Below are positions 1 to 64,000 of a stretch of 64,000 nucleotides of DNA, piece by piece (the stretch's first letter is position 1; the number at the start of each line of letters is the position of its first letter). Below the pieces are notes generated by a model. That model ran no database searches and was not told where the DNA came from. It was given only the letters and a program-made list of their open reading frames with translations. The position numbers and the translations under genes were made by a program. The stretch comes from Armatimonadota bacterium (GTDB taxonomy: Bacteria; Armatimonadota; HRBIN16). The stretch is taken from positions 3,296,001 through 3,360,000 of the forward strand of contig OY781964.1 in NCBI GenBank assembly GCA_963677485.1, given 5' to 3'.

Positions 1-1
1 A

Positions 2-1555
2 ATTGCGCTGCAGTCGAGTGAAGAGCGTTATAGGGCCATCGTTGAGGACCAGACGGAGATGATCTGCCGGTTCACACCAAACGGCACCTTGACATTCGTG
101 AATGAGGCTTACTGCGACTACTTCCATCAACACAGGGATTCGTTGTTAGGCACGCAATTTGGTCCGCATCTACCTCACTCTGACGCTGAGACGCCCATAG
201 AGGCACTTCAGCACTTCGGCCCGGCGAACCAGCAGGCCACATACGAAACGCATCAGTTAATCATCGATGGCGGTACGGAATGGCAGCAGTGGAAAATCCG
301 CGTGTTACTTGATGACCATGGTGCGGTGGCCGAGTTCCAGGCCGTGGGACGGGATATCACAGAACGAAGACTAGCCGAAATCGCTTTAAGCGATACTGGC
401 AGCCGCATTCAACAGACGCTGCTTTTAGGCCAGCCTCCAGTTGACTTAAAGGGCGTAGAGATCGCCAGCCTTACGGTGCCATCACTTGATGTTGACGGCG
501 ACTTCTATGACTTCCACCGCTGGGATGCCTATGCATTTGATGTGGTGGTGGGTGATGTGATGGGTAAGGGGGTACCGGCTGCGCTGACTGGTGCGGCCAC
601 GAAAAGCCAGTTCCCCAAGGCCATGACCACGATTCTGGCATCATCTGAACCAGGGATAATCCCCAGGGCAGACAGCATCGTGCAAAGCGTGCATGATCAG
701 TTGTCGGAAAGACTGATCTCGCTGGAGACCTTCGTCACGGTCTGTTACGCACGATTTGACATGTTGCAGCGCAGCCTGACATACGTGGATTGCGGCCATA
801 CCAGCACCGTGGTCTTTAGAGCGGCCACAGAGACCTGTGAGACCATCAGCGGTGACAACCTGGCATTTGGCTTTGTTCCGTATGAAGAGTATCATCAGTT
901 CAAAACCTCACTTGCTGAGAACGACGTTTTTGTGTTCTACAGTGATGGAGTGACTGAAGCTCAAACCCCCGCGAATGAGCTGTATGGGCTGGATCGGCTG
1001 TTGCAGTTCGTATCAGAGCATGGTCGGTTGAGTGCAGAGCAGATCACTGAGGCACTTTACGAGCGCATCAAAGAGTGGACGGGTCAAGATAAATCAACGG
1101 ACGACCTGACATGTGTCGTTGTGAAGATCGGTGCACCGCCACTAGAGCCCGTCAGCCTGGTCAAGGAACTGAGCTTTAGCAGCACACTGGATTGTTTGGC
1201 TCAAGTCAGGCAGTTTGTGCATGATTTCGTCGTGCTGGATGCTGAAGCGCGTGATAAAGTAGACAATGTGGAGCTGGTGCTGACTGAAGCGGTGACGAAC
1301 GTGATCCGTCATGCATACAATGGTGTGGAGCAACAACCGGTCCGGCTAATAGCGAAACTGTATCCCACCTATATGGAGTGGCTGGTTCTACATAAGGGCG
1401 ATGATTTTGATCCTGGCAGCGTGAACCCGCCGACCTTTGACGGCTCTCGCGATGGCGGGTTTGGACTTTTCATCATCGATGAGCTGATGGACTATGTAGA
1501 CTACGATACGATGCAGGATGGGTGGCGATGCACCCGTATGATTAAACGTCGATAA
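2..1555 (+). CDS. PAS + PP2C/SpoIIE phosphatase + C-terminal RsbW-like HATPase fusion (5' end truncated by window)
   Basis: The frame is open from the window edge (IALQSSEERYRAIVEDQTEM...). Motifs: PAS/PAC (VNEAYC...AVGRDITERR), PP2C (DGDFYD, VGDVMGKG, FYSDGVTEA, DDLT) and anti-sigma kinase (EAVTNVIRHAY, GGFGLFIIDELMD). Confidence 0.9.
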   Translation: MALQSSEERYRAIVEDQTEMICRFTPNGTLTFVNEAYCDYFHQHRDSLLGTQFGPHLPHSDAETPIEALQHFGPANQQATYETHQLIIDGGTEWQQWKIRVLLDDHGAVAEFQAVGRDITERRLAEIALSDTGSRIQQTLLLGQPPVDLKGVEIASLTVPSLDVDGDFYDFHRWDAYAFDVVVGDVMGKGVPAALTGAATKSQFPKAMTTILASSEPGIIPRADSIVQSVHDQLSERLISLETFVTVCYARFDMLQRSLTYVDCGHTSTVVFRAATETCETISGDNLAFGFVPYEEYHQFKTSLAENDVFVFYSDGVTEAQTPANELYGLDRLLQFVSEHGRLSAEQITEALYERIKEWTGQDKSTDDLTCVVVKIGAPPLEPVSLVKELSFSSTLDCLAQVRQFVHDFVVLDAEARDKVDNVELVLTEAVTNVIRHAYNGVEQQPVRLIAKLYPTYMEWLVLHKGDDFDPGSVNPPTFDGSRDGGFGLFIIDELMDYVDYDTMQDGWRCTRMIKRR

Positions 1556-1615
1556 GCGAACAAGATGCCTTTTGCGATCCTAAGGCAGCGTCCCATATAA
1601 CTCGGAGGTAACAAC

Positions 1616-1948
1616 ATGAACCTGAGCGTAACAAAGAGTGGCGAAATCGCCATCGTTGAGATCCCTGGCGACCACCTGGATGCCGGAAATGTTAAAGAGT
1701 TCAAGCGTGAAATCACGCAGGTGCTCAATGACAACAAAAAAGTGATTTTCGATTTTGGGCAGCTTCGCTTCGTCGACAGTTCTGGGCTGGGTGCGATACT
1801 CTCCAGCTTGCGGACCCTCAATGCCGCCGGCGGTGACTTGAAACTAGCAGCACTCAGCAAGGGCGTACGGGCTCTATTCGAGCTGGTGCGTATGCACCGG
1901 ATATTTGACATCTTCAATACCGTTGATGAGGCCGTCAAGGCGTTCTAA
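1616..1948 (+). CDS. STAS-domain anti-sigma factor antagonist (RsbV/SpoIIAA-like)
   Basis: 110 aa with the FVDSSGLG phosphoacceptor motif; GGAGG RBS upstream. Confidence 0.92.
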   Translation: MNLSVTKSGEIAIVEIPGDHLDAGNVKEFKREITQVLNDNKKVIFDFGQLRFVDSSGLGAILSSLRTLNAAGGDLKLAALSKGVRALFELVRMHRIFDIFNTVDEAVKAF

Positions 1949-1957
1949 GGGGGCGAA

Positions 1958-3127
1958 ATGCGGATTTCGCTTTTTGTATTCATTGATGCGTTTGGATGGG
2001 AGATACTGAAACAACACCGCTTCCTGGAGGAAAGTCTGCCTTATAGACAACCTCTAGGGACGGTGTTTGGATACAGCTCGACCTGCGACCCTACGATCAT
2101 CACTGGGGTGTTACCCCGAGAACATGGGCATTTTTCGTTCTTTGTGTATGATCCCAAGAAGTCACCTTTCAAATGGCTTAAGCTGCTGAAGGTGCTTCCC
2201 GGCAGTTTGACGGATCGGGGGCGCGTGCGTCACATCATCAGTAAGCTGGTGCAGAAGTTTTACCGCTACACCGGCTATTTCGAACTGTATGGTGTGCCGT
2301 TTGAGCTGCTTCCTCAATACGACTACACAGAAAAGTCAGATATTTACTTCCCCGGTGGCATCAATGGGGGACAAAAGACCATCTTCGACCTCATGCGCAA
2401 GGACAACAAAGCGTTCAGCCTGAGCGACTGGCGCAAGGGCGAAGAAGAGAATCTGTCGCGTCTGGAAGCTGACATCCAGGCGGGCGAAATCCGGTTTGCA
2501 TATCTGTATATGGCGGCCATGGACGCGACCCTGCACGCCGATGGCACCCACAGCGAGCGGGTCACGCAGAAAATCGCCTGGTATGAGCTGCAGTTGAAGC
2601 GCATCTATGAACTGGCCAAAAAGCACTACGACGATGTGCGTATCACGGTCTTTTCCGACCACGGTATGACCAATATCCGCGAAACTTGCGACCTCATCAA
2701 GCTCATCGAAAACACCGGTCTGGTGTTTGGCGAAGATTACGCCGCGATGTATGACAGCACCATGGCGCGTTTCTGGTTCCTGAAGCCCAGCAGTCAGTTG
2801 ATAATCGAAAATGCACTGGAGGCCAACACGCAGGGACGGATTCTCTCACAGGAAGAGCTGCACGAGTGGGGCGTGGACTTTCCAGACGATCGATATGGTG
2901 ACCTCATCTTCGTGATGAACCCGCACGTGCTGCTGTGCCCCAGCTTCATGGGGAAAGCACCATTAAAGGGGATGCATGGTTTTGAGCCGACACATGCCGA
3001 CTCCGTGGCGATGCTCTGCAGCAACCATGAGCCCGAGCGCAAACCAAAGCGGCTGGAAGATATGTATGCATTGATGAAGAGCCAAATCCAGTGGGCCTGG
3101 GAAGAGATACCGTCGAAGGTAGACTAG
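1958..3127 (+). CDS. alkaline phosphatase superfamily protein (nucleotide pyrophosphatase/phosphodiesterase-like)
   Basis: Metal-binding motifs FIDAFGW, DATLH, FSDHGM and GMHGF. Confidence 0.75.
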   Translation: MRISLFVFIDAFGWEILKQHRFLEESLPYRQPLGTVFGYSSTCDPTIITGVLPREHGHFSFFVYDPKKSPFKWLKLLKVLPGSLTDRGRVRHIISKLVQKFYRYTGYFELYGVPFELLPQYDYTEKSDIYFPGGINGGQKTIFDLMRKDNKAFSLSDWRKGEEENLSRLEADIQAGEIRFAYLYMAAMDATLHADGTHSERVTQKIAWYELQLKRIYELAKKHYDDVRITVFSDHGMTNIRETCDLIKLIENTGLVFGEDYAAMYDSTMARFWFLKPSSQLIIENALEANTQGRILSQEELHEWGVDFPDDRYGDLIFVMNPHVLLCPSFMGKAPLKGMHGFEPTHADSVAMLCSNHEPERKPKRLEDMYALMKSQIQWAWEEIPSKVD

Positions 3128-3227
3128 GCAGCGGATGGTTGCGAACGCCGATGGCACGTAGCCATGGCGGTGGTTGGGTGAGTGGTAGCCCACCGCCACG
3201 CGCTAAAGCACATGGCTATTGACCTGC

Positions 3228-3303
3228 CAAGCCTGCTGAAGCAGGCTGAGGGCTTCGCCCTTTAGGTGGTTGACAGGTTTATCAGACTGCTTCAGCAGTC
3301 TTG
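3228..3303. repeat. inverted pair of palindromic REP-like units
   Basis: CAAGCCTGCTGAAGCAGGCTGA (3228-3249) and TCAGACTGCTTCAGCAGTCTTG (3282-3303) are inverted copies that differ by a compensatory stem change. Confidence 0.7.
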
Positions 3304-3312
3304 TAAGTAACT

Positions 3313-3400
3313 GGTCGTAGGGGCGTCCCTTGTGGGCGCCCTAAACATAATCATCGAGTAAACAACGATTAGGGCGCCCACAAGGGACGCCCCTACGACC
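3313..3400. repeat. GTAG-family REP doublet (REPIN-like) with perfect 32-bp inverted arms
   Basis: GGTCGTAGGGGCGTCCCTTGTGGGCGCCCTAA (3313-3344) and its exact reverse complement (3369-3400). Confidence 0.85.
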
Positions 3401-3622
3401 GTATCCGTTACAGGATAGGCTGCCGTGCCAGCACGGGCGGTTGCTTGTTGATCAATAGCCGAGACATTTATGTCGCGGAATCGAAGGCCATATACCCCCT
3501 ATCTATTGGTGGGTAATAGACTGTCCCAAAGACCGTGGCTATCGACCTGCCAAGCATGCCGACACCGCGGGCTAATTTGCGGTATATCGCATATACCTGT
3601 GTTTATATAGTGGGGTAAAACA

Positions 3623-4678
3623 ATGAATATCGTGGTGACGGGCGGGGCCGGCTTTATCGGGGCCAATTTCTTAAACCTGCTGGTGCCGCGGTTGCCGCAG
3701 CACCAGTTTATGAATGTAGACAAGCTGACATACGCCGCCAACCTGCTGAGTTTGAAACCCATCATGGACGCTCCCAACTACCAGTTTTGCCGTGTGGACA
3801 TCGCCGATGCCACGGCGGTCAACGCACTGTTTGAGGGGCATCAGGTTGATCTGGTCGTCCACTTCGCGGCCGAAAGTCATGTCGACCGCAGCATCGTCAG
3901 CCCGGGGGATTTTATCCAGACCAACATCGTAGGCACCTTCAATCTGCTGGAAGCGTGCCGAAAGCAGTGGAAAAGCTGGGAAGGTAAGCTGTTCCACCAT
4001 GTCAGCACCGATGAGGTGTTTGGTAGCCTTGGTGACAGCGGCTATTTCACCGAGGAGACGCGTTATGACCCCAGCAGCCCCTACTCCGCCAGTAAAGCCT
4101 CCAGTGACCATTTGGTGCGAGCCTACGGGCGCACTTACGGAATGCCCTTCAAACTGACCAACTGCAGCAACAACTACGGCCCGCTTCAGTTTCCTGAGAA
4201 GCTGATCCCGTTGATGATCCAAAATGCTTTGACGGGCAAACCGCTGCCGGTGTATGGCCAAGGTCTGAACGTGCGTGACTGGCTCTACGTGGGCGACCAC
4301 TGTGAAGCGATCTGGAGCGTGATTGAACACGGCGCAGTGGGTGAGAGTTATAACATCGGTGGGCACAACGAGAAGAAGAACATCGAAGTGGTTCATGCCA
4401 TCTGTCAGGCTCTGGCGGACGAAACCGGCAAGCCGCTGGATGAGTTCACGAAGCTGATTACGTATGTCACCGATCGGCCTGGCCATGACCTGCGGTATGC
4501 CATTGACCCCAGCCGTATGATGAACGAGCTGGGCTGGAAGCCCGCCGAGAGCTTTGAGACCGGCCTGCGTAAGACAGTGCGGTGGTATCTTGATAACCAA
4601 GCATGGGTAGAGAGCATTCAAACCGGTGAGTATATACGCTGGATGGAACAAAACTACGGAAGCAGGGGAGACGTATAG
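3623..4678 (+). CDS. rfbB: dTDP-glucose 4,6-dehydratase
   Basis: [48 protein letters not shown]. Confidence 0.97.
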
Positions 4679-4680
4679 TC

Positions 4681-5565
4681 ATGATCAAAAAAGGCATTAT
4701 TCTGGCCGGAGGATCGGGCACACGCCTGTATCCGCTCACTCGGGTGGTCAGTAAACAACTGATGCCCATCTATAACAAACCGCTGATTTATTACCCGCTG
4801 TGCAGCCTATTGCTGGCCGGGATCACCGAGGTTCTGGTGATCAACACCCCTGAGGACAGCGCGCTGTTTCAGAGGCTGTTAGGCGATGGTTCGGAGTGGG
4901 GCATCAAGATCGAATATGCCGTGCAGCCTGCCCCAGAGGGTCTAGCCCAGGCGTTCATCATCGGTGAGGATTTTATCGGCGGTGAGGGCTGTGCGCTGGT
5001 GCTGGGCGACAACATCTTCTTTGGCCACGGTCTGCCCGAGCAGCTTATTAAAGCCACCGCGCAGCCCCAGGGGGCCACTGTCTTTGCCTATTACGTACGT
5101 GACCCTCAGCGTTATGGCGTGGTGGAGTTTGATGCCGATGGCAAGGCCATCAGCATTGAAGAGAAGCCGATCAAACCACGGAGCAACTGGGCGGTGACCG
5201 GCCTCTACTTCTATGACAAGCGCGTGGTGGAGATCGCCAAAAACCTGAAGCCCAGCCCCCGCGGCGAGCTGGAGATTACCGATGTGAATGCCACCTACCT
5301 GCAGATGGGGGAGTTGAGCGTGCAGAAGCTGGGACGCGGGATCGCTTGGCTGGACACCGGTACCCACGAGTCATTACTGCAGGCCGCTGATTTTGTGCAG
5401 ACGGTCGAAGAGCGGCAGGGCATGATGATCTGCTGCCCGGAGGAGATCGCCTGGCGCAAGGGGCTCATCAGCGATGAACAGTTGCGTAAACTGGCCGCTC
5501 CGCTGGCGAAGAACGACTACGGCCACTATCTACTAGAGATGGTCGACAGGGGGATACACGGATGA
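4681..5565 (+). CDS. rfbA: glucose-1-phosphate thymidylyltransferase
   Basis: [43 protein letters not shown]. Confidence 0.97.
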
Positions 5566-6113
5566 ACATCATCGAAACGCCCATCCCCGGTGCCGTGGTG
5601 ATTGAGCCGAAAGTGTTCGGTGACGCCCGTGGGTTCTTCTTTGAGAGCTACAGCCAGCAGCGGTATTCGGAACACGGTCTGAACGTGTCGTTCGTGCAGG
5701 ACAATGTCTCCTTCAGCCGCCGCGGTGTGTTGCGAGGTCTGCACTTTCAAAAGCCGTTTACTCAGACCAAACTTGTACAGGTGCTGCAGGGCGAGGTTTT
5801 TGATGTGGCGGTGGACTTGCGCGTGAGCTCGCCGGCGTTCGGAAAGTGGCATGGCGTGCTGCTCACCGCAGAGGCACACAACCAGTTCTACGTGCCGCAA
5901 GGATGCGCCCACGGCTTTGTGGTGCTCAGCGAAACCGCGCTGTTCAGCTACAAGTGCGATGATTACTACCATCCCGAGTGCGAGGGCGGCGTCATCTGGA
6001 ACGACCCCGAGATCGGCATTATCTGGCCCATCACCGACGTCCAGCTCAGCGAGAAGGACACCAAGCTGCCGCGCTTGAGTCAATTGCCAACGGAGCGGCT
6101 GTTCCGGTTTTAG
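5562..6113 (+). CDS. rfbC: dTDP-4-dehydrorhamnose 3,5-epimerase
   Basis: [40 protein letters not shown]; ATGA overlap with rfbA. Confidence 0.96.
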
Positions 6114-6280
6114 GGGATTCATCTCACGCGGCACCGCAGGTGACGACGCGGAGGGGGTTTTATCCACAGATTACGCAGATTGCGCAGATTAGGTAGTGTC
6201 CGGGCGGTTTTTCGGCACACACGCGCTTCGACAATACAGGTAAATGGATATACGGTAAGGTTTGTAGATACTGTGGCTTT

Positions 6281-6286
6281 TGTCAA
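6281..6286 (-). promoter_or_regulatory. -35 box (TTGACA) at the IS right end; half of the circle-junction promoter
   Basis: In the excised circle the junction reads TTGACA-aaagccacagtatctag (17 nt)-TACGCT, pointing into the bridge RNA and recombinase. Confidence 0.8.
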
Positions 6287-6538
6287 GTCCCCAGGGGCAA
6301 ATCTGGGGATTTGGACCTGAATATCAGACACTGGCTCTAGACCACGTAGAATAACGTTAATGTGATGTTTGTGGCATATAGACCAAACCTGGATCCGCGA
6401 CAGAAACAGGCTCAGATGGCATCAGTTGGTCCGTAGCACCTCACATGACGCTCGGAGTCGCGAACGGACGTGCGACATCTTCGTGGCTTCGAAAGATATC
6501 GTTATGCTTCGATGCGTGCTATCGGCAGACTGCCGCAG

Positions 6539-7831
6539 CTAGGATACTGGTGTCAGAACCCTCGGTTTGTTGCCCACCCGACTGCGCGATGGCCGGTTTC
6601 GGGATGCGGGCCGACCACCGCCGGCAGGAGTGGGCTCATTGGTGGGATTTCCATCCACGCATCCCCGTCTTGGAACGCTCACGTCCAGCCCAGGATCATT
6701 GCCTACACCGGCTATATCATGGGCCGCTCCGGCACGATCCTGGACATGTCCGTTCGCGTCGGTCAGCGGTTGCTGGTTGGCCGCATTTGAAGCTTGTTCG
6801 ATGCCGAAGTTTGGATCATATGGCTGACGGCTGATTAATACCGACCACATGAGCACCAGCTGCTTGCGCATGATTGCGCGCCGGACAACTCGCTTGGACT
6901 TCGGTTTCTTATTGGGATTCTTTACCAAATTCGGATGCTGCAGTTCCTTCACGAAGTCGTGCATGCTCTGGCCAAGCTTTTTCGACTTACCGTTGACCAT
7001 CTTCACCACAGTGCTCGATCCACAGTAGAGTAATGTCCGCATATATCGGTCACCCATCTTGGATATGGAGCCGTCGTATGTCTTGCAGCTTCCTGACCGT
7101 TGCGGGCAGGGGTTCATTCCGAAATAGCGCGCGACCGCTTTCGATGTTTCAAATCGTTTAGCATCACCGATTTTCGCAAGGAAATAGCTTGCTGTGACGT
7201 CGCCGATACCCGGAATGCTCTTCAGCAGAGCCATATCTTCGGTCATCTGCGGTGAACTCATCACAAGCTCTTTGATCTGAACATCAAGCTTTTTGATGCC
7301 CATGTCATGAAAAGCGATCATCTCGTCCAGCACTGTGCTCCGCGTAAGCCGACAGCTTTGGCGCTGGGCGATCGCCTGTCTGTGTTGCACCAGCATACGG
7401 CGGTCATTGGTGTAACCAATAAGCGCATCATAGCATGCTAGACGAGGGACATAGAGTGAGACATTGTGACTTTTCACATAGTCAGCGATTAGCACGCTGT
7501 CAGAGCAGTCCGTCTTTTGTTCCCAGCCTTTGGCTTTGCGGTGATAGAGAACCCGTTTTGGCTCCAGTTGGACAGCATCGTGCTGGTGCTCGTAGAGGTA
7601 ATCAAGCAGCGGTCGGCTGTAAGGCCCGGTGGCTTCAGCCGCATACAAGGCGGGAGTTCGGGTAAGCTTCTTCACCCATGACAACAACTCCTTGTATCCG
7701 GCCTTGTTGTTCTTGAACTCCTTATGGTCTATCGGCTTGTGCGATGAACCTAATACAGACGCGTCAAACGTCAATTTCGAGATGTCGATCCCGACATAAT
7801 GGATGTAGATTTTGTCTTCAACTTCGTGCAT
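6539..7831 (-). CDS. IS110 family DEDD recombinase/transposase with a low-complexity C-terminal tail
   Basis: YVGIDISK, AEATGPY and KTDCSD (DEDD tetrad), SIPGIG, and QRSGS (Tnp-domain serine). Start moved to ATG 7831, which has a GGAG RBS. Confidence 0.95.
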   Translation of the reverse strand: MHEVEDKIYIHYVGIDISKLTFDASVLGSSHKPIDHKEFKNNKAGYKELLSWVKKLTRTPALYAAEATGPYSRPLLDYLYEHQHDAVQLEPKRVLYHRKAKGWEQKTDCSDSVLIADYVKSHNVSLYVPRLACYDALIGYTNDRRMLVQHRQAIAQRQSCRLTRSTVLDEMIAFHDMGIKKLDVQIKELVMSSPQMTEDMALLKSIPGIGDVTASYFLAKIGDAKRFETSKAVARYFGMNPCPQRSGSCKTYDGSISKMGDRYMRTLLYCGSSTVVKMVNGKSKKLGQSMHDFVKELQHPNLVKNPNKKPKSKRVVRRAIMRKQLVLMWSVLISRQPYDPNFGIEQASNAANQQPLTDANGHVQDRAGAAHDIAGVGNDPGLDVSVPRRGCVDGNPTNEPTPAGGGRPASRNRPSRSRVGNKPRVLTPVS

Positions 7832-7861
7832 GTGGTAATCTCCAGTTGGTAGTGATTGATG

Positions 7862-8063
7862 GTGCAATCAACCAAATCAGCCTAGCGAACACGGGGTTTT
7901 CTCCCAAGATACTGTTCGATATGGGTTGATTGGGAGAAGGATGCCTATCTACGTCACGGTGTTTTCCACCAGGGGCGGTTCCGGCATCCAATCCTTCTCC
8001 TTCACCCCCAGCTAAGGGGTGAGATTAGCTCCCCGACTGCTTTTGGTGTCCGGGGAGCTCACC
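7862..8063 (-). ncRNA. IS110 bridge RNA (5' hairpins, target-binding loop, donor-binding loop)
   Basis: Hairpins at 8027-8059 and 8002-8022. The target loop is closed by 7933-7942/7991-8000, with guides GAACCGCCCCT (7971-7981) and GTAG (7949-7952). The donor loop is closed by 7865-7873/7924-7932, with guides ACAGTATCT (7907-7915) and CTAG (7882-7885). RNA ends are estimated. Confidence 0.85.
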
Positions 8064-8069
8064 ATATAT

Positions 8070-8075
8070 AGCGTA
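8070..8075 (-). promoter_or_regulatory. -10 box (TACGCT) at the IS left end; other half of the circle-junction promoter
   Basis: Sits 17 nt from the right-end TTGACA only after circularisation. Confidence 0.7.
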
Positions 8076-8077
8076 CT

Positions 8078-8100
8078 AGGGGCGGTTCGAGAACCGCCCT
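8078..8100. repeat. GTAG REP palindrome interrupted by the IS110 (target site)
   Basis: AGGGGCGGTTCGAGAACCGCCCT. The missing GT of GTAG is on the other side of the element (6264-6265). Confidence 0.85.
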
Positions 8101-8433
8101 TCTTGCGTCGAGGGGTAGCCACGCCCCTGGCGGTTGGCATAGGGAATATCATCCACGGATGACGCAGATTACACAGATTAGGTCATGACCGGGGCGGTTT
8201 CTCAGAGCACTATCAAACGCCCTGCAGCCCGTCTCCGGCGCGGTCTGGCGGACAGCCCGTTGCCGATGCCCCTGGCGTCAGGATACCCGTTGACAACCAA
8301 CACTTAAAAGGGTGTAACTAGACAGAGCAGACAAGCATAGCCATATCTCACTTGCGACAAACTAACGACAGCAAAACATCGATCAAAGCTGATCTTTGCA
8401 CCACTTTCAGTAACTACCAGGAGATATATCATT

Positions 8434-9057
8434 TTGAAAAACTTACCTACAGGAACAATCAGGCGTGCAAGAATAATGATCCCGATTGTCGCATTGTGCT
8501 TGATATGGCTCATCTATCATTCGTTGAGTGTACGTATATTTATTGATTTTCCAGGTGGTTATACTCTTTATAACAATGACTATGGCTTGACGATGACATA
8601 TGGATTGAAACCACAAAACAGAGATAGTGATACTAAGAATTGGCCTTATATCATGAGGATCGGCCCTAACATCGGCGGTTATCACGTCTACTCTAATGTA
8701 GTCGTAGGTATTATCACTTCATATGAGAGAGAGGATGATTACATCCGTGTCGGGTTCTCCGATATAGGGTGTGAAAGAAGGAAGGGCTACTTCATCATGG
8801 ATATCATCCACAAGAAAGTCTATGGTGGCCTAAGCAAGCGGGACTGGCTGGAGAAGCTGAAAACATACGGGATCACCACGGAACCAGCGTTGCATGAGCC
8901 CCACTGGTTGGACGAGTACTTCGGCGGAACAAACCATCAGATGCTCCTGGGCGATAGGCGAGTAGCTCCAGAGCATGAAGGATTCTGCCCTCGCTTGCTG
9001 GAAGCAGTTAATTGTGTTGGGATAACCATACTGTGCTATGGCCATATGACCGCCTAA
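8434..9057 (+). CDS. membrane-anchored DUF3997-like protein, copy 1 (C-terminus frameshifted relative to copy 2)
   Basis: N-terminal hydrophobic segment, then DFPGGYTL, IGPNIGGY and GYFIMDI...VYGGLSK; paralog of 9090-9647. Start codon uncertain. Confidence 0.6.
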   Translation: MKNLPTGTIRRARIMIPIVALCLIWLIYHSLSVRIFIDFPGGYTLYNNDYGLTMTYGLKPQNRDSDTKNWPYIMRIGPNIGGYHVYSNVVVGIITSYEREDDYIRVGFSDIGCERRKGYFIMDIIHKKVYGGLSKRDWLEKLKTYGITTEPALHEPHWLDEYFGGTNHQMLLGDRRVAPEHEGFCPRLLEAVNCVGITILCYGHMTA

Positions 9058-9089
9058 GATCGTAGTCTCGAGGTTGCAATTACATAAAT

Positions 9090-9647
9090 ATGTACAAAAA
9101 AGGCTCTATCATACGCAGGTGGGTTGTCGCGTTAGTCGTGGTAATCGCACTGTCATTAGGTGCCTTCCTGTTTTTATTTGAAGGGTATTTACATGAGCAT
9201 TACGTCATTGAGCTTCCAGGGGGGTATCGATGCCGGAACAACAACTTCTCCGGCGTCACTCCTGCTTTGATGGGTGTGATTATTGAACTCTACCAAGATC
9301 AAGCCTCTGTTATAAATTACGACCAATTAAAACTTAAGGTAGGACCTAATGTGAACGGTTATTGTGTTTACTCCAACACAATAGTTGGGATCGTAACGAT
9401 GCGGAGAAACAAGGATATATCAGCATATGATGCAATACATAATTTTACTATTCAAATATCTGAAATGCGACCTGGCTATTTCATCATCGACCTTCATACG
9501 AAACGTATTTTCGGCGGCCTTAGCAAGCGGGACTGGCTGGCGAAGCTCAAAACATACGGGATCACCACGGAACCAGCGTTGCATAAACCACACTGGATGG
9601 ACGAGTATCGAGGGTGGAATAAACCGGTGGACGTTCCTGCCCGATAA
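9090..9647 (+). CDS. membrane-anchored DUF3997-like protein, copy 2
   Basis: TM helix, then ELPGGY, VGPNVNGY and GYFIIDL...IFGGLSK. The 3' end is nearly identical to copy 1 at the DNA level. Confidence 0.65.
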   Translation: MYKKGSIIRRWVVALVVVIALSLGAFLFLFEGYLHEHYVIELPGGYRCRNNNFSGVTPALMGVIIELYQDQASVINYDQLKLKVGPNVNGYCVYSNTIVGIVTMRRNKDISAYDAIHNFTIQISEMRPGYFIIDLHTKRIFGGLSKRDWLAKLKTYGITTEPALHKPHWMDEYRGWNKPVDVPAR

Positions 9648-9739
9648 GATGGACCAATTCCAACAGATGAAGGATTCTGCGCCCGCTTGCTGGAAACAAT
9701 CAACAGTAACCACAAAACTAGCAGGTGCAGTCCCACAGT

Positions 9740-12370
9740 ATGAGTGATCCATCGCCCCGAGACACGACAAGGCAACTTAACTCGCCTGACGCCCGTAAAA
9801 CCCTCTTTGCGCTGGGATCGCTGGCAGAGGGGGCTTTGTTGTGTGATCGGTTCGTGGTGGTGCGTACATTCCGCCCGCATGAAACCGCCAGGCCAGGCGT
9901 GTTTCTGTGTGACGACGCCCAGCTAGGCCGCGTGGTCGTGAAGATACACCCCCTCGATATCCCGCCCGATCAACACCTGTGGAGCATGTTGCAGCAGATC
10001 AGGCATCCCAGTGTGGTGCCCATTCTGCACACGCTGCATTGGCAGGGGCTGTGGGTCGAGGTGCAGCCGTACCTGTCAGGCGGCAGCCTGGTCGACCGCT
10101 ACACGCAGAGCCTCACCGGTCTGGTGCAGATGCCGCTGCCATACATCGAGAACGGGTTGGTGCCCCAGATCAGCAGTGCTCTGGCGGCCCTGCACGAGCG
10201 CGGGATTGTGCACCGCGATGTGAAGCCGGGCAACATATTGATTCAACCCGAAGAGGGCGGCGACCACTACCTTCTGGGCGACTATGACATCAGCTCGCAG
10301 TTGGCTATCGATGTCCACACCCGACTGACATCACGCGCGGCGGGCACCTGGATATACACCGCGCCTGAGGCCTTCCCGCGGTATCGCGATGACAACGGCG
10401 AGTTGGGTGCTAAGGTGTCGCGGGCGAGTGACTACTACAGTCTGGGGGTCAGTCTGCTCGAGCTGTGTGTGGGCACCACCCCGCTGCACACCAGCCAGTT
10501 GCCGGATATGTATGACTTCTACCTGACTGGGAACCGCCTGGACCCCCCGGCATCGATCCCTCAACGGGTGCGCGAGCTGATCTCGGGGCTGCTGATCCGT
10601 CAGCCGCATCTGCGCTGGGGTGAGCCCGAACTCAGCCGATGGCTGAGGCATGGCACCACCGCCGAGGACCTTACCCGTATCGAACAGGCGCAGCACCAGC
10701 CTGTCAGCGGCAAAGTGGTGGTGGAGTTTCGGTATTACGATCAGATTGTGGAGAGCCCTGAGCATCTGGGCCAATTGATGGCGGGCGAACTCGACAAAGC
10801 CGCGTTCTACCTCGAACAGCCCGAGGGGCTGTGGAGCTGGCTCGGGCAGATCGACGTCAACCGGGCGGTCACCGTGCGTAAGCGGTTTGAAGCGGCCCGG
10901 TCAGCCGGCGGGGCCGAAATGCTGCTGGTCTGCCTGTCGAACCCCTCCGCGAGGTGCCTGGTCAACGGGGATGTTCTCCAAAATGCGGCGCAGTGGCTGG
11001 AGAACCATAAACAGCAGGCGCGCGCGAGCTGGGTGACCGACATGGAGCTGAATCGCCTGCTCTACTGGCTGGAGTTCCACCGTGACGGCGACCCAGCACT
11101 GGCAGAGAGACTGAAGCCCATCAAGAAGACCCCCCACTCGGTGCGGTTGTTCGAGATGCAGTGGGCGCTCTTCCCCGAGCTGCCCATCACCATCCGGCCG
11201 GGCTACACCGCGCAAACACCCGCCGAGTTTGCCCTGATCGCCTACGGCAAGGAGCCGGACTGGGCCAGCGGACGTTGTGAGAGCTATCAGCGTGCGATGG
11301 TGGTGTGGCAGGACGGGCTGCTTGAGGCCTGGCTGCGCCAGCGTGGTCTGCTCCAGCTTTCGGAGCGCAGCGAACAGATACGTCAGCAAAGCTCGGATCA
11401 GCCGATCATCGCCTTCGAGGAGCTGCTGTTGCAGCTCAACCCGGAGCTGCCCAAACCAGTGATCAGGGTGGATCACGCCTCTACGGTGCAGATATCATTT
11501 GCCACCTCAACCCCTATTCTGGTGCCGTATCACACCAAAGGCATGGGCAACCCCATCATTCAGGTCAAGTGGCGGGCTCAGCCGGAGCTGGTGCCCGCAC
11601 CAAATCCGCTGGTGGGCCGTGAGGGGCATATCAGCGCAGTGTTTGGTGCCCAGATGGGGCGGGCAAGGGCCTCTGGGGAGATGGCCTTCAGCCTGAGCAG
11701 CCACAATGCCATCGTGAGCCAGGAGCTGCACACCGTGCCGTTCCGCGTGGTCAATCCCAACGGCGACCTCATCCGGCAGATGATCATCTCTATCCTGGTC
11801 GGGATTGCGATCTTTTGGTTTAGCCGCTGGGTGATGTCCGTCACCGGTCTTCATGCCCCTTTTACGTACGAGCAGCTTGAAGTGAACGGCACGTGGCGTC
11901 CATACCGGCGTGCTGCCACAAACACCATGCTATCGGCGCAACTGGGCATTGCGGTCTGGGCCTCTCTGATGTCCATCGGCTGGCTTTGCCATCAGAGCGC
12001 CCGGATGCGTGTTGAGCGGCTTGCTATCGGCGATCCGAGCATGAGGGACCTCATCAACCGCGAGGTGATGGGCAGCATCGTGGCCTTCATCGGGATATCG
12101 GGGTTTGTCGGGCCATGGATGGCTTATATCCTGGACATCCTGACCAGCTCCAGGCTGACATCATCCCATCCCGCGTTGATGTGGGCTGTGTGGGGCGGGG
12201 TGCTCGGTGGGGTCGCGGGGTTCTGGCTGATCAGTCCCGTTCAAGGGCGCACCTATTGGCGCGGATGGGTGCTTCTGGCTGTCATCATTGTGATGGTGGT
12301 GTTGGCGGCCGTCACGATGATAATGATGCCTGATGTAGCCGTTCCGGTAGCGGCCACTGGCCTCGATTGA
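9740..12370 (+). CDS. Hanks-type Ser/Thr protein kinase with C-terminal multi-TM domain (paralog 1)
   Basis: VVVK, HRDVKPGN, GDYDIS (at the DFG position), YTAPE and SDYYSLG; several TM helices at the C-terminus. Start estimated at ATG 9740. Confidence 0.9.
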   Translation: MSDPSPRDTTRQLNSPDARKTLFALGSLAEGALLCDRFVVVRTFRPHETARPGVFLCDDAQLGRVVVKIHPLDIPPDQHLWSMLQQIRHPSVVPILHTLHWQGLWVEVQPYLSGGSLVDRYTQSLTGLVQMPLPYIENGLVPQISSALAALHERGIVHRDVKPGNILIQPEEGGDHYLLGDYDISSQLAIDVHTRLTSRAAGTWIYTAPEAFPRYRDDNGELGAKVSRASDYYSLGVSLLELCVGTTPLHTSQLPDMYDFYLTGNRLDPPASIPQRVRELISGLLIRQPHLRWGEPELSRWLRHGTTAEDLTRIEQAQHQPVSGKVVVEFRYYDQIVESPEHLGQLMAGELDKAAFYLEQPEGLWSWLGQIDVNRAVTVRKRFEAARSAGGAEMLLVCLSNPSARCLVNGDVLQNAAQWLENHKQQARASWVTDMELNRLLYWLEFHRDGDPALAERLKPIKKTPHSVRLFEMQWALFPELPITIRPGYTAQTPAEFALIAYGKEPDWASGRCESYQRAMVVWQDGLLEAWLRQRGLLQLSERSEQIRQQSSDQPIIAFEELLLQLNPELPKPVIRVDHASTVQISFATSTPILVPYHTKGMGNPIIQVKWRAQPELVPAPNPLVGREGHISAVFGAQMGRARASGEMAFSLSSHNAIVSQELHTVPFRVVNPNGDLIRQMIISILVGIAIFWFSRWVMSVTGLHAPFTYEQLEVNGTWRPYRRAATNTMLSAQLGIAVWASLMSIGWLCHQSARMRVERLAIGDPSMRDLINREVMGSIVAFIGISGFVGPWMAYILDILTSSRLTSSHPALMWAVWGGVLGGVAGFWLISPVQGRTYWRGWVLLAVIIVMVVLAAVTMIMMPDVAVPVAATGLD

Positions 12371-12442
12371 TGGACTATCTTCGGGTGGTTTAGAAAATAC
12401 CAACCCTGTCTTGGGTAATTGTTAGTATTCAAGAACATCATA

Positions 12443-12958
12443 GCCTATGTCCGGGGCGGTCTTTCAGGAAGCAAGCGGTGGCGGAGGGAAAAAGACCGCG
12501 CCGGTCTGGCGGATAGCCTGATATCCCTCGTCACGAACAGGTCAAGACCGGCGCGGTTAGGAGAAAACCGCCCCGGACTTAGGCAATAGCGCCGGTCTTG
12601 CGGAAAACCAGCAGTGCCTATGTCCGGGGCGGTCTTGCAGGAAGCTAGCGGTGACGGAGGGTAAAAGACCGCGCCGGTCTGGCGGATAGCCTGATATCGC
12701 TTGTCACGAATAGATCAAGACCGGCGCGGTTAGGAGAAAACCGCCCCGGACATAGCAACCAAGACCGGCGCGGTTAGAGAAAACCGCACCGGACATAGCA
12801 AATGAAAACTAGCAATGCCTAAGTCCGGGGCGGTCTTACAGGAAGCTAGCGGTGACGGAGGGTAAAAGACCGCGCCGGTCTGGCGGATAGCCTGATAGCC
12901 CTTGTCACGACTAGATCAAGACCGGCGCGGTTAGTAGAAAACCGCCCCGGACATAGGC
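12443..12958. repeat. array of three ~140-bp palindromic units plus a partial unit (REPIN/BIME- or MITE-like)
   Basis: Units at 12443-12584, 12616-12755 and 12817-12958, bounded by GCCTA(T/A)GTCCGGGGCGGT...ACCGCCCCGGAC(A/T)TAG(G)C; half unit at ~12760-12799. Confidence 0.85.
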
Positions 12959-13090
12959 AATCAAGACTGGTCTAGAAACATTCTTGCGACGCGGTCATGC
13001 GTGAGGCGATATACTTGGGTAGCATCGGCCTCCATTGGTGTATAGTGTTGTATGAAAAGGGAAATATGTCTGACTGATGGAGTGGTTATA

Positions 13091-15775
13091 TTGGCTGATC
13101 GCCCGACGGAAAAGATAGGCAACGACAACCCGACACAGCTTGTGGGCGGTGCCGTCGCGGCAGGCGGTGACGCCACCCGTGCGGTGCGCTCTTCCGACCA
13201 ACCCCGGGCCCAGGCATCACCCCGCTTCGCGCTGGGAGCACTGGCTGAGGGCACGATGCTGCTCGGTAGCTACAAGGTGGTGCAGACCTTCCGAGCGCAC
13301 GAAACCGGCCGCCCGGGCGTCTACCTGTGTGACACCGCCACCGGTCGGGTTGTGGTGAAGCTCTACCCCCTCGACTACCCGCCTGTGGCTGATGTTTGGG
13401 CCCAGACCGGGCAGTTGGTCCATCCGCATGTCGTACCCACCATCCGGCAGGTCATGCAGAACGGCCTTTTCTGCGATGTGATGCCCTATTATGAGAGCGG
13501 CTCGCTGGTGGAGGCGTATCAACAAGAAGGCTCGAACCTGCTGCAAGTGCCGATGGAGATCATCACAGACAGATTCGCTCCGCAGATACTCGATGCCCTG
13601 GCGTATGTCCATTCAATGGGGCTTGTCCACCGAGACATCAAACCGAGCAACATCCTGGTGGACGGCGTAGATGATCAGCCGGAGTTTCTTTTGGGTGACT
13701 TTGACATCAGCTCACAGCTTAACACCCAGCTTGATCAGCGCATCACCATGCGCGCCGCGGGCACTTGGACCTACACCGCCCCAGAGGCGTTCCCCAGATA
13801 CCAGGACGAAGAGGGCGTGGTCGGAGCCAAGGTAACGCGGGCATCTGACTACTACAGCCTGGGTGTGACGATGCTGGAGATGACCTGCGGTACCACTCCG
13901 CTGCACACCTGCTCACTACCCGATGTGTTTGACTTCTACCTCAGCGGTCAGAGGATTTCTGTGCCGTCGGAGCTGCCCGAGCGGTTGCGCACGTTGATCC
14001 AGGGCCTGCTCATCCGTCATCCGCAGCAGCGCTGGGGTGAAGCCGAAGTTGATCGTTGGCTTCAAAGCAATAACACCGCCGATGACATGCAGCGCATACA
14101 GGATTCTCAGGTCAGACCACTGAGTGCTAAGACAGAACCGCCATTTCAGTATCGTGATGAGGTTATGCAGAACCCTGAACAACTCGGTCAACTCATCGCT
14201 GACGACCTGGATGCAGCCACCACATTGCTGCGTCGTGCCGAAGGGTTGTGGGTCTGGCTGGGCAGGATCGATGTGAACCGGGCGGTGGCGATACGGAAGC
14301 GCGTGGAGGCGGCATCCGGCGGTGGAGCCGAAGTGATACTGGCCTGCCTGCTGAACCCGCACGTGGTATGCCATGTCGGCTCCCATGAGCTCAACACGGC
14401 CCAGCAGTGGTTTGACATGCTGGACAGTGCCCGCAGCGCATCAGTAAGCAATGCTGAGCTCTACCGGTTCCTCTACTGGCTGTATTACCATGCTGACGGT
14501 GATCGTGACTTGGCGAAGCGGATCATGCCGATCTTGAAGACGCTGGATGGCATCCGGTTATACGAGATTCGCTGGGCAATGTATCCCGGCACCCCGTTGA
14601 CAGTGTGTCAGGGCTATGATGCCCGCACTCCAGAGCAGTTGGCTTCCATCGCATACGGGCAGGAGGCGGACTGGAGCAGCGGACGATGCGACCAGTATGA
14701 ACGGGCGATGTCGCTCTGGCTGGATGGCATCGTGGAGGCCTGGCTGAGGCAGTTGGGCCATCAGCAGCTGGCGGTCCTCAGCAAAGCCAAACGCGATGCG
14801 AGTGCCGGCCAACCGGTGGCCGGTTTTGAAGAGGTTTTGCGTCTGATGAAACCCGGGCTTCGCAGGCCTGAAGTCAGTTTCCAGCTCCCAAGCTGCGTGA
14901 AGGTAGACTTCAAAATCCCAACCCGCGTGCGGGTTCCATATACCACCACGGGCCCAGGAAAACCTGTGATGCATGTCCAGTGGCAGCCACACAGTGGTTT
15001 AGATGCCGCCGCAGAACAATATGTGGAACGTGTTGGTCATGTGGAGGCGAAGCTCATTGCACAGGGTGGACAGCTTGAAGAGAAGGGTCGCGTTGGTTTT
15101 AGTGTCGAAAGCCCGAATGCAAAGCTCATCCCTGGCATGCACTGGCTGCCGTATGAGGTGGTCAACCCGAACGGGAGTATAGCCATTCAGATGGTCGCAT
15201 CGACTATTCTGGGCGGGTTGATATTTGGCGTGAGCCGGTCCATCATGGCGGCGATGGGTTACCACGGATTCTTTAGTATCGCTGGTGAACACGCCACCAG
15301 GACTCAGGATGGGCTCATGGGGCAGGCAGGGATGTTTATATTTGTGTCGCTGCTGGGAGCAGGGGTGACGGCTCATTGCGTGGTTCGTGACCGTGTGGAG
15401 AAGCTGCGGATTCAGATGGCTGACTTTGAAATCGTGGATTCCTCTGCGTATGCATATGATCCCGAATCGAGGGTGGAGGCCATGGCCGGTCAGTTGATGG
15501 TGCAACACCCATGGCTATCAGCCGGGATTCTGATCATCGTGGGCGGTCCGGTCTCAATTAGTGTGCTGGACTATGTCACGGGCTCGCTGCTCATCCCGTC
15601 AACCCCGCAAATCATGTGGACCTTTTGGGGACTAATATATGGTGCGGTGGCCGGTTTTTGGCTGGTGAGCCCTCTGCGGGGGCGTACCTACCTGCGCCTC
15701 CCTGTGCTGGCTGGCGTGGTTCTGCTGATGGCGGTGCTCGGTCTGGTGATCTACGGTTTGTGCCCACCACCGTAG
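13091..15775 (+). CDS. Hanks-type Ser/Thr protein kinase with C-terminal multi-TM domain (paralog 2)
   Basis: HRDIKPSN, GDFDIS and YTAPE; C-terminal TM helices. Probable TTG start at 13091 (GGAG upstream, aligns with MADRPT of paralog 3); ATG 13052 is the alternative. Confidence 0.9.
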   Translation: MADRPTEKIGNDNPTQLVGGAVAAGGDATRAVRSSDQPRAQASPRFALGALAEGTMLLGSYKVVQTFRAHETGRPGVYLCDTATGRVVVKLYPLDYPPVADVWAQTGQLVHPHVVPTIRQVMQNGLFCDVMPYYESGSLVEAYQQEGSNLLQVPMEIITDRFAPQILDALAYVHSMGLVHRDIKPSNILVDGVDDQPEFLLGDFDISSQLNTQLDQRITMRAAGTWTYTAPEAFPRYQDEEGVVGAKVTRASDYYSLGVTMLEMTCGTTPLHTCSLPDVFDFYLSGQRISVPSELPERLRTLIQGLLIRHPQQRWGEAEVDRWLQSNNTADDMQRIQDSQVRPLSAKTEPPFQYRDEVMQNPEQLGQLIADDLDAATTLLRRAEGLWVWLGRIDVNRAVAIRKRVEAASGGGAEVILACLLNPHVVCHVGSHELNTAQQWFDMLDSARSASVSNAELYRFLYWLYYHADGDRDLAKRIMPILKTLDGIRLYEIRWAMYPGTPLTVCQGYDARTPEQLASIAYGQEADWSSGRCDQYERAMSLWLDGIVEAWLRQLGHQQLAVLSKAKRDASAGQPVAGFEEVLRLMKPGLRRPEVSFQLPSCVKVDFKIPTRVRVPYTTTGPGKPVMHVQWQPHSGLDAAAEQYVERVGHVEAKLIAQGGQLEEKGRVGFSVESPNAKLIPGMHWLPYEVVNPNGSIAIQMVASTILGGLIFGVSRSIMAAMGYHGFFSIAGEHATRTQDGLMGQAGMFIFVSLLGAGVTAHCVVRDRVEKLRIQMADFEIVDSSAYAYDPESRVEAMAGQLMVQHPWLSAGILIIVGGPVSISVLDYVTGSLLIPSTPQIMWTFWGLIYGAVAGFWLVSPLRGRTYLRLPVLAGVVLLMAVLGLVIYGLCPPP

Positions 15776-15783
15776 GGGCAGGT

Positions 15784-15864
15784 CCCCTGGGAACGCCCCC
15801 TGGGAACGCCCCCTGGGAACGCCCCCTGGGAACGCCCCCTGGGAACGCCAATCTCCTGATTGGC
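15784..15864 (+). repeat. 5 x 13-bp tandem repeat (CCCCTGGGAACGC) running into a REP-like hairpin GCCAATCTCCTGATTGGC
   Basis: TGGGAACG at 15788, 15801, 15814, 15827 and 15840. An inverted single copy of the REP lies at ~32158-32183. Confidence 0.85.
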
Positions 15865-16028
15865 ACATTGTCCTACTCGTCCTACTCATCCTACATGTCC
15901 GGAACGGGAAATAAAACCACGAATGAACACGAATGAACGCGAATGCCCGGATTGTCTGAACCACGGATGACACGGATGGGGAGGGAAATGCCGTTTCGTG
16001 GGCGGGGCGTTGCGGAAGGTGGTTTTTT

Positions 16029-16091
16029 GGGCGGGGCGACCCCGCCCCTACGATTTTATGCGGCCACCGTAGGGGCGGGGTCTTCCCGCCC
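16029..16091. repeat. GTAG REP pair
   Basis: GGGCGGGGCGACCCCGCCCCTAC (16029-16051) and GTAGGGGCGGGGTCTTCCCGCCC (16069-16091). Confidence 0.75.
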
Positions 16092-16271
16092 TGGGCCTGC
16101 ACGCCCAGGGTCTCCCCGCTCGGGGTTCCGGCCCACACACGCCCCGCCCAAACCCATCGCCCACCTTGCGATCTGGCCCATCCGATAACGATGACCATCG
16201 GGCAGATGCGTAAGGCTCCAATTGTCAGTGCGTTGTGGTATAAATAACATGGTCTCTGAAGTTGGAGGCCG

Positions 16272-18614
16272 ATGGAGTTGCTCCCAGCAATGGCAGATCG
16301 TCCGACACAGAAAATAGGTAACGATAACCCGACACGGCTTGTGGGAGACGTTGTTGCGGCACCCGGCGATTCCACCCGTGCGGTGCGCTCAACCGATAAA
16401 CCCCGAGCCCAAGCCTCAACCCGTTTCGCACTGGGAGCCTTGGCTGAAGGCACCATGCTCTTCGGCGATTATAAAGTGGTGCAGACCTTCCGCGCACATG
16501 AAACAGGCCGCCCCGGCGTGTATCTGTGTGACACCGCCTCGGAGCGGGTCGTGGTGAAGGTCTACCCGTTGGATTTCCCGCCGTCTGCGGATGTCTGGGC
16601 CCAGATTGGACAGTTAAACCATCCGCATGTGGTGCGAATCGTTCGCCAGGTGCTGCAGGACGGCCTCTATTGCGATGTGCTGCAGTATTGTGAGTGCGGC
16701 TCGCTGGTTGAGGTGTATCTAAACAACGAAACAAAAATGCTGAAGGTTCCGATGGGCTCCATGCTAGATCGGTTCGCTCCGCAAATGCTGGATGCACTCA
16801 AGTATGTTCACTCCATGGGGCTTGTGCATCGCGACATCAAACCAAGCAATATACTAATAGAAGAGAACGCGGAAAATCCCGAATTTCTTCTTGGTGACTT
16901 CGATATCAGCTCCAAGCTGAGTTTGCAGCTCGATCAGCGCATCACCATGCGGGCCGCGGGCACTTGGACCTACACCGCGCCAGAGGCGTTCCCAAGATAC
17001 CAGGACGAAGAGGGCGTGGTGGGGGCGAAGGTGACGCGTGCCTCCGACTACTACAGCCTGGGCGTGACGATGCTGGAAATGGCCTGCGGAACCACTCCGC
17101 TGCACACATGCAAACTACCGGATATGTTCGACTTCTATCTGAGCGGACAGAAGATCGACGTGCCGTTGAGCATACCCGAGAGGCTTCGACTGCTTATCCA
17201 GGGGCTTTTGATACGCAACTCCAGCCAGCGCTGGGGTGAGGCGCAGGTCGGCCGGTGGCTGACGGGCACGAACACCGATGTCGATGTGCAGCTCATCACC
17301 GATGACCGCGAACACAGCCCCTTCAGCAAGGCGGCGGGCGATGCCTACTCGTTTGGCGCGCAGCACGCAAGGAGTTTCAGCCAGTTGGCGGAGATGTTTG
17401 CCGCGGACCCTGAGATGGCTGCGGACCACCTGCGCATGAGCGATGCGCTTTACCAGTGGGTGGGGCAGCGTGATACCAGCCTGGCCATATTGTTGCGCAA
17501 GGATGTTCAGAAATACATCAACCATCCTGACCTGGCAATGATCGGCGCCTGTCGGCTGGACCCCAACGCGCCGATGATCTTCTTCAACGGATTGCCTGTG
17601 CGGACGGCCGAACAGTGGCTTTCCGAGGCGGAGCGGATATACCCACAGCGTAAAGAACCGGACTGCTGGCTGGATGAAAAAGAGGCCGAGCGTTTGCTGC
17701 TATGGCTGCAGAGGCGTGGAGCTGCCGACCGTGATATCGCCAGACGGCTGGAGGGTTTGGAAGTCCGTAACCCGGAGTGCCGGTTGGCTGAGGTCAGCTT
17801 TGTAATTGACCCGCGCCGCGGCATCAGCCTGGCGGAAGGTGTGACGGTGTCGCACCCTGTCGATTTTTCGACCATGGCCTACGGTGATGAGCAGAGCTGG
17901 ACTAACGGGATACCGGCGTGCTATGAGCAGGCATACCGCGTGTGGAGCACAGGGATTCTGGAGGCATGGTTCCGGCAGCGCGGACTGACGGCTCTGGCCG
18001 TGCGCTGCGCTGATCTGAAGGAGACAATGCGTGACACTCCTTACGGGGCCTTCGAGACCATACTTCGGGTGATCAATCCGAAGTTGCCCACGGTGAAGGT
18101 CAGTTTTGAGCGCATTCCGCCGGTGACACTGGTGTATGGTAAGCCGACGCGAGTGGCGTTAAACTACCACACTATCGGCCCCGGATGTCCGCTGATGCGG
18201 TTTGTCGGCATGGGTGATAAAGATGAGGCGTATCTGGAAACCCCAGTGATAGGCTCGCGTGAAGGCCAGGTTTGGGTGAAGCTGACCGGGATGGTAACAC
18301 TTAAGGGTGTACCGCGTCTGATGGATATTAAAAGCACGGGTCCTTTTTCGAAACTGGTGGGTGGAGAGCCGACGCTTACCTATGAAGTGGTTACCAACTC
18401 GCGTATGTTTGGTGTCTATGTGGGCTGGAGTGCTGCGTATGGACTGCTAGGTCTTTGGCTGCCCAGGCAGTTGATGCAATACACTGGTATTAACGAGTTA
18501 GATTTTGAACTTCGCCGCATTGCTGCGGCAATAGGTATGGTTGTTCTGGCAGTGATGATATTTCTCGGCAGAATGATGTATCTATCAGCCCTAAAATCGG
18601 CGGAGGAAGAGTAG
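16272..18614 (+). CDS. Hanks-type Ser/Thr protein kinase (paralog 3; last TM block encoded separately)
   Basis: HRDIKPSN, GDFDIS and YTAPE; kinase domain very similar to paralog 2; two TM helices at the C-terminus. Confidence 0.9.
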   Translation: MELLPAMADRPTQKIGNDNPTRLVGDVVAAPGDSTRAVRSTDKPRAQASTRFALGALAEGTMLFGDYKVVQTFRAHETGRPGVYLCDTASERVVVKVYPLDFPPSADVWAQIGQLNHPHVVRIVRQVLQDGLYCDVLQYCECGSLVEVYLNNETKMLKVPMGSMLDRFAPQMLDALKYVHSMGLVHRDIKPSNILIEENAENPEFLLGDFDISSKLSLQLDQRITMRAAGTWTYTAPEAFPRYQDEEGVVGAKVTRASDYYSLGVTMLEMACGTTPLHTCKLPDMFDFYLSGQKIDVPLSIPERLRLLIQGLLIRNSSQRWGEAQVGRWLTGTNTDVDVQLITDDREHSPFSKAAGDAYSFGAQHARSFSQLAEMFAADPEMAADHLRMSDALYQWVGQRDTSLAILLRKDVQKYINHPDLAMIGACRLDPNAPMIFFNGLPVRTAEQWLSEAERIYPQRKEPDCWLDEKEAERLLLWLQRRGAADRDIARRLEGLEVRNPECRLAEVSFVIDPRRGISLAEGVTVSHPVDFSTMAYGDEQSWTNGIPACYEQAYRVWSTGILEAWFRQRGLTALAVRCADLKETMRDTPYGAFETILRVINPKLPTVKVSFERIPPVTLVYGKPTRVALNYHTIGPGCPLMRFVGMGDKDEAYLETPVIGSREGQVWVKLTGMVTLKGVPRLMDIKSTGPFSKLVGGEPTLTYEVVTNSRMFGVYVGWSAAYGLLGLWLPRQLMQYTGINELDFELRRIAAAIGMVVLAVMIFLGRMMYLSALKSAEEE

Positions 18615-18919
18615 TGTACAGATACCGACGCCCGACGCCTGGCGAAATGTTGGTGCAAGCGGCGATCATAGGTTTGTTTTTACTATTCATGGCAGGGCCG
18701 TATGCGATAGCTCTACTGGACTTCGTGTTCAGCACGTATTTGGTTCCTGAGATGCCTCAGATTATGTGGGGCTTTTGGGGTGTTGTGATCGGAGCAACCA
18801 TAGGTCTGCAGATCGTGGCACCACGGATGGGGCTCGAGAGAGCGGCTCAGATATCGCGATGGTCAGTACCGGCAGTGATGCTGGTTCTTGCCCTAATCGG
18901 ACAGTTAATCAAAAGGTAG
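18614..18919 (+). CDS. small multi-TM protein homologous to the C-terminal TM block of kinases 1 and 2
   Basis: GPYAIALLDFV...PQIMWGFWGVVIGA aligns with kinase 2 GPVSISVLDYV...PQIMWTFWGLIYGA. TAGTG stop/start overlap with GGAGG upstream. Confidence 0.75.
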   Translation: MYRYRRPTPGEMLVQAAIIGLFLLFMAGPYAIALLDFVFSTYLVPEMPQIMWGFWGVVIGATIGLQIVAPRMGLERAAQISRWSVPAVMLVLALIGQLIKR

Positions 18920-18929
18920 GAGAAATCAA

Positions 18930-20249
18930 ATGAGTGGAGCAGTCGATATGGTACTGCTGGTAGGTGCCTTGCTTGAAGGGGTCAGCCTGGCAGTCAATAC
19001 TATGCAAGACGCGTACAAAACGGCCCAGCGGCAGATGGAAACCGCGCAAGAGACAGTGAAGTTTCAGCGCGATATGGAGCTGCAGCAGGCGTGTGAGGAT
19101 CAGATCAAAAGTGGGCAGGTTGTGGCCGCCTCAGCGCAGATGCTGACGGACGAACCTGGCACGCTGTTCCTTTTCCAGGCACTGGGTGAGCTGAAACAGC
19201 AGCTTGGGCAGAGCCAGGGGGCTCGCACTGAGTCTCTTCGTGCAGCGATCGATGAGCGAATTCGCCAGGTGGCCAATCATCCCGACCAGATGGTGGCGCA
19301 CACCAATGCGATATTTGAGTTCCACCAGCAGATCGCGGAGCTCAGCCAGCAGCAGCAATCCGAAACGGTCAGCGCATTGGCACACACCGCCATCCCGTTT
19401 GCTCAGCAGGTGCAATATCTGCGTTCGATGCTGGACACCGCGCTGATCAGGCAGTTTCGGCCTAAAGAGCTGGAAGAGATGAAGCTGCAGATCGCCCGTC
19501 TGGAGATCGTGGCGGAGCAAAGCCCCGAGATCGCAGCTCAGGGTTATGAGACGCTGACGGCTCAGTTGCGGCGGTTAATGTTGGATGCCGCTGAGCATGA
19601 GCAGCATCGGCGTGCCGGTATCGCCCGAATCCAGCAACTGCTGGCAGTGGCCCGACCGGCTTTAGCAGCGGTGATGACCGCCCAGGAACTGGTGCCTCAT
19701 CTCTCCACCCGCAGCACGGCGTTGAAGCAAGCGATCAAGAAATTCGTCACCAACTGGAACGGCGGCTCGCTTGAGGAGTTAGAGGCACTGTCGCAAAACA
19801 GCGAGCTGTTATACCATCAGGCTCAGCAGTATATCCAGAAGCAGGCGGCTGCCGAACTGGTGTATAACAATGTCACCGCCTCCTTCCAGGAGCTGGGCTA
19901 TGAGGTCATGACGCTCAACCGGTATCAAGGCCGATGGCGCGGGCGGGTGGCCTTGACGGACACCGCCGGCATCGAGTTTATCTCAGACCCCGAGGGCGGG
20001 GTGTTGTCAGACACGGTCACCACAGATATCAACAACGTGGCTTTCAATCCAGAGCTGGAGCAGAAGGTCTGTACGACCGTTGATGAGGTACTGGAAAAGG
20101 CCAGGGCGAAACTGGCAGGCACCGGAGTTGAGCTGCGCGAGCGCAGCCGTGTGCATGGACGCGTACCGAGGCTGGTGCGCAGCCTGCAGAGAGATACCGA
20201 GGAACAAACCACCACTGCCGAGGCCCCAAAGACGCTGGAACAGCAGTAG
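18930..20249 (+). CDS. long alpha-helical/coiled-coil hypothetical protein
   Basis: Q/E/A/L-rich helical body with a small alpha/beta C-terminal domain (FQELGYEV...IEFISDPEGGV...KVC); AGGAG RBS. Confidence 0.75.
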   Translation: MSGAVDMVLLVGALLEGVSLAVNTMQDAYKTAQRQMETAQETVKFQRDMELQQACEDQIKSGQVVAASAQMLTDEPGTLFLFQALGELKQQLGQSQGARTESLRAAIDERIRQVANHPDQMVAHTNAIFEFHQQIAELSQQQQSETVSALAHTAIPFAQQVQYLRSMLDTALIRQFRPKELEEMKLQIARLEIVAEQSPEIAAQGYETLTAQLRRLMLDAAEHEQHRRAGIARIQQLLAVARPALAAVMTAQELVPHLSTRSTALKQAIKKFVTNWNGGSLEELEALSQNSELLYHQAQQYIQKQAAAELVYNNVTASFQELGYEVMTLNRYQGRWRGRVALTDTAGIEFISDPEGGVLSDTVTTDINNVAFNPELEQKVCTTVDEVLEKARAKLAGTGVELRERSRVHGRVPRLVRSLQRDTEEQTTTAEAPKTLEQQ

Positions 20250-20384
20250 AAACTAATACCGCATCTACCTGGTCTCACGCGAAGACGCGAAGGTAACAGC
20301 CAGTTCAGGCGTCCGCTTTAGCTGGTTGATGGAACCCGTCGCCGATGCCTAGGTAGAACCTAACAGCCAAATAAGGAGCTTCGC

Positions 20385-22331
20385 ATGGAGTTAGCCTCGC
20401 AGCCCAGATGGATACAGGAGCTGCTGCGCGTCAGCAGCTACAAGACGCTTATCATCCTGCATGGTGCGATCCGTGACACGGTACTGTATCCCGTCCAGAG
20501 CCTGGAGGGCACTCAGCAGTATACATTTGGGCCGCTTCGCAGTGCGCTGTTTGAGCTGTTGGGCCGTAATCCGCTGTTTGGAGAGTATCCGCTGGTCGGC
20601 GCGTACAGCGGGTTAGATGGTTTGCTGTTTGCACCCGGCAGCGGTACCGGGCAGACACCGGAGCAGCTTTTCGCCGATGCGGTCAAACAGGCAGAGCAGG
20701 CTCAGAAGACGAACAACAGCCCGATCAAACCGCAGCAGACACAAGCCGCGTCCGATGCCGCCATCCAGCAGCTCCGCATGTGCACCCGCAACACCATCAC
20801 CCCCTGTGCATTTATCGTGGAGAACGCCACCCAGATGGTGGGAACGCCCAACCATCTGCCGATGGATGAGCGAAACCCCTTCCTCAGGATGCTGATCGGC
20901 AGCACCGAAAGCCGTCCGGTGGGTGTTGACCGCGACGGAAAGCGGCGGATCATGCAGAATTTGCTGATCATCTGCGCCAGCAGGCCGACGGACCTGCCTC
21001 CCTGGGTCTACCTCGATAACCCCTTCGCGGCCACCGTGGAAGTGGAACGCCCGAACTCGTTGGAACGCAGATACTTCTTTAGCAGCTACCTGAGCCCTGT
21101 GCCGACGGAGCAGCACCTCGACCAGTTGGTGGACCTGACGGACGAGATGAGCTTCCGCGACCTGTTCGGCATTCAAAAGATCGCAACCGGTATGAATGAG
21201 GAATCCGCCAACCCCAAGGCGTTGGTGGACCGCTTCAAATATGGCGAACGGCAGAGCGAATGGGACAGCCTGGAGCCTGCCAGACTGCTGGATGCGGAAA
21301 AGACGCTCAGCCAGCGTGTGCTGGGGCAGCCTGCGGCTGTCGCGGCGGTCGCCGATGTGCTGCGGCGTGCCCGGCTGGGCCTCTCAGGCGTGCAGCACAG
21401 CAGCCAGACCAAACCCAGAGGAGTCTTGTTCTTCGCGGGACCAACCGGCGTGGGTAAAACCGAGCTGGCGAAAGCGGTGGCCGAGTTGGTATTCAGCTCT
21501 GAAGAGGCTTGCATCCGGTTTGATATGAGCGAATACAGTGCCAGCCATAGTGATCAGCGCCTGCTGGGAGCTCCCCCCGGTTACGTCGGTTATGAAGAGG
21601 GTGGACAGCTCACGAACCAGATCAGGGCGAACCCCTTCAGTGTGATTCTGTTTGACGAAATTGAGAAGGCGCACCCGAATATCCTGGATAAGTTTTTGCA
21701 GATTCTGGAAGATGGGCGCATGACCGACGGCAGAGGCCAGACGGTCTATTTCAGCGAGAGCATCATCATCTTCACCAGTAATGCCGGCATCTATAAGGTC
21801 AACTCGCAGACAGGCCGGCCTGAGCAGGACCCTGTGACGGGTCTACCGTTACTAAATATCGACCCCGACACCAATCCAAAATACGAGCAGGTTCGTGACC
21901 AGGTGATTAAGGGTGTGAGTGACTATTTCAAGCACTACCTGGGACGCCCTGAGCTGCTGAACCGCATCGGCCAAAATGTAGTTGTGTTCGACTTCATCCG
22001 CCCAGATGCGATGCGAAGCATTTTGGAGAACAAGGTGCTGAAGGGTGTCAGCAAGCAGCTCAATCAGCGTTGGGGCATTAAGCTGGAGCTAAGCCCCGAG
22101 GCTCTGGAGCAGCTTTCGGTATGGGTGCTGGCCGATCCTGGCTCCGGTGGGCGCGGCATCGGTAACCTGGTAGAGGTGGCTCTGGTGAACCCCCTTAGCC
22201 GGTTGCTGTTCGCCAAACTGGCCGAAGACCCGCAAGGCTTTCAGAATCGCACACTACGTGTGATCAGCTTCACGGCACCGGAATCCAACGCAGAACACCG
22301 CTACGAGCTGTCTGTCGGGTGGACTGAATGA
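20385..22331 (+). CDS. AAA+ ATPase with a ClpA/B D2-type (AAA_2) domain and a degenerate N-terminal ATPase-like domain
   Basis: RVLGQ, GPTGVGKTELAK, RFDMSEY, LLGAPPGYVGY, ILFDEIEKAH, DGRMTD and RPELLNRI. The N-terminal half lacks an intact Walker A. Confidence 0.9.
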   Translation: MELASQPRWIQELLRVSSYKTLIILHGAIRDTVLYPVQSLEGTQQYTFGPLRSALFELLGRNPLFGEYPLVGAYSGLDGLLFAPGSGTGQTPEQLFADAVKQAEQAQKTNNSPIKPQQTQAASDAAIQQLRMCTRNTITPCAFIVENATQMVGTPNHLPMDERNPFLRMLIGSTESRPVGVDRDGKRRIMQNLLIICASRPTDLPPWVYLDNPFAATVEVERPNSLERRYFFSSYLSPVPTEQHLDQLVDLTDEMSFRDLFGIQKIATGMNEESANPKALVDRFKYGERQSEWDSLEPARLLDAEKTLSQRVLGQPAAVAAVADVLRRARLGLSGVQHSSQTKPRGVLFFAGPTGVGKTELAKAVAELVFSSEEACIRFDMSEYSASHSDQRLLGAPPGYVGYEEGGQLTNQIRANPFSVILFDEIEKAHPNILDKFLQILEDGRMTDGRGQTVYFSESIIIFTSNAGIYKVNSQTGRPEQDPVTGLPLLNIDPDTNPKYEQVRDQVIKGVSDYFKHYLGRPELLNRIGQNVVVFDFIRPDAMRSILENKVLKGVSKQLNQRWGIKLELSPEALEQLSVWVLADPGSGGRGIGNLVEVALVNPLSRLLFAKLAEDPQGFQNRTLRVISFTAPESNAEHRYELSVGWTE

Positions 22332-22969
22332 GGCGGACCCATATAGATATCGACGGCGCGGCAGCCCACGTTCAGGGGCTTGGGCCAGGTGAACGGCTGG
22401 TGATCTGGCTGCGCGGCTGCTCACGGCGGTGCGAGGGTTGTATCGCGCCGGAGCTGTGGGATTCGGGTGAACCGACCCCGATTGCGGAAGTGGCTGCCTA
22501 TTTGTTGTCGGAGCTTCAAGGATGCGGCAAGCTGACCGTGTCTGGTGGCGAGCCGATGGATCAGCCGGAAGCTTTGCTGGAGCTCATCAGGCAGTTGCGC
22601 ACAGCCATGCCGGAGCTGGAGGTGCTGGTGTATACCGGATATGTTTATGAGGAGCTGCAGACGAAGTCAACGGCCCACACACAGCTTTTGGGTCAGATCG
22701 ATATGTTAGTGGATGGTGCATTTGAGGTCGACACGCCCAACACGCTGCAGTGGCGCGGTTCCGACAACCAGCGGGTTCTGCTTCTCTCCGAGCGGGCGCA
22801 GATATACCGCGACCAAACCGAGCTGCCCTGGCCGGAGCAAAGGCCCATCCAAGTGCAGATGTGCAGTGCCACGGAGTATCGGGTGATCGGCATTCCGAAG
22901 CGCGGCGGGATCGAACAGTATAGAGAGTTGATGCGTCAACGAGGAATAGAAGTGGGGCCATCCATATGA
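22328..22969 (+). CDS. radical SAM 4Fe-4S protein, NrdG/activase-like
   Basis: GPGERLVIWLRGC, CxxxCxxC (CSRRCEGC), SGGEP, YTGY, DMLVDG and WRGSDNQR; ATGA overlap with the ATPase. Confidence 0.9.
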   Translation: MRRTHIDIDGAAAHVQGLGPGERLVIWLRGCSRRCEGCIAPELWDSGEPTPIAEVAAYLLSELQGCGKLTVSGGEPMDQPEALLELIRQLRTAMPELEVLVYTGYVYEELQTKSTAHTQLLGQIDMLVDGAFEVDTPNTLQWRGSDNQRVLLLSERAQIYRDQTELPWPEQRPIQVQMCSATEYRVIGIPKRGGIEQYRELMRQRGIEVGPSI

Positions 22970-23478
22970 CTGCAGTGAGAATATGTCCAGATTGTGGGCA
23001 ACAGAACGCGGCGCATCTGGTTTTTTGTACGAAGTGCCAGATGGATATCAGCACGGTGCCGCCGGAGGTTCCCGAGGTGACAGAGCAGACCATCACGACA
23101 CCTGCACCGCCGCAGAAGACATCTGATGCCACGTCAGTGGTCAAACCATGCGGTCAGAAGAGCGATGGAGCGGTGTGCAGCCTGGAGCTGGTTTCTGACT
23201 CCAATGTGGTGTTCAACGTGCAGGATGGCCAGGTGGTGGGCCGCGGTGATAAGGCGGATGTGCGTATTACCGGGGTACCGGATATCGATGCGATTTCACG
23301 GCTTCATGCGAAGTTCTTTTGTAAGAACGGTCAGTGGTACGTGCAGCATATGGGAAGCACGAATTTTATCAAAGTGGACGGCCAAACCTATACCGATCAC
23401 GACTCAGAAGTGGCCGTGTATGAGGGTAGTATTGTGGTGTTGAGCCTGACCCCTTTCACCTTCCGCGTGGTAGATTAA
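22966..23478 (+). CDS. zinc-ribbon + FHA domain protein
   Basis: CPDCG...FCTKC ribbon; FHA motifs VGR, ISRLHA and GSTN. Confidence 0.88.
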   Translation: MTAVRICPDCGQQNAAHLVFCTKCQMDISTVPPEVPEVTEQTITTPAPPQKTSDATSVVKPCGQKSDGAVCSLELVSDSNVVFNVQDGQVVGRGDKADVRITGVPDIDAISRLHAKFFCKNGQWYVQHMGSTNFIKVDGQTYTDHDSEVAVYEGSIVVLSLTPFTFRVVD

Positions 23479-23560
23479 CGTTGTTCTGCATCTCCAGTTA
23501 TCATTTGTAGCTTAGCGCGACATAATCCAGTATATTACTAGCATCAGTAGCCAACGCATA

Positions 23561-23569
23561 TGCTATAAT
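23561..23569 (+). promoter_or_regulatory. extended -10 promoter element
   Basis: TGCTATAAT about 55 nt upstream of the acyltransferase start. Confidence 0.5.
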
Positions 23570-23623
23570 ATGCCATATCGGTGCCTTACCACCACCATCC
23601 TCATCACGTATCGAGGTGACACC

Positions 23624-24643
23624 ATGGAGATTTCCGAGTTCAAACTGCCCGGGGCCTCTATCAACTGCGCGAAGGGATTTGCCATGCTGTTTGTGGTGAT
23701 GCAGCATGTGGGGAACCGCGCCGATTTCCCTGCATTTTACGAAGCTTTCATCAAGTTTACTGACTTCTTCAACATGCCTGCTTTTGCATTTATATCCGGT
23801 TATCTTGCCTATTACAGCTACCAGAAACATGCGGTCTCTTCTGGGTGGGATGGGGTCTGGCATCTGATCGGCCGCAGGGCAAAGCAGTTGCTGGTGCCGT
23901 ATATCTGTGCAGAGGCCATCTATATGGTGATCCAAGCTGTGCGGAATGCCATCACCCACCAGCCGCTGATGCATCCTGAGACATTGACGAACCTGCTGTT
24001 ATATCCCATCCAGACGCCGAACCCGCCCTTATGGTACTTATATGTATTGTTCCTGGTGAGTGGTATTTTTTTGATCATGCGGAAGATCGTGGGTGAAGGC
24101 GGGCTGTTGCTGGCATTATGCCTGGCGGCGTTCTTTCTACCGGGTGATAATCTGTTGTATACCCGCAAGATCGTGTTCCTGCTGCCGTTTGTAGCCTTGG
24201 GCTGGTACACCTGGAAGCTGAAGCGGGTGATGCCATTTGACAAGAGGCTGGCATGGCTTTGGATACCCGCTATATTGCTCACGATCACACTGCTTCACTA
24301 CCCGGTAGTTCAGGAGAGTGAGCTGTGGCTGAGACCGCTGCGGTACGTGATCGCGATTCTGGGTGTTCTGGCGATGTGTGGCACCGGGCAGGCGATTCAA
24401 GAGAGCAGCCGATTGCGCAAAACCGTGATCTGGATGGGTGAGGTGAGCCTGCCTGTCTATCTGCTGCATGATGGGTTTGTGGACCTGGTAGGTCGGTTTG
24501 CCCAGCGTCACGTGCATGGATGGCAGTTCCTGCCGGCTGCTTTGGTGATATGCGCACTGGCCATTGGGTTGATCGGTGCCGCTCACATCTGGCTACAACC
24601 CCGCAGCCGGTGGTATCGCACCCTTCTGCTGGGCTCGCGATAG
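23624..24643 (+). CDS. acyltransferase family 3 (OafA-like membrane O-acyltransferase)
   Basis: AKGFAMLFVVMQH, FNMPAFAFISGY, LWYLYVLF and SLPVYLLH; multi-TM. GAGGTG RBS before ATG 23624. Confidence 0.85.
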   Translation: MEISEFKLPGASINCAKGFAMLFVVMQHVGNRADFPAFYEAFIKFTDFFNMPAFAFISGYLAYYSYQKHAVSSGWDGVWHLIGRRAKQLLVPYICAEAIYMVIQAVRNAITHQPLMHPETLTNLLLYPIQTPNPPLWYLYVLFLVSGIFLIMRKIVGEGGLLLALCLAAFFLPGDNLLYTRKIVFLLPFVALGWYTWKLKRVMPFDKRLAWLWIPAILLTITLLHYPVVQESELWLRPLRYVIAILGVLAMCGTGQAIQESSRLRKTVIWMGEVSLPVYLLHDGFVDLVGRFAQRHVHGWQFLPAALVICALAIGLIGAAHIWLQPRSRWYRTLLLGSR

Positions 24644-24732
24644 GGTCAGCCAGCGTAGAAATCTTTAGATACGGGTAATCACCCGTTGTGTGCTTACCGA
24701 TTGTCTCTGCCATCGCCAGGAGGTAGGATATC

Positions 24733-25662
24733 ATGAATCTGACCGTGGTGACTGCAAGCGATCATAACTTCATCTGGGGCGTATATCTTGCCTGTGCCTC
24801 GGTTCGTCATAGCGGCATTGATGCCCGGATGATCGTGGCCGGTCCGGACTACACCACGGCTGACATCGCCTTGCTGGAGCAGTTTGACCGAGTCAAGGTG
24901 ATCCGCATGGACCCCAAACACCCTCGGAGCGTCGCTACCCGTAAACCTGAAGCGTTGCTGGCTGCCGATACCGAGTACGTGATGTGGATGGATGCAGACT
25001 GTATCACCATAGGCGATGTGAGCCGGTACCTGAATACCCCGGAGGACAGCATTCAGATTCGCTTTCGCGACAGAACTGAGAACGCGGCTGTCTATCGAAA
25101 CTACTATGCAAAGGACGAAACACGCGGCCCAGTGGCACAGAGCGTGCTTGATATCTGGCGACATGATGTTGGCGAGCTAACCAGCCCCCGCGTCAACACA
25201 CAAGTCTTGAGCAACTGCTTTATCTACCACAAAAAGCACGAATGGTTCATCCGCAGGTGGTCAGAGCAGATGGATAAAGTGCTCACCTCAGACCGCAGGA
25301 TGGTGGTCGACTACCGGAACAAGGGCTATTTCATGACTGACGAGTCGGTGTTGAGCTCTTTGTTTAGTTTCTGCAAGGACGCACCAAAAACAATGAAATA
25401 TCAGCTTGACATCAACCCTTATGCGTTCATGGGGCACTACAGACTTTCACCGAAACCTTGGGTCGCCTGGCTGCCCAATAGCTTGAAATACTTCGACCAT
25501 ATCATTCAACTGGTAGAATGGGTGCAGGGTGTTGGACTGAAGAGCCCGGCGGTACCCTGGCAGTTTGAACGCAAGAACCGCCCTAAGGCGATGGTGATGG
25601 CATATCTGCAGTCTGCCCGGTTGCATATACAGAACCGGTTGAGCACGAATACAGGCCGATAA
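24733..25662 (+). CDS. putative GT-A fold glycosyltransferase
   Basis: N-terminal VVTASD strand, KP motif, DxD (WMDADC) and a late DES motif. Confidence 0.6.
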   Translation: MNLTVVTASDHNFIWGVYLACASVRHSGIDARMIVAGPDYTTADIALLEQFDRVKVIRMDPKHPRSVATRKPEALLAADTEYVMWMDADCITIGDVSRYLNTPEDSIQIRFRDRTENAAVYRNYYAKDETRGPVAQSVLDIWRHDVGELTSPRVNTQVLSNCFIYHKKHEWFIRRWSEQMDKVLTSDRRMVVDYRNKGYFMTDESVLSSLFSFCKDAPKTMKYQLDINPYAFMGHYRLSPKPWVAWLPNSLKYFDHIIQLVEWVQGVGLKSPAVPWQFERKNRPKAMVMAYLQSARLHIQNRLSTNTGR

Positions 25663-25733
25663 TTCCGAAATAGAGATGGATTAGTTCCGTTCTTCCTATG
25701 GAGTCGATGAGTGATATTCCGTAAAATCCATGT

Positions 25734-28700
25734 GTGCTTAATCTATTCCGGAGAGGTACGATGCAAAATACCCGCTGTAGAAATCGCTTGATGTACACTC
25801 TATATGGAGCTTTGTGTTTCGTGTTCGTCATGGCTCTGACCTCAGTATCCACTTCGATGTATGCCCAAGATATGGAGAATTCCCGATTGACACAGTTACC
25901 CCCTGATATGAACCTGATCGCTTTCGATGACTGCGGTGTTTCCGGCAGGCAGCCCCATGTGACCCCCATGAACAGCTGGCGCATGACCGCCCCCGAGGGT
26001 GAGTGGCAGCAGGCGGCCTCTACCTGCACCTTTAACCCGCCGACCATCACTGTGAGTTATACGATATTACCCGCAGAAGCCCGGTATGTGATGGCGATGC
26101 TGTTTATGACTGAAAGCACAAATGAGCGTGCAGTGAGTGTCACCAGTGGGGCACATGAGCTGATCGGGCGGTATCAGATCAAAACCACACCCGAGTGGGT
26201 CTATATGGATATCCCAGCGGAGCTGGTGGTCAACGGCCAATTCAATGCCCAAGTGAACAGTTTGGCAGGGCCGAATGCGGTGCTCTCTGCGGTCGCGCTT
26301 TACAGCAACCAGGCTGCGGTGAAGGAATACCATCTTGAGGTATCGTCTACTACGGTAGGCGGGGTGCATTGTCAGTTGAGCGATGATCTTTGGAAGGGTG
26401 TGGTAGGAGCGACGGTGGAAGTATCAAGCGATGGTCAGCCTAAGCTGGGCTCTGCGGTGACCGATGCCAACGGACGATTCGCCTTCGACCGAGTGAGCCC
26501 GGATGCTTCAGACAAGTCCACATACCGCGTGACCGCACTTGTAGGTGATGAACGGCTGGAGCAGCAGATTAAGGCCTCCAGCATGTGGTATCACGCGCCT
26601 GTACTGCAGCCGATTGCTGACGAATCTCGACGCTACAAGCTGGATGGCAACTGGGATTTAGTGTTCGAAAACGGTGAGCACACACGGTTCCGCACTCCGG
26701 GGCAGTTCTTGCAGCAGGGCCTCAAGCCGGACGCCAAAGAGGGATACACCATCACGCGGCCGGTCTGCATACCACGCGACTGGCGACTGGGCCGAATCAT
26801 CTGGCGGCTGGAAGCGGTGCATGGATCCGTGGACTACTTTGTGAATGACACCAAAGTGGCGCACAGCGAGAACCTGTTCACTCCCGTAGAGATAGATATC
26901 ACCGACACCATCCGGCCGGGCCGCAACGATGTCCTCAAGATGCGCATCTACCCCAGCAGCGTCTCAGAGGCACTCAGCCACAGCAGCACCTACGCGCACC
27001 ATGATCTGGTAGGCGTGGACCGCAGTATGAGCCTCTACACGCTGCCGATGCAGCATCTGACCAAACTGCAGGTGACCGGCGGCACCGCGAACGGCTATAA
27101 AGACGGTCAGCTCAGCTTGCACGCGGAGTTGTCGGAGCCGGTCAGCAGTGAGATGATCCATGTGCGCTTGATGCGCAACGGCAAGATATTGATGGAAAAG
27201 AAGGCGCTGATCGAAAAAGGCCAGAGCCGGCTGGATTGGAGCTGTGACGTGCCCAAGGCCGCGCTTTGGAGTGCCGAAAAGCCCAACCTGTATGATCTGG
27301 AGCTGGAGCTGCGCACGAAGAAGCACATCATCCAGACTTTCAAGCAAAAGCTGGGCTTCCGCAGCATTGAGGTCAAGGGAACCCAGTTGCTGGTGAACGG
27401 CGTCTCGGTGAAACTCGCTGGCGCCTGCCATCATGAGACCGACCTGCTGACGGGCCGTGCCGACACCTTCAAATGGGCGGAGACCGACGCGAAGCTGTTC
27501 AAGGATGCCAATGTGAACTTCGTCCGAACCTCGCACTACCCGCCGACCAGGGATTTCCTCGATGCCTGCGATCGTGTGGGCTTGTATGTGGAAGTGGAGG
27601 CACCTTTCTGCTGGACACGCACTCAGGCTGGCAAAGAGGATGATGCGGCGTTCCGGAACACATTCCTAGACCCCACGGCGCTCATGATGGCCGAACACGG
27701 TAACCACGCTAGTGTGATCATCTGGAGCCTCGCGAATGAGTCTGGCAGTGTGTCGGGTGGTGCGGACCAACTGGGGCAAAACTATGTGGAAAGCCACCGG
27801 TATCTGCGGGCCAACGACCCAAGCCGACCGACCCTGTTCAACAATGAGTGGGCCCTTGACGGCGGGATACCGGAAATTGCGGTGGTTCATTACCCCGCTT
27901 CGCCGCTGGAGACGAACCCCGACATTGCCAAACCGACTAGACCGGTGATGGTGGACGAATACTGGCATCTGCCCTGCTACGAAAAGGGTGATTTGGCCCT
28001 GGATCCTGGTCTGCGTGACCAGTGGGCCAGCGGGCAGGACGGCCCAGACGGGCTGTGGAGTCAGATACGGGCCAGCTCCAAGATGATCGGCGGTGCGATC
28101 TGGGCGGGCATAGACGATATATTCCAGATGCCCGATGGCACCATCACCGGTTACGGGGAGTGGGGCATCATCGACAGCCTGCGCCGCAAAAAGCCAGAGT
28201 ATTGGGGGCTTCAAAGGGTATACAGCCCGGTGGTGTTCCCGGTGAAGCAGGTTGAGTTTACCGAAGGTTTACAGAGCCTGCAGATACCCGTAGAGAACCA
28301 CTACAGCTTCACCGACTTGAGCGAGTTGCGCTTTGCGGTGCTCTGCGGGAGCTGGCGCAAGGGGTTTACTGTGTCGATGGCACCTGGTGGTAAGGGCACG
28401 ATCTCGCTGCCCATGCCGGAGAGCTACAAGGATGGCGATCTGCTGACCGTACGCGTCAGCACGGCCGATGGCCGTCTGGTGACGCACCATGGCATCCGCA
28501 TAGGCACGGTACCGCTGCCGAGGCTGCTGGCGCCTTCATCCGGTGCGCCGGAGTGGAAGCTCGAAGCCCACGATGCGCTGATCGAGGGTGATGGCTGGCA
28601 GTTTCGCCTGAACACCCAGACCGGAGCTTTTAGCGGAGCTGGCCTCAACGCGTTGCCTGGCATCCACATGACCCAGCGTGATGAACAGGCCCCATGGAGC

Positions 28701-29309
28701 ATTAGCGGACGAGCGTGGGCGATGCTGCCCGACCAGAGCACGCGCCATCTGAGCGACATCAAGCTGCAGCGGGTAGGGGATGCGCTGGAGATACGCTACC
28801 ACGACACCTACGCAGGGTTTGAGGGCGAGGTGGTTCTAGCCATCGACCGCTCGGGCGTGATACGCGCCGATGTGCAGATGACCTCCACGGGCATGAACTT
28901 GCCTGTGCGGGAGTTTGGTATCCGGTTCCCTGTTAATGAGGCTTTACGCACCATCAAGTGGGATCGCAAGACCGACTGGGACGTCTACCCTGAGGGGCAT
29001 ATTGGGGCCGCGAAGGGTTCGGTCACGGATACCCCGGTTGAAGGACCGGCGAAGCGGTGGGAACAGGCAGGCAACGACTACGGCAGCAATATCTTCCGGG
29101 CCAGCCGCTGGGGTATCTACACGGCGGAACTGCTGGCCTCGGATGGTCACGGTCTACGCGTGGTTGCCCAGGGCGATGTGGGAGTGCGCTGCCACAAACA
29201 GTCCGGTGGACGGGTGTTTCATGTGCTGATGGCCTCCCCGGGCTCTGTGGCTGATGGCCAGGTGTTGAAGTGCTCCGCCACCGTGCAGTTGGTTCCGGCG
29301 GACCTGTAG
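25734..29309 (+). CDS. secreted glycoside hydrolase family 2 (beta-galactosidase-like)
   Basis: Signal peptide; LWSAEKPNLY, GFRSIEV, NFVRTSHYP, NHASVIIWSLANE and VMVDEY. Start uncertain. Confidence 0.88.
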   Translation: MLNLFRRGTMQNTRCRNRLMYTLYGALCFVFVMALTSVSTSMYAQDMENSRLTQLPPDMNLIAFDDCGVSGRQPHVTPMNSWRMTAPEGEWQQAASTCTFNPPTITVSYTILPAEARYVMAMLFMTESTNERAVSVTSGAHELIGRYQIKTTPEWVYMDIPAELVVNGQFNAQVNSLAGPNAVLSAVALYSNQAAVKEYHLEVSSTTVGGVHCQLSDDLWKGVVGATVEVSSDGQPKLGSAVTDANGRFAFDRVSPDASDKSTYRVTALVGDERLEQQIKASSMWYHAPVLQPIADESRRYKLDGNWDLVFENGEHTRFRTPGQFLQQGLKPDAKEGYTITRPVCIPRDWRLGRIIWRLEAVHGSVDYFVNDTKVAHSENLFTPVEIDITDTIRPGRNDVLKMRIYPSSVSEALSHSSTYAHHDLVGVDRSMSLYTLPMQHLTKLQVTGGTANGYKDGQLSLHAELSEPVSSEMIHVRLMRNGKILMEKKALIEKGQSRLDWSCDVPKAALWSAEKPNLYDLELELRTKKHIIQTFKQKLGFRSIEVKGTQLLVNGVSVKLAGACHHETDLLTGRADTFKWAETDAKLFKDANVNFVRTSHYPPTRDFLDACDRVGLYVEVEAPFCWTRTQAGKEDDAAFRNTFLDPTALMMAEHGNHASVIIWSLANESGSVSGGADQLGQNYVESHRYLRANDPSRPTLFNNEWALDGGIPEIAVVHYPASPLETNPDIAKPTRPVMVDEYWHLPCYEKGDLALDPGLRDQWASGQDGPDGLWSQIRASSKMIGGAIWAGIDDIFQMPDGTITGYGEWGIIDSLRRKKPEYWGLQRVYSPVVFPVKQVEFTEGLQSLQIPVENHYSFTDLSELRFAVLCGSWRKGFTVSMAPGGKGTISLPMPESYKDGDLLTVRVSTADGRLVTHHGIRIGTVPLPRLLAPSSGAPEWKLEAHDALIEGDGWQFRLNTQTGAFSGAGLNALPGIHMTQRDEQAPWSISGRAWAMLPDQSTRHLSDIKLQRVGDALEIRYHDTYAGFEGEVVLAIDRSGVIRADVQMTSTGMNLPVREFGIRFPVNEALRTIKWDRKTDWDVYPEGHIGAAKGSVTDTPVEGPAKRWEQAGNDYGSNIFRASRWGIYTAELLASDGHGLRVVAQGDVGVRCHKQSGGRVFHVLMASPGSVADGQVLKCSATVQLVPADL

Positions 29310-29450
29310 GGGTTTTTTGAACCACAGAGGGCACAAAGGTAACGGAGGGTTGCCTGAACCACGCCGGCCCTGTCCTACTCGTCTTACTCATCCTACCTGT
29401 CTTGTTGGGGGCTCGTTTTAACCGCGGATGAACACGAATGAACGCGAATG

Positions 29451-29478
29451 GTAAGGGCGGTTCGCGAACCGCCCTTAC
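29451..29478. repeat. REP palindrome closely related to the IS110 target
   Basis: GTAAGGGCGGTTCGCGAACCGCCCTTAC is a perfect palindrome. Confidence 0.75.
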
Positions 29479-29574
29479 CCTACATGCCCAACCTCATGCA
29501 GGGATTCCGCCCCTGCCCGGATAACCATATGGATAGTAAGACAACCCAATGAATAATCAAGGAGTCACCCTGTC

Positions 29575-30591
29575 ATGTTGACAAAAAGAATGATCATACC
29601 CACGCTGGCCATACTGGCACTCGCCGTGGTGTGTGCAGGATGTGCGAAGAAGCCCGGTAACGGCGCGAAGTCCGGCAGTGACATCAAACTCGGATTCCTC
29701 GTGAAGCAGCCGGAGGAGCTCTGGTTTCAGAACGAATGGAAATTTGCCCAAAAGTGCGCCGATGACAACGGCTTTGAGCTGAAGAAGATTGGCGCCACCG
29801 ATGGCGAGAAGGTGCTGAACGCGATCGACAACCTGGCCGCACAGGGCGTGAAGGGGTTCGTGATCTGCACACCGGACGTCAAACTGGGCCCGGCGATCGT
29901 GGCCAAAGCGGTGACCAACGGCATGAAGGTCTATTCGGTCGACGACCAGTTCCTGGGCTCCGACGGCAAGCCGATGACGATGATCCCGCACATGGGAATC
30001 TCGGCTAGCGCGATAGGCCAGAACGTGGGCAAGTCGCTGTATGAAGAGTTCAAAAAGCGCAAGTGGGATGTAAATGAAACTGGTGTGTGCGTGATCACCT
30101 TTGAGGAGCTGCCCACCGCGAAGGAGCGCACCGATGGTGAGATTGCCGCGTTGAAAGCGGCAGGGTTCCCTGAGAACCGCATATTCAAGGGTGCTGAGAA
30201 GGTCGCCACCATCCCTGCTGCGAATGACGCGGCGAACATCGTGCTGACCCAGCAAGCGAAAATCAAGAAGTGGCTGATCTGCTCGATGAACGACGAAGGT
30301 GTTCTGGGCGCGGTGCGGGCGATGGAAGGTCAGGGGTTCACCGCTGCGGACGTGATCGGCATCGGCATCGGCGGCAGCACGTGTCTGGTGGAGTTCGAGA
30401 AGTCCAAACCCAGCGGTTTCTACGCCACCTGCCTGATCAGCCCCAAACGACACGGGTATGAGACCACCGAGAACCTGTATAAATGGGTCAAAGACGGCAT
30501 CCAGCCTCCGAAGGACATCAGAACCAAGGGGATCATGATCAACCGCAGCAACTACAAGACGATCATGAAAGCGGAAGGGTTGATGGACTAA
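29575..30591 (+). CDS. araF: L-arabinose ABC transporter substrate-binding lipoprotein
   Basis: KLGFLVKQPEELWFQNEWKFA and DGEKVLNAIDNLAAQGVKGFVICTPD closely follow AraF; lipobox-like CAGC. Confidence 0.9.
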   Translation: MLTKRMIIPTLAILALAVVCAGCAKKPGNGAKSGSDIKLGFLVKQPEELWFQNEWKFAQKCADDNGFELKKIGATDGEKVLNAIDNLAAQGVKGFVICTPDVKLGPAIVAKAVTNGMKVYSVDDQFLGSDGKPMTMIPHMGISASAIGQNVGKSLYEEFKKRKWDVNETGVCVITFEELPTAKERTDGEIAALKAAGFPENRIFKGAEKVATIPAANDAANIVLTQQAKIKKWLICSMNDEGVLGAVRAMEGQGFTAADVIGIGIGGSTCLVEFEKSKPSGFYATCLISPKRHGYETTENLYKWVKDGIQPPKDIRTKGIMINRSNYKTIMKAEGLMD

Positions 30592-30593
30592 AG

Positions 30594-32102
30594 ATGGCGG
30601 ATTGCTATCTTCAGTTCCACGGAATCAGTAAGCTGTTTCCCGGTGTGAAAGCACTGAACCAGGTTTCTTTCGAGGTCAATGAAGGCTCCGTCCATGCCAT
30701 GATCGGCGAGAACGGGGCCGGTAAATCGACCCTGCTGAAGATACTCAGCGGGGTCTATATGCCCGATGGCGGCGAACTGCGGCTGGGTGGTCAGCATGTG
30801 GTGTTCCACTCCTCTTCGGATGCGTTTGCCAACGGCGTGGCGGTGATCTACCAGGAGCTCAACCTGGTGCCGAACATGACGGTGGCCGAGAACATCATGC
30901 TGGGCCACATCCCCAGTCAGCTGGGTGTGGTGGACCGCAAGGGGCTGCTCAAGGCGGCCGAGGCGCGTATCACCGAGCTGGGTGAGAACATCCCTCTGAA
31001 TGCCAAGGTCTCCTCGCTGCCGATTGCACAACGTCAGATTGTGGAGATCGCGAAAGCACTCTCCCGCGACGCCAAGGTGATCGCATTTGATGAGCCCACC
31101 AGCAGCCTTTCGCAGCGCGAAGTGCAGAATCTGTTCGGCATCATCCGCTCACTGAAGGCGCAGGGCAAAGTGATCCTGTATGTCTCACACCGGTTGGAGG
31201 AGATATTCGAGATCGCCGACTCGGCTACGGTACTGCGTGATGGTCAGTTGGTGAAGAGCTTTGACACACTGGATGGCATCACCACCGGTGACCTGGTGAG
31301 TGCCATGGTGGGGCGTGCTATTCAAGATATTTACAGCTACACTCCTCGTCCGATTGGTCCCGCCGTGCTGCGCGTGGAGGGCCTCTTTGGTCGCGGCCTC
31401 TCCGCACCCGCCAGCCTTGAGGTGGGCAAGGGTGAGATCGTGGGCATCTTCGGGCTTGTCGGCGCGGGCCGGAGCGAGCTGCTGAAGCTGATCTACGGTG
31501 CCGTTCACCCCAAAGCGGGGCAGGTGGAGGTGGGCGGTGAACCGGTGAGGGCTACCGGACCGATCGCCGCCATTGACAAAGGTCTGGTGCTCTGCCCGGA
31601 AGACCGCAAGAGCGAAGGGATCATCGGGATACGCTCTGTGGCGGAGAACATCAACATCAGCGCCCGCCGCAAGTTTTCCAATATGCCCTTCATTATCAAC
31701 ATGCCGATGGAACGCCGCCACGCCCAGAAGCAGGTGGATGCTCTTTCCATCAAAACCCCTTCACTAGACCAGCTGATCGGCAACCTCTCGGGCGGGAACC
31801 AGCAAAAGGCGATTTTAGCACGCTGGCTATCGGAGAACCCCACGGTGATCATGATGGATGAGCCCACGCGTGGCATCGATGTAGGCGCGAAGAGCGAGAT
31901 TTATTCCATCATCTTCCGGCTGGCGGAGCACGGCGCAGGGGTGCTGCTGGTCTCCAGCGAGCTGCCCGAGGTGCTGGGCATCTGTGATCGCGTGATCGTG
32001 ATGCGCAGCGGTCGGTTGGTGGACTCGGTTGAGCGCGGGCAATGCGACGAGAAGGGTATTTTGGGATTGGCACTGCCCGTGGCTGAAGAAGCGGCTGTCT
32101 GA
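30594..32102 (+). CDS. araG: L-arabinose ABC transporter ATP-binding protein
   Basis: FPGVKAL, GENGAGKSTL, FDEPTSSL, LSGGNQQK and DEPTRGIDVGAK. Start moved to ATG 30594, just after the araF stop. Confidence 0.9.
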   Translation: MADCYLQFHGISKLFPGVKALNQVSFEVNEGSVHAMIGENGAGKSTLLKILSGVYMPDGGELRLGGQHVVFHSSSDAFANGVAVIYQELNLVPNMTVAENIMLGHIPSQLGVVDRKGLLKAAEARITELGENIPLNAKVSSLPIAQRQIVEIAKALSRDAKVIAFDEPTSSLSQREVQNLFGIIRSLKAQGKVILYVSHRLEEIFEIADSATVLRDGQLVKSFDTLDGITTGDLVSAMVGRAIQDIYSYTPRPIGPAVLRVEGLFGRGLSAPASLEVGKGEIVGIFGLVGAGRSELLKLIYGAVHPKAGQVEVGGEPVRATGPIAAIDKGLVLCPEDRKSEGIIGIRSVAENINISARRKFSNMPFIINMPMERRHAQKQVDALSIKTPSLDQLIGNLSGGNQQKAILARWLSENPTVIMMDEPTRGIDVGAKSEIYSIIFRLAEHGAGVLLVSSELPEVLGICDRVIVMRSGRLVDSVERGQCDEKGILGLALPVAEEAAV

Positions 32103-32184
32103 ACCACGGATTACACGGATTACACGGATGGCACGGATGGGCACGGATGGGGTAAATGCCAATCGGGAGATTGGCGTTCCGGGC

Positions 32185-32208
32185 GTAGGGGCGATTCGTG
32201 AATCGCCC
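32185..32208 (+). repeat. GTAG REP inside the ara operon
   Basis: GTAGGGGCGATTCGTGAATCGCCC between araG and araH. Confidence 0.75.
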
Positions 32209-32262
32209 TGGGTGGCGGGGCTGAGAAGTAGATAATAAACAAATGAGAAGGGCAATGAACGC

Positions 32263-33282
32263 ATGAGTGTTACGAATACAACCCAAAAACCAGAAATAAC
32301 CCCGGGTAGCCCGGCCTCACCGCAGCCATCCCTCCGGCTGCGCTTGATGGGGCTTCTTGACCGCGCCGGGATGCTACTGGTGTTCATCGTGATGTTCGTG
32401 TGCGCCTGCTTCTTTGTGGATGGGTTCAGCTCCGCTTTCAACATGAAAAGTCTGCTGCTGTCGGTGTCGATGGTGGGAATGAGTGCCTGCACGATGCTGT
32501 TCTGCCTGGCCTCGGGGGATTTCGACCTGAGCATCGAGGCGGTGGTGGCGATGTCCGGTGTGCTGGCGGCGATGGTGGTTTCCGCGAGCGGCAATGTGAT
32601 GCTGGGGATAGTAGCGGGTATCGCTGCGGGCGGCGTGGTCGGACTGTTGAACGGCGTGATCATTGCCAAACTTAAAATCAACGCGCTGATCACCACACTG
32701 GCGACCATGCAGATCGTGAAGGGCATCGGATACATCATCTCCGATGGGAAAGCGGTGGGGGTGTCCAACGAGGCCTTCTTCGTGCTGGGCAATGCCAGGC
32801 CTCTGGGTGTGCCGCTTCCGGTGTGGATCACGGTCATTTGCTTCATCGTGTTTGGGTTCCTGCTCAACCGCACCATCTACGGTAAGAACACCCTGGCCAT
32901 CGGCGGCAACGCGGAGGCCGCACGTCTGGCCGGTGTGGCGGTGGACCGCGTACGCATCTGGATTTTCCTCATCCAGGGTTTGATCGCCGGCTTTGCGGGG
33001 GTGATTCTGGCCTCGCGCATGACCAGCGGGCAGCCGAAGACCTCCGAGGGGTTCGCGCTGGAGGTGATCTCCGCCTGCGTGCTGGGAGGGGTGTCGCTCT
33101 CTGGCGGTGTGGGCACCATCATGGGCGTGATGGTGGGTGTGCTGATCATGGGCACGATGCAGAATGTGATGAACCTGATGAACGTGGAGCCGTTCTACCA
33201 GTATGTCGCCCGCGGCGGCGTGCTTCTCGCGGCCGTGATTTTCGACCTTTACCGCCAGCGCGTCCGCAACGCGCGGCTGTGA
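32263..33282 (+). CDS. araH: L-arabinose ABC transporter permease
   Basis: MLFCLASGDFDLS, KINALITTLATMQI, SRMTSGQP and VISACVLGGVSL. Confidence 0.9.
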   Translation: MSVTNTTQKPEITPGSPASPQPSLRLRLMGLLDRAGMLLVFIVMFVCACFFVDGFSSAFNMKSLLLSVSMVGMSACTMLFCLASGDFDLSIEAVVAMSGVLAAMVVSASGNVMLGIVAGIAAGGVVGLLNGVIIAKLKINALITTLATMQIVKGIGYIISDGKAVGVSNEAFFVLGNARPLGVPLPVWITVICFIVFGFLLNRTIYGKNTLAIGGNAEAARLAGVAVDRVRIWIFLIQGLIAGFAGVILASRMTSGQPKTSEGFALEVISACVLGGVSLSGGVGTIMGVMVGVLIMGTMQNVMNLMNVEPFYQYVARGGVLLAAVIFDLYRQRVRNARL

Positions 33283-33485
33283 GGGATGAGGGGATTTGGT
33301 GGTGGCGGTGTTCATGTCCACCTCGTCCTACTCGTCATACCCGTCCTATCGGTGCTTCACTGCAAAACAAAAAAACTGCATGGATTACCAAATATTGTGT
33401 AAAATCAATTGAGTATTAGCAATGTTTTGGGGTATCCTTATTACACCCTGCTACAACACGACCAACGGTGGAGTAACGACGCAGT

Positions 33486-33824
33486 ATGAAACGGATTCAA
33501 TGCATCATTCGCCCCTTCAAGCTGGATGAAGTGAAGATGGCACTGGGTGAGGCTGGAGTGGTGGGCATGACCGTGACGGATGTGCGCGGATGTGGAAGTC
33601 ATGCCGAGGCACGCGAGAGCTTCCGAGGTGCCGACTACACGGTCTACCTGCCGCCAAAGGTGCAGATCGAAATGGTGGTGCGCGATGAGGATATGGATAT
33701 GGTCATTGACACTGTGTTGCACTTCGCTAGCACGGGCGAACAAGGTGACGGGAAGATATTCATCTGCCCGGTGCTGGATTCTGTGCGCGTGCGGACCGAA
33801 GAGCGTGGAGATATCGTGTTGTAA
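33486..33824 (+). CDS. glnB: P-II family nitrogen regulatory protein (divergent T-loop)
   Basis: 112 aa; IIRPFKLDEVK, GMTV, RGADY, TGEQGDGKIF and RVRT. Confidence 0.85.
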   Translation: MKRIQCIIRPFKLDEVKMALGEAGVVGMTVTDVRGCGSHAEARESFRGADYTVYLPPKVQIEMVVRDEDMDMVIDTVLHFASTGEQGDGKIFICPVLDSVRVRTEERGDIVL

Positions 33825-33846
33825 GCTGTATTCAGGAGGTGCCCGC

Positions 33847-34739
33847 ATGGGGCGTACCGGTCGGCCTTTACATTACTAGAAATTCTGGTTACTGTGGCGA
33901 TTATAGCCATATTAGTTGCCATACTCACACCTGCGCTGCATGAGGCACGGGGTGCCGCTATACGCACCAAGTGCCAAGCCAACCTGCAGCAGATCGGCTG
34001 CGCCTTTGGGATGTATGCGGCGGATTTCGACGACACTCTGCCCACCCCTGGCGGACGCAAGGAGTTCACCACGTCAGGAAGCTGCGAAAGCCCGGAGAAC
34101 GGCTGGGTTCAGTCCGCCGCGCCGGGTCAAAATAAAGACATCGGCGGGATATTCCCCTACGTGCGCTCGCGCACCAACAACCCCACGACAAACCTTTGGA
34201 GCTGCACCTACGCCATACCAGGCAAAGACCACGTGTTCTCCCCTGGCCAAAACTATGTGATGAACGACTATGTTCGCATGGGCCATCCCGGTCAAGCTGT
34301 GACGAGTCCGGGTGCCTGTAAATGCGGTTCGGCAACGATGCCCTGCGCTGGCTATTTTGATGGGGCATCTATGGGCGGTCTACCCAACCCCTCGCAACTG
34401 ATCCTCATATATGAAGCGGCTCAACGAAAAGATGGCTGGGTCGACCGGAACGGCAGTCTCTATTTCAGCGAGGGGGCTGCGTCCGCGCATCCGCCGATGC
34501 CCGCCAACTCACCGACTGTGTACCATCTTGGCCGCAGCAACTGGCTGTTTGTGGATGGTCACGTCAAGACACTGCGCATTGAAGAGACATGGTGCGAAGA
34601 TGGCCGGGGTCAGATGCAGAACATCAGCTACTACAACACCGATCTGGCTGAGGTGCTGGTGAAGCGGCTCAAGGTCACTAATGGTGGTGGTCAGGTGGAC
34701 ATGTGGGACCCGCAACTGCCCGGGGTGGTCTATCCGTGA
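33847..34739 (+). pseudogene. prepilin-type N-methylation / DUF1559 / H-X9-DG protein with an apparent 1-nt frameshift after codon 6
   Basis: AGGAGG plus ATG 33847 are out of frame with [17 protein letters not shown]. The body has CQANLQQIG and [15 protein letters not shown]. Confidence 0.7.
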
Positions 34740-34836
34740 GGCAATGATGCTGATGAACACATAACCAAACCCAAATCTCCTATAATATACTAAACGGCGT
34801 CGGACCAAATCGACCGAACCGTAGGAGGTATACGGC

Positions 34837-37032
34837 ATGATGTGGAAGAATATGGGGATCTGTCTGCTGGCGGCCGCGACGCTGGCGGCTGCGACGATGG
34901 GTTCGGCGGCGCCAGCGCAGAACCGCAACCGCTGGGATACCTTCAGCGAAACCTGGGTGGCCACCGATGGGCTGAAGCGAGAGCTTCCCACCAGCGCGAC
35001 AGTGGGAGCCCCTCGAGCAAAGAAGCAGATCGCCATTTTCTACTTCCTGTGGTTGGGAGAACATGCTTATAGCGGGCCGCACGATATCTCCAAAATCCTG
35101 AAGCAGGACCCCACGGCTTTGTCCAAGCCTCAAAGTACGCTTTGGGGGCCTGAAGGCGCCTTTCACTTCTGGGCGGAACCCCGGTTTGGCTACTACAATA
35201 CCGATGATTTGTGGGTGATCAAGAAACATGCGCAGATGCTGGCGGACGCCGGTGTGGACCTAATCCTCATGGATAACACCAACAACGTCACGTATACCAA
35301 ATACTACATGGCGGTGCTGAAGGGCTTCAGTGAGGTGCGTGCGATGGGAGGCAAGACGCCGCAGGTGGCTTTCATCTGCCCCTTCGGTGATCCTACCTAT
35401 TCTGTCACCCAGATGTGGGAGAATCTTTACAGCAAGGGGCTATACAAAGACTTGTGGTACCAGCTTGATGGTAAGCCGTTGATTCTAGCCGACCTTGATG
35501 CTGTGAACATCGGCTTCGGCAACGACTCGCGTAACCAGTCTGAGCTGCTCACCTCAGGTATGACTCTGGGCCAGAGTTTCGTCTCGACGGTGCCGTTTGA
35601 GGCGGTTTCCGTATACGCACCCACCTGGGGAACTAAGAAATCGGGTTTCACCATGAAGCTGTTCCGCGGCGCGCAGGTTGGAACACCGCTGGCTCAGCGG
35701 AAATGCACCAATGTGCTCGATAACGAAATGGTACAGTTGCCACTCTCGACGGCACTGCCTGCCGGTGAATACACAGTGCAGATCAGCAATCCGGTGGGCA
35801 CCATCGGCTGGTGGGGCCATACCGATGATGTATACAAAGATGGTCAGGCGTTGATGAACGGAAAGCCCACGACGGGTGACCGTGTGTTTCGCGTGGTGCC
35901 GAAAAGCAGCGATGGGTTGAAAATCCGTAATTTCTTTACGGCTCGAAAGCCGATGCCTGGTTATTTTACTGGGCCTAGCGGTCCTAACCAGTGGGGCTGG
36001 CTGGAGATATCCCCGCAGCACGTGTTCAAGAACGCAAAGGGACAGTCTGAAATGGTGTGTGTGGGCATCGCCCAGAATGCAGCCGATGGGAAGCTGGATG
36101 CGATGACCAACCCGCGCTCACTGGGTCGCAGCTACCAGAAGGGCACCCTGCCTAAAGACGCCAGCAAGGCGGCATATGGTCTGAACTTCACCGAACAATG
36201 GAACCGCGCGTTGAAACTTGACCCGCAGTTTGTGTTTGTGACCGGCTGGAATGAGTGGATAGCCCAGCGGTTTACAACATCGAATGGCACCGTGATGTTC
36301 GTGGACCAGTTTGATATGGAGCACAGCAGGGATATCGAGCCGATGAAAGGCGGGTTCGGCGACGACTATTACTACCAGTTCGTGAACTATGCACGCCAGT
36401 TCAAGGGAGCTCGACCAATCCCAGTGGCGGGTAAAACAAAAGCGATCTCGCTGAAGGCAGGTTTTGCTCAGTGGAACGACGTGAAGCCGGAGTTCCGCGA
36501 TGATATCGGCGATGTGTCCCATAGAGAGCATCCGGGATACGACAAGTTCAAAATATACAAAAATGAGACGGGTCGGAATGACATCGTGACGGCGAAACTG
36601 AGCAGAGATGCGCAAAACCTCAGTTTTTATGTGCGCTGCCAACAACCGATCAGCTCGCCGGTAGGTGCACTCCGATGGATGCAGTTGTACCTTGATGTCG
36701 ACAAAAAGCACACCAACGGCTGGAACGGTTATGACTACCGCCTGAATGGTTTGGTGCTGAATGACGCCGCAGGTCCCTACATCGTTCTGGAGCGCAGTCT
36801 TGGCGGATGGAAATGGAAGGCTGTGTCGAAGGTCAGATTTACTCTGAGCGGCAAGGAGCTGATGGTGCAGATACCCCGCATAGTTCTAGGATTGAGCAGC
36901 TCGGACAAAGATCTGAGCGTCGACTTCAAGTGGGTGGACAACGCACTGAAGACAGGCGACATCCTTGAGCTTCTAGAGGATGGCGATACCGCCCCCAATG
37001 CGCGGTTCAACTACCGCTACCATGTGAAGTAA
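34837..37032 (+). CDS. secreted glycoside hydrolase, GH99/GH71-like barrel (paralog 1)
   Basis: Signal peptide; FYFLW, HFWAEPRFGYY, HAQMLADAGVD, LDGKPLI, FVTGWNEW and SRDIEP. Confidence 0.7.
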   Translation: MMWKNMGICLLAAATLAAATMGSAAPAQNRNRWDTFSETWVATDGLKRELPTSATVGAPRAKKQIAIFYFLWLGEHAYSGPHDISKILKQDPTALSKPQSTLWGPEGAFHFWAEPRFGYYNTDDLWVIKKHAQMLADAGVDLILMDNTNNVTYTKYYMAVLKGFSEVRAMGGKTPQVAFICPFGDPTYSVTQMWENLYSKGLYKDLWYQLDGKPLILADLDAVNIGFGNDSRNQSELLTSGMTLGQSFVSTVPFEAVSVYAPTWGTKKSGFTMKLFRGAQVGTPLAQRKCTNVLDNEMVQLPLSTALPAGEYTVQISNPVGTIGWWGHTDDVYKDGQALMNGKPTTGDRVFRVVPKSSDGLKIRNFFTARKPMPGYFTGPSGPNQWGWLEISPQHVFKNAKGQSEMVCVGIAQNAADGKLDAMTNPRSLGRSYQKGTLPKDASKAAYGLNFTEQWNRALKLDPQFVFVTGWNEWIAQRFTTSNGTVMFVDQFDMEHSRDIEPMKGGFGDDYYYQFVNYARQFKGARPIPVAGKTKAISLKAGFAQWNDVKPEFRDDIGDVSHREHPGYDKFKIYKNETGRNDIVTAKLSRDAQNLSFYVRCQQPISSPVGALRWMQLYLDVDKKHTNGWNGYDYRLNGLVLNDAAGPYIVLERSLGGWKWKAVSKVRFTLSGKELMVQIPRIVLGLSSSDKDLSVDFKWVDNALKTGDILELLEDGDTAPNARFNYRYHVK

Positions 37033-37146
37033 TCAGCTCGTGAAGGGGCATGCCGCACTTTCGCAAAGTGTCAGAGGGCTTGTGCAGTTATAATGAATAA
37101 AACGGCTTCGGATCAAATAGACCAAACCGCAGGAGGTTTTCGGCAT

Positions 37147-39324
37147 ATGTGGAAGAAAATGGGGATGTGTCTGCTCGCGGCTGTGACGCTGAGTTCCGCA
37201 GCACTGGCACAAAGTGGAGGCACCTGGGACACCTACAGCGACACCTGGGTGGCCACTGATGGCTTGAAACGAGAGCTGCCTAACAGCCCAAAGGCGAGAG
37301 CGCCGCAGGCGAAGAAGCAGATCGCGATGTTCTATTTCCTTTGGATGGACACCCATGCCTATAGCGGCCCGCATGACATCACTCAGATTTTAAAGCAGGA
37401 CCCTCAGGCACGATTCAAGCCAGACAGTCCGTTGTGGGGAAAAGATGGGGCCTTCCACTACTGGGGCGAGCCGCGGTTTGGTTATTACACCGATGATGAT
37501 CTGTGGGTCATCAAGAAACACGCGCAGATGCTCGCTGATGCTGGTGTCGATCTGATCGTGTTCGACACCACCAACAACTGGACCTACAAGCCGTTCTACA
37601 TGGCGCTGCTGCAGGGTTTCTGCGAGGTGCGTGCCAACGGCGGACGAACACCGCAGATCACCTTCCTGTGCCCATTCGGTGACCCCACCGCCTCGGTCAC
37701 CCAAGTCTGGCAGGACCTCTACACCAAGGGGCTATACAAGGATCTGTGGTATAAACTCGACGGCAAGCCGTTGATCCTGGCGGACATGGATGCGCTGGCG
37801 ACCGGTTTTGGCAACAACGCGCAGAACGCCCCGGATTCTCTGAAGCCTGGTATGACGTTGGCACAGAGCTTCACATCAGCTGAACCATTCGTTTCTGTCG
37901 CTGCCCGCACTCCTACCTGGAGCACGAAGGGTTCTGGGTATACCATGAAGCTGTTCAAGGGCGGTGTCAATGGCGAGCTCGTGGCTCAAAAGAAGTTCAC
38001 TAATGTAAGCGATAACGCCATGGTCACCCTTCAAGTCACACCGGCACAGCCGGCCGGTCAGTATACCATTCAGATCAGCAACCCTGTGGGCACCATCGGA
38101 TGGTGGAGCAACACGGATGACGTGTATAAAGACGGCGAGGCGATGACCAATGGCAAGCCAGTGCCGGGCGATCGCGTATTCAGGGTCTCGCCGCAAGATG
38201 ATGAGGCGGTGAGAATTCGCCAGTTCTTCACAGCCCGAAAACCGATGCCCAGTTATTTCGCCGGATCTGACGGCCCGAACCAGTGGGGCTGGCTGGAAAT
38301 CTACCCTCAGCACGTGTTCAAGAACGCCAAGGGCGAGGCGGAGATGATGTGCGTGGGTACCGCTCAAAACGCCGCCGACGGGAAGCTGGACGCCATGTCC
38401 AATCCGCTCTCTCTGGGCCGCAGCTATGTGAAGGGCACCATACCCAAGGACACCAGCAAGACCGCTTACGGGCTCAACTTCGAGGAGCAGTGGGGCCGGG
38501 CGAAGAAGATCGACCCGCAGTTCATCTTCGTGACCGGTTGGAACGAGTGGATCGCCCAACGGTTCAAAACCCCCGAAGGCACCGTGCAGTTCGTGGATCA
38601 ATATGACATCGAGCACAGCCGCGACATCGAGCCGATGAAGAGCGGATTCGGCGACGCCTACTACTACCAGTTCGTCAACTACGCACGGCAGTTCAAAGGG
38701 GCACGTCCCATTCCTGTGGCTGGCAAGTCCAAGACGATATCCTTAAAGTCTGACTTCGCTCAGTGGAGCGACGTCAAGCCGGAGTTCCGTGATGACATCG
38801 GCGATGTTTACCATCGCAACCACCGCGGTTATCACAACTTCACGACGTATATCAATGAGACTGGCCGAAACGACATCGTGGTGGCAAAAGTGAGCCGCGA
38901 CAAGCTCAACCTGAGCTTCTACGTGCGCTGCCAGAATGCGATCACCGACCCCTCTGGTGCCAGCCGATGGATGCAGCTCTATCTGGACATAGATAAGAAA
39001 CACACCAATGGTTGGAATGGCTACGATTACCGCTTGAACGGCTCAGTGCTGAATGATGCGGCCGGCCCCTACATCGTTCTGGAACGGTGCCTGGGCGGTT
39101 GGAAGTGGAAGGTGGTTGCGAAGGTTCGTCTGAGTCTGAGCGGTAGGGAGTTGATGGTGCAGATACCACGCAAGGCGCTGGGACTCAGCAGCTCAGACAA
39201 GGGGTTAAGCATCGATTTCAAGTGGGTGGACAACGCCCTGAAGACGGGCGATATCCTCGAGCTGCTTGAGGATGGCGATACCGCGCCCAACGCACGCTTC
39301 AACTACCGCTACCAGGTTAAGTAG
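37147..39324 (+). CDS. secreted glycoside hydrolase, GH99/GH71-like barrel (paralog 2, tandem duplicate)
   Basis: Colinear and highly similar to 34837-37032 over the full length. AGGAGG upstream of ATG 37147. Confidence 0.7.
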   Translation: MWKKMGMCLLAAVTLSSAALAQSGGTWDTYSDTWVATDGLKRELPNSPKARAPQAKKQIAMFYFLWMDTHAYSGPHDITQILKQDPQARFKPDSPLWGKDGAFHYWGEPRFGYYTDDDLWVIKKHAQMLADAGVDLIVFDTTNNWTYKPFYMALLQGFCEVRANGGRTPQITFLCPFGDPTASVTQVWQDLYTKGLYKDLWYKLDGKPLILADMDALATGFGNNAQNAPDSLKPGMTLAQSFTSAEPFVSVAARTPTWSTKGSGYTMKLFKGGVNGELVAQKKFTNVSDNAMVTLQVTPAQPAGQYTIQISNPVGTIGWWSNTDDVYKDGEAMTNGKPVPGDRVFRVSPQDDEAVRIRQFFTARKPMPSYFAGSDGPNQWGWLEIYPQHVFKNAKGEAEMMCVGTAQNAADGKLDAMSNPLSLGRSYVKGTIPKDTSKTAYGLNFEEQWGRAKKIDPQFIFVTGWNEWIAQRFKTPEGTVQFVDQYDIEHSRDIEPMKSGFGDAYYYQFVNYARQFKGARPIPVAGKSKTISLKSDFAQWSDVKPEFRDDIGDVYHRNHRGYHNFTTYINETGRNDIVVAKVSRDKLNLSFYVRCQNAITDPSGASRWMQLYLDIDKKHTNGWNGYDYRLNGSVLNDAAGPYIVLERCLGGWKWKVVAKVRLSLSGRELMVQIPRKALGLSSSDKGLSIDFKWVDNALKTGDILELLEDGDTAPNARFNYRYQVK

Positions 39325-39337
39325 ACAGCAAACCTCG

Positions 39338-39360
39338 GGGGCACCGCGTGCGGTGCCCCC
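39338..39360. terminator. hairpin between convergent genes
   Basis: GGGGCACCGC-GT-GCGGTGCCCC; no clear U-tract. Confidence 0.5.
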
Positions 39361-39390
39361 ATGCTCATATACGCTCGCTGCCGTTTGTAG

Positions 39391-40737
39391 TTATAGTCCA
39401 GCAGCCCCTCCGGGTACCAGCACAGCTCTGAAGTTTTTGCCGACCTCGACCGTGGCACTATAACTGCCCGCTGTGGTAGCTCGGTAATAACAAAAGCCCC
39501 AAGCACGGCATTTCGCTGGTACACTACTGTCCATAGAAGTCATCCCGAGTGCTGGCAGGGTTGATCCATTTGGCATGACACCACGGGTCGGTATAGTGGT
39601 TATTTTGTAACGCGGGTCGGTCGTCTTGTCGGTTAGCAGCAGCGCCACTGACCAGTCGACCAGGAGCTGTTCGGCAGTATATCCCGTTACCTTTTTAAGG
39701 TTGTCATCATTGATATAAGGTGAGGTGCCACCGATCTGCTTAGTTGCCTCAGGTCCAAACCGGTCGTTCAGGTATGCACAAAATGGGAACCCGCCGCCAT
39801 ACATGAACTGGCTGTTTGTGAGAATATAGGAAAATCCATTCGGGTAACGAAGGAAATTCGAGTAGAGGGCTGAGGAAAAGTGATCAGGGGCTGTTTTGAA
39901 CCACGCAAATTCTGACATGCCTTCATTAATCGTTTTGTATCCGCCATTACCTTTGCCTTGCCACCAGATGCTGTGGTGAAGCTCGTGTGCGAATAACCCC
40001 GCCATCATCTCATTATTGTTCATTGAAGCCGAAGTAAGGTCTATTGTGATCATATCGACCCCGTTTAAGGAACTAATGTCGGGAGAGAATATCCCAGAAT
40101 CGGTGATTGACATGCCAAGCACGTATATCTTTGGATCATGATCAATGTCACTAGTAGGGCCGAAGAGCGCCACATCAAGCTCGTAGACACGATCGAACTC
40201 TGTCACAGCGTACTCAATTTCATCATCCGGAATCATCGAACTGATCTCAGCAGGTATCCATATGTAACAATGCGTACCTATGGCCCGCAACTCCATGTTG
40301 AACTCGGTGGCTGGGTTACCCACTTTGAAGAGGTGGGTATCGCCCACCTCTGGCATATAAACTCTCGTGGATCGTGTTGCCGGGGTGGTTTTGCTGATTT
40401 GGCTCATAAGATTGCCCGTAATCGCATGATCATCTTCCGACGGTACAGAGCAGCTGGTCCGGTTTTGGGTGCCGACTTGAGCCACTGTGATTGGCTCATA
40501 TGGTGGCTGGGTATCCATCTCAGGCCACGGTGCAGGATCACCAGTGCGGTATACCACCAGCACATCATCGGGATGTACGTCGAAGCGTGCCACGCCAAGT
40601 GCATCAAACAGAACCGGGCGATATGGCAGGTTCTGATCAGATGTCGAATCTGAGTTCCCTCCGCAACCCGTAAAGCCAATGGCTACTGCAAGAATTGCCA
40701 GTATGGAGGTAAAGCGATATTTCCGATTAATAGACAT
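39391..40737 (-). CDS. lipoprotein zinc metallopeptidase (HEXXH; M30/hyicolysin-like)
   Basis: Lipobox FTGC; DIDHDPKIYVL, FAHELHH and INEGMSE; GGAGG RBS. Confidence 0.75.
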   Translation of the reverse strand: MSINRKYRFTSILAILAVAIGFTGCGGNSDSTSDQNLPYRPVLFDALGVARFDVHPDDVLVVYRTGDPAPWPEMDTQPPYEPITVAQVGTQNRTSCSVPSEDDHAITGNLMSQISKTTPATRSTRVYMPEVGDTHLFKVGNPATEFNMELRAIGTHCYIWIPAEISSMIPDDEIEYAVTEFDRVYELDVALFGPTSDIDHDPKIYVLGMSITDSGIFSPDISSLNGVDMITIDLTSASMNNNEMMAGLFAHELHHSIWWQGKGNGGYKTINEGMSEFAWFKTAPDHFSSALYSNFLRYPNGFSYILTNSQFMYGGGFPFCAYLNDRFGPEATKQIGGTSPYINDDNLKKVTGYTAEQLLVDWSVALLLTDKTTDPRYKITTIPTRGVMPNGSTLPALGMTSMDSSVPAKCRAWGFCYYRATTAGSYSATVEVGKNFRAVLVPGGAAGL

Positions 40738-41298
40738 AGAAACCTCCGATATATAACATAAGATCGTGTGATCTTTATGGAGTATTGCATATTTACACCG
40801 TCGCTGTCACTCAATATATGACTCCGAAAGATCATCGAGCTGTCGGGACACAGATAGCCACATCAAGCTGTCACTGCTTCGGCTCCTTCACAGATCGGCA
40901 CGTGAGCGGGCACACTTGAGATGGCCGCATCGATTTTGAGCGCTGCCGGTAACGGGGATGATAGGGACACGAACTCATTTATTAGTTCGGTCATGACTAG
41001 CACTCGGGTGAAGTATTTCCGAATCATGATAAGAAACCTCCAGCCATTCAATAGACAGAAAATGGCCCTGTATAAATCGTGATATGAGTGTGACTGCCTT
41101 CCGTAACAGATTGGTGTCTTATATGATACCTTGACAGGCGGAGTTATTGTGTATAGTTACTGGTAAATTTGCCATGAAGTGTACTAAATCATTCATATAT
41201 CGCCATGATCAGCCTATATGATGCTTACAGATACACTGGAAGTAATCACACTATTGTGCTATATTGTTGGCAATACAAACCCAAATCGGAGGCAACCA

Positions 41299-42324
41299 AT
41301 GGTTCGAGTCGCGATTACCGGATTAGCCCACGGCCACGTAAACGCCTATGTGAATGTATGGCAGCAGAGACCGGAACTTGATATTGAAGTGGTCAGTTGC
41401 TGGGACCGCCAGGCGGAGCGCGCCCAGGCCTTCGCAACCCAGTTTAACATCCCCTGCGTAGCGGAACTTGACGAGATACTGAACGATAAGTCGATAGAGG
41501 CCGTAGTCGTAGCCAGCGAAACAGCCTTCCATTCTGAGTTGGTTGTGAAGGCTGCCAACGCCGGCAAAGTGGTGATCCTGCAGAAGCCCATGGCATTGAC
41601 CCTTGAGCAGGCAGACGCCATCGTAGAGGCCGTGAAGGCCAACAACACCCGCTTCACCATGGCCTGGCAGATGCGCGTAGACCCCGAGAACCTGCGCATG
41701 AAAGAACTTCTAGCGACCAATGACTTCGGCAAGATTTTGATGGCACGCCGACGGCACTGCCTCTCTACCCACACCTGGCCTGGTTTTGAGAACACCTGGC
41801 ACAACTCCGCCGAACTGAACCGCGACATCTGGGCTGACGATGCCTCTCACCCGATGGATATGCTGCACTGGCTGCTTGGCGTGCCGGCTTCCATCACCGC
41901 GGAGATCAGCACCATCGTGAACCCCAAAGTGAAGAACGACAACGGCATCGCCATCCTGCGCTACGACAGTGGCCTGATCGCTGAGGTTGTCAGCAGCTTC
42001 ACCAGCGTGACCGGTGAGAACACCACCGAGATCCTGTGCGAGAAGGGCATGATCGTGCAGAACTACGGCGACGGCCCCAGCAGCGGTCTGCGTCCTGAGG
42101 GTGGTATCTCTCTGAAGTGGTTCCTGGCGGGCGAACCGGCATGGCATCAAGAGAACACCATCCGCACCCAGGGTGAGCGCATCCCCGGGCTGGCAGAGCC
42201 GCTGTCGATCTGGCTGCACGGCAAGCGCGACCCCATCTGCACCGCAGAGGATGGCCGCGACAGCCTGCGAATGATCCTGGCCTGCTACGAAAGCACCGAG
42301 AAGGGCTGCCGCGTCAAGCTGTAG
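41299..42324 (+). CDS. Gfo/Idh/MocA family oxidoreductase
   Basis: VRVAITG Rossmann start, H..LVVKAANAGKVVILQKPMA and DDASHPMD. GGAGG before ATG 41299. Confidence 0.88.
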   Translation: MVRVAITGLAHGHVNAYVNVWQQRPELDIEVVSCWDRQAERAQAFATQFNIPCVAELDEILNDKSIEAVVVASETAFHSELVVKAANAGKVVILQKPMALTLEQADAIVEAVKANNTRFTMAWQMRVDPENLRMKELLATNDFGKILMARRRHCLSTHTWPGFENTWHNSAELNRDIWADDASHPMDMLHWLLGVPASITAEISTIVNPKVKNDNGIAILRYDSGLIAEVVSSFTSVTGENTTEILCEKGMIVQNYGDGPSSGLRPEGGISLKWFLAGEPAWHQENTIRTQGERIPGLAEPLSIWLHGKRDPICTAEDGRDSLRMILACYESTEKGCRVKL

Positions 42325-42347
42325 GCCTTTTCGTGAACCGCCTTATT

Positions 42348-42417
42348 GGACGGATTCGACGGATACGACCGATCAACTCGATTGGCCAGATCCGTCGAAT
42401 CCGTCCGGTTTATTTTT
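42348..42417 (+). terminator. 17-bp inverted repeat followed by a T-tract
   Basis: GGACGGATTCGACGGAT ... ATCCGTCGAATCCGTCC, then GGTTTATTTTT. Confidence 0.6.
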
Positions 42418-42462
42418 AGTAGTCCGCAACCTGGGTGATGGTGACGCCCTGGGAGGTAATAT

Positions 42463-45400
42463 GTGATGCTGCTGCCCATTTTAGTTTCGGCTGTGTTGCT
42501 GGTTGTGTTCACTCGAGGATCGCAGGCGCGGACTGAAGGCATTGATTTGCTGGTGGTCAATGACTTTGAGTATGGCCTGGATGGATGGTTCACGAATGAT
42601 GCTGGCCGGAATAACCCATCCGCCACACCGTATGTGCAGATCGACATCAGCAACCAGGCGCATTCCGGCAAAGGCGCACTTGAGATGTCATTTAGCGATG
42701 TGAAGGAATGGGCCGCCGCCACCTACAGCTTGGTCCCCATCTGTCTAGCCTGGGCAGAAGCCCGCGTGGACACTCTGAATCTATGGGTAAAGGGCGATGG
42801 CCGAGAGGTGACTCTTACTGTAGGGTTCCAGGGCACCAAAGATGACATGAAGCCCGGTCTTTTCCATCGCGTTCAAGTGCCGGTCAAGGGCACCGATTGG
42901 CTGCAAGTCAGCATCCCATTCGAGCAGCTTCAAGCCAGCCAACCCGAAGTCAAGCTACGTGCCATATCGCTATATTCGCTCTACATCGGTGTGATGTCCG
43001 ACATCGCAGCAGCGAAAGTGTTGATTGATGACATAACAGTCAGCCGCCGCGGCACAGGTACACAATATCTATACGCCGGAATCCATGATGCTGCGGTAAA
43101 GCGGTTGCCGCCTGCCCGTAAAATGCCGCGGTTAGGCAACTGGTCATGGCCATTCACAAACCCCGAGTATCTTGAGCCGCTGCAGAAACTGGGTCTGGGC
43201 TTCAGCGACGGAATCACCGATGGGCCGGCCCTGGAGATGTTTTACTTTACCAAAGGCTGGCTGACAAATGTGATCCCAAACCGGCTTCGCGCTCCTCAGG
43301 CATTGGCGGGGTTAGGATTGACGTCAGAAGATATTGATCAGGATTCGCAGGGTCACCGTGCGGATAACGGATTTGAAGGCGCCGTTTACCATCCTGAAGT
43401 GATCACGCGGATGAACCACTCGTTGACCATCCAGGTGGCGCCATTGAGCAAGGCTCCGTGGGTCACCTCGTTCATCTTTACCGCTCCCACCAGTATGTAC
43501 GGTGAACTGCATTTCCCAATGTCCACCACAGGGCAGTACATGGTATTCAGCCGTCCGGCCAAGCAAAGCTTCCGTGCTTGGCTCCGGCAGGCATACGCAG
43601 GCAGTTTGTCGGCGTTACGTCAAGCGTGGGGTGAGCCTGTTCCGAGTTGGGACGTAATCGTACCACCGGATGGTCACAACGCCAACGGCGAAGGGTTGGA
43701 CATCAGCCAAAAGTGGAGCGACTTTATCCACTGGTACAACTGGTGCATGTTGGAGATAGCCCGCAACGGCTACACTACCATGCGTAACTGCACCCGAAAG
43801 CCGATTGAGGGTATGCTGGGTGGCCCAAAAGTGGGGATGGGGCAGGGGATAGAGCTGGGGAACATCGGACCGATGATGAAGATGCTAGGCAGCATCAAAC
43901 CGGCATTGTTCAATGATACCGATGCACAGACGTTATACTCAGTGCGGTATTCACAGACGGCAGCCCGGCACTATGGCGTGACGCTGATGGTGGAACACGT
44001 GGGGCCTCCTTACCTGGCGCTGGCCCATCAGTATGAGATGCTGTTGAACGGTCTGGCTGTTGGTGCCAGTGTATTCCATCTGGCCCATCTGGGTGAGTTG
44101 TTCCAGCCTGAGCACTTCTTCGCGAAGGCGTGGCGGGCACTGGCTCCTGTGGTTCGTGAAGTTGATACGCCCGGAACTCAGTCCAAAGCGTTGATGTTCC
44201 ACAGCTATATGACCGCGTGGTATCGAAAATCCCGAAACAATGCCGATGGTCTGAACCTGTACGACGGTGTGAATACCTTGTGGTCGAGTGGTCTGGGATA
44301 CCCGAGCTGGGGACGAGTGTTGGATAGCCCCGGTGTGGCCGACGATCAGATGGTCGAAGACGGGGTGCTAAAAGGGCATACGCTGCTGGTGATACCAAAC
44401 GCCAGTGTGACGGTCACTTCCCAGAAGGCAGTTCGATCGATACTTGATTGGGTGAAAGCTGGTGGCATGCTCATCGGGTTTGGCGAGGGGTGTTTGGGCT
44501 ACACGGTGCTCCCCAACCGGCAATTACGCCCATCGCCAGGTTTTGCAGATACTTTCACAAACCAGCAGCTAGCCGATGCCAGGAAGCAGGGCCTGCCGCG
44601 ACTGGAAAAACAGCTAGGCAAGGGGCGTGTGGTGCTGTATCTACGTGCTGCTGATGTGGAGGAGCGAATGCCCGACGGCAGCAAGTTTGTAGATTGGGTG
44701 ATGCCCCAACTAGCCAATGAGGCCGCCAAGGCAGGGGTGAAGCCAAAAGTGACCAGTGACGCAGGTGACACCGTGAACCCGCTTTATGCTGGCCAGGATC
44801 GATCCACTCGTCGCCATATTTTCACGTTGGACACAATAGTCAAAACCAGGGGTTCCAGTGTTCCGGTGTTCGTCACAAATCAACGCGTGAGGCTGCTGTT
44901 TGACAAGTCACTGCGGGGTGAGGCGGAGTTGATCAATATCACGGATAGTTTTGAGTCGGTGCAGGGCGGAAAGGCAGCCTTCGACGCCGATGACCGCGTT
45001 CTGCGCATACGCTTCAGTGTGCCCACTGAGCTGGTGATATCCTATGGTGACAGCGCGAGCGGGATAAAAGCAGCGCGACACCCATTGCTGTTCTGGGATC
45101 ACACGACGCTGGTATTGAGCCCGGCAGGTGAGTTCGGCGTGAGGCAAACGCAGGAACCCATCACTGTTGGAGCTGACGGCAGCCTTTCACCCGCCGATGT
45201 CAAAGTGACCCGGTTGATCCATGGTGACATGCATCGGGCAAACCACGGGCGCGGCCCCACCTTCCAGTTGCAGCTAAGGCGCAAGGGAGCGGTTCATATC
45301 AGCGTGAACTCCGTCTCAACCGATGCGGTTTTGGTGGTATACCTCGATGCAGTCGAAGTGCTGCGCCAGATGTTAAGCCGCTCCGATAGCCACACAGTGC

Positions 45401-45525
45401 CACCTGTCGGTGAGATACATCGCACTTTCAGCGTGGATGTGCCAGCGGGTGAACACACTGTGAAGATCGATAACCTGGGTGCCGACTGGATGTCGATTGA
45501 CGACTACCGGTTTGAAGGATTATGA
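42463..45525 (+). CDS. secreted multidomain protein: CBM-like N-terminus, GH42-like barrel and trimerisation-like domain
   Basis: Signal peptide; NDFE...AHSGKGALEM...LWVKGDG...W.QVSIPF (CBM11/CIA30-like); FRAWLRQAY.GSLSALRQAWG; ILDWVKAGGMLI. Confidence 0.65.
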   Translation: MMLLPILVSAVLLVVFTRGSQARTEGIDLLVVNDFEYGLDGWFTNDAGRNNPSATPYVQIDISNQAHSGKGALEMSFSDVKEWAAATYSLVPICLAWAEARVDTLNLWVKGDGREVTLTVGFQGTKDDMKPGLFHRVQVPVKGTDWLQVSIPFEQLQASQPEVKLRAISLYSLYIGVMSDIAAAKVLIDDITVSRRGTGTQYLYAGIHDAAVKRLPPARKMPRLGNWSWPFTNPEYLEPLQKLGLGFSDGITDGPALEMFYFTKGWLTNVIPNRLRAPQALAGLGLTSEDIDQDSQGHRADNGFEGAVYHPEVITRMNHSLTIQVAPLSKAPWVTSFIFTAPTSMYGELHFPMSTTGQYMVFSRPAKQSFRAWLRQAYAGSLSALRQAWGEPVPSWDVIVPPDGHNANGEGLDISQKWSDFIHWYNWCMLEIARNGYTTMRNCTRKPIEGMLGGPKVGMGQGIELGNIGPMMKMLGSIKPALFNDTDAQTLYSVRYSQTAARHYGVTLMVEHVGPPYLALAHQYEMLLNGLAVGASVFHLAHLGELFQPEHFFAKAWRALAPVVREVDTPGTQSKALMFHSYMTAWYRKSRNNADGLNLYDGVNTLWSSGLGYPSWGRVLDSPGVADDQMVEDGVLKGHTLLVIPNASVTVTSQKAVRSILDWVKAGGMLIGFGEGCLGYTVLPNRQLRPSPGFADTFTNQQLADARKQGLPRLEKQLGKGRVVLYLRAADVEERMPDGSKFVDWVMPQLANEAAKAGVKPKVTSDAGDTVNPLYAGQDRSTRRHIFTLDTIVKTRGSSVPVFVTNQRVRLLFDKSLRGEAELINITDSFESVQGGKAAFDADDRVLRIRFSVPTELVISYGDSASGIKAARHPLLFWDHTTLVLSPAGEFGVRQTQEPITVGADGSLSPADVKVTRLIHGDMHRANHGRGPTFQLQLRRKGAVHISVNSVSTDAVLVVYLDAVEVLRQMLSRSDSHTVPPVGEIHRTFSVDVPAGEHTVKIDNLGADWMSIDDYRFEGL

Positions 45526-45543
45526 CCATCAGCTTCATGCATC

Positions 45544-45585
45544 ATCACATACCCCCCAGCGCAGATGCGCTGGGGGGTATGTGAT
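45544..45585. terminator. near-perfect 20-bp hairpin between convergent genes
   Basis: ATCACATACCCCCCAGCGCA-GA-TGCGCTGGGGGGTATGTGAT. Confidence 0.6.
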
Positions 45586-45586
45586 C

Positions 45587-45647
45587 GTAGGGGCAAGCCC
45601 CTGTGCTTGCCCGTTTAACGGTTTGGGCGAGGAGACCTCGCCCCTAC
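45587..45647. repeat. GTAG REP pair overlapping the GH38 stop codon
   Basis: GTAGGGGCAAGCCCCTGTGCTTGCCC and GGGCGAGGAGACCTCGCCCCTAC. Confidence 0.75.
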
Positions 45648-48583
45648 GCCAACCGTAGGCTCTTGATCTCGAAGGGGCGGAAGCTGAGCGCGATGGTGCT
45701 GTCCTGCACCTCCACACCCTCGATCGGCTCCTCCATGAGGTTCACCACCGTGGCCGACGATACCGGCAGGCCGCATGTCACCAGGCAGTCCACATCGGCA
45801 CCGGTGCCCTCATACAGTCGCACGATCAGACCTTCGCCGTCTTCCGCACGCTTGATCGCCTCCACATAGACGCTAGAGGAGCTCAGTTTCAGAATGCTGC
45901 CCTTGCTGCCGCTCTCCAAAACCCGTAGCGGGCTGTTCAGCACATGCGCGGCTTGACGTACTTGGCCCTTCACGTAGTCACCGGTGTGTGGGTATAACGC
46001 GTAGGTGAAGCTGTGCTGGGCACGGTCGGCCACAGGATCGGGATCGCCTGGGGTGCGCAGCAGGTGCAGGCTGATCTGCCCCTGGTGGAAGGCGTGGCCG
46101 TATTTGCAGTCGTTGAGTACCGCCACACCGCGTGACCGCTCGCTGAGGTCAACCCAGCGATGGGCACAGACCTCAAACATGCTGTATTCCCACACGGTGT
46201 TTTGGTGGGTGGGCCGCTGGATGGTGCCAAACTGGATTTCGCAGTCAGCGGTGTTGGTGTGGATGGTGGTGTCGAAGTCCGCACGCAGCTGCTTGGCGGC
46301 GTCCTTCCAGTCGCATTCGGTGCGGAACTCCAGACTGGCTGATCCCGCTGTGAGGGTGATCCACTGCGTCAAGCTGCTCTCGCCGTAGCGACGGACCTGC
46401 TTCAGCACCGCCTGCGGACCGTCCACATAAGCACACTGCTCCACGAGCTCCATATACTGTGGCATCTGGTCGGATAACCAGATTGGGAAGTCCCAGGCAT
46501 CGCCATAGTCATCATAGATACGGAGCTGGTTGCTGGGTGCTTCGAGTGCTTCAAATCCGGTCTTCTTGTCAAACATGCTGATAAGATTCCCACTGGCGTC
46601 AAACTCGGCGCGCACCAGCTCGTTCTCCAGCAGTGTCTCGGTAGCCGTCACTTCGGGAATCGCCTCCTGGCTGAGGATGCCGAAGCCGCAAGAGGGGGCC
46701 TGCGCCCACTGCCAGCCGCCGTCGGTCTTCACCCATTCACTGCGAAGCCAGCTCTGGCTGTTGAACACGCCTGCAGAACCCTGTCCCAGCGACGTCAGCG
46801 CGGTGCTGGTCAATGCGCAGACTTGCTCAGCCATGGCGGCGTACCGCTCTCGGCTTTCGTCGTACACGCGGGTGATGCTGCTGCCGGGGATGATGTCATG
46901 GAACTGGTAGAGCAGCACCTCTTTCCAGATTTTCTCCAACTCTGCCTTTGGATACTCCAGGCCTTTCACGCTGTTGGCCCAGGTGCTGAGCATCTCGCAA
47001 TCACGCAGCATCAACTCGATTTTGCGGTTCCACTTCTTGTTCCGTGCCTGGGTGGTGTAGGTGCCCTGATGGTGTGCGAGGTAGAGCTCGCCCTGCCAAC
47101 GCTCGAAGCGATGGGCATCCTTGGCGAACCTGGTCAGGAAGTCGCCGCACCATTCCTGCTTCACGCGAGGCAGTCCCAGCAGGTTACCGATGCGCTGCAG
47201 ACGCTCGATATGCTCTTCGCCCGGACCGCCGCCGCCGTCGCCGATTCCGAAGGCCATATACGCGGCTTCGCTGACACCTTTATCTATGTAACGCTGTTCG
47301 GTCACATAGGCTGATGTGGGGGTGGCGCTGCCGTTGTAGGTGTCCTCGGGCAGCAGATGAGTCATTACCTCTGAACCATCGATGCCGCTCCACCAAAAAC
47401 TATGGTGCGGGTAGGTTTTGAAGCTGTCCCAGCTAAGCTTTTGGGTGACAAACAGCTCGATACCGGCCAGTTTCATCACCTGAGGCAGGCTGCCAGTATA
47501 ACCGAAGCTGTCGGGCAGCCACACGATCTTACTGTCGATGCCGAACTTCTCGCGGAAATAGTTCTTACCGTACAGCAACTGGCGCACCAGCGATTCACCG
47601 CCAGGCAGGTTGGTGTCAATCTCCACCCACAGGCCGCCCAGAGGTTCCCATCGGCCTTCGGCTACGCGTTTCTCAATCTCCGCATACACGCTGGGGTAGT
47701 GCTGCTCCATCCATTCGTAAACCTGGGGCTGACTCTGCACAAATACGTATTCGGGATACCGCTCCATCATGCGCAGCGCGGTGGCGAAGGTGCGCGCGCC
47801 TTTACGGATGGTCTCACGAATGGGCCACAGCCAGGCCAGGTCGATGTGCGCATGTCCACCAGCACCGATGGTGAGCGTGGCATCTCCGCCTTTTTTGCTT
47901 AACTCGGGGGCCAGAATACCGCGTGCCCATTCGGCTTCGACTTCGTTGAGCTTTCTCATTCCCTGGAATACATCGCAAAGCGCGGTGAGTATCTGCGCCT
48001 TGCGTGCAGATCCTTCGGGCAGCACGGTGTAGAGGTCCAGCAGCACCTCAAAGTCATAGTAGAGCGCAGCCATCTGCGGGTTCTTGATGGCGATATTGGG
48101 CTGTTTATATGGTCCCCAAGTGCCGTGAGCACCGAACAGGCTGTTGGCCCCGGCGTCCATCCATATGTCGACCGTCTCGCCGCCCTTGGCAGGTTCGGCG
48201 AAGGGCACCACTCGTTTCCCCTCACAGCCCATGGCGTTTTTGACATGCGCCTTCACGTTGGTTGTGCCGATCACGGGGTTGCCGTCCGCATCCACCACCA
48301 GGCCTTCACCGCCCAGGTCGATCAGCAGCACGACTTGCTGGCCGGCGGCTTCAGCAGGGACGGTGCCAGAAAGGTGGAACCAGGCGCAGTCGAACAACTC
48401 GCCCCAGTTCTCGCCCACCTTGGCTTCAATGGGCTCACCGGACATGCGTTCGGAGTAGGGGACTGGCTCTTTGGTACGCCAAGCCTCCCAGTCCAGCGGG
48501 GCGATGACGGTATAACTGGAAGCATAAATGTGATCCCGAAGTCTAGGCAGCACTTTGGCGATGCGTATTTGATAACTAGGCAT
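45644..48583 (-). CDS. alpha-mannosidase, glycoside hydrolase family 38
   Basis: GHAHIDLAWLWP, GESLVRQ, WLPDSFGY, GDGGGGP, HQGTYTTQ and QFHDIIPGSSI. Start at 48583 with AGGAGG. Confidence 0.95.
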   Translation of the reverse strand: MPSYQIRIAKVLPRLRDHIYASSYTVIAPLDWEAWRTKEPVPYSERMSGEPIEAKVGENWGELFDCAWFHLSGTVPAEAAGQQVVLLIDLGGEGLVVDADGNPVIGTTNVKAHVKNAMGCEGKRVVPFAEPAKGGETVDIWMDAGANSLFGAHGTWGPYKQPNIAIKNPQMAALYYDFEVLLDLYTVLPEGSARKAQILTALCDVFQGMRKLNEVEAEWARGILAPELSKKGGDATLTIGAGGHAHIDLAWLWPIRETIRKGARTFATALRMMERYPEYVFVQSQPQVYEWMEQHYPSVYAEIEKRVAEGRWEPLGGLWVEIDTNLPGGESLVRQLLYGKNYFREKFGIDSKIVWLPDSFGYTGSLPQVMKLAGIELFVTQKLSWDSFKTYPHHSFWWSGIDGSEVMTHLLPEDTYNGSATPTSAYVTEQRYIDKGVSEAAYMAFGIGDGGGGPGEEHIERLQRIGNLLGLPRVKQEWCGDFLTRFAKDAHRFERWQGELYLAHHQGTYTTQARNKKWNRKIELMLRDCEMLSTWANSVKGLEYPKAELEKIWKEVLLYQFHDIIPGSSITRVYDESRERYAAMAEQVCALTSTALTSLGQGSAGVFNSQSWLRSEWVKTDGGWQWAQAPSCGFGILSQEAIPEVTATETLLENELVRAEFDASGNLISMFDKKTGFEALEAPSNQLRIYDDYGDAWDFPIWLSDQMPQYMELVEQCAYVDGPQAVLKQVRRYGESSLTQWITLTAGSASLEFRTECDWKDAAKQLRADFDTTIHTNTADCEIQFGTIQRPTHQNTVWEYSMFEVCAHRWVDLSERSRGVAVLNDCKYGHAFHQGQISLHLLRTPGDPDPVADRAQHSFTYALYPHTGDYVKGQVRQAAHVLNSPLRVLESGSKGSILKLSSSSVYVEAIKRAEDGEGLIVRLYEGTGADVDCLVTCGLPVSSATVVNLMEEPIEGVEVQDSTIALSFRPFEIKSLRLA

Positions 48584-49033
48584 AGGTATCCCTCCTGGTT
48601 GAGTAAAAGCAGATGATATTACTAATAGTTTAGCAGCGATGGAGTATGATTCCTGCTTGGACGATAAAGCCAGCTTCTGAGCACCGTCGATGTTATTCGT
48701 GATTCCGATTCGGTCTTGTGGATGTGCTATACTTGAGACACAGCCAAGAAGCTGCCCTGTGGCGAGAACCACTGGGCTAGACCCCGAACTGGGCATGACC
48801 CTCTTAGGGCGCGACCCCCCTACTCCCCCTGTTGGGGCGAGATTATGGGGGCCTCTTATGCTGTATCAAGACACGCGAACACGCAATGTCGTGATTCGTA
48901 ACAAGCCTCGAATTGGCGAATGGGTTCTGGTTTGCGCCAGTATCGCATACACGCTCTGGATGCTTCCCGGCCAGCTTTCTGAGGCCGTTCGAGTGATCAT
49001 GAGTGCGCCGATTTTCGGTGGCTAGTGTTCAAA

Positions 49034-49071
49034 ATGCTGGATTCACGTGGTTCGCTACGTGAATCCAGTAT
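49034..49071. other. long hairpin with TTCG loop
   Basis: ATGCTGGATTCACGTGG-TTCG-CTACGTGAATCCAGTAT; two G-U pairs on the + strand. Confidence 0.5.
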
Positions 49072-49175
49072 TATTACTAGTTTATAATGTATGGTATATA
49101 TAGATATGTGCCATTACCTTGTGGTATAAATGGAATACAACGGTCCGTGACGACCATTCCCAAGGAGGAATTCCA

Positions 49176-49778
49176 ATGAAACGCAATGGGCTACTAAAGT
49201 CTGCCTTGACGCTGACCGCCCTGGTTGTGCTAGGCGCATCCGCATTCGCACAGATTCCGAACGTGAAACCGCCATCGAACAACATGGCCTTCGAGTACAA
49301 TAGCCTCACTGCTATTGCCTACGAGAATCGCGCGGGTGAAGAACTCGATCTTGGTCTTCGGACTGAAATCTTGATTCGCCCTTACATCTATGTGACTGGT
49401 AATCTTACCAGCCGCTGGACTGTAAATGGATGGGGTTCTGCGGTCGATCAAAAAGAAGAGTGGCTGCACATCTATCACAACAAAGACCTGCGCCTGAAGT
49501 TCGTGGGCTGGGACCATCCCACCCTGAACGGAACTCCGGGAGCCGCAAATGTGAACATGCTTGTTAAACTGCAAGCTTTCGGTGCTAACGGAAATTCGCT
49601 TTGGTTAGGTGCTGACTATGCTCAAGCACCAGATGCCAACGTAGAGTTCCCCGTGATCACCGTTGGTGCAGATTATGGGCATCTCGCACTGGCTGTCGGC
49701 CGGCAGGTGCATATAACACAGACCACGGTTGCAGGCAACTACTACAACTACGCGACGATGATCGTAACCCAGCTCTAA
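49176..49778 (+). CDS. secreted beta-rich protein, putative fimbrial/pilin-like major subunit
   Basis: AGGAGG RBS, Sec signal peptide, and a C-terminal AGNYYNYATMIVTQL resembling the aGxY-alternating terminal strand of chaperone-usher subunits. Confidence 0.55.
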   Translation: MKRNGLLKSALTLTALVVLGASAFAQIPNVKPPSNNMAFEYNSLTAIAYENRAGEELDLGLRTEILIRPYIYVTGNLTSRWTVNGWGSAVDQKEEWLHIYHNKDLRLKFVGWDHPTLNGTPGAANVNMLVKLQAFGANGNSLWLGADYAQAPDANVEFPVITVGADYGHLALAVGRQVHITQTTVAGNYYNYATMIVTQL

Positions 49779-49845
49779 GGCTTGGTTATAAAACATCGCC
49801 CACTGGATTGTAACACTGCCGATTTTTGGCACGTTGATGAGATTT

Positions 49846-49874
49846 GGGCCCGCACTAATCAGCGGGCTCCTTTT
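49846..49874 (+). terminator. intrinsic terminator after the putative major subunit gene
   Basis: GGGCCCGC-ACTAATCA-GCGGGCTC-CTTTT. Confidence 0.55.
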
Positions 49875-49904
49875 CCTGTCATGTTCAATCTAGAGGTGAA
49901 TAAC

Positions 49905-51461
49905 ATGCGTATGTACAAAACAGTAGTAGCGAGCCTGTTCATGGCCACAGCACTGGCATCATCAATGTCTGCTCAGCAGCCTAGCGGCGGTATGGGCGGT
50001 CTGTTGGTGTCGCCGGGTATCCAGCGTGTGGATTCGCGCGCGGGTGCCACCGGCACGGTCAACTTTGAGCTGTATAATCCCAACACCGTGCCTACTATTG
50101 CCACCATAGAGCTCACCTCTTTTCTGCCGAAAGACTGGAGCTATGACGCGCAACTGAACGTACCTCATGCTCGCGATGCCAGTCCGTGGTTAAAGGTATC
50201 GCCTGAGACCTACCGATTTGGTCCCTATCAGCAACAGGTTCGCGGATACAACTATACGATCCCTCGCTCCGCCAAGGGAACCTACTGGTGTATGCTGCGT
50301 ATCAGTCCGCGTCCTGCATCTGGCGCCAGCACCAATAATGTGGTTTTTGAAGTGCCGATCATCTTCAATGTCGGCAGCGGTTACCGTCCAAACATCAAGC
50401 TGCAAACGCCTATCGTGACGGCGAACCCAGTCAAAACCGAAAGTAGTCTGGTGCTGACAGTGCCCATGCTTAACCTCGGTGATGGCAACGCGGTCATTAC
50501 CGCCACAGGAGACATCCGGCCTCTTGAGGGCGGTCGCATTATCAAGACATTTGATGTGCCTGACAAGAACCTGCTTCCTCAGAGCAAAAGATATATCCTC
50601 GCCGAACTACCGAAAGTATCTGATGGCAAGTATCGTGTGACGATGCGCATGAACGTGAATAGCCGCACATTGCCCAGAATTAAAGTAGATTTTGCTGTGG
50701 TGAAGGGTAAGGCGACAGGCCTTGATGACCCAAAGGTGCTGGAAATGGCTCCCATTTCTATAGAACCTCCGGCATTCGCGTTGGATATGCCGGCCGGGGC
50801 CACTAAGCAGCAGGCGTTGCGTATCCGGAACAATGGGACCAAGCCGATTACATTACAGATATCCGCCAACTCTGTGGAACAGGTAATAAGCGGAGCACTT
50901 GGGTCGAGTGAACTTCCCCCGCCGCAGGGGCTCACGGTCACTATCGATCCTGTGGAATTGGTGCTTCAGCCGAATGAGCTGGGCAGCAGCCGACTCCAGA
51001 TAGGTGTAGATAAATCGGCCAAGGGCGATTTATGGATGGCTTTGTCTGTGGCGGTGAAGGGCAGCACCACCAGTCTTCGTGAGATGATCACAGGTAATGT
51101 GATGGTCAGTAAGACGGCGGATCCCAAGATGGAAGTCACTGATCTGCAACTCATCAAGGCGCAGGGCAGGCCGATCCAAGTTCGGTTCAATGTGAAAAAT
51201 ACCGGAAACAAAGCGGTCTCGCCGGTCGCCACCGCCGCTATATTGGATCGTGGCGTTCAAGTGGTGAACTACCTGGAAGTGCCTCGTGTTGGTGATGGGG
51301 GTGTGATCCCGGGAGCTACGATCGCCAATTCCGTGATGCTTCCGATCGACATTAAGCCTGGGGAATACGTTGTAGAAATATCATATCAGTATACTCCTCA
51401 ACTTACAGCGAAGGGTCGACTGCCCTTATCTGTAGTAAAACCGGTAAAAAAGACTAAATAA
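49905..51461 (+). CDS. secreted tandem Ig-fold protein, PapD/DUF916-like pilus chaperone-like (two modules)
   Basis: Signal peptide. Repeated module start: LLVSPGIQ...GATGTVNFELYN and ISIEPPAF...GATKQQALRIRNNG. Also NLGDGN and KNTGN motifs. Confidence 0.55.
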   Translation: MRMYKTVVASLFMATALASSMSAQQPSGGMGGLLVSPGIQRVDSRAGATGTVNFELYNPNTVPTIATIELTSFLPKDWSYDAQLNVPHARDASPWLKVSPETYRFGPYQQQVRGYNYTIPRSAKGTYWCMLRISPRPASGASTNNVVFEVPIIFNVGSGYRPNIKLQTPIVTANPVKTESSLVLTVPMLNLGDGNAVITATGDIRPLEGGRIIKTFDVPDKNLLPQSKRYILAELPKVSDGKYRVTMRMNVNSRTLPRIKVDFAVVKGKATGLDDPKVLEMAPISIEPPAFALDMPAGATKQQALRIRNNGTKPITLQISANSVEQVISGALGSSELPPPQGLTVTIDPVELVLQPNELGSSRLQIGVDKSAKGDLWMALSVAVKGSTTSLREMITGNVMVSKTADPKMEVTDLQLIKAQGRPIQVRFNVKNTGNKAVSPVATAAILDRGVQVVNYLEVPRVGDGGVIPGATIANSVMLPIDIKPGEYVVEISYQYTPQLTAKGRLPLSVVKPVKKTK

Positions 51462-51571
51462 AATGAAAAACCAGTATAAATACTTGGACATTTGGACCAA
51501 TAGCAAGGTAACATATGAGAGCCTAGCAAATTTGCAGGCATCTATTTGTGTTGCACCCAAGGGGGTGTGAA

Positions 51572-54124
51572 ATGCTCGCATTTACTACTAAGGCGAAGCT
51601 GACCACAATAATTGTGCTGTCGATGATGGCACCCATGACTTGGAGCCAGGATGCGTCTATGACACCGGAGCCTGCACAGCAGGTTACCGTGGTGGTGAGA
51701 CGTGGCGATACGTTATGGGGATATTCGCGCAAATATGGATGCTCTGTAGCGCAAATTAAAGCAGCGAACAATTTGAAGCGTGATTCTGTAGTGCTTGGTG
51801 AACAGATTAAAATACCGACCTCGACCCCATCGATGGCTCCAGAAGCCTCTGAAACCGTCGCTGGAGATGCCCCTGTTGATCTATTGAACGGCTCTGCAGG
51901 TTCTGCACCCACTCCTGTGATCACTGAGAATGCTCCGATAGTGATGCATACTGTGAAATCTGGAGAAACATTACGATCAATCTGTGAAGCCTACGGTGTC
52001 AGTGCGCCGGAGTTCATTAAGCTGAATAAGATCGGTCCGGGATACAGGCTTGCTGTAGGGGCGAAGCTCAAGATTCCAGGGCGTGCCACGCCTGCTGAAC
52101 CGACATCAGACAATACTAATGTAAGTAATGACGTGCCGACTGCTGTCACCCAAACCGCCGATATAAGTGCTGATGGCACGGACCTGCTGGGGGCAGGGCA
52201 TCAGTCTGTGGCCAAACCGTCCCCTGGATCCAAACCAGCTAAGGATACAAGCACAAGCACAAGCACGAACACGAGTTCGACATCAAACCAGGCCAAACCT
52301 CCGTCAGACCTGGACAGTTGGATCAACGCTGTGCCTGGCGACGAGCCGCCCCCTACACAGAACGCCTTACCGAAAGAAAACGGAACCGAACCTGATAACA
52401 CATCTGGCAATGTGTTAAAGCCTGATACCCAAAACACAAATACATCCGAGACAGGCTCTCATACAGGCAGTTCTCTGCCATCACTCGGCTCTGAGCAAAC
52501 GCCTCCGGAGCCGGTACCTGTACAGATGGCATCGCCTGACAGCCAAAATACGGGTACTGAGACGACTACTTCTACAAACACAGATAATACTAGCGGGCCA
52601 AATAAGGACCAGTCTGAACTATTGGTGCCTGACACATCGACGGCTGCATCTCCGCCCACTGAACTGCTGGTGCCGGATACCAGCACAGCAGCAAATACCA
52701 CGAGCACAAATAAGCCCTCTGTCACAACACCGGATGTCAGTAAACCCAATGTGTTAGTGCCAGATGACCAACAGGCGGGAACGACCAATGTCGTTCCTTC
52801 TGTGCCTGATGCCGGTGGGGCGACTGTGCTCGTTCCGGATGTTGAGGGGAGCGCTAGCGAAAACTCCACGGTAGTGACCCCAGATGATGGAAGCAGCACA
52901 AACAACTATTCATCCAATATAGGTGGTGTAACCAACCTGTTGGATAGTACGCCAGTGGTGACCGATGTTGAGATACCGACGGTCAAGAAGAATCAGCCTC
53001 TGGTGACCAATGTATTTGTGGATTCCGACATTAAGCAGGTTCTGTCAGATATCGCGAGTGTGGCGCATGTCGTGATTATCTCGGACGACAGTGTGAAGCC
53101 GCAGAATATCTCGATCGAATTTAACAAGGAGCCTCTCGACACGGCTCTCGAAAAGGTGGCTCTGTCTGGCGGATTAGTTTGGAAAGAGCGATCAGATGGT
53201 GTTTATCTGGTCAGCTCAGGCACACCCGATTCGCCTCTGTTTCGCGAATTCGCCATGACTAAGCGGTATATGCCATCTAATATGAGCGCTGAAACGCTGG
53301 GGGATCTGCTTTCCAGTAGTTGGAAGAACTACTACAAGGTAGACAAAGTTGGGAACATGATCACCATCACAGCACCCCCTCAAGTGTCTGAAAAGATCGA
53401 ACGCGACCTCAAGATGATCGATTCACCCCTGCGTCAGATCGTGGTGGATGCAGTCATTATCGAGATGACAGCCGATACCGGTATGGACACCGGCTTTAGC
53501 TGGAACTTCGGCAAAGGCGGGGTTGATGCGGACCAGAACATAGTGTATGCCAAAGCGACTGAGCTTGACTTTGTGAAGCTCAAGGCTTTGTTGGCAAATG
53601 GCAACGCGAAGATGAAGGCAAATCCAAGGGTTTCATGTTTTGAGGGTAGAGAGACCACGCTGACCGTCGGAAAAGAGACTTTCTACTCCATCATCACAGG
53701 GAATGCGATATACGGCTCATCACAGATCCAAAAGATAGCCACCGGTATTACCTTGAAGGTGACCGTGTATATCGGGGCTGATGGCTATGTCACGATGAAG
53801 CTGGACCCCGAAGTGGGGGACTTTACCACTCCGGTCGGTGGCAATCCTACTGTGACCATACGGCGAGCCAATACCACTATGCGGGTCAAGAGCGGCGAGA
53901 CTTTGGTCATCGGTGGATTGGTGCAAGAGCTAGAATCGAAGAGTGCGACCAAGGTACCTGTACTGGGCGACCTTCCGTTTATCGGTGAGTTGTTCAAGTC
54001 AAATAAGACCAGTAAATCACGAACAGATGTCGTGATGTTGATCACCCCGCACCTTTCTGAAAAGGGAGCGGGCGACGTAACCGAGACGTTGCGTAAGCTA
54101 GATGCGTCAGCTTTGAAGCAATAG
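51572..54124 (+). CDS. 2x LysM + P/T/S-rich linker + secretin (type II/III secretion/T4P outer-membrane pore family)
   Basis: LysM: VRRGDTLWGYSRKYG and HTVKSGETLRSICEAYG. Secretin: QIVVDAVIIE, ANPRV, RRANTTMRVKSGETLVIGGL, KVPVLGDLPFIGELFK and MLITP. Confidence 0.9.
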   Translation: MLAFTTKAKLTTIIVLSMMAPMTWSQDASMTPEPAQQVTVVVRRGDTLWGYSRKYGCSVAQIKAANNLKRDSVVLGEQIKIPTSTPSMAPEASETVAGDAPVDLLNGSAGSAPTPVITENAPIVMHTVKSGETLRSICEAYGVSAPEFIKLNKIGPGYRLAVGAKLKIPGRATPAEPTSDNTNVSNDVPTAVTQTADISADGTDLLGAGHQSVAKPSPGSKPAKDTSTSTSTNTSSTSNQAKPPSDLDSWINAVPGDEPPPTQNALPKENGTEPDNTSGNVLKPDTQNTNTSETGSHTGSSLPSLGSEQTPPEPVPVQMASPDSQNTGTETTTSTNTDNTSGPNKDQSELLVPDTSTAASPPTELLVPDTSTAANTTSTNKPSVTTPDVSKPNVLVPDDQQAGTTNVVPSVPDAGGATVLVPDVEGSASENSTVVTPDDGSSTNNYSSNIGGVTNLLDSTPVVTDVEIPTVKKNQPLVTNVFVDSDIKQVLSDIASVAHVVIISDDSVKPQNISIEFNKEPLDTALEKVALSGGLVWKERSDGVYLVSSGTPDSPLFREFAMTKRYMPSNMSAETLGDLLSSSWKNYYKVDKVGNMITITAPPQVSEKIERDLKMIDSPLRQIVVDAVIIEMTADTGMDTGFSWNFGKGGVDADQNIVYAKATELDFVKLKALLANGNAKMKANPRVSCFEGRETTLTVGKETFYSIITGNAIYGSSQIQKIATGITLKVTVYIGADGYVTMKLDPEVGDFTTPVGGNPTVTIRRANTTMRVKSGETLVIGGLVQELESKSATKVPVLGDLPFIGELFKSNKTSKSRTDVVMLITPHLSEKGAGDVTETLRKLDASALKQ

Positions 54125-54145
54125 GCTTGAGATGACACGAGGAGA

Positions 54146-57100
54146 ATGACCATGAAAAAGATCACCAACCAGCCAGGGAGTTCCAGTATTAAGGTAGTGC
54201 TCGCAGCAGCATTGCTGGCTTTGGCCGTATTTACGCCATTGGCGGCACAGTCGCCAGACCTTACGGCTACAACGTCAATACCGGATTCTGTGCTTGACCA
54301 GGTGGCTGAGCCCAGTCAGAATACGGCGCAACCGGCAGCTAGACGATACACCGTAAAGCATCGAAGAGTCGCGCCTCGCCATACATATACTCAGGTACGC
54401 AGACCTGCGCTTGTAGCGGCGGTGCCTGCTGGTCGTACTACGGTGAAAGCGGTGGCGCAGGGATCTGGTGTCAAACTCACCATAAAAAGCCCTAGCTCGC
54501 TTGCTGTCAAGGCTAACAACGGCTCAACCATGGTATTGATGGATGTTCATGGTGGACGGGCGGTGGTTCCCGGCAGCTCCAAGGTGAATGGGGTGGCTCT
54601 TCGATGGTACATGGCCGCGCGAGATGATGGGCAAAACCCAGCCATTGAGGCATTCTGCGCCAGTGCGATGAAGATGGAGATGTCGCAACCCAGTCCGAAT
54701 ACCGTGGTTGTTTGGCTTTGGCCTGCTGCAGGAAGCTCTGCGAGTGCAGCCCCTGCACAGAACGTGACGAAAAGCAAACCAGCAGTCAGCAACACTTCGT
54801 CAACGATGATGGGCGGGGCTACGGCTCCCGTCGCCCAATCGGCACAAGCGAATATGATGCGCTCCGCTGCTCTTGATGCGGTTCGTCGGGCGGGAGCACC
54901 GAACGTGATGGTGACGACGGGTGGTCAGGCTGAGATGGGCTCCGGTTCGACCGGCAACGCTTCTTCCATGGCACCCTCCGGTCGATCATCGCTGCAATCC
55001 AATGACCCGGCACCTTCACCACAAAGCCCATGGCAGATGTTGCCAGCGGTTGTTTCAGGAAATGCTTCGGATGTGTCGAAGATGATCCCGTTCACCGCAC
55101 TGGGTGCTGAAGATCCGATGAAGTTTACGGGGATAGCAAGAATACGTCAGCTCACGGTGGGTGTGAGTTATCCAAAAAAACTGACCGGTGCCACACTAAA
55201 GTTCAAGATCAGTCATAGTCCGGCTTTGCTGGAAGAGATCTCCAGTATGAAGGTAGAGATTAACCACCGCACAGTGGCCGTTCTGCCTTTAATGCGCAAG
55301 GACTACATGGGCCGCGTGTATGAGATACCGATTGACCCTAAACTGTTGGGTAGTTTCAATACCATTACTTTCGGTTTGATAGGCAGCTATACTCTGTTCT
55401 GCGAAGATCCCAACAGCCCACTTATCTGGTCTGAGGTTCTGGATGGAAAACTGGTGCTCGATCGACAGGAAGTTCCGGGGTTATATGACCTGGCGGAACT
55501 GCCTGCGCCGTTCTTCAGCACCTCACAGAACACTTCTGTAAATCTGAATATGATGGTTGGCCGCCAAAAGGGAAGCGTCTGGGCTGGCTCAGTTGTCGCT
55601 GGCTGGTTTGGTGTTCAGTCCGACTATCGGCCATTGAACCTTAAGGTGACAGATTCTCTTTCTGCAGGCAATGTGATCGCGGTCATGCTGGAATCTGAGC
55701 TGCCTCAGGTATTATCGCAATATGCAGTTGGCAACCCCAGCATCCAATTGATACCCAATCCTATGGGCGGCGGTGCCGTGTTACTGGTAACCGGCAGCAG
55801 CGAAGAGCAGTTGCGGGTAGCCGCAGGTGCCTTAGCATTCTCGTCATTACCTATGAGCGGTTCCCGTGTGGCGGTGCAGGAGTTTACCCCTCCCAGCAAG
55901 CGGAACCCATACGATGCGCCGCGCTGGATACCATCTGACCGACCGGTTCGGTTCGGAGATTTGATAGCTCGTGATGCGATGGAATCTGTCGGCTTGACAG
56001 CCGATCCTATACGTCTGCCTTTCCGCCTGCCGCCGGATCTTTTCCTGCAGCAGACCAAGGGTTTGCCGATCAACCTGAGTTACCGCTACACACCTGGTCG
56101 CAACCAGACCAACAACCGTCTTGACGTGTTTGTCGACAACCAGTTACTGCAGAGCTATCCGTTGCTGTCGCAATGGAACGACCCTGAGGGTGCCGCGCAA
56201 ACTATTAAACCTGGTTACAAAGAGTATGAAAAACAACGCACATTCTACATCACAGATGCTTACAATAAGCCGACAGCGGGTGAGCTGCAATTCCGGTTTG
56301 CGTTTGACTATACGCGTGAAAATCCGTGTAACGACTTCCCGTTCTTCGCGTTCCGGGGAAGGATTGACCCAGACAGCACGATTGATCTGACGAACATTCC
56401 GCATTATGTTCGTATGCCGGACTTGTCGCTGTTCGTAAACAACGGATATCCGTATACCAAGCTGGCTGATCTATCGGAAACTGTGTTCTCGCTGCCGGAT
56501 AACCCCAGCACAGCGGAGCGGACTGCGCTCATGGCAGTGTGCGCCAGATTTGGTGCTATCACAGGCATGGCTCCTTACCGGCATGTATTGATCAACGGCG
56601 CTCAGACGGCTCCGCTTGGTAAAGACATCATCGCCATCCGTGACGATAATGGTGCCGCCTTACCAGATGCATGGCGCGATGCGCTGCAACTACGCGCTCA
56701 GGGTGGTGGATTCCGTATACGAGACAACGACCTGAATGACCTGTTCAACGACACAGATGGGCAGCTAAACAGGCAAGAACTGGGCGATCTGCTGGCCAGT
56801 CAAGATGGACAGCTCTCAGTAATGGTCTCTTGCGAGCGGCCTGACGACAAAAGCCGATGCCTGGTGGCCATGCTGGCTACTGGCCCCGATATGCTTGACC
56901 ATATGGTGGCGGCATATTTGGATCCGAACCTGCGAAGCGGCATCAAACGTGATACCGCCGTATTCGGTCCTGAGGCGGTGAAAACCGCACGACTGGCCAA
57001 AGCGTTCTATGTTGGTAATCTACCTATGGCAGACGCCGTGCATCTGTGGCTGCGCAACTATCCGCTTGTGTGGATCAGCCTGACTCTGCTGTTGATCCTC

Positions 57101-57193
57101 ATCGGTGTGATGTCCTTCCGAAGGTATCGTCATCTGCGACAGATCGTGGCGCAGGGCGGACAGCAGCCTACTCCTGGCAGCTCCACACCATAG
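54146..57193 (+). CDS. bcsB: BcsB-family periplasmic polysaccharide synthase subunit with ~300-aa N-terminal extension
   Basis: RNPYDAPRWIPSDRPVRFGDL, FRLPPDLF, IDPDSTIDL, PHYVRMPDL..F.NNGYPYTKLADLSET and FYVGNLP, plus a C-terminal TM anchor. Confidence 0.85.
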   Translation: MTMKKITNQPGSSSIKVVLAAALLALAVFTPLAAQSPDLTATTSIPDSVLDQVAEPSQNTAQPAARRYTVKHRRVAPRHTYTQVRRPALVAAVPAGRTTVKAVAQGSGVKLTIKSPSSLAVKANNGSTMVLMDVHGGRAVVPGSSKVNGVALRWYMAARDDGQNPAIEAFCASAMKMEMSQPSPNTVVVWLWPAAGSSASAAPAQNVTKSKPAVSNTSSTMMGGATAPVAQSAQANMMRSAALDAVRRAGAPNVMVTTGGQAEMGSGSTGNASSMAPSGRSSLQSNDPAPSPQSPWQMLPAVVSGNASDVSKMIPFTALGAEDPMKFTGIARIRQLTVGVSYPKKLTGATLKFKISHSPALLEEISSMKVEINHRTVAVLPLMRKDYMGRVYEIPIDPKLLGSFNTITFGLIGSYTLFCEDPNSPLIWSEVLDGKLVLDRQEVPGLYDLAELPAPFFSTSQNTSVNLNMMVGRQKGSVWAGSVVAGWFGVQSDYRPLNLKVTDSLSAGNVIAVMLESELPQVLSQYAVGNPSIQLIPNPMGGGAVLLVTGSSEEQLRVAAGALAFSSLPMSGSRVAVQEFTPPSKRNPYDAPRWIPSDRPVRFGDLIARDAMESVGLTADPIRLPFRLPPDLFLQQTKGLPINLSYRYTPGRNQTNNRLDVFVDNQLLQSYPLLSQWNDPEGAAQTIKPGYKEYEKQRTFYITDAYNKPTAGELQFRFAFDYTRENPCNDFPFFAFRGRIDPDSTIDLTNIPHYVRMPDLSLFVNNGYPYTKLADLSETVFSLPDNPSTAERTALMAVCARFGAITGMAPYRHVLINGAQTAPLGKDIIAIRDDNGAALPDAWRDALQLRAQGGGFRIRDNDLNDLFNDTDGQLNRQELGDLLASQDGQLSVMVSCERPDDKSRCLVAMLATGPDMLDHMVAAYLDPNLRSGIKRDTAVFGPEAVKTARLAKAFYVGNLPMADAVHLWLRNYPLVWISLTLLLILIGVMSFRRYRHLRQIVAQGGQQPTPGSSTP

Positions 57194-57202
57194 CGAAAGG
57201 AA

Positions 57203-58402
57203 GTGGATGCGATGCATTTGGTAAATAAGCTCCTTGGTCTATCGGTTTCGTTAGTCTGTATAGCCGCCAGTCTCACCTGCCTGGCGGCAGATAAAGTATA
57301 CGAAGCGGATATGAACAAGTTCTATGATCTTCAAAAGACAGATCAAGCTGCAGCGATGGATCTCATGCTGCAGCTTGCCCGAAAATATCCGCAGAATAGA
57401 ACCGTGCAGTTGAGTGCAGGCTATCAGTTGCTTGCAAAGAAAGAGCCTGCTCTGGCACTGCCGTATTTTGAGACGAGCTATAAGCTGGATCCCGGCGATA
57501 TACAGACCGTGATGCAGATAGGGTTCTTGCTTGATGGGTTGGGTCGGCAAAAAGAGGCGATGCGTTATTTCCGCATTGCCATGAACAGCAAGGCTGATAA
57601 CAAAACACGAGACCAGGCTTCTACAGCGGTCCAAAACCTGGCAGGTCAGCAGACACGGCAGTTGAAAGATCCGCAGTTTGTCGAGTTCACCTTTTCCCCG
57701 CTGTACATGAGCCGGTTCGACAACACGATATTTCCAATGAACTTGAAGCTGGGCACCAAGCTTGCCGGTATGAAGAACACTGATGTCTATGTGAGCTTGA
57801 AGAGCAGCAAAGATAGCCGAAGCGGTATAGGGGCCATACCAAAGATATTTAATGATAATGCGCTGGTCATGGCTCTTGGCATCAGGACGCAGCCATTTGA
57901 TGGTATTCCTATTACGCTGTATGCCGAAGCTGGCACGGCCTACAAATACCTGAAAGACCCTTACGAAAAGCAGTGGCAGGAAGACTACCGCGTGGGCGCC
58001 TACTATTTCAAGGGGTTTGAGCCAGGCTTCAAAATCACACAGCTCAAGGCTTTCCAACCCATGGGTGACATCAACATGGATGTTTCCTATTATTCCAGAT
58101 ATGACAATAACATCATAGGGTTTGGGCGAGGCCGTCTAGGGTTGCGGGTGATCAATACGGCATCCAGCTATGCAGACTTGTATGCACTGGGTTCCATCTC
58201 ATTTGACACCAAGGGCGAGTACTACAACAATAACCTGGCTGGTGGCATAGGCATTGCCTGGAGACCGGATCGTTTCACACCTCTGACCCTCCATGCAGAA
58301 TACATCTGGGGTAGTTATATTGGTGGCGGAGTAAGGCCATCCGATGTCATGCCATCCTACGAAGACCTGCAAATAGGCATGGATTGGTACGTGAGGTTAT
58401 AG
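57203..58402 (+). CDS. TPR + outer-membrane beta-barrel protein (NfrA-like)
   Basis: Signal peptide, TPR helices, amphipathic beta strands ending IGMDWYVRL; adjacent to the NfrB-like GT. Confidence 0.65.
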   Translation: MDAMHLVNKLLGLSVSLVCIAASLTCLAADKVYEADMNKFYDLQKTDQAAAMDLMLQLARKYPQNRTVQLSAGYQLLAKKEPALALPYFETSYKLDPGDIQTVMQIGFLLDGLGRQKEAMRYFRIAMNSKADNKTRDQASTAVQNLAGQQTRQLKDPQFVEFTFSPLYMSRFDNTIFPMNLKLGTKLAGMKNTDVYVSLKSSKDSRSGIGAIPKIFNDNALVMALGIRTQPFDGIPITLYAEAGTAYKYLKDPYEKQWQEDYRVGAYYFKGFEPGFKITQLKAFQPMGDINMDVSYYSRYDNNIIGFGRGRLGLRVINTASSYADLYALGSISFDTKGEYYNNNLAGGIGIAWRPDRFTPLTLHAEYIWGSYIGGGVRPSDVMPSYEDLQIGMDWYVRL

Positions 58403-58403
58403 T

Positions 58404-60488
58404 ATGTCGACTATAGCAGCGCGAAAACAGCGCTTTGAGATACCCATAGGGCCTCTTGAAGCGATCACACTAGTCACTGCTATCACCTTCATGATTGCTG
58501 GCTTTACACTGGCACTATGGGCCATCAGCGACTTGATGGGCTATTTCCGCGTGACGGGTTGGATGATCCTGGGGCAGGTGTTTGGATGGCTGCTGGCGTT
58601 TGTGGCCACCATATTCCTGCTGTCGGGACTAGACGACCTGTTCTTGGACCTAATCTACTACACACGCAAAATCGTCTCTCACAAGCGGATGACCAAGGCT
58701 CCGTATGCCGCCATTTCGCTAGAGCAGTTGAACACCAGGGAGCGTAAGCGCATTGCGCTGATGGTGCCGTGCTGGCGTGAGGCGGAAGTAATCGGAGCGG
58801 CCATTGCACATAACCTGGAAATTATCGACTACGATAACTACGAGGTTTTTGTCGGAACATATCCTAACGACCAGCTGACCATCGATGCTGTGGCTGAGGC
58901 GGCTTCCCGATTTCCTAGGGTTCACTGCGTGGTGGGTGCCAACCCCGGCCCAACTAACAAAGCGGACAACCTCAACCAGGTATACATGGCGATTCTACAG
59001 TATCAAGAATCCTCAGGTAACCTATTTGATGTGATTGTCATGCATGACGCGGAGGATGTTATTCATCCCATGGCGTTCAAGCTTTACAACTATCTGATGC
59101 CTGAGGCGGGGATGGTGCAGATACCCATCTTCCCTCTTGAGGTGCCGTTGTTTAACTTCACCCACTGGGTATACAACGATGAATTTGCCGAATACCACGT
59201 AAAAGACGTTGTGAGCCGCGGTTTGATAAGCGGTATCGTGCCTTCGGCTGGTGTGGGCACGGCATTCAGCCGAGATGCACTGCAGAAGCTGAACGACATT
59301 TACGCAGGTGAAGTGTTCAGCACCAATAGTCTGACGGAAGACTATGCGATCTCGGTAAAGATCAGGAAGCATAACCTGCGGCCGGTCTTCGTTCAGCAGT
59401 TCGTGCCGCGTATCGTGGACCGTAGAAAGTATTTCGGTTTGTTTGGACCCTGGGTGGAAGCGACTGTGCCTGAGTGGATCGCCACGCGGTCATTCTTCCC
59501 GACAGTCTATCGCAACGCGGTGCGCCAGCGCAGCCGTTGGATACTCGGCATCGTGTTCCAGGAGTGGACCAACACAGGATGGCCGGGTACCCTGGCGATG
59601 AAATACTGCCTGTATCGGGACCGCAAAGCCCTTTTCGCCAACTTTGTGACTATGTTGGGATATATGGTGTTTATCTACACCATTATCTTTGCTGTCTGGA
59701 CACAATATTGGCCAGATTCGCTGCAGATGATGTCATTAATGGAATACCGAACCTGGCTGAGTTTCGTTCTAGTGGCAGACCTGTTCCTGATGCTATTTAG
59801 GATGAGCCAGAAGGTGACTACGAATTACAGGCTTTACGGGTTCTTGCCAGCCATGCTTAGCGTCACACGCACGCCCTACGCGAACATCATCAGCTCTCAT
59901 GCAATGTTCATTGCCATGCAGCAGTTTTTCAAGGGACGCAAGACTGGTATCCAGTTGTCATGGGAAAAGACGACTAACCGGTTCCCGACAATGGTTACGC
60001 CTGAGCGAGTTGTCTTGACTTTACGTGAGATTATGAAATTGCGAGGCTACGTGACAGACGAGCAGTTGCTAGAGGCTTCTATTAATACGAACGATACTGA
60101 TGAAGCAGTGGTACAGTATCTGCTTACGCATAACATCATCACGTCGCAGGAACATCTGCAGTCAATTTCCGAGCTGTATCAAGTACCATTCATCGACATC
60201 GAAAGTGCCTCGTCGACGTCTGGGCAGCTCACGAACCTGCCAAAGAGCGTGATGGATACCTTGTTGCGGCATGGTATCATCCCCATCCGCTTGATTGGCG
60301 ACCACTTGCTGTTGGTGTTAGCGCATCCTGACCTGGCATTTGGTGATGAAGAGATACTAGAGGTTCTGTCTGACTACACCATTGAACTTGGTCTGTCACT
60401 GCCAGAAGATATCGAGCGGTATTACATAGAACACGGCATTGCCATGCAGCCGCACACTCATGAAGAGGGCGAGAACCAGGAACCGTAG
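58404..60488 (+). CDS. nfrB: NfrB-like membrane GT2 glycosyltransferase with a C-terminal MshEN-like domain
   Basis: SGLDDLFLD, MVPCWRE, VFVGTYPND, GPTNKADNLN, HDAEDVIHP, VPSAGVG, SLTEDY, QRSRW (QxxRW) and WEKT. Confidence 0.85.
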   Translation: MSTIAARKQRFEIPIGPLEAITLVTAITFMIAGFTLALWAISDLMGYFRVTGWMILGQVFGWLLAFVATIFLLSGLDDLFLDLIYYTRKIVSHKRMTKAPYAAISLEQLNTRERKRIALMVPCWREAEVIGAAIAHNLEIIDYDNYEVFVGTYPNDQLTIDAVAEAASRFPRVHCVVGANPGPTNKADNLNQVYMAILQYQESSGNLFDVIVMHDAEDVIHPMAFKLYNYLMPEAGMVQIPIFPLEVPLFNFTHWVYNDEFAEYHVKDVVSRGLISGIVPSAGVGTAFSRDALQKLNDIYAGEVFSTNSLTEDYAISVKIRKHNLRPVFVQQFVPRIVDRRKYFGLFGPWVEATVPEWIATRSFFPTVYRNAVRQRSRWILGIVFQEWTNTGWPGTLAMKYCLYRDRKALFANFVTMLGYMVFIYTIIFAVWTQYWPDSLQMMSLMEYRTWLSFVLVADLFLMLFRMSQKVTTNYRLYGFLPAMLSVTRTPYANIISSHAMFIAMQQFFKGRKTGIQLSWEKTTNRFPTMVTPERVVLTLREIMKLRGYVTDEQLLEASINTNDTDEAVVQYLLTHNIITSQEHLQSISELYQVPFIDIESASSTSGQLTNLPKSVMDTLLRHGIIPIRLIGDHLLLVLAHPDLAFGDEEILEVLSDYTIELGLSLPEDIERYYIEHGIAMQPHTHEEGENQEP

Positions 60489-60527
60489 TTATATCGCCTC
60501 TAGCAATTGGGCAAGTAATAAATGCCT

Positions 60528-60604
60528 TCGGACGGATCAGGTTCACAGTTGCTAACTGTCAATTACCAATTGACAATTGTGTGAACCTGATCCGTCCGAT
60601 TTTT
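60528..60604. terminator. 20-bp inverted repeat with internal hairpin and T-tract between convergent genes
   Basis: TCGGACGGATCAGGTTCACA (60528-60547) and TGTGAACCTGATCCGTCCGA (60580-60599), then TTTTT. Confidence 0.7.
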
Positions 60605-60607
60605 GGC

Positions 60608-61666
60608 TTATGGCTTAGGCAAATGCCGTGCTGCTTTATGGATGGCCTTCCACTTAAGCCGTTCGGCATAATCGGCTGAGATGGTCTGCTTTTGAAGCTG
60701 GTGGGCTGCCTCGCGCATCAGCCGATGATAGCTATTGAGCCTGGACTGCTCAAGGGTTCCTGCATCAACCGCTTTCAACACCGCGCAGTCAGGTTCTGTC
60801 TGATGCTGGCAATCTGCAAACCGGCACAGCTTACCTAGCTCAGCGATGTATTCAAAACCCGCCTCGTTGCCCTCAACACCCCATAGCCCCAGCTCACGCA
60901 TTCCTGGAGTGTCCAGCACCATGGTCCCGGACGGTAGCAGATAGAGGTTTCGACTGGTTGTGGTGTGGCGACCTCTACTGTCGTCAGCCCGAACCTGTTG
61001 TGTGCTGGCCAACTCGTGACCGGCAAGTGCATTCAGCAATGTAGACTTGCCCGCGCCGCTTGAGCCGACGAGTGCTATGGTTCTGCCAGGCTGAAGGTGC
61101 CGGTCCAACTCGTCAAAACCCGACCCGGTGACGCTGCTGATGGCGATGCAGTCTACAGAGAGCATCCGCCGTTGCATCTGGTCCAGAACCCGCTGCCAGT
61201 CAGATTTGAGGTCTGACTTTGTCAGCACCAGCACAGGTTCGGCTCCGCTCTGCCAGGCCTGAGCCACATATCGTTCGATGCGGGCGGGGTTCAGGTCGAA
61301 GTCGAGCCCGGTGACCACAAACAGCGTGTCTATGTTCGCGGCAATGGGCTGCGGCTGCTCAGTTGGGCCTGCCTGTTTGCGCATAAACAGGCTCTGACGC
61401 TCCATCACCGCATCAATCAGTGCCATTTCGCCTATTGCGGGCAGAGCCCTTAGGTGAACCCAGTCGCCAACCGTGGGCATATCAAGCCGACTGGCGGCGT
61501 GGTGCTGCATCGCGCCGGTAGTCTGCGCCGGATGCATCCCATCGGTGCAGATTATCTCATATTGTGTGCGTGATTCGGACAGCACGCGAGCCATGATGGC
61601 TCCCTCACCGAACTGTTGGTCGGCCAGGAACTGTCTGGATGGATTCCATCCGTATTGTTGGATCAA
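60608..61666 (-). CDS. rsgA: ribosome small subunit-dependent GTPase A
   Basis: PTVGDWV, IAANID, LTKSDL, GSSGAGKSTL, GRHTT, DTPGMRE and CRFADCQHQTEPDC. TTG start with AGGAGG. Confidence 0.95.
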   Translation of the reverse strand: MIQQYGWNPSRQFLADQQFGEGAIMARVLSESRTQYEIICTDGMHPAQTTGAMQHHAASRLDMPTVGDWVHLRALPAIGEMALIDAVMERQSLFMRKQAGPTEQPQPIAANIDTLFVVTGLDFDLNPARIERYVAQAWQSGAEPVLVLTKSDLKSDWQRVLDQMQRRMLSVDCIAISSVTGSGFDELDRHLQPGRTIALVGSSGAGKSTLLNALAGHELASTQQVRADDSRGRHTTTSRNLYLLPSGTMVLDTPGMRELGLWGVEGNEAGFEYIAELGKLCRFADCQHQTEPDCAVLKAVDAGTLEQSRLNSYHRLMREAAHQLQKQTISADYAERLKWKAIHKAARHLPKP

Positions 61667-61759
61667 GGTGTGTTCCTCCTGCAGGAGATACTTGCGTGTG
61701 CTTGATTAGTGCGCGACAAGGCCTCAGGAGGGAACTCTGCCGGAGCTCAGACGAGCTGG

Positions 61760-61828
61760 CTAGAGGTGGAAGTCCCTGGAGGCGTGTCGCAGTGAACACA
61801 CAATCGCCGATGCTGTGTTGGTCTTCAT
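61760..61828 (-). CDS. 22-aa leader peptide (uORF) upstream of rsgA: MKTNTASAIVCSLRHASRDFHL
   Basis: AAGGAGG SD, ATG at 61828 and TAG at 61760-61762. The uORF is complementary to downstream leader sequence and to the rsgA RBS region. Confidence 0.65.
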   Translation of the reverse strand: MKTNTASAIVCSLRHASRDFHL

Positions 61829-61876
61829 AATACGAGTCCTCCTTGTGGTGGTTATTCGGCCATGGACCGATACGTT

Positions 61877-61906
61877 ATTGTATACCAGATATACTCCGTT
61901 TGACAA
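61877..61906 (-). promoter_or_regulatory. putative sigma70 promoter for the leader-rsgA transcript
   Basis: TTGTCA-N18-TACAAT on the minus strand. Confidence 0.45.
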
Positions 61907-62145
61907 GGCCTGCGGGTCAAGATAAACTGCACACAAGGAGATAGAAGGGAAAGAAGAATGGAGATAGGAGAGCAGGAGAGGGGAGGAGCGGGAGAAGGGC
62001 AGCCGCCGTCCTACTCGTCCTACTCGTCATACTCGTCTTACAGGTCTTATAATAAGCCTGTGTCCGGTGCGGTCTACCAGACAGCGGTCGCAAAGTTAGT
62101 CGCGAGCGGTTACGGGTTTCAGAGTGCATATACAATAGGGGTTTC

Positions 62146-64000
62146 ATGATGATACGACTGGTGCTTCTGGCGATTGTTATAACAATGGCGTTCATACCAA
62201 GACTTGTGGCCGCCAAAGGGGAGGCAGCACAATATTTCGTGCCGATTACCGAAGCGAAGCTTAAGCGTATTGATGGGAACCCAACCTTGCATATCAATGG
62301 TAAGCCGCAGCCTTTCATCGCCTGGGCGCAGTATGACACCTATCCCAACCTGGTGAAGACGGCTGTGCGGGCGGGTATACGCATCTACCAGCCGCGGCTG
62401 ATCGCCGGCTTCCAGACTGCCGAGTTCATCGAGAACCAGATGAAGGAGGTGCTTGCGAAAGACCCGAACGCCACTTTTCTACCCTCGATGTGGGTTGGTG
62501 GTGATCAGATATACGGGTTCGATAAACGCGACAGCGCAGAGTATAACACCGACACCGCAGCCTCCTGGAACGCCATCTCATTTGGATCGCAGGAGTGGGT
62601 GAACCGCGTGGAGCTTCAACTCAGGAGTAATATCCGCAAGCTGGAGAACGGCAAGTGGGCGGGGCACATCCTAGGGTATATGGTTTTAGCGGGCAATACC
62701 GGTGAATGGTTCTATGTGGACACCTACACCGACCGCGATTTTGACCGCAGTCTGGCCAATCAGGCTACTTGGCGTGAATGGCTGCGTAGCAAATACGGTG
62801 GTGATCTCCAAAAGCTGCGCTCGCTCTGGAAGCTACCAGACGTGAGTTTTGAAACCGCGGAAATCCCGGCCAAATCGGCAGGCAGCCCCTTCCTTGATCC
62901 GTCCAAACAACGCAATGTGGTGGACTATGTGCAGTATCACAACGAGCGAATTGCCGACGTGACCAGTCGGCTGGCCTCGGTGATCAAGCAAGAGACGCGC
63001 CGAAAGAAACTGGTGGCGATATACAGCGGTTACAATATGGAGCTTGGCGCATACGGGCCGATCGGCGGACAGTTGTGCATGCAGAAGATATTGGAATCCC
63101 CCGACATCGACCTGATCTTCTCACCGTTGGACTACACTGACCGCGGTTTTGATGGTTATACCGGCAGCCACGGCAGCATGGACTCCATACGCATCAACGG
63201 TAAAATGCATGTCGGCGAGGATGACTATTCTACACACATCGGCACCGACCACTGGGGTGCGCGACCGCTGGCGGCTGATGTGAAAGGATCACTGGCCCTG
63301 CACTGGCGGAACTTCGGATACACACTGACCAAAGGGTTTGGACAGTGGTGGTATGACGACAGCGGGTATGGCAGCTTTAACAACGCGAAACTGGTAAATG
63401 GCTTTCAGAAAATGACACAGATCGCCAATGCCGCCGTCAGTCTGCCACGGACATCCACCACTCAGGTGGCTCTGGTGGTCGATGAGTTTTCGCAGATGGT
63501 GCTGTCGAACAAGGCCTCTGCGTCGCCGTTGAACGCCCAGATGGCGAGTATTCGGTCGAAGCTCAGCCGCATCGGAGCCCCCTATGATGTGATCCTGCTG
63601 TCTGATGTGCTGAGTGGAAAAGCCCGATCCTACAAACTGCTGATCATGGCAAACGCCTATGCCTGGGACGCCGGCATGCGTAAACACTGGCAAGGGCTAG
63701 ACAAGCGCGGACAGACGGTGATGTGGCTGTATGCGCCGGGTTACTGGAGCCGCGACGCTGCGGGTGTGGACAGTTGCTCCGATAATGGGATCATGGAGCT
63801 GACAGGGTTGCCGATCAAGCTGGGTCCCAGCAAAACATATACTATCTCCGCTGTGAAGTCGGGTATACCGATCATGGATTCGCTGGCGAATGGCGATCCG
63901 CTGGCCAGTGTGCAGAACGAAATCCCGTTCGCGCATCTCACCGATGAGCGTGGGCTCACCGTACTGGGACGCACCGATGGTCAAGTTACCGCTGTGTTGA
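62146..64000 (+). CDS. secreted GH42-like beta-galactosidase (3' end truncated by window; absent from the ORF track)
   Basis: ATG 62146 with the frame open to the window end: MMIRLVLLAIV..., GNTGEWFY, WREWLRSKYGGDLQKLRSLW, RIGAPYDVILL and WLYAPG. Confidence 0.75.
   Translation, partial: MMIRLVLLAIVITMAFIPRLVAAKGEAAQYFVPITEAKLKRIDGNPTLHINGKPQPFIAWAQYDTYPNLVKTAVRAGIRIYQPRLIAGFQTAEFIENQMKEVLAKDPNATFLPSMWVGGDQIYGFDKRDSAEYNTDTAASWNAISFGSQEWVNRVELQLRSNIRKLENGKWAGHILGYMVLAGNTGEWFYVDTYTDRDFDRSLANQATWREWLRSKYGGDLQKLRSLWKLPDVSFETAEIPAKSAGSPFLDPSKQRNVVDYVQYHNERIADVTSRLASVIKQETRRKKLVAIYSGYNMELGAYGPIGGQLCMQKILESPDIDLIFSPLDYTDRGFDGYTGSHGSMDSIRINGKMHVGEDDYSTHIGTDHWGARPLAADVKGSLALHWRNFGYTLTKGFGQWWYDDSGYGSFNNAKLVNGFQKMTQIANAAVSLPRTSTTQVALVVDEFSQMVLSNKASASPLNAQMASIRSKLSRIGAPYDVILLSDVLSGKARSYKLLIMANAYAWDAGMRKHWQGLDKRGQTVMWLYAPGYWSRDAAGVDSCSDNGIMELTGLPIKLGPSKTYTISAVKSGIPIMDSLANGDPLASVQNEIPFAHLTDERGLTVLGRTDGQVTAVL

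What the first reader, a model, noticed from the sequence alone, without database searches (positions are those of the whole stretch)
6266..8079. Intact IS110 bridge-recombinase system whose RNA guides match its own donor ends and a REP target
Seen: the ~200-nt non-coding left end folds into two stem-closed internal loops, each with a central GAAAA hairpin. Loop 1 carries GAACCGCCCCT, an 11/11 match to the left flank plus CT core, and GTAG, the reverse complement of core plus right flank (CTAC). Loop 2 carries ACAGTATCT, a 9/9 match to the element right end plus core, and CTAG, the reverse complement of core plus left-end start. Known: this is the target-binding/donor-binding loop layout of the IS621 bridge RNA. 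As I recall, IS621 also has a CT core, the donor sequence ACAGTAT and REP targets. Inference: a probably distant ortholog that kept the donor guide but reprogrammed the target guide to this genome's GTAG REP, and a candidate programmable recombinase.
Basis: partly seen in the sequence, partly recalled or inferred. Interest (0 to 1): 0.88.

Follow-up and report, generated by a model that had tools for sequence, protein, structure and literature searches.

The report
Active IS110 bridge-RNA insertion sequence
This is an intact, recently active IS110-family insertion sequence whose own guide RNA matches its ends and the repeated hairpin it inserts into: a new example of a mechanism known since 2024, with one unexplained extra RNA hairpin near its 3' end.

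Summary
Window 8079..6266 (minus strand) is a 1,814-bp IS110-group element bounded by CT. Its 248-nt left end folds into a 5' stem-loop and two stem-closed internal loops. Loop 1 carries GAACCGCCCCU (11/11 to left flank plus core) and GUAG. Loop 2 carries ACAGUAUCU (9/9 to right end plus core) and CUAG. The genome holds 12 near-identical copies, all at ...CGCCC|CT...CT|A(C/T), mostly at the foot of one REP hairpin. Six of the seven perfect target sites are occupied. Four related elements carry different target guides, and each fits its own flank (three exactly, two at 8/9). The recombinase has both IS110 domains and the D-E-D-D/Ser residues, with IS621 as its nearest solved relative (about 30% identity). 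One feature is unusual. This rare clade carries about 550 extra 3' bases, including a conserved 130-nt sense-strand hairpin. The hairpin lies inside the codons of a roughly 90-residue tail that is predicted disordered and has no relatives elsewhere. Its function is unknown. No RNA or recombination data exist for this organism.

The parts
6266..8079 (-). Whole IS110-group element ('IS-A'), 1,814 bp counting the CT at both ends
   Evidence: Twelve copies in the genome with identical ends. No terminal inverted repeat among the 6 inverted pairs found.
8080..8099 (-). REP hairpin GGGCGGTTC-TC-GAACCGCCC. Its 3' arm is the left target, directly 5' of the CT core.
   Evidence: The genome has 78 hairpins of this pattern.
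8078..8079 (-). Left CT core
8070..8075 (-). TACGCT, a -10-like hexamer. It lies 17 nt from the right-end TTGACA only after the ends are joined in a circle.
   Evidence: The same spacing occurs in 5 of 5 clade elements. No sigma-70-like site was found on this strand in the integrated state.
8017..8064 (-). 5' stem-loop of the bridge RNA
   Evidence: z -4.24, 0 of 200 shuffles. Compensatory changes at 4 pairs.
7933..8001 (-). Target-binding loop module: closing stem, 11x11 internal loop, central hairpin
7971..7981 (-). Left target guide GAACCGCCCCU (equals the top strand of left flank plus core)
   Evidence: Left-flank 7-mer matches: 7/7 in 6 of 12 copies, 6/7 in 5, 4/7 in 1.
7947..7952 (-). 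Right target guide GUAG (pairs CT-AC), followed by AU, which can pair donor positions 6-7 (A,T) like the IS621 handshake guide A81/U82
   Evidence: Right flank is AC in 11 of 12 copies. Handshake rule from passages of PMC11208158.
7862..7932 (-). Donor-binding loop module
7907..7915 (-). Left donor guide ACAGUAUCU (equals right end plus core)
7881..7885 (-). Right donor guide CUAG (pairs CT-AG of the left end), followed by G, which can pair target position 7 (C)
   Evidence: The guide changes with the left-end sequence in the sister elements (CTTGTA paired by UACAAG).
6539..7831 (-). Recombinase gene, 430 aa. GGAG lies 8 nt upstream of the ATG. Residues D16, E66, D108, D111, S257.
6542..6808 (-). 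Codons of the clade-specific C-terminal tail (residues about 342-430)
   Evidence: Conserved in 7 relatives. One hit only among 1.84 billion representatives. pLDDT 22-34 with no secondary structure. No third-codon-position excess of variation.
6651..6780 (-). Conserved 130-nt imperfect hairpin on the sense strand, function unknown
   Evidence: The covariance model finds it only in the 14 copies of this clade in the genome and in none of 99 more distant IS110 loci.
6268..6538 (-). 3' non-coding region. A hairpin at 6309-6288 lies just upstream of the -35 box.
6281..6286 (-). TTGACA, -35 box of the predicted circle-junction promoter
   Evidence: Invariant in 5 of 5 clade elements
6266..6267 (-). 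Right CT core

Best explanation
This is an autonomous IS110-group insertion sequence that moves by bridge-RNA-guided recombination, as IS621 does.

Inferred cycle. The element excises as a circle, joining right end to left end at one CT. The junction places the right-end TTGACA 17 nt from a left-end TA(C/T)GCT hexamer. The resulting transcript carries a bridge RNA of about 200 nt followed by the recombinase mRNA.

In the RNA, the target loop pairs with the 3' arm of a REP hairpin plus CT (left guide, bottom strand) and with CT-AC (right guide, top strand). The donor loop pairs in the same way with ACAGTAT-CT and CT-AG of the circle junction. Recombinase dimers with the DEDD and Ser active sites exchange strands at the CT core and insert the element at the foot of the REP hairpin.

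Shown here: the anatomy, the guide-to-flank and guide-to-end matches, their co-variation across five elements, the site specificity of 12 copies, and the protein family. Inferred by analogy: transcription, circle formation and catalysis.

The extra 3' hairpin is most likely a cis-acting RNA element of the recombinase transcript (stability, processing or translation control). That part is a guess.
For: 1. Site specificity. Twelve copies are 99-100% identical. Ten are full length; two share a 16-bp frameshifting deletion; only 6 single-base differences exist. All are flanked ...CGCCC|CT...CT|A(C/T), and 10 of 12 sit at the hairpin GGGCGnTTCnCGAAnCGCCC. Left-flank 7-mer against the guide: 7/7 in 6 copies, 6/7 in 5, 4/7 in 1. 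Right flank is AC in 11 of 12.

2. Saturation. The present genome has one unoccupied perfect GAACCGCCCCTAC site against 6 occupied ones. About 19 one-mismatch sites of the form GAAnCGCCCCTAC are free against 4 occupied.

3. Co-variation. Four related elements carry other left target guides, each close to its own flank.
- The same-genus genome (OW818647.1 = G001): GGGUCAUCCCU against flank GGGTCATCC-CT. Left-flank 7-mer is 7/7 in 6 of the 8 copies tabulated (9 loci were fetched) and 6/7 in 2.
- IS-B of this genome: the guide's last 9 bases, CGCGCCCCU, match 9/9 at one copy and 7/9 at the other.
- L096 and L098: 8/9 each.
- The right donor guide changes with the left-end start (CUAG with CTAG; UACAAG or AUACAAG with CTTGTA(T)).

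4. Structure. RNAalifold on the five left ends gives 5' stem-loop, target module and donor module: 81 pairs, 14 with compensatory change.

5. Protein..

6. Handshake positions fit the IS621 rule.

7. Junction promoter geometry is conserved in 5 of 5 elements.

8. Weak hint of expression in relatives. RNA-library contigs of 4 of 4 laid metatranscriptomes (4 studies) cover the left end 7860-8102. In X19 the left-end contig has depth 19.8 against 2.0 for its recombinase contig.
Against: - No RNA, circle-junction or recombination data exist for this organism. The metatranscriptome contigs come from 90-99% similar relatives, may contain DNA, and cannot show ends or strand.
- No Rfam family matches the left end, at E up to 1 or up to 10. 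This may only mean that no such model exists there.
- No promoter-like site on the element strand in the integrated state. The junction -10 is weak (3/6 here, 4/6 in the sisters).
- The donor module's fold is only modestly better than shuffles (9 of 200 as good), and its MFE pairs part of the loop.
- The right guides are only 4 nt.
- In the IS-B group the base of the left donor guide opposite the core T is A, not U, and the OW element has a mismatch at donor position 7.
- Co-variation rests on five elements that form two deep groups.
- The window copy has Arg318 where 10 of 12 copies and all relatives have Cys. The effect is unknown.
Confidence: 0.9

Rival explanations
1. The element is an IS110 transposon, but the left-end matches are passive. 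They would be a captured fragment of the REP target and a copy of the element's own end, and the protein alone would choose the site.
For: The guide-flank repeat extends to 13 of 14 bases across the junction (D1), as a captured junction might. By chance, 9 of 2,000 shuffles give both long matches somewhere.
Against: The matches sit on the correct sides of two stem-closed loops, in the IS621 order and strand sense. They change in step with flank and end in four other elements that target different REP families. The handshake bases also fit. For IS621, the guides are shown experimentally to set specificity (PMC11208160, passages).
Confidence: 0.03
2. The element is a bridge-RNA IS in design, but this copy or the whole set is now inactive: a relic of a past burst.
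For: Two of 12 copies carry a frameshifting 16-bp deletion. The window copy and one other have Arg318 instead of the clade's Cys. No expression data exist. Six of 7 perfect sites are already filled.
Against: Ten of 12 copies have the full 430-codon frame, and only 6 single-base differences occur in 12 copies. That fits very recent movement. The catalytic residues are intact. The element DNA was found in only one of 41 genomes searched: G000 itself. The other genome with a match (same genus) has only the sister type.
Confidence: 0.07
3. The 130-nt 3' hairpin and tail have no function. They would be a palindromic insertion carried along, with the tail translated by accident.
For: The tail is predicted disordered and has no relatives outside the clade. 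More distant IS110s, including IS621 at about 326-328 aa, lack it. The frame stops at different places in the five elements.
Against: The tail is, with the target loop, the most conserved DNA between the two subgroups (0.70-0.75 against 0.35-0.65 in the catalytic core). 94.9% of 235 pair cells are paired against 23-37% in slid controls. There are 6 compensatory pairs against 0-1 in slid controls, and 3 invariant G-U pairs that favour the sense RNA. The model scores 134-162 bits on the sense strand and 41.5 on the antisense. Caveat: the structure was derived from these same five sequences.
Confidence: 0.3

Closest known systems
IS621 of Escherichia coli (IS110 group; bridge RNA; PDB 8wt6-8wt9)
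   Same: Both domains and the aligned D/E/D/D/Ser residues. CT core. Left-end RNA ordered 5' stem-loop, target loop, donor loop. Nine-nt left and 4-nt right target guides. REP target. -35 box in the right end. Handshake AU after the right target guide. Left donor half ACAGTAT-CT identical (papers). The sister IS-B group has all 14 donor bases printed for IS621.
   Different: About 30% protein identity. 430 aa against 326-328. Element 1.8 kb, with about 550 extra 3' bases that include the hairpin. Left end 248 nt. Right donor half AGTAC instead of TGTAT, with a matching guide change. Target is GAACCGCCC-CT-AC of another REP family. No DNA similarity to any of 20,395 E. coli records.
ISPpu10 of Pseudomonas putida (IS110; target stem-loop as a second specificity layer, bioRxiv 10.64898/2026.03.19.712850)
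   Same: CT duplication. The left target is the 3' arm of a GC-rich REP stem-loop lying 5' of the core (abstract and section 7 read). Here 10 of 12 sites have that geometry.
   Different: Whether the stem-loop contributes to recognition here is untested. Two of 12 insertions lie at sites that lack the REP hairpin pattern. Protein relatedness to ISPpu10 was not measured.
ISCro4 transposase (PDB 9t56)
   Same: Second-best solved relative, E 4.6e-26, same aligned motifs.
   Different: 341 aa. No tail.
ISPpu9 of P. putida with its Ssr9 small-RNA module downstream of the transposase gene (PMC12288879)
   Same: An IS110-group, REP-targeting element with an extra RNA-related feature 3' of the recombinase gene (abstract, introduction and section 13 read).
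   Different: ISPpu9 uses an AG core and forms no junction promoter. Its ssr9 is a separate, separately mobile module with its own end boxes. Here the hairpin lies inside the reading frame, is present in every copy, and is never found alone.
IS1111-group elements with seekRNA
   Same: Same transposase family and RNA-guided logic.
   Different: Those encode the RNA 3' of the gene and have subterminal inverted repeats (PMC12288879 introduction). Here the guide RNA is 5'. No terminal inverted repeat was found. No guide-like match of 8 nt or more to target or donor occurs in the 3' region.

Membership tests
IS110 family, IS110 group, bridge-RNA-guided recombinase (IS621-like) | N-terminal DEDD RuvC-like domain (PF01548) | tested here: met
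   E 1.8e-21, residues 13-158. D16, E66, D108, D111 align with the IS621 motifs and are invariant in 10 sequences.
IS110 family, IS110 group, bridge-RNA-guided recombinase (IS621-like) | C-terminal Tnp domain (PF02371) with the conserved serine | tested here: met
   E 3.9e-22, residues 201-285. SISKMG aligns with RMSKAG of IS621, and S257 is invariant. NCBIfam NF033542 scores 179.8 bits against a cut-off of 140.
IS110 family, IS110 group, bridge-RNA-guided recombinase (IS621-like) | No terminal inverted repeats, and a short core dinucleotide at both junctions | tested here: met
   CT at both ends in 12 of 12 copies. No terminal inverted repeat.
IS110 family, IS110 group, bridge-RNA-guided recombinase (IS621-like) | Non-coding left end upstream of the gene that folds into a 5' stem-loop plus two internal-loop modules | tested here: met
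   (single sequence). (5 sequences, 81 pairs, 14 compensatory). Computational only.
IS110 family, IS110 group, bridge-RNA-guided recombinase (IS621-like) | Target loop: 5' side equals left target plus core; 3' side complements core plus right target; both co-vary with the insertion site | tested here: met
IS110 family, IS110 group, bridge-RNA-guided recombinase (IS621-like) | Donor loop: 5' side equals right end plus core; 3' side complements core plus left end | tested here: met
   In the IS-B group the base opposite the core T is A rather than U.
IS110 family, IS110 group, bridge-RNA-guided recombinase (IS621-like) | Handshake guides 3' of the right guides | tested here: met
   AU after GUAG fits donor A6/T7. 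G after CUAG fits target C7. Rule taken from PMC11208158. The second donor-loop handshake base does not pair, pairing at the equivalent IS621 position (167) was added by design.
IS110 family, IS110 group, bridge-RNA-guided recombinase (IS621-like) | Promoter reconstituted at the circle junction | tested here: inconclusive
   TTGACA, 17 nt, then TACGCT (3/6) by pattern. The same geometry occurs in 5 of 5 elements. No circle or transcription start data.
IS110 family, IS110 group, bridge-RNA-guided recombinase (IS621-like) | The left-end RNA is made and binds the recombinase | tested here: inconclusive
   RNA-library contigs of relatives cover the left end in 4 of 4 runs. Binding cannot be tested here.
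IS110 family, IS110 group, bridge-RNA-guided recombinase (IS621-like) | RNA-programmed recombination of donor and target | not testable with these tools
   Needs the plasmid assay.
REP-targeting IS with target stem-loop recognition (ISPpu10-type) | The left target is the 3' arm of a conserved stem-loop 5' of the core | tested here: met
   10 of 12 IS-A sites. The IS-B and OW sites lie on other REP hairpins.
REP-targeting IS with target stem-loop recognition (ISPpu10-type) | The stem-loop itself improves on-target insertion | not testable with these tools
   Experimental feature (abstract).

The most novel reading that the evidence does not exclude
The conserved 130-nt sense-strand hairpin (6780..6651), embedded in the codons of a disordered, clade-specific tail, is a third functional RNA part of this bridge system. 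It could be a cis element that sets recombinase mRNA stability, processing or translation, or an accessory RNA bound by the recombinase. Either would give a layer of transposition control not described for IS110 elements.
Probability: 0.3. Interest if true: 0.6.

Novelty: new member of a known kind. Interest (0 to 1): 0.4.

Why it matters
The element is a clean natural illustration of bridge-RNA targeting. It has 12 copies, 6 of 7 perfect genomic targets are filled, and sister elements in the same genome and genus carry guides retuned to other REP families. It also adds a divergent recombinase (about 30% identical to IS621) that keeps the IS621 left donor half. That could interest people who collect orthologues for genome engineering. 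It does not change the picture of how these elements work. The one open point is the conserved 3' hairpin and tail of this rare clade. If functional, it would be a new regulatory or accessory part.

Tried and rejected
- Rfam. No family matched at E up to 1 over 5500-9000. At E up to 10, only noise appeared on the 3' region and left end (mir-140, GadY, mir-34, all far below gathering scores).
- DNA similarity. The element had no match in plasmids or E. coli genomes. The IS-B left end had none in E. coli at E up to 10. I therefore could not fetch IS621 DNA for a direct RNA alignment.
- Antisense gene under the tail. Variation in the tail is somewhat enriched at recombinase codon position 2: 25/50 against 17/50 and 18/50 across all five elements, and 17/50 against 8/50 and 6/50 in the IS-B group. 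That position is the wobble of the + strand ORF 6445-6834. But this frame has a stop in 1 of 5 elements and no family hit. The hairpin explains two-strand openness better, so I rejected it as unsupported.
- Conserved small ORF in the 3' non-coding part. None was convincing.
- Second guide RNA in the 3' region. No match of 8 nt or more to the target or donor strings on either strand.
- Long-range pairing 6459-6472 with 6745-6758. The IS-B group did not appear to share it on inspection of the alignment, so I dropped it.
- Literature on a 3' hairpin or C-terminal extension in IS110. Searches and a term search in bioRxiv 10.64898/2026.08.14.744561 found nothing relevant. Supplementary tables of the bridge-RNA papers were closed and may already list this clade.
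- RNA-library contigs did not cover 6266-6988. A hole in contigs proves nothing.
Full report
WHAT IS THERE

On the minus strand, window 8079..6266 is a 1,814-bp element bounded by CT at both ends. It has three parts:
- a 248-nt non-coding left end (8079-7832);
- one long ORF, whose ATG at 7831 gives 430 aa (GGAG lies 8 nt upstream; stop at 6539);
- a 271-nt non-coding right part.

The protein has the two IS110 domains: PF01548 (E 1.8e-21) and PF02371 (E 3.9e-22). It passes NCBI's equivalog model 'IS110 family RNA-guided transposase' at 179.8 bits against a cut-off of 140. Its best solved relatives are IS621 (8wt6, E 2.3e-28) and ISCro4 (9t56), at about 30% identity over residues 10-274. The GIDxxK, EATG, KTDxxD and SK(M/A)G motifs align with IS621. 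D16, E66, D108, D111 and S257 are invariant in a 10-sequence alignment.

THE OBSERVATION

- GAACCGCCCCT is at 7981-7971 and at the left junction 8088-8078.
- ACAGTATCT is at 7915-7907 and at the right end 6274-6266.
- GTAG is at 7952-7949, and the right junction reads CT-AC.
- CTAG is at 7885-7882, and the left end starts CT-AG.

The left end folds well below shuffles (z -3.82, 0 of 200). Folded alone:
- The first module (8001-7933) is a 13-bp interrupted stem closing an 11x11 internal loop around a 5-bp hairpin with a GAAAA loop. The long guide is on its 5' side and GUAG on its 3' side.
- The second module (7932-7862) has a 9-bp closing stem and a central hairpin with a GAAAA-containing loop. 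It is less distinct (z -2.04, 9 of 200 shuffles as good).
- A 5' stem-loop (8064-8017) precedes them (z -4.24).

By chance, 9 of 2,000 shuffles of the interior contain both an 11-mer match to the target string and a 9-mer match to the donor string somewhere. The position and side of the matches are not counted in that figure. The 4-mers are uninformative on their own.

OTHER COPIES

The genome (5.22 Mb, one contig) has 12 copies at 99-100% identity. Ten are 1,814 bp. Two share a 16-bp deletion in the gene, and there are 6 single-base differences in all.

Every copy is flanked ...CGCCC|CT ... CT|A(C/T). Ten of 12 lie at the 3' foot of the hairpin GGGCGnTTCnCGAAnCGCCC. Against the guide, the 7 bases left of the core match 7/7 in 6 copies, 6/7 in 5 and 4/7 in 1. 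The right flank is AC in 11 and AT in 1.

The genome has 78 such hairpins. Only one unoccupied perfect GAACCGCCCCTAC remains, against 6 occupied perfect sites. About 19 one-mismatch sites are free against 4 occupied. Occupancy is far higher at perfect guide matches (6 of 7) than at one-mismatch sites (4 of about 23).

RELATIVES AND CO-VARIATION

The protein is rare. Of 734 hits in 5.8 billion sequences, only seven exceed 40% identity: five at 61-94% and two at 41-42%. The rest are at 34% or less.

DNA was obtained for four more elements of the clade, each about 1.8 kb:
- a second element in the same genome, IS-B (two copies, one split by an IS21-like element);
- an element with at least 9 copies in a same-genus genome (OW818647.1 = G001);
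- metagenome contigs L096 and L098.

Their target loops carry different left guides, each close to its own flank.
- OW: GGGUCAUCCCU against flank GGGTCATCC-CT, with the 7-mer at 7/7 in 6 of the 8 copies tabulated and 6/7 in 2.
- IS-B: GUCGCGCCCCU, whose last 9 bases (CGCGCCCCU) match the left junction 9/9 at one copy and 7/9 at the other.
- L096 and L098: 8/9 each.

Each guide corresponds to the 3' arm of a different REP-like hairpin.

The right donor guide also tracks the left-end start. It is CUAG where the end is CT-AG, and (A)UACAAG where it is CT-TGTA(T).

RNAalifold on the five left ends returns the same three-part structure: 81 pairs, of which 14 keep pairing through changes on both sides. 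The caveat is that the five sequences form two deep groups, so these are few independent events.

COMPARISON WITH IS621

From passages of PMC11208160:
- IS621 has a CT core.
- Its wild-type target is ATCAGGCCTAC, in REP elements.
- It has a nine-base left and a four-base right target guide.
- The left guides pair the bottom strand and the right guides the top strand.
- A 177-nt RNA is made from a promoter whose -35 box lies in the right end.

From PMC11208158: the order is 5' stem-loop, target loop, donor loop. Handshake guides A81/U82 follow the right target guide and pair donor A6/T7. G166 follows the right donor guide and pairs target C7.

Here GUAG is followed by AU, and the donor is ACAGTAT. 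CUAG is followed by G, and the target's seventh base is C.

The IS621 donor is printed as ACAGTAT-CT-TGTAT in PMC13396178. The IS-B group has exactly these 14 bases across its joined ends. The window's element differs at 2 of 14, and its guide changes to match. Among 133 loci fetched, the 9-mer ACAGTATCT occurs only in this clade plus one other locus. The shared donor therefore marks a real affinity with IS621, not a family-wide constant.

PROMOTER

In the integrated state no sigma-70-like site is found on the element strand. After the ends are joined, an invariant TTGACA (6286-6281) lies 17 nt from TACGCT (8075-8070; 3/6). In the four sisters the hexamer is TATGCT (4/6) at the same spacing. 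This is the known junction-promoter arrangement. It is inferred here, not shown.

EXPRESSION

No run from this organism could be identified as RNA. Four metatranscriptomes from four studies each hold contigs 90-99% like the element that cover the left end (7860-8102). In X19 the 176-nt left-end contig has depth 19.8 against 2.0 for a recombinase-gene contig. In X20 only the left end is present. Contigs cannot show ends, strand or level, and DNA carry-over is possible. This is a weak hint only.

THE UNUSUAL PART

The clade's elements are about 550 bp longer at the 3' side than an IS621-sized element. The ORF continues about 90 codons past the usual YDP end.

That tail is conserved in all seven close relatives. 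Alone, it has a single hit (the clade's own representative) among 1.84 billion representatives. It is predicted disordered (pLDDT 22-34, no secondary structure; shallow 8-sequence alignment).

At DNA level the tail (6777-6657) is, with the target loop, the most conserved stretch between the two subgroups: 0.70-0.75 against 0.35-0.65 in the catalytic core. Yet it lacks the third-position excess of variation that the core shows. Variable columns by codon position are 17, 25 and 18 of 50 in the tail, against 147, 142 and 223 of about 326 in the core.

The explanation is an RNA-type constraint. Positions 6780-6651 form one long imperfect hairpin on the sense strand. The evidence:
- It has 47 pairs.
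- 94.9% of 235 cells are paired, against 23-37% when partners are slid.
- Six pairs have compensatory change, against 0-1 in slid controls.
- Three G-U pairs are invariant.
- The alifold energy is -57 on the sense strand against -42 on the antisense.
- The single-sequence z-score is -4.08.

A covariance model built from it finds only the 12+2 clade copies in the genome (134-162 bits sense, 41.5 antisense). It finds nothing in 99 more distant IS110 loci. Rfam has nothing like it.

The caveats are that the structure was derived from the same five sequences and that they are related. Its function is unknown. I rank a cis-acting role in the recombinase transcript first, a neutral passenger second, and an accessory RNA bound by the recombinase third.

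VERDICT

This is an intact, recently active IS110-group element with an IS621-type bridge RNA aimed at this genome's REP hairpin. It is a new member of a known kind, and interest is moderate. The conserved 3' hairpin and tail are the only feature that may go beyond what is described. Searches for it in print found nothing, but supplements of the survey papers were not available.

Noticed in passing
window 6651-6780 (minus strand): A conserved 130-nt imperfect hairpin lies inside the codons of the recombinase's clade-specific tail. It has compensatory changes and invariant G-U pairs, and it is found only in this IS clade.
   Followed up: yes
G000:C1:1296594-1298385 (L014 318-2109) and G000:C1:2667671-2672044: A second, 42%-identical clade member (IS-B). 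Its target guide fits another REP family (GGGCGCGGAGACCGCGCCC). Its joined ends equal the 14-base IS621 donor printed in PMC13396178.
   Followed up: yes
G000:C1:2668304-2670866: A 2,563-bp IS21-like element (539-aa and 262-aa open frames that look like IstA and IstB; named by eye, no family search run) interrupts one IS-B copy. Nine copies exist in the genome.
   Followed up: partly
window 6880: The window copy and one other have Arg at recombinase residue 318. Ten of 12 copies and all close relatives have Cys.
   Followed up: partly
window about 8140-8180 and about 6160-6190 (minus strand): Another dispersed repeat, ATCTGCGTnATCnGTGGAT (48 copies in the genome), lies on both sides of this insertion. 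It is seen near 3 of the 12 IS sites.
   Followed up: partly
window 6541-6553 (minus strand): ACCAGTATCCTAG at the recombinase stop codon resembles the donor junction with one extra base. It may be chance or a degenerate alternative end.
   Followed up: no
window 8434-9057 and 9090-9647 (+): Two adjacent paralogous ORFs (207 and 185 aa) share the motif KRDWLxKLKTYGITTEPALHxPHW. They were not identified.
   Followed up: no
window 4681-6113 (+): The ORFs upstream of the insertion (294 and 183 aa) look like rfbA- and rfbC-type dTDP-rhamnose genes (named by eye, no family search run). The IS and REP lie just downstream of them.
   Followed up: no
Read laying, window 7953-7981: Relatives in metatranscriptomes differ at left-target-guide positions 7981 and 7978 (guide reading UAAUCGCCCCU). 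This suggests natural guide variants aimed at the GAATCGCCC form of the REP.
   Followed up: no

Follow-up and report, generated by a model that had tools for sequence, protein, structure and literature searches.

Does a run of eight co-oriented genes in an Armatimonadota bacterium (HRBIN16 lineage; GCA_963677485.1) constitute a functional unit, and if so, of what kind? The genes lie in a 64 000 nt stretch of contig OY781964.1 (positions 3,296,001 to 3,360,000; hereafter the window, to which all coordinates refer). The original prediction, made from the sequence alone, was that three membrane Ser/Thr kinases, a coiled-coil protein, a ClpB-D2 AAA+ ATPase, an NrdG-like radical SAM enzyme and a Zn-ribbon-FHA protein form an undescribed phospho-triggered conflict or membrane-stress machine. 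We found that the observation itself holds, and that the window carries one copy of a widespread but unnamed gene cassette; the proposed interpretation is only partly supported.

Gene content of the cluster

Eight ORFs were identified on the + strand, at 9725-12370, 13052-15775, 16272-18614, 18614-18919, 18930-20249, 20385-22331, 22328-22969 and 22966-23478. The last three are coupled by two ATGA overlaps (22328-22331 and 22966-22969), as had been predicted, and the stop of the third kinase gene shares one base with the GTG start of the small ORF that follows it. It had been claimed that the cluster contains no glycyl-radical enzyme, ClpP or phosphatase, and indeed none of the 15 proteins scanned in and around the cluster is one of these. 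However, two corrections are required. First, the phosphatase gap is special to this genus, since relatives have a PP2C between the FHA and kinase genes. Second, the genome is not free of glycyl-radical enzymes: it has 9 Gly_radical matches, the nearest about 8 kb beyond the end of the window, although no NrdD was found.

The three large ORFs encode paralogous Hanks kinases (Pfam Pkinase), all with HRD and APE motifs and with GD[FY]D in place of DFG. Kinase K1 (9725-12370, 881 aa; E = 2.5e-24) has a short N-tail with one TxxΦ motif, a kinase domain (HRD at 10211-10219), a cytoplasmic region of about 340 aa with no known family and a C-terminal bundle of about 4 membrane helices (hydropathy segments at 680-706, 781-803, 818-836 and 842-878). 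Kinase K2 (13052-15775, 907 aa; E = 1.3e-29) has the same architecture and four TxxΦ motifs in its N-tail (residues 1-58). Kinase K3 (16272-18614, 780 aa; E = 8.1e-31) has three such motifs and a divergent middle region, and ends after the first membrane helix or helices (segment 745-775). K2 and K3 are 74% identical in the kinase domain but 25-35% in the middle region, whereas K1 and K2 are 52% identical in the first half of the middle region; a sister genome has four kinases. The small membrane protein (18614-18919, 101 aa), which has no Pfam family, is homologous to the last membrane helices of K1 and K2. In most relatives this is a separate gene after the kinase (a small ORF hit by the kinase C-terminal model follows the kinase in surveyed loci L066-L083), so that K1 and K2 look like fusions rather than K3 being broken.

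The coiled-coil protein (18930-20249, 439 aa) has no Pfam, NCBIfam or PADLOC family. It has a conserved MSG start, an N-terminal hydrophobic anchor (about residues 2-25), a helical region (8-321) and a C-terminal α/β domain (about 306-410; model pLDDT 88.9) with a predicted KA1-like fold. The top VIA-align rows for this domain are KA1-type domains, but the Z scores are middling (8.2-6.2) and Foldseek found nothing significant. In an alignment of 30 diverse C-terminal domains, the only invariant columns are one Gly and one Cys, corresponding to G323 (19896-19898) and C381 (20070-20072). The protein is also homologous to a group of proteins found in a vWA variant of the cassette (hhalign 76%, E = 2.3e-5).

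The ATPase (20385-22331, 648 aa) is two-tiered. Residues 1-300 form a dead, family-specific AAA-like tier without a P-loop lysine (HGAIRDT at the Walker A place) and with the signature PxW[LVF]Y[LR][DNG]NP[FY]; a profile of this N-domain gave only faint matches to Vps4/NSF-type AAA domains (E = 0.035-0.6). Residues from about 300 to 648 form a ClpB-D2-type tier (Pfam AAA_2, E = 1.6e-49, plus ClpB_D2-small), predicted to be active, with Walker A (GPTGVGKT, 21438-21461), the pore loop GYVGY (21579-21593) and Walker B (ILFDEIEKA, 21645-21671). In NCBIfam, ClpB ranked first and only its D2 part was matched (residues 298-611 against model positions 553-833).

The radical SAM enzyme (22328-22969, 213 aa) matches Pfam Fer4_12 (E = 4.1e-31) and Radical_SAM, and carries CxxxCxxC (C31, C35 and C38; 22418-22441), SGGEP (22541-22555), RGSDNQ (22754-22771) and an extra C-terminal tail of about 60 aa; a family alignment showed invariant motifs. 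NrdG (TIGR02491) was its best NCBIfam family, though below the cut-off (105.4 bits against 126.1). The Zn-ribbon-FHA protein (22966-23478, 170 aa; Pfam FHA, E = 3.1e-9, and weak zinc-ribbon hits) has CPDC...CTKC at 22984-23037, a linker and an FHA domain retaining the GR, SRLH and STN motifs, which contain the residues used for phosphothreonine binding. The zinc ribbon plus FHA combination recurs in relatives, a strict CxxC...CxxC pattern being present in 44 of 64 proteins of 330 aa or less hit by the iterated model.

Distribution and co-occurrence of the genes

Absence of co-occurrence in other genomes had been set in advance as grounds for rejection, and this refutation fails clearly: the genes do co-occur elsewhere and form a conserved unit. 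The ATPase N-domain occurs in 34 of 401 sampled Armatimonadota genomes and 20 of 207 genera, and in 1158 clusters of a 1.84-billion-protein representative library at E ≤ 1e-3 (606 at E ≤ 1e-10). A scan of genome contigs from a species-representative collection gave 67 confirmed loci out of 80 pattern matches. Among the 37 loci with at least 6 kb on both sides of the ATPase, iterated HMMs identified, within 8 kb, the radical SAM enzyme in 34, a kinase in 35, the protein with the coiled-coil C-terminal domain in 36 and FHA in 36; all four were present in 34, whereas PP2C was present in 18 and vWA in 4. These loci span Armatimonadota, Bacillota, Actinomycetota and other phyla, and gene order differs between clades while content is kept.

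Three kinases, the missing phosphatase and the membrane anchoring are features of this lineage and not of the system. Most relatives have one kinase plus a PP2C (subject to the count of 18 of 37 above), and the Bacillota and Gardnerella versions have no predicted membrane segments. The kinases, which had been proposed to act as sensors, have no extracytoplasmic domain: all soluble parts lie before the C-terminal membrane bundle, so that any sensing is cytoplasmic or within the membrane.

In a quick ATPase tree, a cultured Gardnerella vaginalis row sits inside a Lachnospiraceae/Oscillospiraceae clade (SH-aLRT 97) and Bacillota MAG rows sit inside the Armatimonadota-type clade (99-100), indicating cross-phylum transfer. 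However, many loci come from MAGs, and some cross-phylum placements (Bacteroidaceae rows nearly identical to Clostridia rows) may be due to binning errors.

A narrower trio (coiled-coil protein, ATPase and radical SAM enzyme) without kinases was found on proteobacterial plasmids, of Acinetobacter and Moellerella, behind a 1274-1318-aa Mokosh-like helicase (PADLOC MkoA, 9e-96 and 7e-102) and a PIN nuclease (PIN_4). On the Acinetobacter plasmid the next, viperin-like genes match pVip (1e-11) and VakA (5e-19), and on the Moellerella conjugative plasmid the neighbours are ArdA, a nuclease matching PDC-S26 (1.6e-35), an integrase and an IS5 element. An Aristaeella plasmid carries the full kinase version beside a DUF4011 helicase. 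In contrast, the flanks in the window are not a defence island, since they hold a dTDP-sugar epimerase, an IS110 element, an acyltransferase and a GH2 glycosidase, and no match was found in 50 697 phage records.

As originally suggested, no characterised system of this composition was found in PADLOC 2.0, NCBIfam, Pfam or the literature. PADLOC finds nothing for the coiled-coil, radical SAM or FHA proteins, and gives only generic kinase and ATPase-core matches.

Evidence for a proposed phosphothreonine switch

The proposed relay from kinase to FHA protein gains support from the kinase N-tails. In 54 kinases, Thr makes up 8.6% of the N-tails against 4.5% of the rest of the protein, and 44% of the tail Thr have I/L/V/M/F at +3 against 25% elsewhere, although hydrophobic residues are rarer in the tails (Fisher P about 1e-9; note that relatives are not independent). 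Thirty of the 54 tails have at least two of these TxxΦ motifs, the kind that FHA domains bind.

What might the cassette do?

The cluster is a lineage-specific, membrane-tethered version of the cassette. Our preferred reading, which we consider about as likely as not, is that it works as an inducible conflict (anti-phage or anti-mobile-element) system. In this view there are two modules. The first would be a phosphothreonine switch, with Hanks kinases as writers (three diverged paralogues here), the TxxΦ threonines of their disordered N-tails as docking sites, the Zn-ribbon-FHA protein as reader and, in most relatives, a PP2C as eraser, lost from the cluster in this genus. The second is the conserved core trio: the coiled-coil protein with its KA1-like domain, the two-tier AAA+ with its threading tier, and the small radical SAM enzyme, translationally coupled to the ATPase. 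A cytoplasmic or membrane cue would activate a kinase, which would autophosphorylate its tail; the FHA protein would dock and bring or license the ATPase and radical SAM pair; the ATPase would engage and remodel the coiled-coil protein; the radical SAM enzyme would abstract a hydrogen at or near the invariant Gly or Cys of the KA1-like domain; and the modified or released coiled-coil protein, or the kinases themselves, would halt the cell or the invader. Whereas the gene content, motifs, co-occurrence, horizontal spread and neighbours rest on direct analysis, every functional step in this scheme is inferred, including the remodelling of the coiled-coil protein by the AAA+ and its modification by the radical SAM enzyme, the first of which the original prediction inferred and the second of which it raised as a possibility. 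A conflict role is favoured by the plasmid and defence-gene neighbours, the cross-phylum transfer and the diversification of the kinases. On the other hand, the kinase version has no classical effector domain (nuclease, NADase, pore-former or protease), and a stable glycyl radical is hard to reconcile with aerobic hosts such as Acinetobacter, Rhizobium and Bacillaceae.

A possible but less likely alternative is a housekeeping stress or proteostasis module without a role in conflicts, in which the kinase, FHA and PP2C proteins regulate an unfoldase managing a structural coiled-coil protein, for example in membrane or envelope maintenance or in development. Kinase/FHA/PP2C sets regulate cell-envelope processes in Actinobacteria, the flanks in the window include envelope and sugar genes (rmlC, the acyltransferase and the GH2), the locus position is kept within the genus (loci L043 and L044), the Gardnerella cassette lies beside pyrB and, as noted above, the kinase version lacks a recognisable effector domain. 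However, the distribution is patchy (3 of 17 genomes in the window's own family, in addition to the phylum-wide figures above), there are cross-phylum transfers, the cassette is carried on conjugative and other plasmids next to MkoA-like helicase, PIN, pVip/VakA-like genes and ArdA, and the non-catalytic regions of the kinases are mosaic and fast-diverging.

It is unlikely, though compatible with a defence role, that the cassette serves constitutive protein maturation, the radical SAM enzyme, helped by the AAA+, converting the coiled-coil protein into an active effector or structural product, as in radical-SAM-matured effectors such as HXS or RiPP-like systems, with phosphorylation only tuning expression or assembly. 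A protein-acting radical SAM family (NrdG/PflA-like) does travel constantly with one protein that has an invariant Gly and Cys, there is a weak NCBIfam hit to HxsC (5.4e-6), a radical-SAM-matured antiphage effector is reported (PMC13128918), and Kaur et al. 2020 (section 21 of PMC7159879) infer a radical SAM enzyme that modifies a standalone peptide effector next to a dead-plus-active AAA+. But the HxsC score is far below its cut-off (25.5 against 267.9), no SPASM or RiPP-recognition domain was found with Pfam, the coiled-coil protein is large and mostly helical with no signal peptide or leader-like repeats, and the tight linkage to a writer, reader and eraser set suggests an acute switch.

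It is very unlikely that the radical SAM gene encodes an ordinary activase for the metabolic glycyl-radical enzymes of the genome and only happens to lie here. The genome does have only one canonical PflA-type activase for its 9 Gly_radical matches, and the enzyme's best family is NrdG, so that a metabolic side-role in this organism is not excluded; however, the gene is kept within 8 kb of the ATPase in 34 of 37 well-flanked loci across phyla, its start overlaps the ATPase stop, its product scores below the curated cut-offs of NrdG, PflA and the PFLE_PFLC subfamily, no NrdD was found in the genome, and the nearest glycyl-radical enzyme gene is about 49 kb away. A type VI secretion-style pathway (PpkA/Fha/ClpV) controlling a secretion or contractile apparatus, suggested by the joint occurrence of a kinase, an FHA protein and a Clp-type AAA+ and by the presence of TssH among the NCBIfam hits of the ATPase, can be all but dismissed, since TssH is hit far below its cut-off (213.5 bits against 884.95) and through the D2 tier only, no VipB/TssC was found in the genome and none of the 15 scanned proteins is a T6SS part.

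The cassette thus joins a putative threonine-phosphorylation switch to an unfoldase-type ATPase, a small radical SAM enzyme and a coiled-coil protein, and its spread and neighbours suggest a new kind of bacterial defence system.

Gene content of the cluster

Between positions 9725 and 23478 eight co-oriented ORFs were found. Pfam assigned a protein kinase domain to each of the three large ORFs (kinases K1, K2 and K3), AAA_2 plus ClpB_D2-small to the 648-aa protein, Fer4_12 plus Radical_SAM to the 213-aa protein, and FHA plus weak zinc-ribbon matches to the 170-aa protein, whereas no family was found for the 101-aa and 439-aa ORFs. The catalytic motifs are intact: HRD and APE in the kinases, Walker A, Walker B and a GYVGY pore loop in the ATPase, CxxxCxxC in the radical SAM enzyme, and GR, SRxH and N in the FHA domain. 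The two ATGA overlaps noted in the original prediction are present, and none of the 15 proteins scanned in and around the cluster is a glycyl-radical enzyme, ClpP or a phosphatase. The arrangement originally described from the sequence is therefore confirmed.

The flanks were also inspected. Upstream, an IS110-family transposase (6539–7867, − strand) and two small ORFs with N-terminal hydrophobic segments (8434–9057 and 9090–9647, both + strand) lie between rmlC (5562–6113) and K1, in a stretch of low GC content (0.488 at 8001–10000, against 0.58–0.62 in the cluster). The two small ORFs gave no BLAST match in the two loci from the same genus (L043 and L044), so this looks like a recent insertion. 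Downstream are an Acyl_transf_3 membrane acyltransferase (23570–24643), a 309-aa protein with no family (24733–25662) and a 1191-aa GH2 glycosidase (25734–29309); the acyltransferase is also downstream of the cassette in both same-genus genomes. When the flanking acyltransferase and rmlC were sought in five genomes of the same family to test by synteny whether the locus is an island, 0 of 5 and 1 of 5 matches were obtained, which was uninformative in this respect.

Architecture of the individual proteins

The first 300 residues of the ATPase form a family-specific domain with a G-x-x-x-D-T stretch where a P-loop would be, without the P-loop Lys, and with a signature PxW[LVF]Y[LR][DNG]NP[FY]. 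A search of PDB sequences with the profile of this N-domain gave only faint AAA-lid matches, to Vps4 and NSF-type AAA domains (E 0.035–0.6). We read it as a dead AAA-like tier in front of the active ClpB-D2-type tier. The cluster names of ten relatives of the ATPase were only generic ('Clp ATP-binding subunit', 'AAA family ATPase'). Two longer relatives (P0088 and P0134) were examined for fusions that might hint at function, but their C-terminal extensions match no family and contain no Fer4_12. Likewise, an apparent 150-aa N-terminal extension of the radical SAM ORF in one relative locus (L058) overlaps the FHA ORF and is an artefact of ORF calling.

The kinases have no predicted extracytoplasmic part: the kinase domain and a region of about 340 aa with no family are followed by a C-terminal bundle of membrane helices. 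The 101-aa ORF is homologous to the last helices of K1 and K2 and, since in most relatives such a small membrane protein is encoded by a separate gene after the kinase, K1 and K2 look like fusions rather than K3 being broken. The paralogues are mosaic, K2 and K3 being 74% identical in the kinase domain but only 25–35% in the middle region, whereas K1 and K2 share 52% identity in the first half of that region. A search of the ESM Atlas with the middle region gave only a sub-threshold lead to DUF5717 (0.77), which was not used. The kinase array changes copy number within the genus, since the sister genome (locus L044, 7650–18274) carries four tandem kinase paralogues instead of three.

The 439-aa protein has an N-terminal hydrophobic anchor, a long helical region and a C-terminal α/β domain (model pLDDT 77). 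Its first residues are conserved, with an MS[GS] start in 45 of 59 family members. A profile search of PDB sequences with its alignment gave only coiled-coil noise, the ESM Atlas returned only unnamed clusters (0.90, likewise not used), and structural alignment of the full model with VIA-align was dominated by generic helical bundles. Folded alone with 30 diverse relatives, the C-terminal domain reaches pLDDT 88.9 and pTM 0.82. Its best structural matches are KA1 (kinase-associated-1)-type domains, which make up about 10 of the top 14 rows: METTL16 VCR (Z 8.2, rmsd 2.6, 84 residues aligned), Chk1 KA1 (Z 8.2, rmsd 2.9, 78 aligned), AMPK alpha (Z 7.9), MARK1 (Z 7.3), SAD-B (Z 7.1) and MARK3 (Z 7.0). 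However, these values are middling, Z under 8 may reflect only a common arrangement, there is no sequence similarity (5–10% identity), and Foldseek against the PDB found nothing at E ≤ 0.001 for either the full model or the domain. We therefore call the predicted fold KA1-like, not KA1. KA1 domains occur in MARK/Par-1, Chk1, SAD and AMPK alpha kinases and in METTL16 and TUT1; here, too, the KA1-like domain occurs in a kinase-linked system, but it sits on a separate coiled-coil protein rather than on the kinase, it has an invariant Gly and Cys pair, and it is also found in kinase-free plasmid versions. Across the 30 domains only two columns are invariant, a Gly (G323 of the window protein) and a Cys (C381), and the same two residues can be read in the homologue on a Moellerella plasmid. 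A glycyl-radical-like stretch near the end of the window protein (RVHGRV) was rejected as a conserved radical site because only its Arg is conserved among 12 relatives.

Co-occurrence of the genes in other genomes

With the whole ATPase as query, full-length matches among 41 related genomes occur only in the genus of the window, and all other hits are housekeeping Clp D2 domains. With the N-domain alone, matches were found in 34 of 401 sampled genomes of the Armatimonadota and in 20 of 207 genera. In 20 regions retrieved around such matches the usual order is coiled-coil protein, ATPase, radical SAM enzyme, FHA protein, PP2C, kinase and a small membrane protein, although rearranged versions exist. 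In one Armatimonadota MAG (L078, 13226–16393) the PP2C and the kinase are fused into one 1055-aa ORF, which supports their working together. A profile of the N-domain found 1158 clusters in a representative library of 1.84 billion proteins (606 at E ≤ 1e-10), nearly all full-length ones being 600–700 aa. A scan of one genome per species returned 67 confirmed loci, from Armatimonadota and Abditibacteriota, many Bacillota (including Niallia, Brevibacillus and Ureibacillus isolates), Gardnerella vaginalis and Coriobacteriaceae, an alphaproteobacterial MAG, Syntrophobacteraceae, Riflebacteria and some Bacteroidota MAGs.

HMMs built from the Armatimonadota proteins and iterated on these loci were used to count partners within 8 kb of the ATPase in the 37 loci having at least 6 kb on each side of it. 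The radical SAM enzyme was found in 34 loci, a kinase in 35, a protein with the C-terminal domain of the coiled-coil protein in 36 and FHA in 36; all four were present together in 34, while PP2C was present in 18 and vWA in 4. The relatives are not independent of one another, and the iterated FHA model also picks up Zn-ribbon-only proteins: in Lachnospiraceae-type loci (L095–L099, about 11.7–13.4 kb in locus coordinates, just after the ATPase) tandem arrays of two or three small proteins that begin with the same Zn-ribbon (MKQC[RL]ECGT...) but lack an FHA domain were picked up only because the model includes the Zn-ribbon. DUF6273 proteins lie next to or inside the cassette in two unrelated Bacillota loci (Niallia, L088, 17596–18567, and an Aristaeella plasmid, L143, 10660–12174) and may be an accessory component.

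The ATPase tree (a quick IQ-TREE of 64 rows) splits by architecture. A membrane-tethered branch holds the window, other Armatimonadota and nested Bacillota MAGs, with an alphaproteobacterial MAG at its base. In a soluble Bacillota-type branch the cultured Gardnerella vaginalis strain is nested within Lachnospiraceae and Oscillospiraceae rows (SH-aLRT 97). A distant branch adds a vWA protein, and its coiled-coil protein ('f15') shares only the C-terminal domain with that of the window (hhalign 76%, E 2.3e-5). Predicted membrane segments on the kinase and the coiled-coil protein are largely confined to the first branch. Some ATPase rows from MAGs labelled Bacteroidaceae or Bacteroides (L109 and L112; L108) are nearly identical to, or nested among, Clostridia rows, which reflects either very recent transfer or a binning error.

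A kinase-free version on plasmids

The N-domain matches 19 plasmid records and no phage record in the collections searched. On an Acinetobacter plasmid and on Moellerella conjugative plasmids the order is a 1274–1318-aa SF1 helicase (PADLOC MkoA 9e-96 and 7e-102), a 720–800-aa PIN_4 protein, a coiled-coil protein with the same C-terminal domain, the ATPase and the radical SAM enzyme. The neighbours on the first plasmid match pVip (1e-11) and its kinase VakA (5e-19), while on the second they are ArdA, a PDC-S26-like nuclease, an integrase and an IS5 element. The Aristaeella plasmid has the full kinase version next to a DUF4011 helicase (cf. PMC10250203, section 17) and a DUF6273 protein. So the coiled-coil protein, the ATPase and the radical SAM enzyme form the conserved core, and the phosphorylation set is one of at least two front ends.

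Threonine motifs in the kinase tails

The N-terminal tails of the kinases differ in sequence between clades but share a pattern of repeated short Thr motifs (for example ..TRRV.., ..ETIPP.., ..ATVVMP.. and ..PVTQF..). In 54 kinases Thr makes up 8.6% of the tails against 4.5% of the rest of the protein, and 44% of Thr in the tails have I/L/V/M/F at +3 against 25% elsewhere, although hydrophobic residues are rarer in the tails (20% against 29%). Fisher's test gives P of about 1e-9, which overstates significance because the kinases are related. K2 has four such motifs, K3 three and K1 one. FHA domains bind pTxx(I/L/V/D)-type peptides through conserved Arg, Ser, His and Asn residues, and the FHA protein of the cassette scores above the Pfam cut-off (37.6 bits against 20.7) and keeps these residues (GR, SRLH and STN). 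That autophosphorylated tails serve as FHA docking sites is therefore a well-founded inference, though no more than an inference.

The radical SAM enzyme

NCBIfam ranks NrdG, the activase of class III ribonucleotide reductase, first for the 213-aa protein, but below the curated cut-off (TIGR02491, 105.4 bits against 126.1). The scores are lower still for PflA-type glycyl-radical enzyme activases (44.6 against 231.75 bits for TIGR02493 and 38.9 against 174.35 for TIGR02494), so that the enzyme falls below the cut-offs of NrdG, PflA and the PFLE_PFLC subfamily. It also scores far below the cut-off for HxsC, the radical SAM maturase of the HXS system (25.5 bits against 267.9). A profile search of PDB sequences gave only PflA, at E 0.0088. 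The CxxxCxxC, GGEP and RGSxNQ motifs, which typify NrdG, are invariant in an alignment of 20 family sequences, which also shows an extra C-terminal tail of about 60 aa. The small size suits a protein substrate and, by homology, the enzyme should act on a protein. NrdD (PF13597) gave no match in this 97%-complete single-contig genome, whereas the control genomes matched. The genome does contain nine PFL-like glycyl-radical enzyme genes (for example at 1667071, 5191823 and 3368176 of the contig, the last about 8 kb past the end of the window and the nearest to the cluster), but only one canonical PflA-type activase (5192198) plus a fragment containing a TGA (5196478), and none of these lies in the cluster. 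Rather than to a glycyl-radical enzyme, this radical SAM gene is linked to the ATPase and coiled-coil genes. A complex of the enzyme with the C-terminal domain of the coiled-coil protein, predicted from the two family alignments with a 4Fe-4S cluster and SAM included, scored 0.01 against a mark of 0.32, which counts neither for nor against binding.

Comparison with known systems

PADLOC 2.0 gave only generic kinase matches (mad6, PD-T4-6 and the N-terminal part of MkoA) and ATPase-core matches (PDC-M37B and DolB, over about 120–180 residues); it gave nothing for the coiled-coil or FHA proteins and, for the radical SAM enzyme, only a pVip match at E 0.0057. For each of the nearest known systems a defining feature was looked for and not found.

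In the T6SS threonine phosphorylation pathway a Hanks kinase (PpkA), a PP2C phosphatase (PppA), an FHA reader (Fha1) and a Clp-family AAA+ (ClpV/TssH) are encoded together, and phosphothreonine is read by FHA to license an ATPase-dependent machine. The window likewise encodes Hanks kinases and an FHA protein with the ATPase, PP2C being present in relatives only. However, the TssH score is 213.5 bits against a cut-off of 884.95, the ATPase lacks the ClpV N-domain and an active D1, VipB (PF05943) gave no match in the genome, and the cassette adds a radical SAM enzyme and a coiled-coil KA1-like protein as partners. Nor does the ATPase qualify as a ClpB/Hsp104 disaggregase, which has two active AAA tiers with an N-domain and an M-domain, since it scores 268 bits against a cut-off of 1232 (TIGR03346) and only D2 is matched (residues 298–611); of ClpB, ClpV and ClpA, NCBIfam matches only the D2 half.

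The TerY-P triad (the vWA protein TerY, PP2C and a Ser/Thr kinase) is a validated antiphage system and shares the theme of a phosphorylation switch in a conflict setting. A distant branch of the cassette (loci L104, L117, L121, L124 and L129) carries vWA, PP2C and a kinase next to the ATPase, but the vWA protein of L124 matched no PADLOC model, the window has neither vWA nor PP2C among the 15 scanned proteins, and TerY-P is not known to have an AAA+, radical SAM or coiled-coil partner. Mokosh consists of an MkoA SF1 helicase with a PLD nuclease (MkoB), or of the fused MkoC. The plasmid version of the core trio follows an MkoA-like helicase, but has a PIN_4 protein instead of MkoB; the kinases of the window match only the N-terminal kinase-like part of one MkoA model (positions 7–332 of 1112; 1e-20 to 1.7e-27), the window has no helicase and no PLD, and Mokosh is not known to have an AAA+ and radical SAM pair. 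For Dodola, DolB matched over the ATPase core only (residues 287–466, 9.2e-20), and there was no DolA hit among the eight proteins.

The FtsH ternary systems of Kaur, Burroughs, Iyer and Aravind (2020; PMC7159879) share a two-tier AAA+ with an inactive N-terminal and an active C-terminal domain, a standalone radical SAM enzyme inferred to modify a separately encoded protein or peptide, vWA in some members, and a predicted conflict role. Those systems are, however, built around MoxR and vWA with an FtsH-type AAA+, whereas here the active tier is of AAA_2/ClpB-D2 type (1.6e-49, with PF00004 at only 1.1e-6) and no FtsH model is among the NCBIfam hits at E ≤ 0.01. No MoxR or vWA is among the window proteins, and no MoxR is among the conserved partners seen. 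The kinase, FHA and PP2C switch and the KA1-like coiled-coil protein are not part of that description, although its supplements might list overlapping loci. Literature searches found no description of this composition in open-access papers and preprints, figures and supplements excepted. An overlap with loci listed only in the supplements of earlier comparative-genomics work cannot be excluded.

Interpretation

The original prediction is supported in its central claim, that of a conserved and undescribed system, while its mechanistic sketch is reasonable but unproven and some of its particulars (three sensors, no phosphatase and a membrane machine) are peculiarities of this lineage. The gene content, the motifs and the co-occurrence are read directly from the sequences; phosphorylation-dependent docking, threading by the ATPase, the action of the radical SAM enzyme on a protein and a role in conflicts are inferred. 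We are highly confident that the cassette is a real functional unit, but consider it only about as likely as not that it is an inducible conflict system working roughly as proposed.

A bolder possibility, which we consider unlikely though not excluded, is that the NrdG-family enzyme installs a protein radical (glycyl or thiyl), or a radical-derived modification, on the invariant Gly/Cys pair of the KA1-like domain, that the two-tier AAA+ presents or extracts that domain, and that the kinase–FHA–PP2C switch decides when this happens. This would be glycyl-radical-type chemistry recruited from anaerobic metabolism into a signalling or immune machine and, in aerobic hosts, oxygen-dependent backbone cleavage at the radical site could serve as an irreversible trigger.

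If the conflict reading is right, this is a large family with no name, whose ATPase alone defines over a thousand 50%-identity protein clusters, which spans many phyla and which occurs on conjugative plasmids. It joins three things not known to work together: a eukaryote-like phosphothreonine switch, an Hsp100-type threading motor and a protein-directed radical SAM enzyme. Even if the system is not defensive, the linkage of an unfoldase with a radical SAM enzyme, kept in 34 of 37 loci, poses a clear and testable biochemical question, for which the invariant Gly and Cys are direct targets for mutation. In the conflict reading the cassette would add a new effector or activation logic to bacterial immunity, would give NrdG-like activases a substrate outside metabolism, and would place a KA1-like domain, known from eukaryotic kinase regulation, in a bacterial kinase-linked system.
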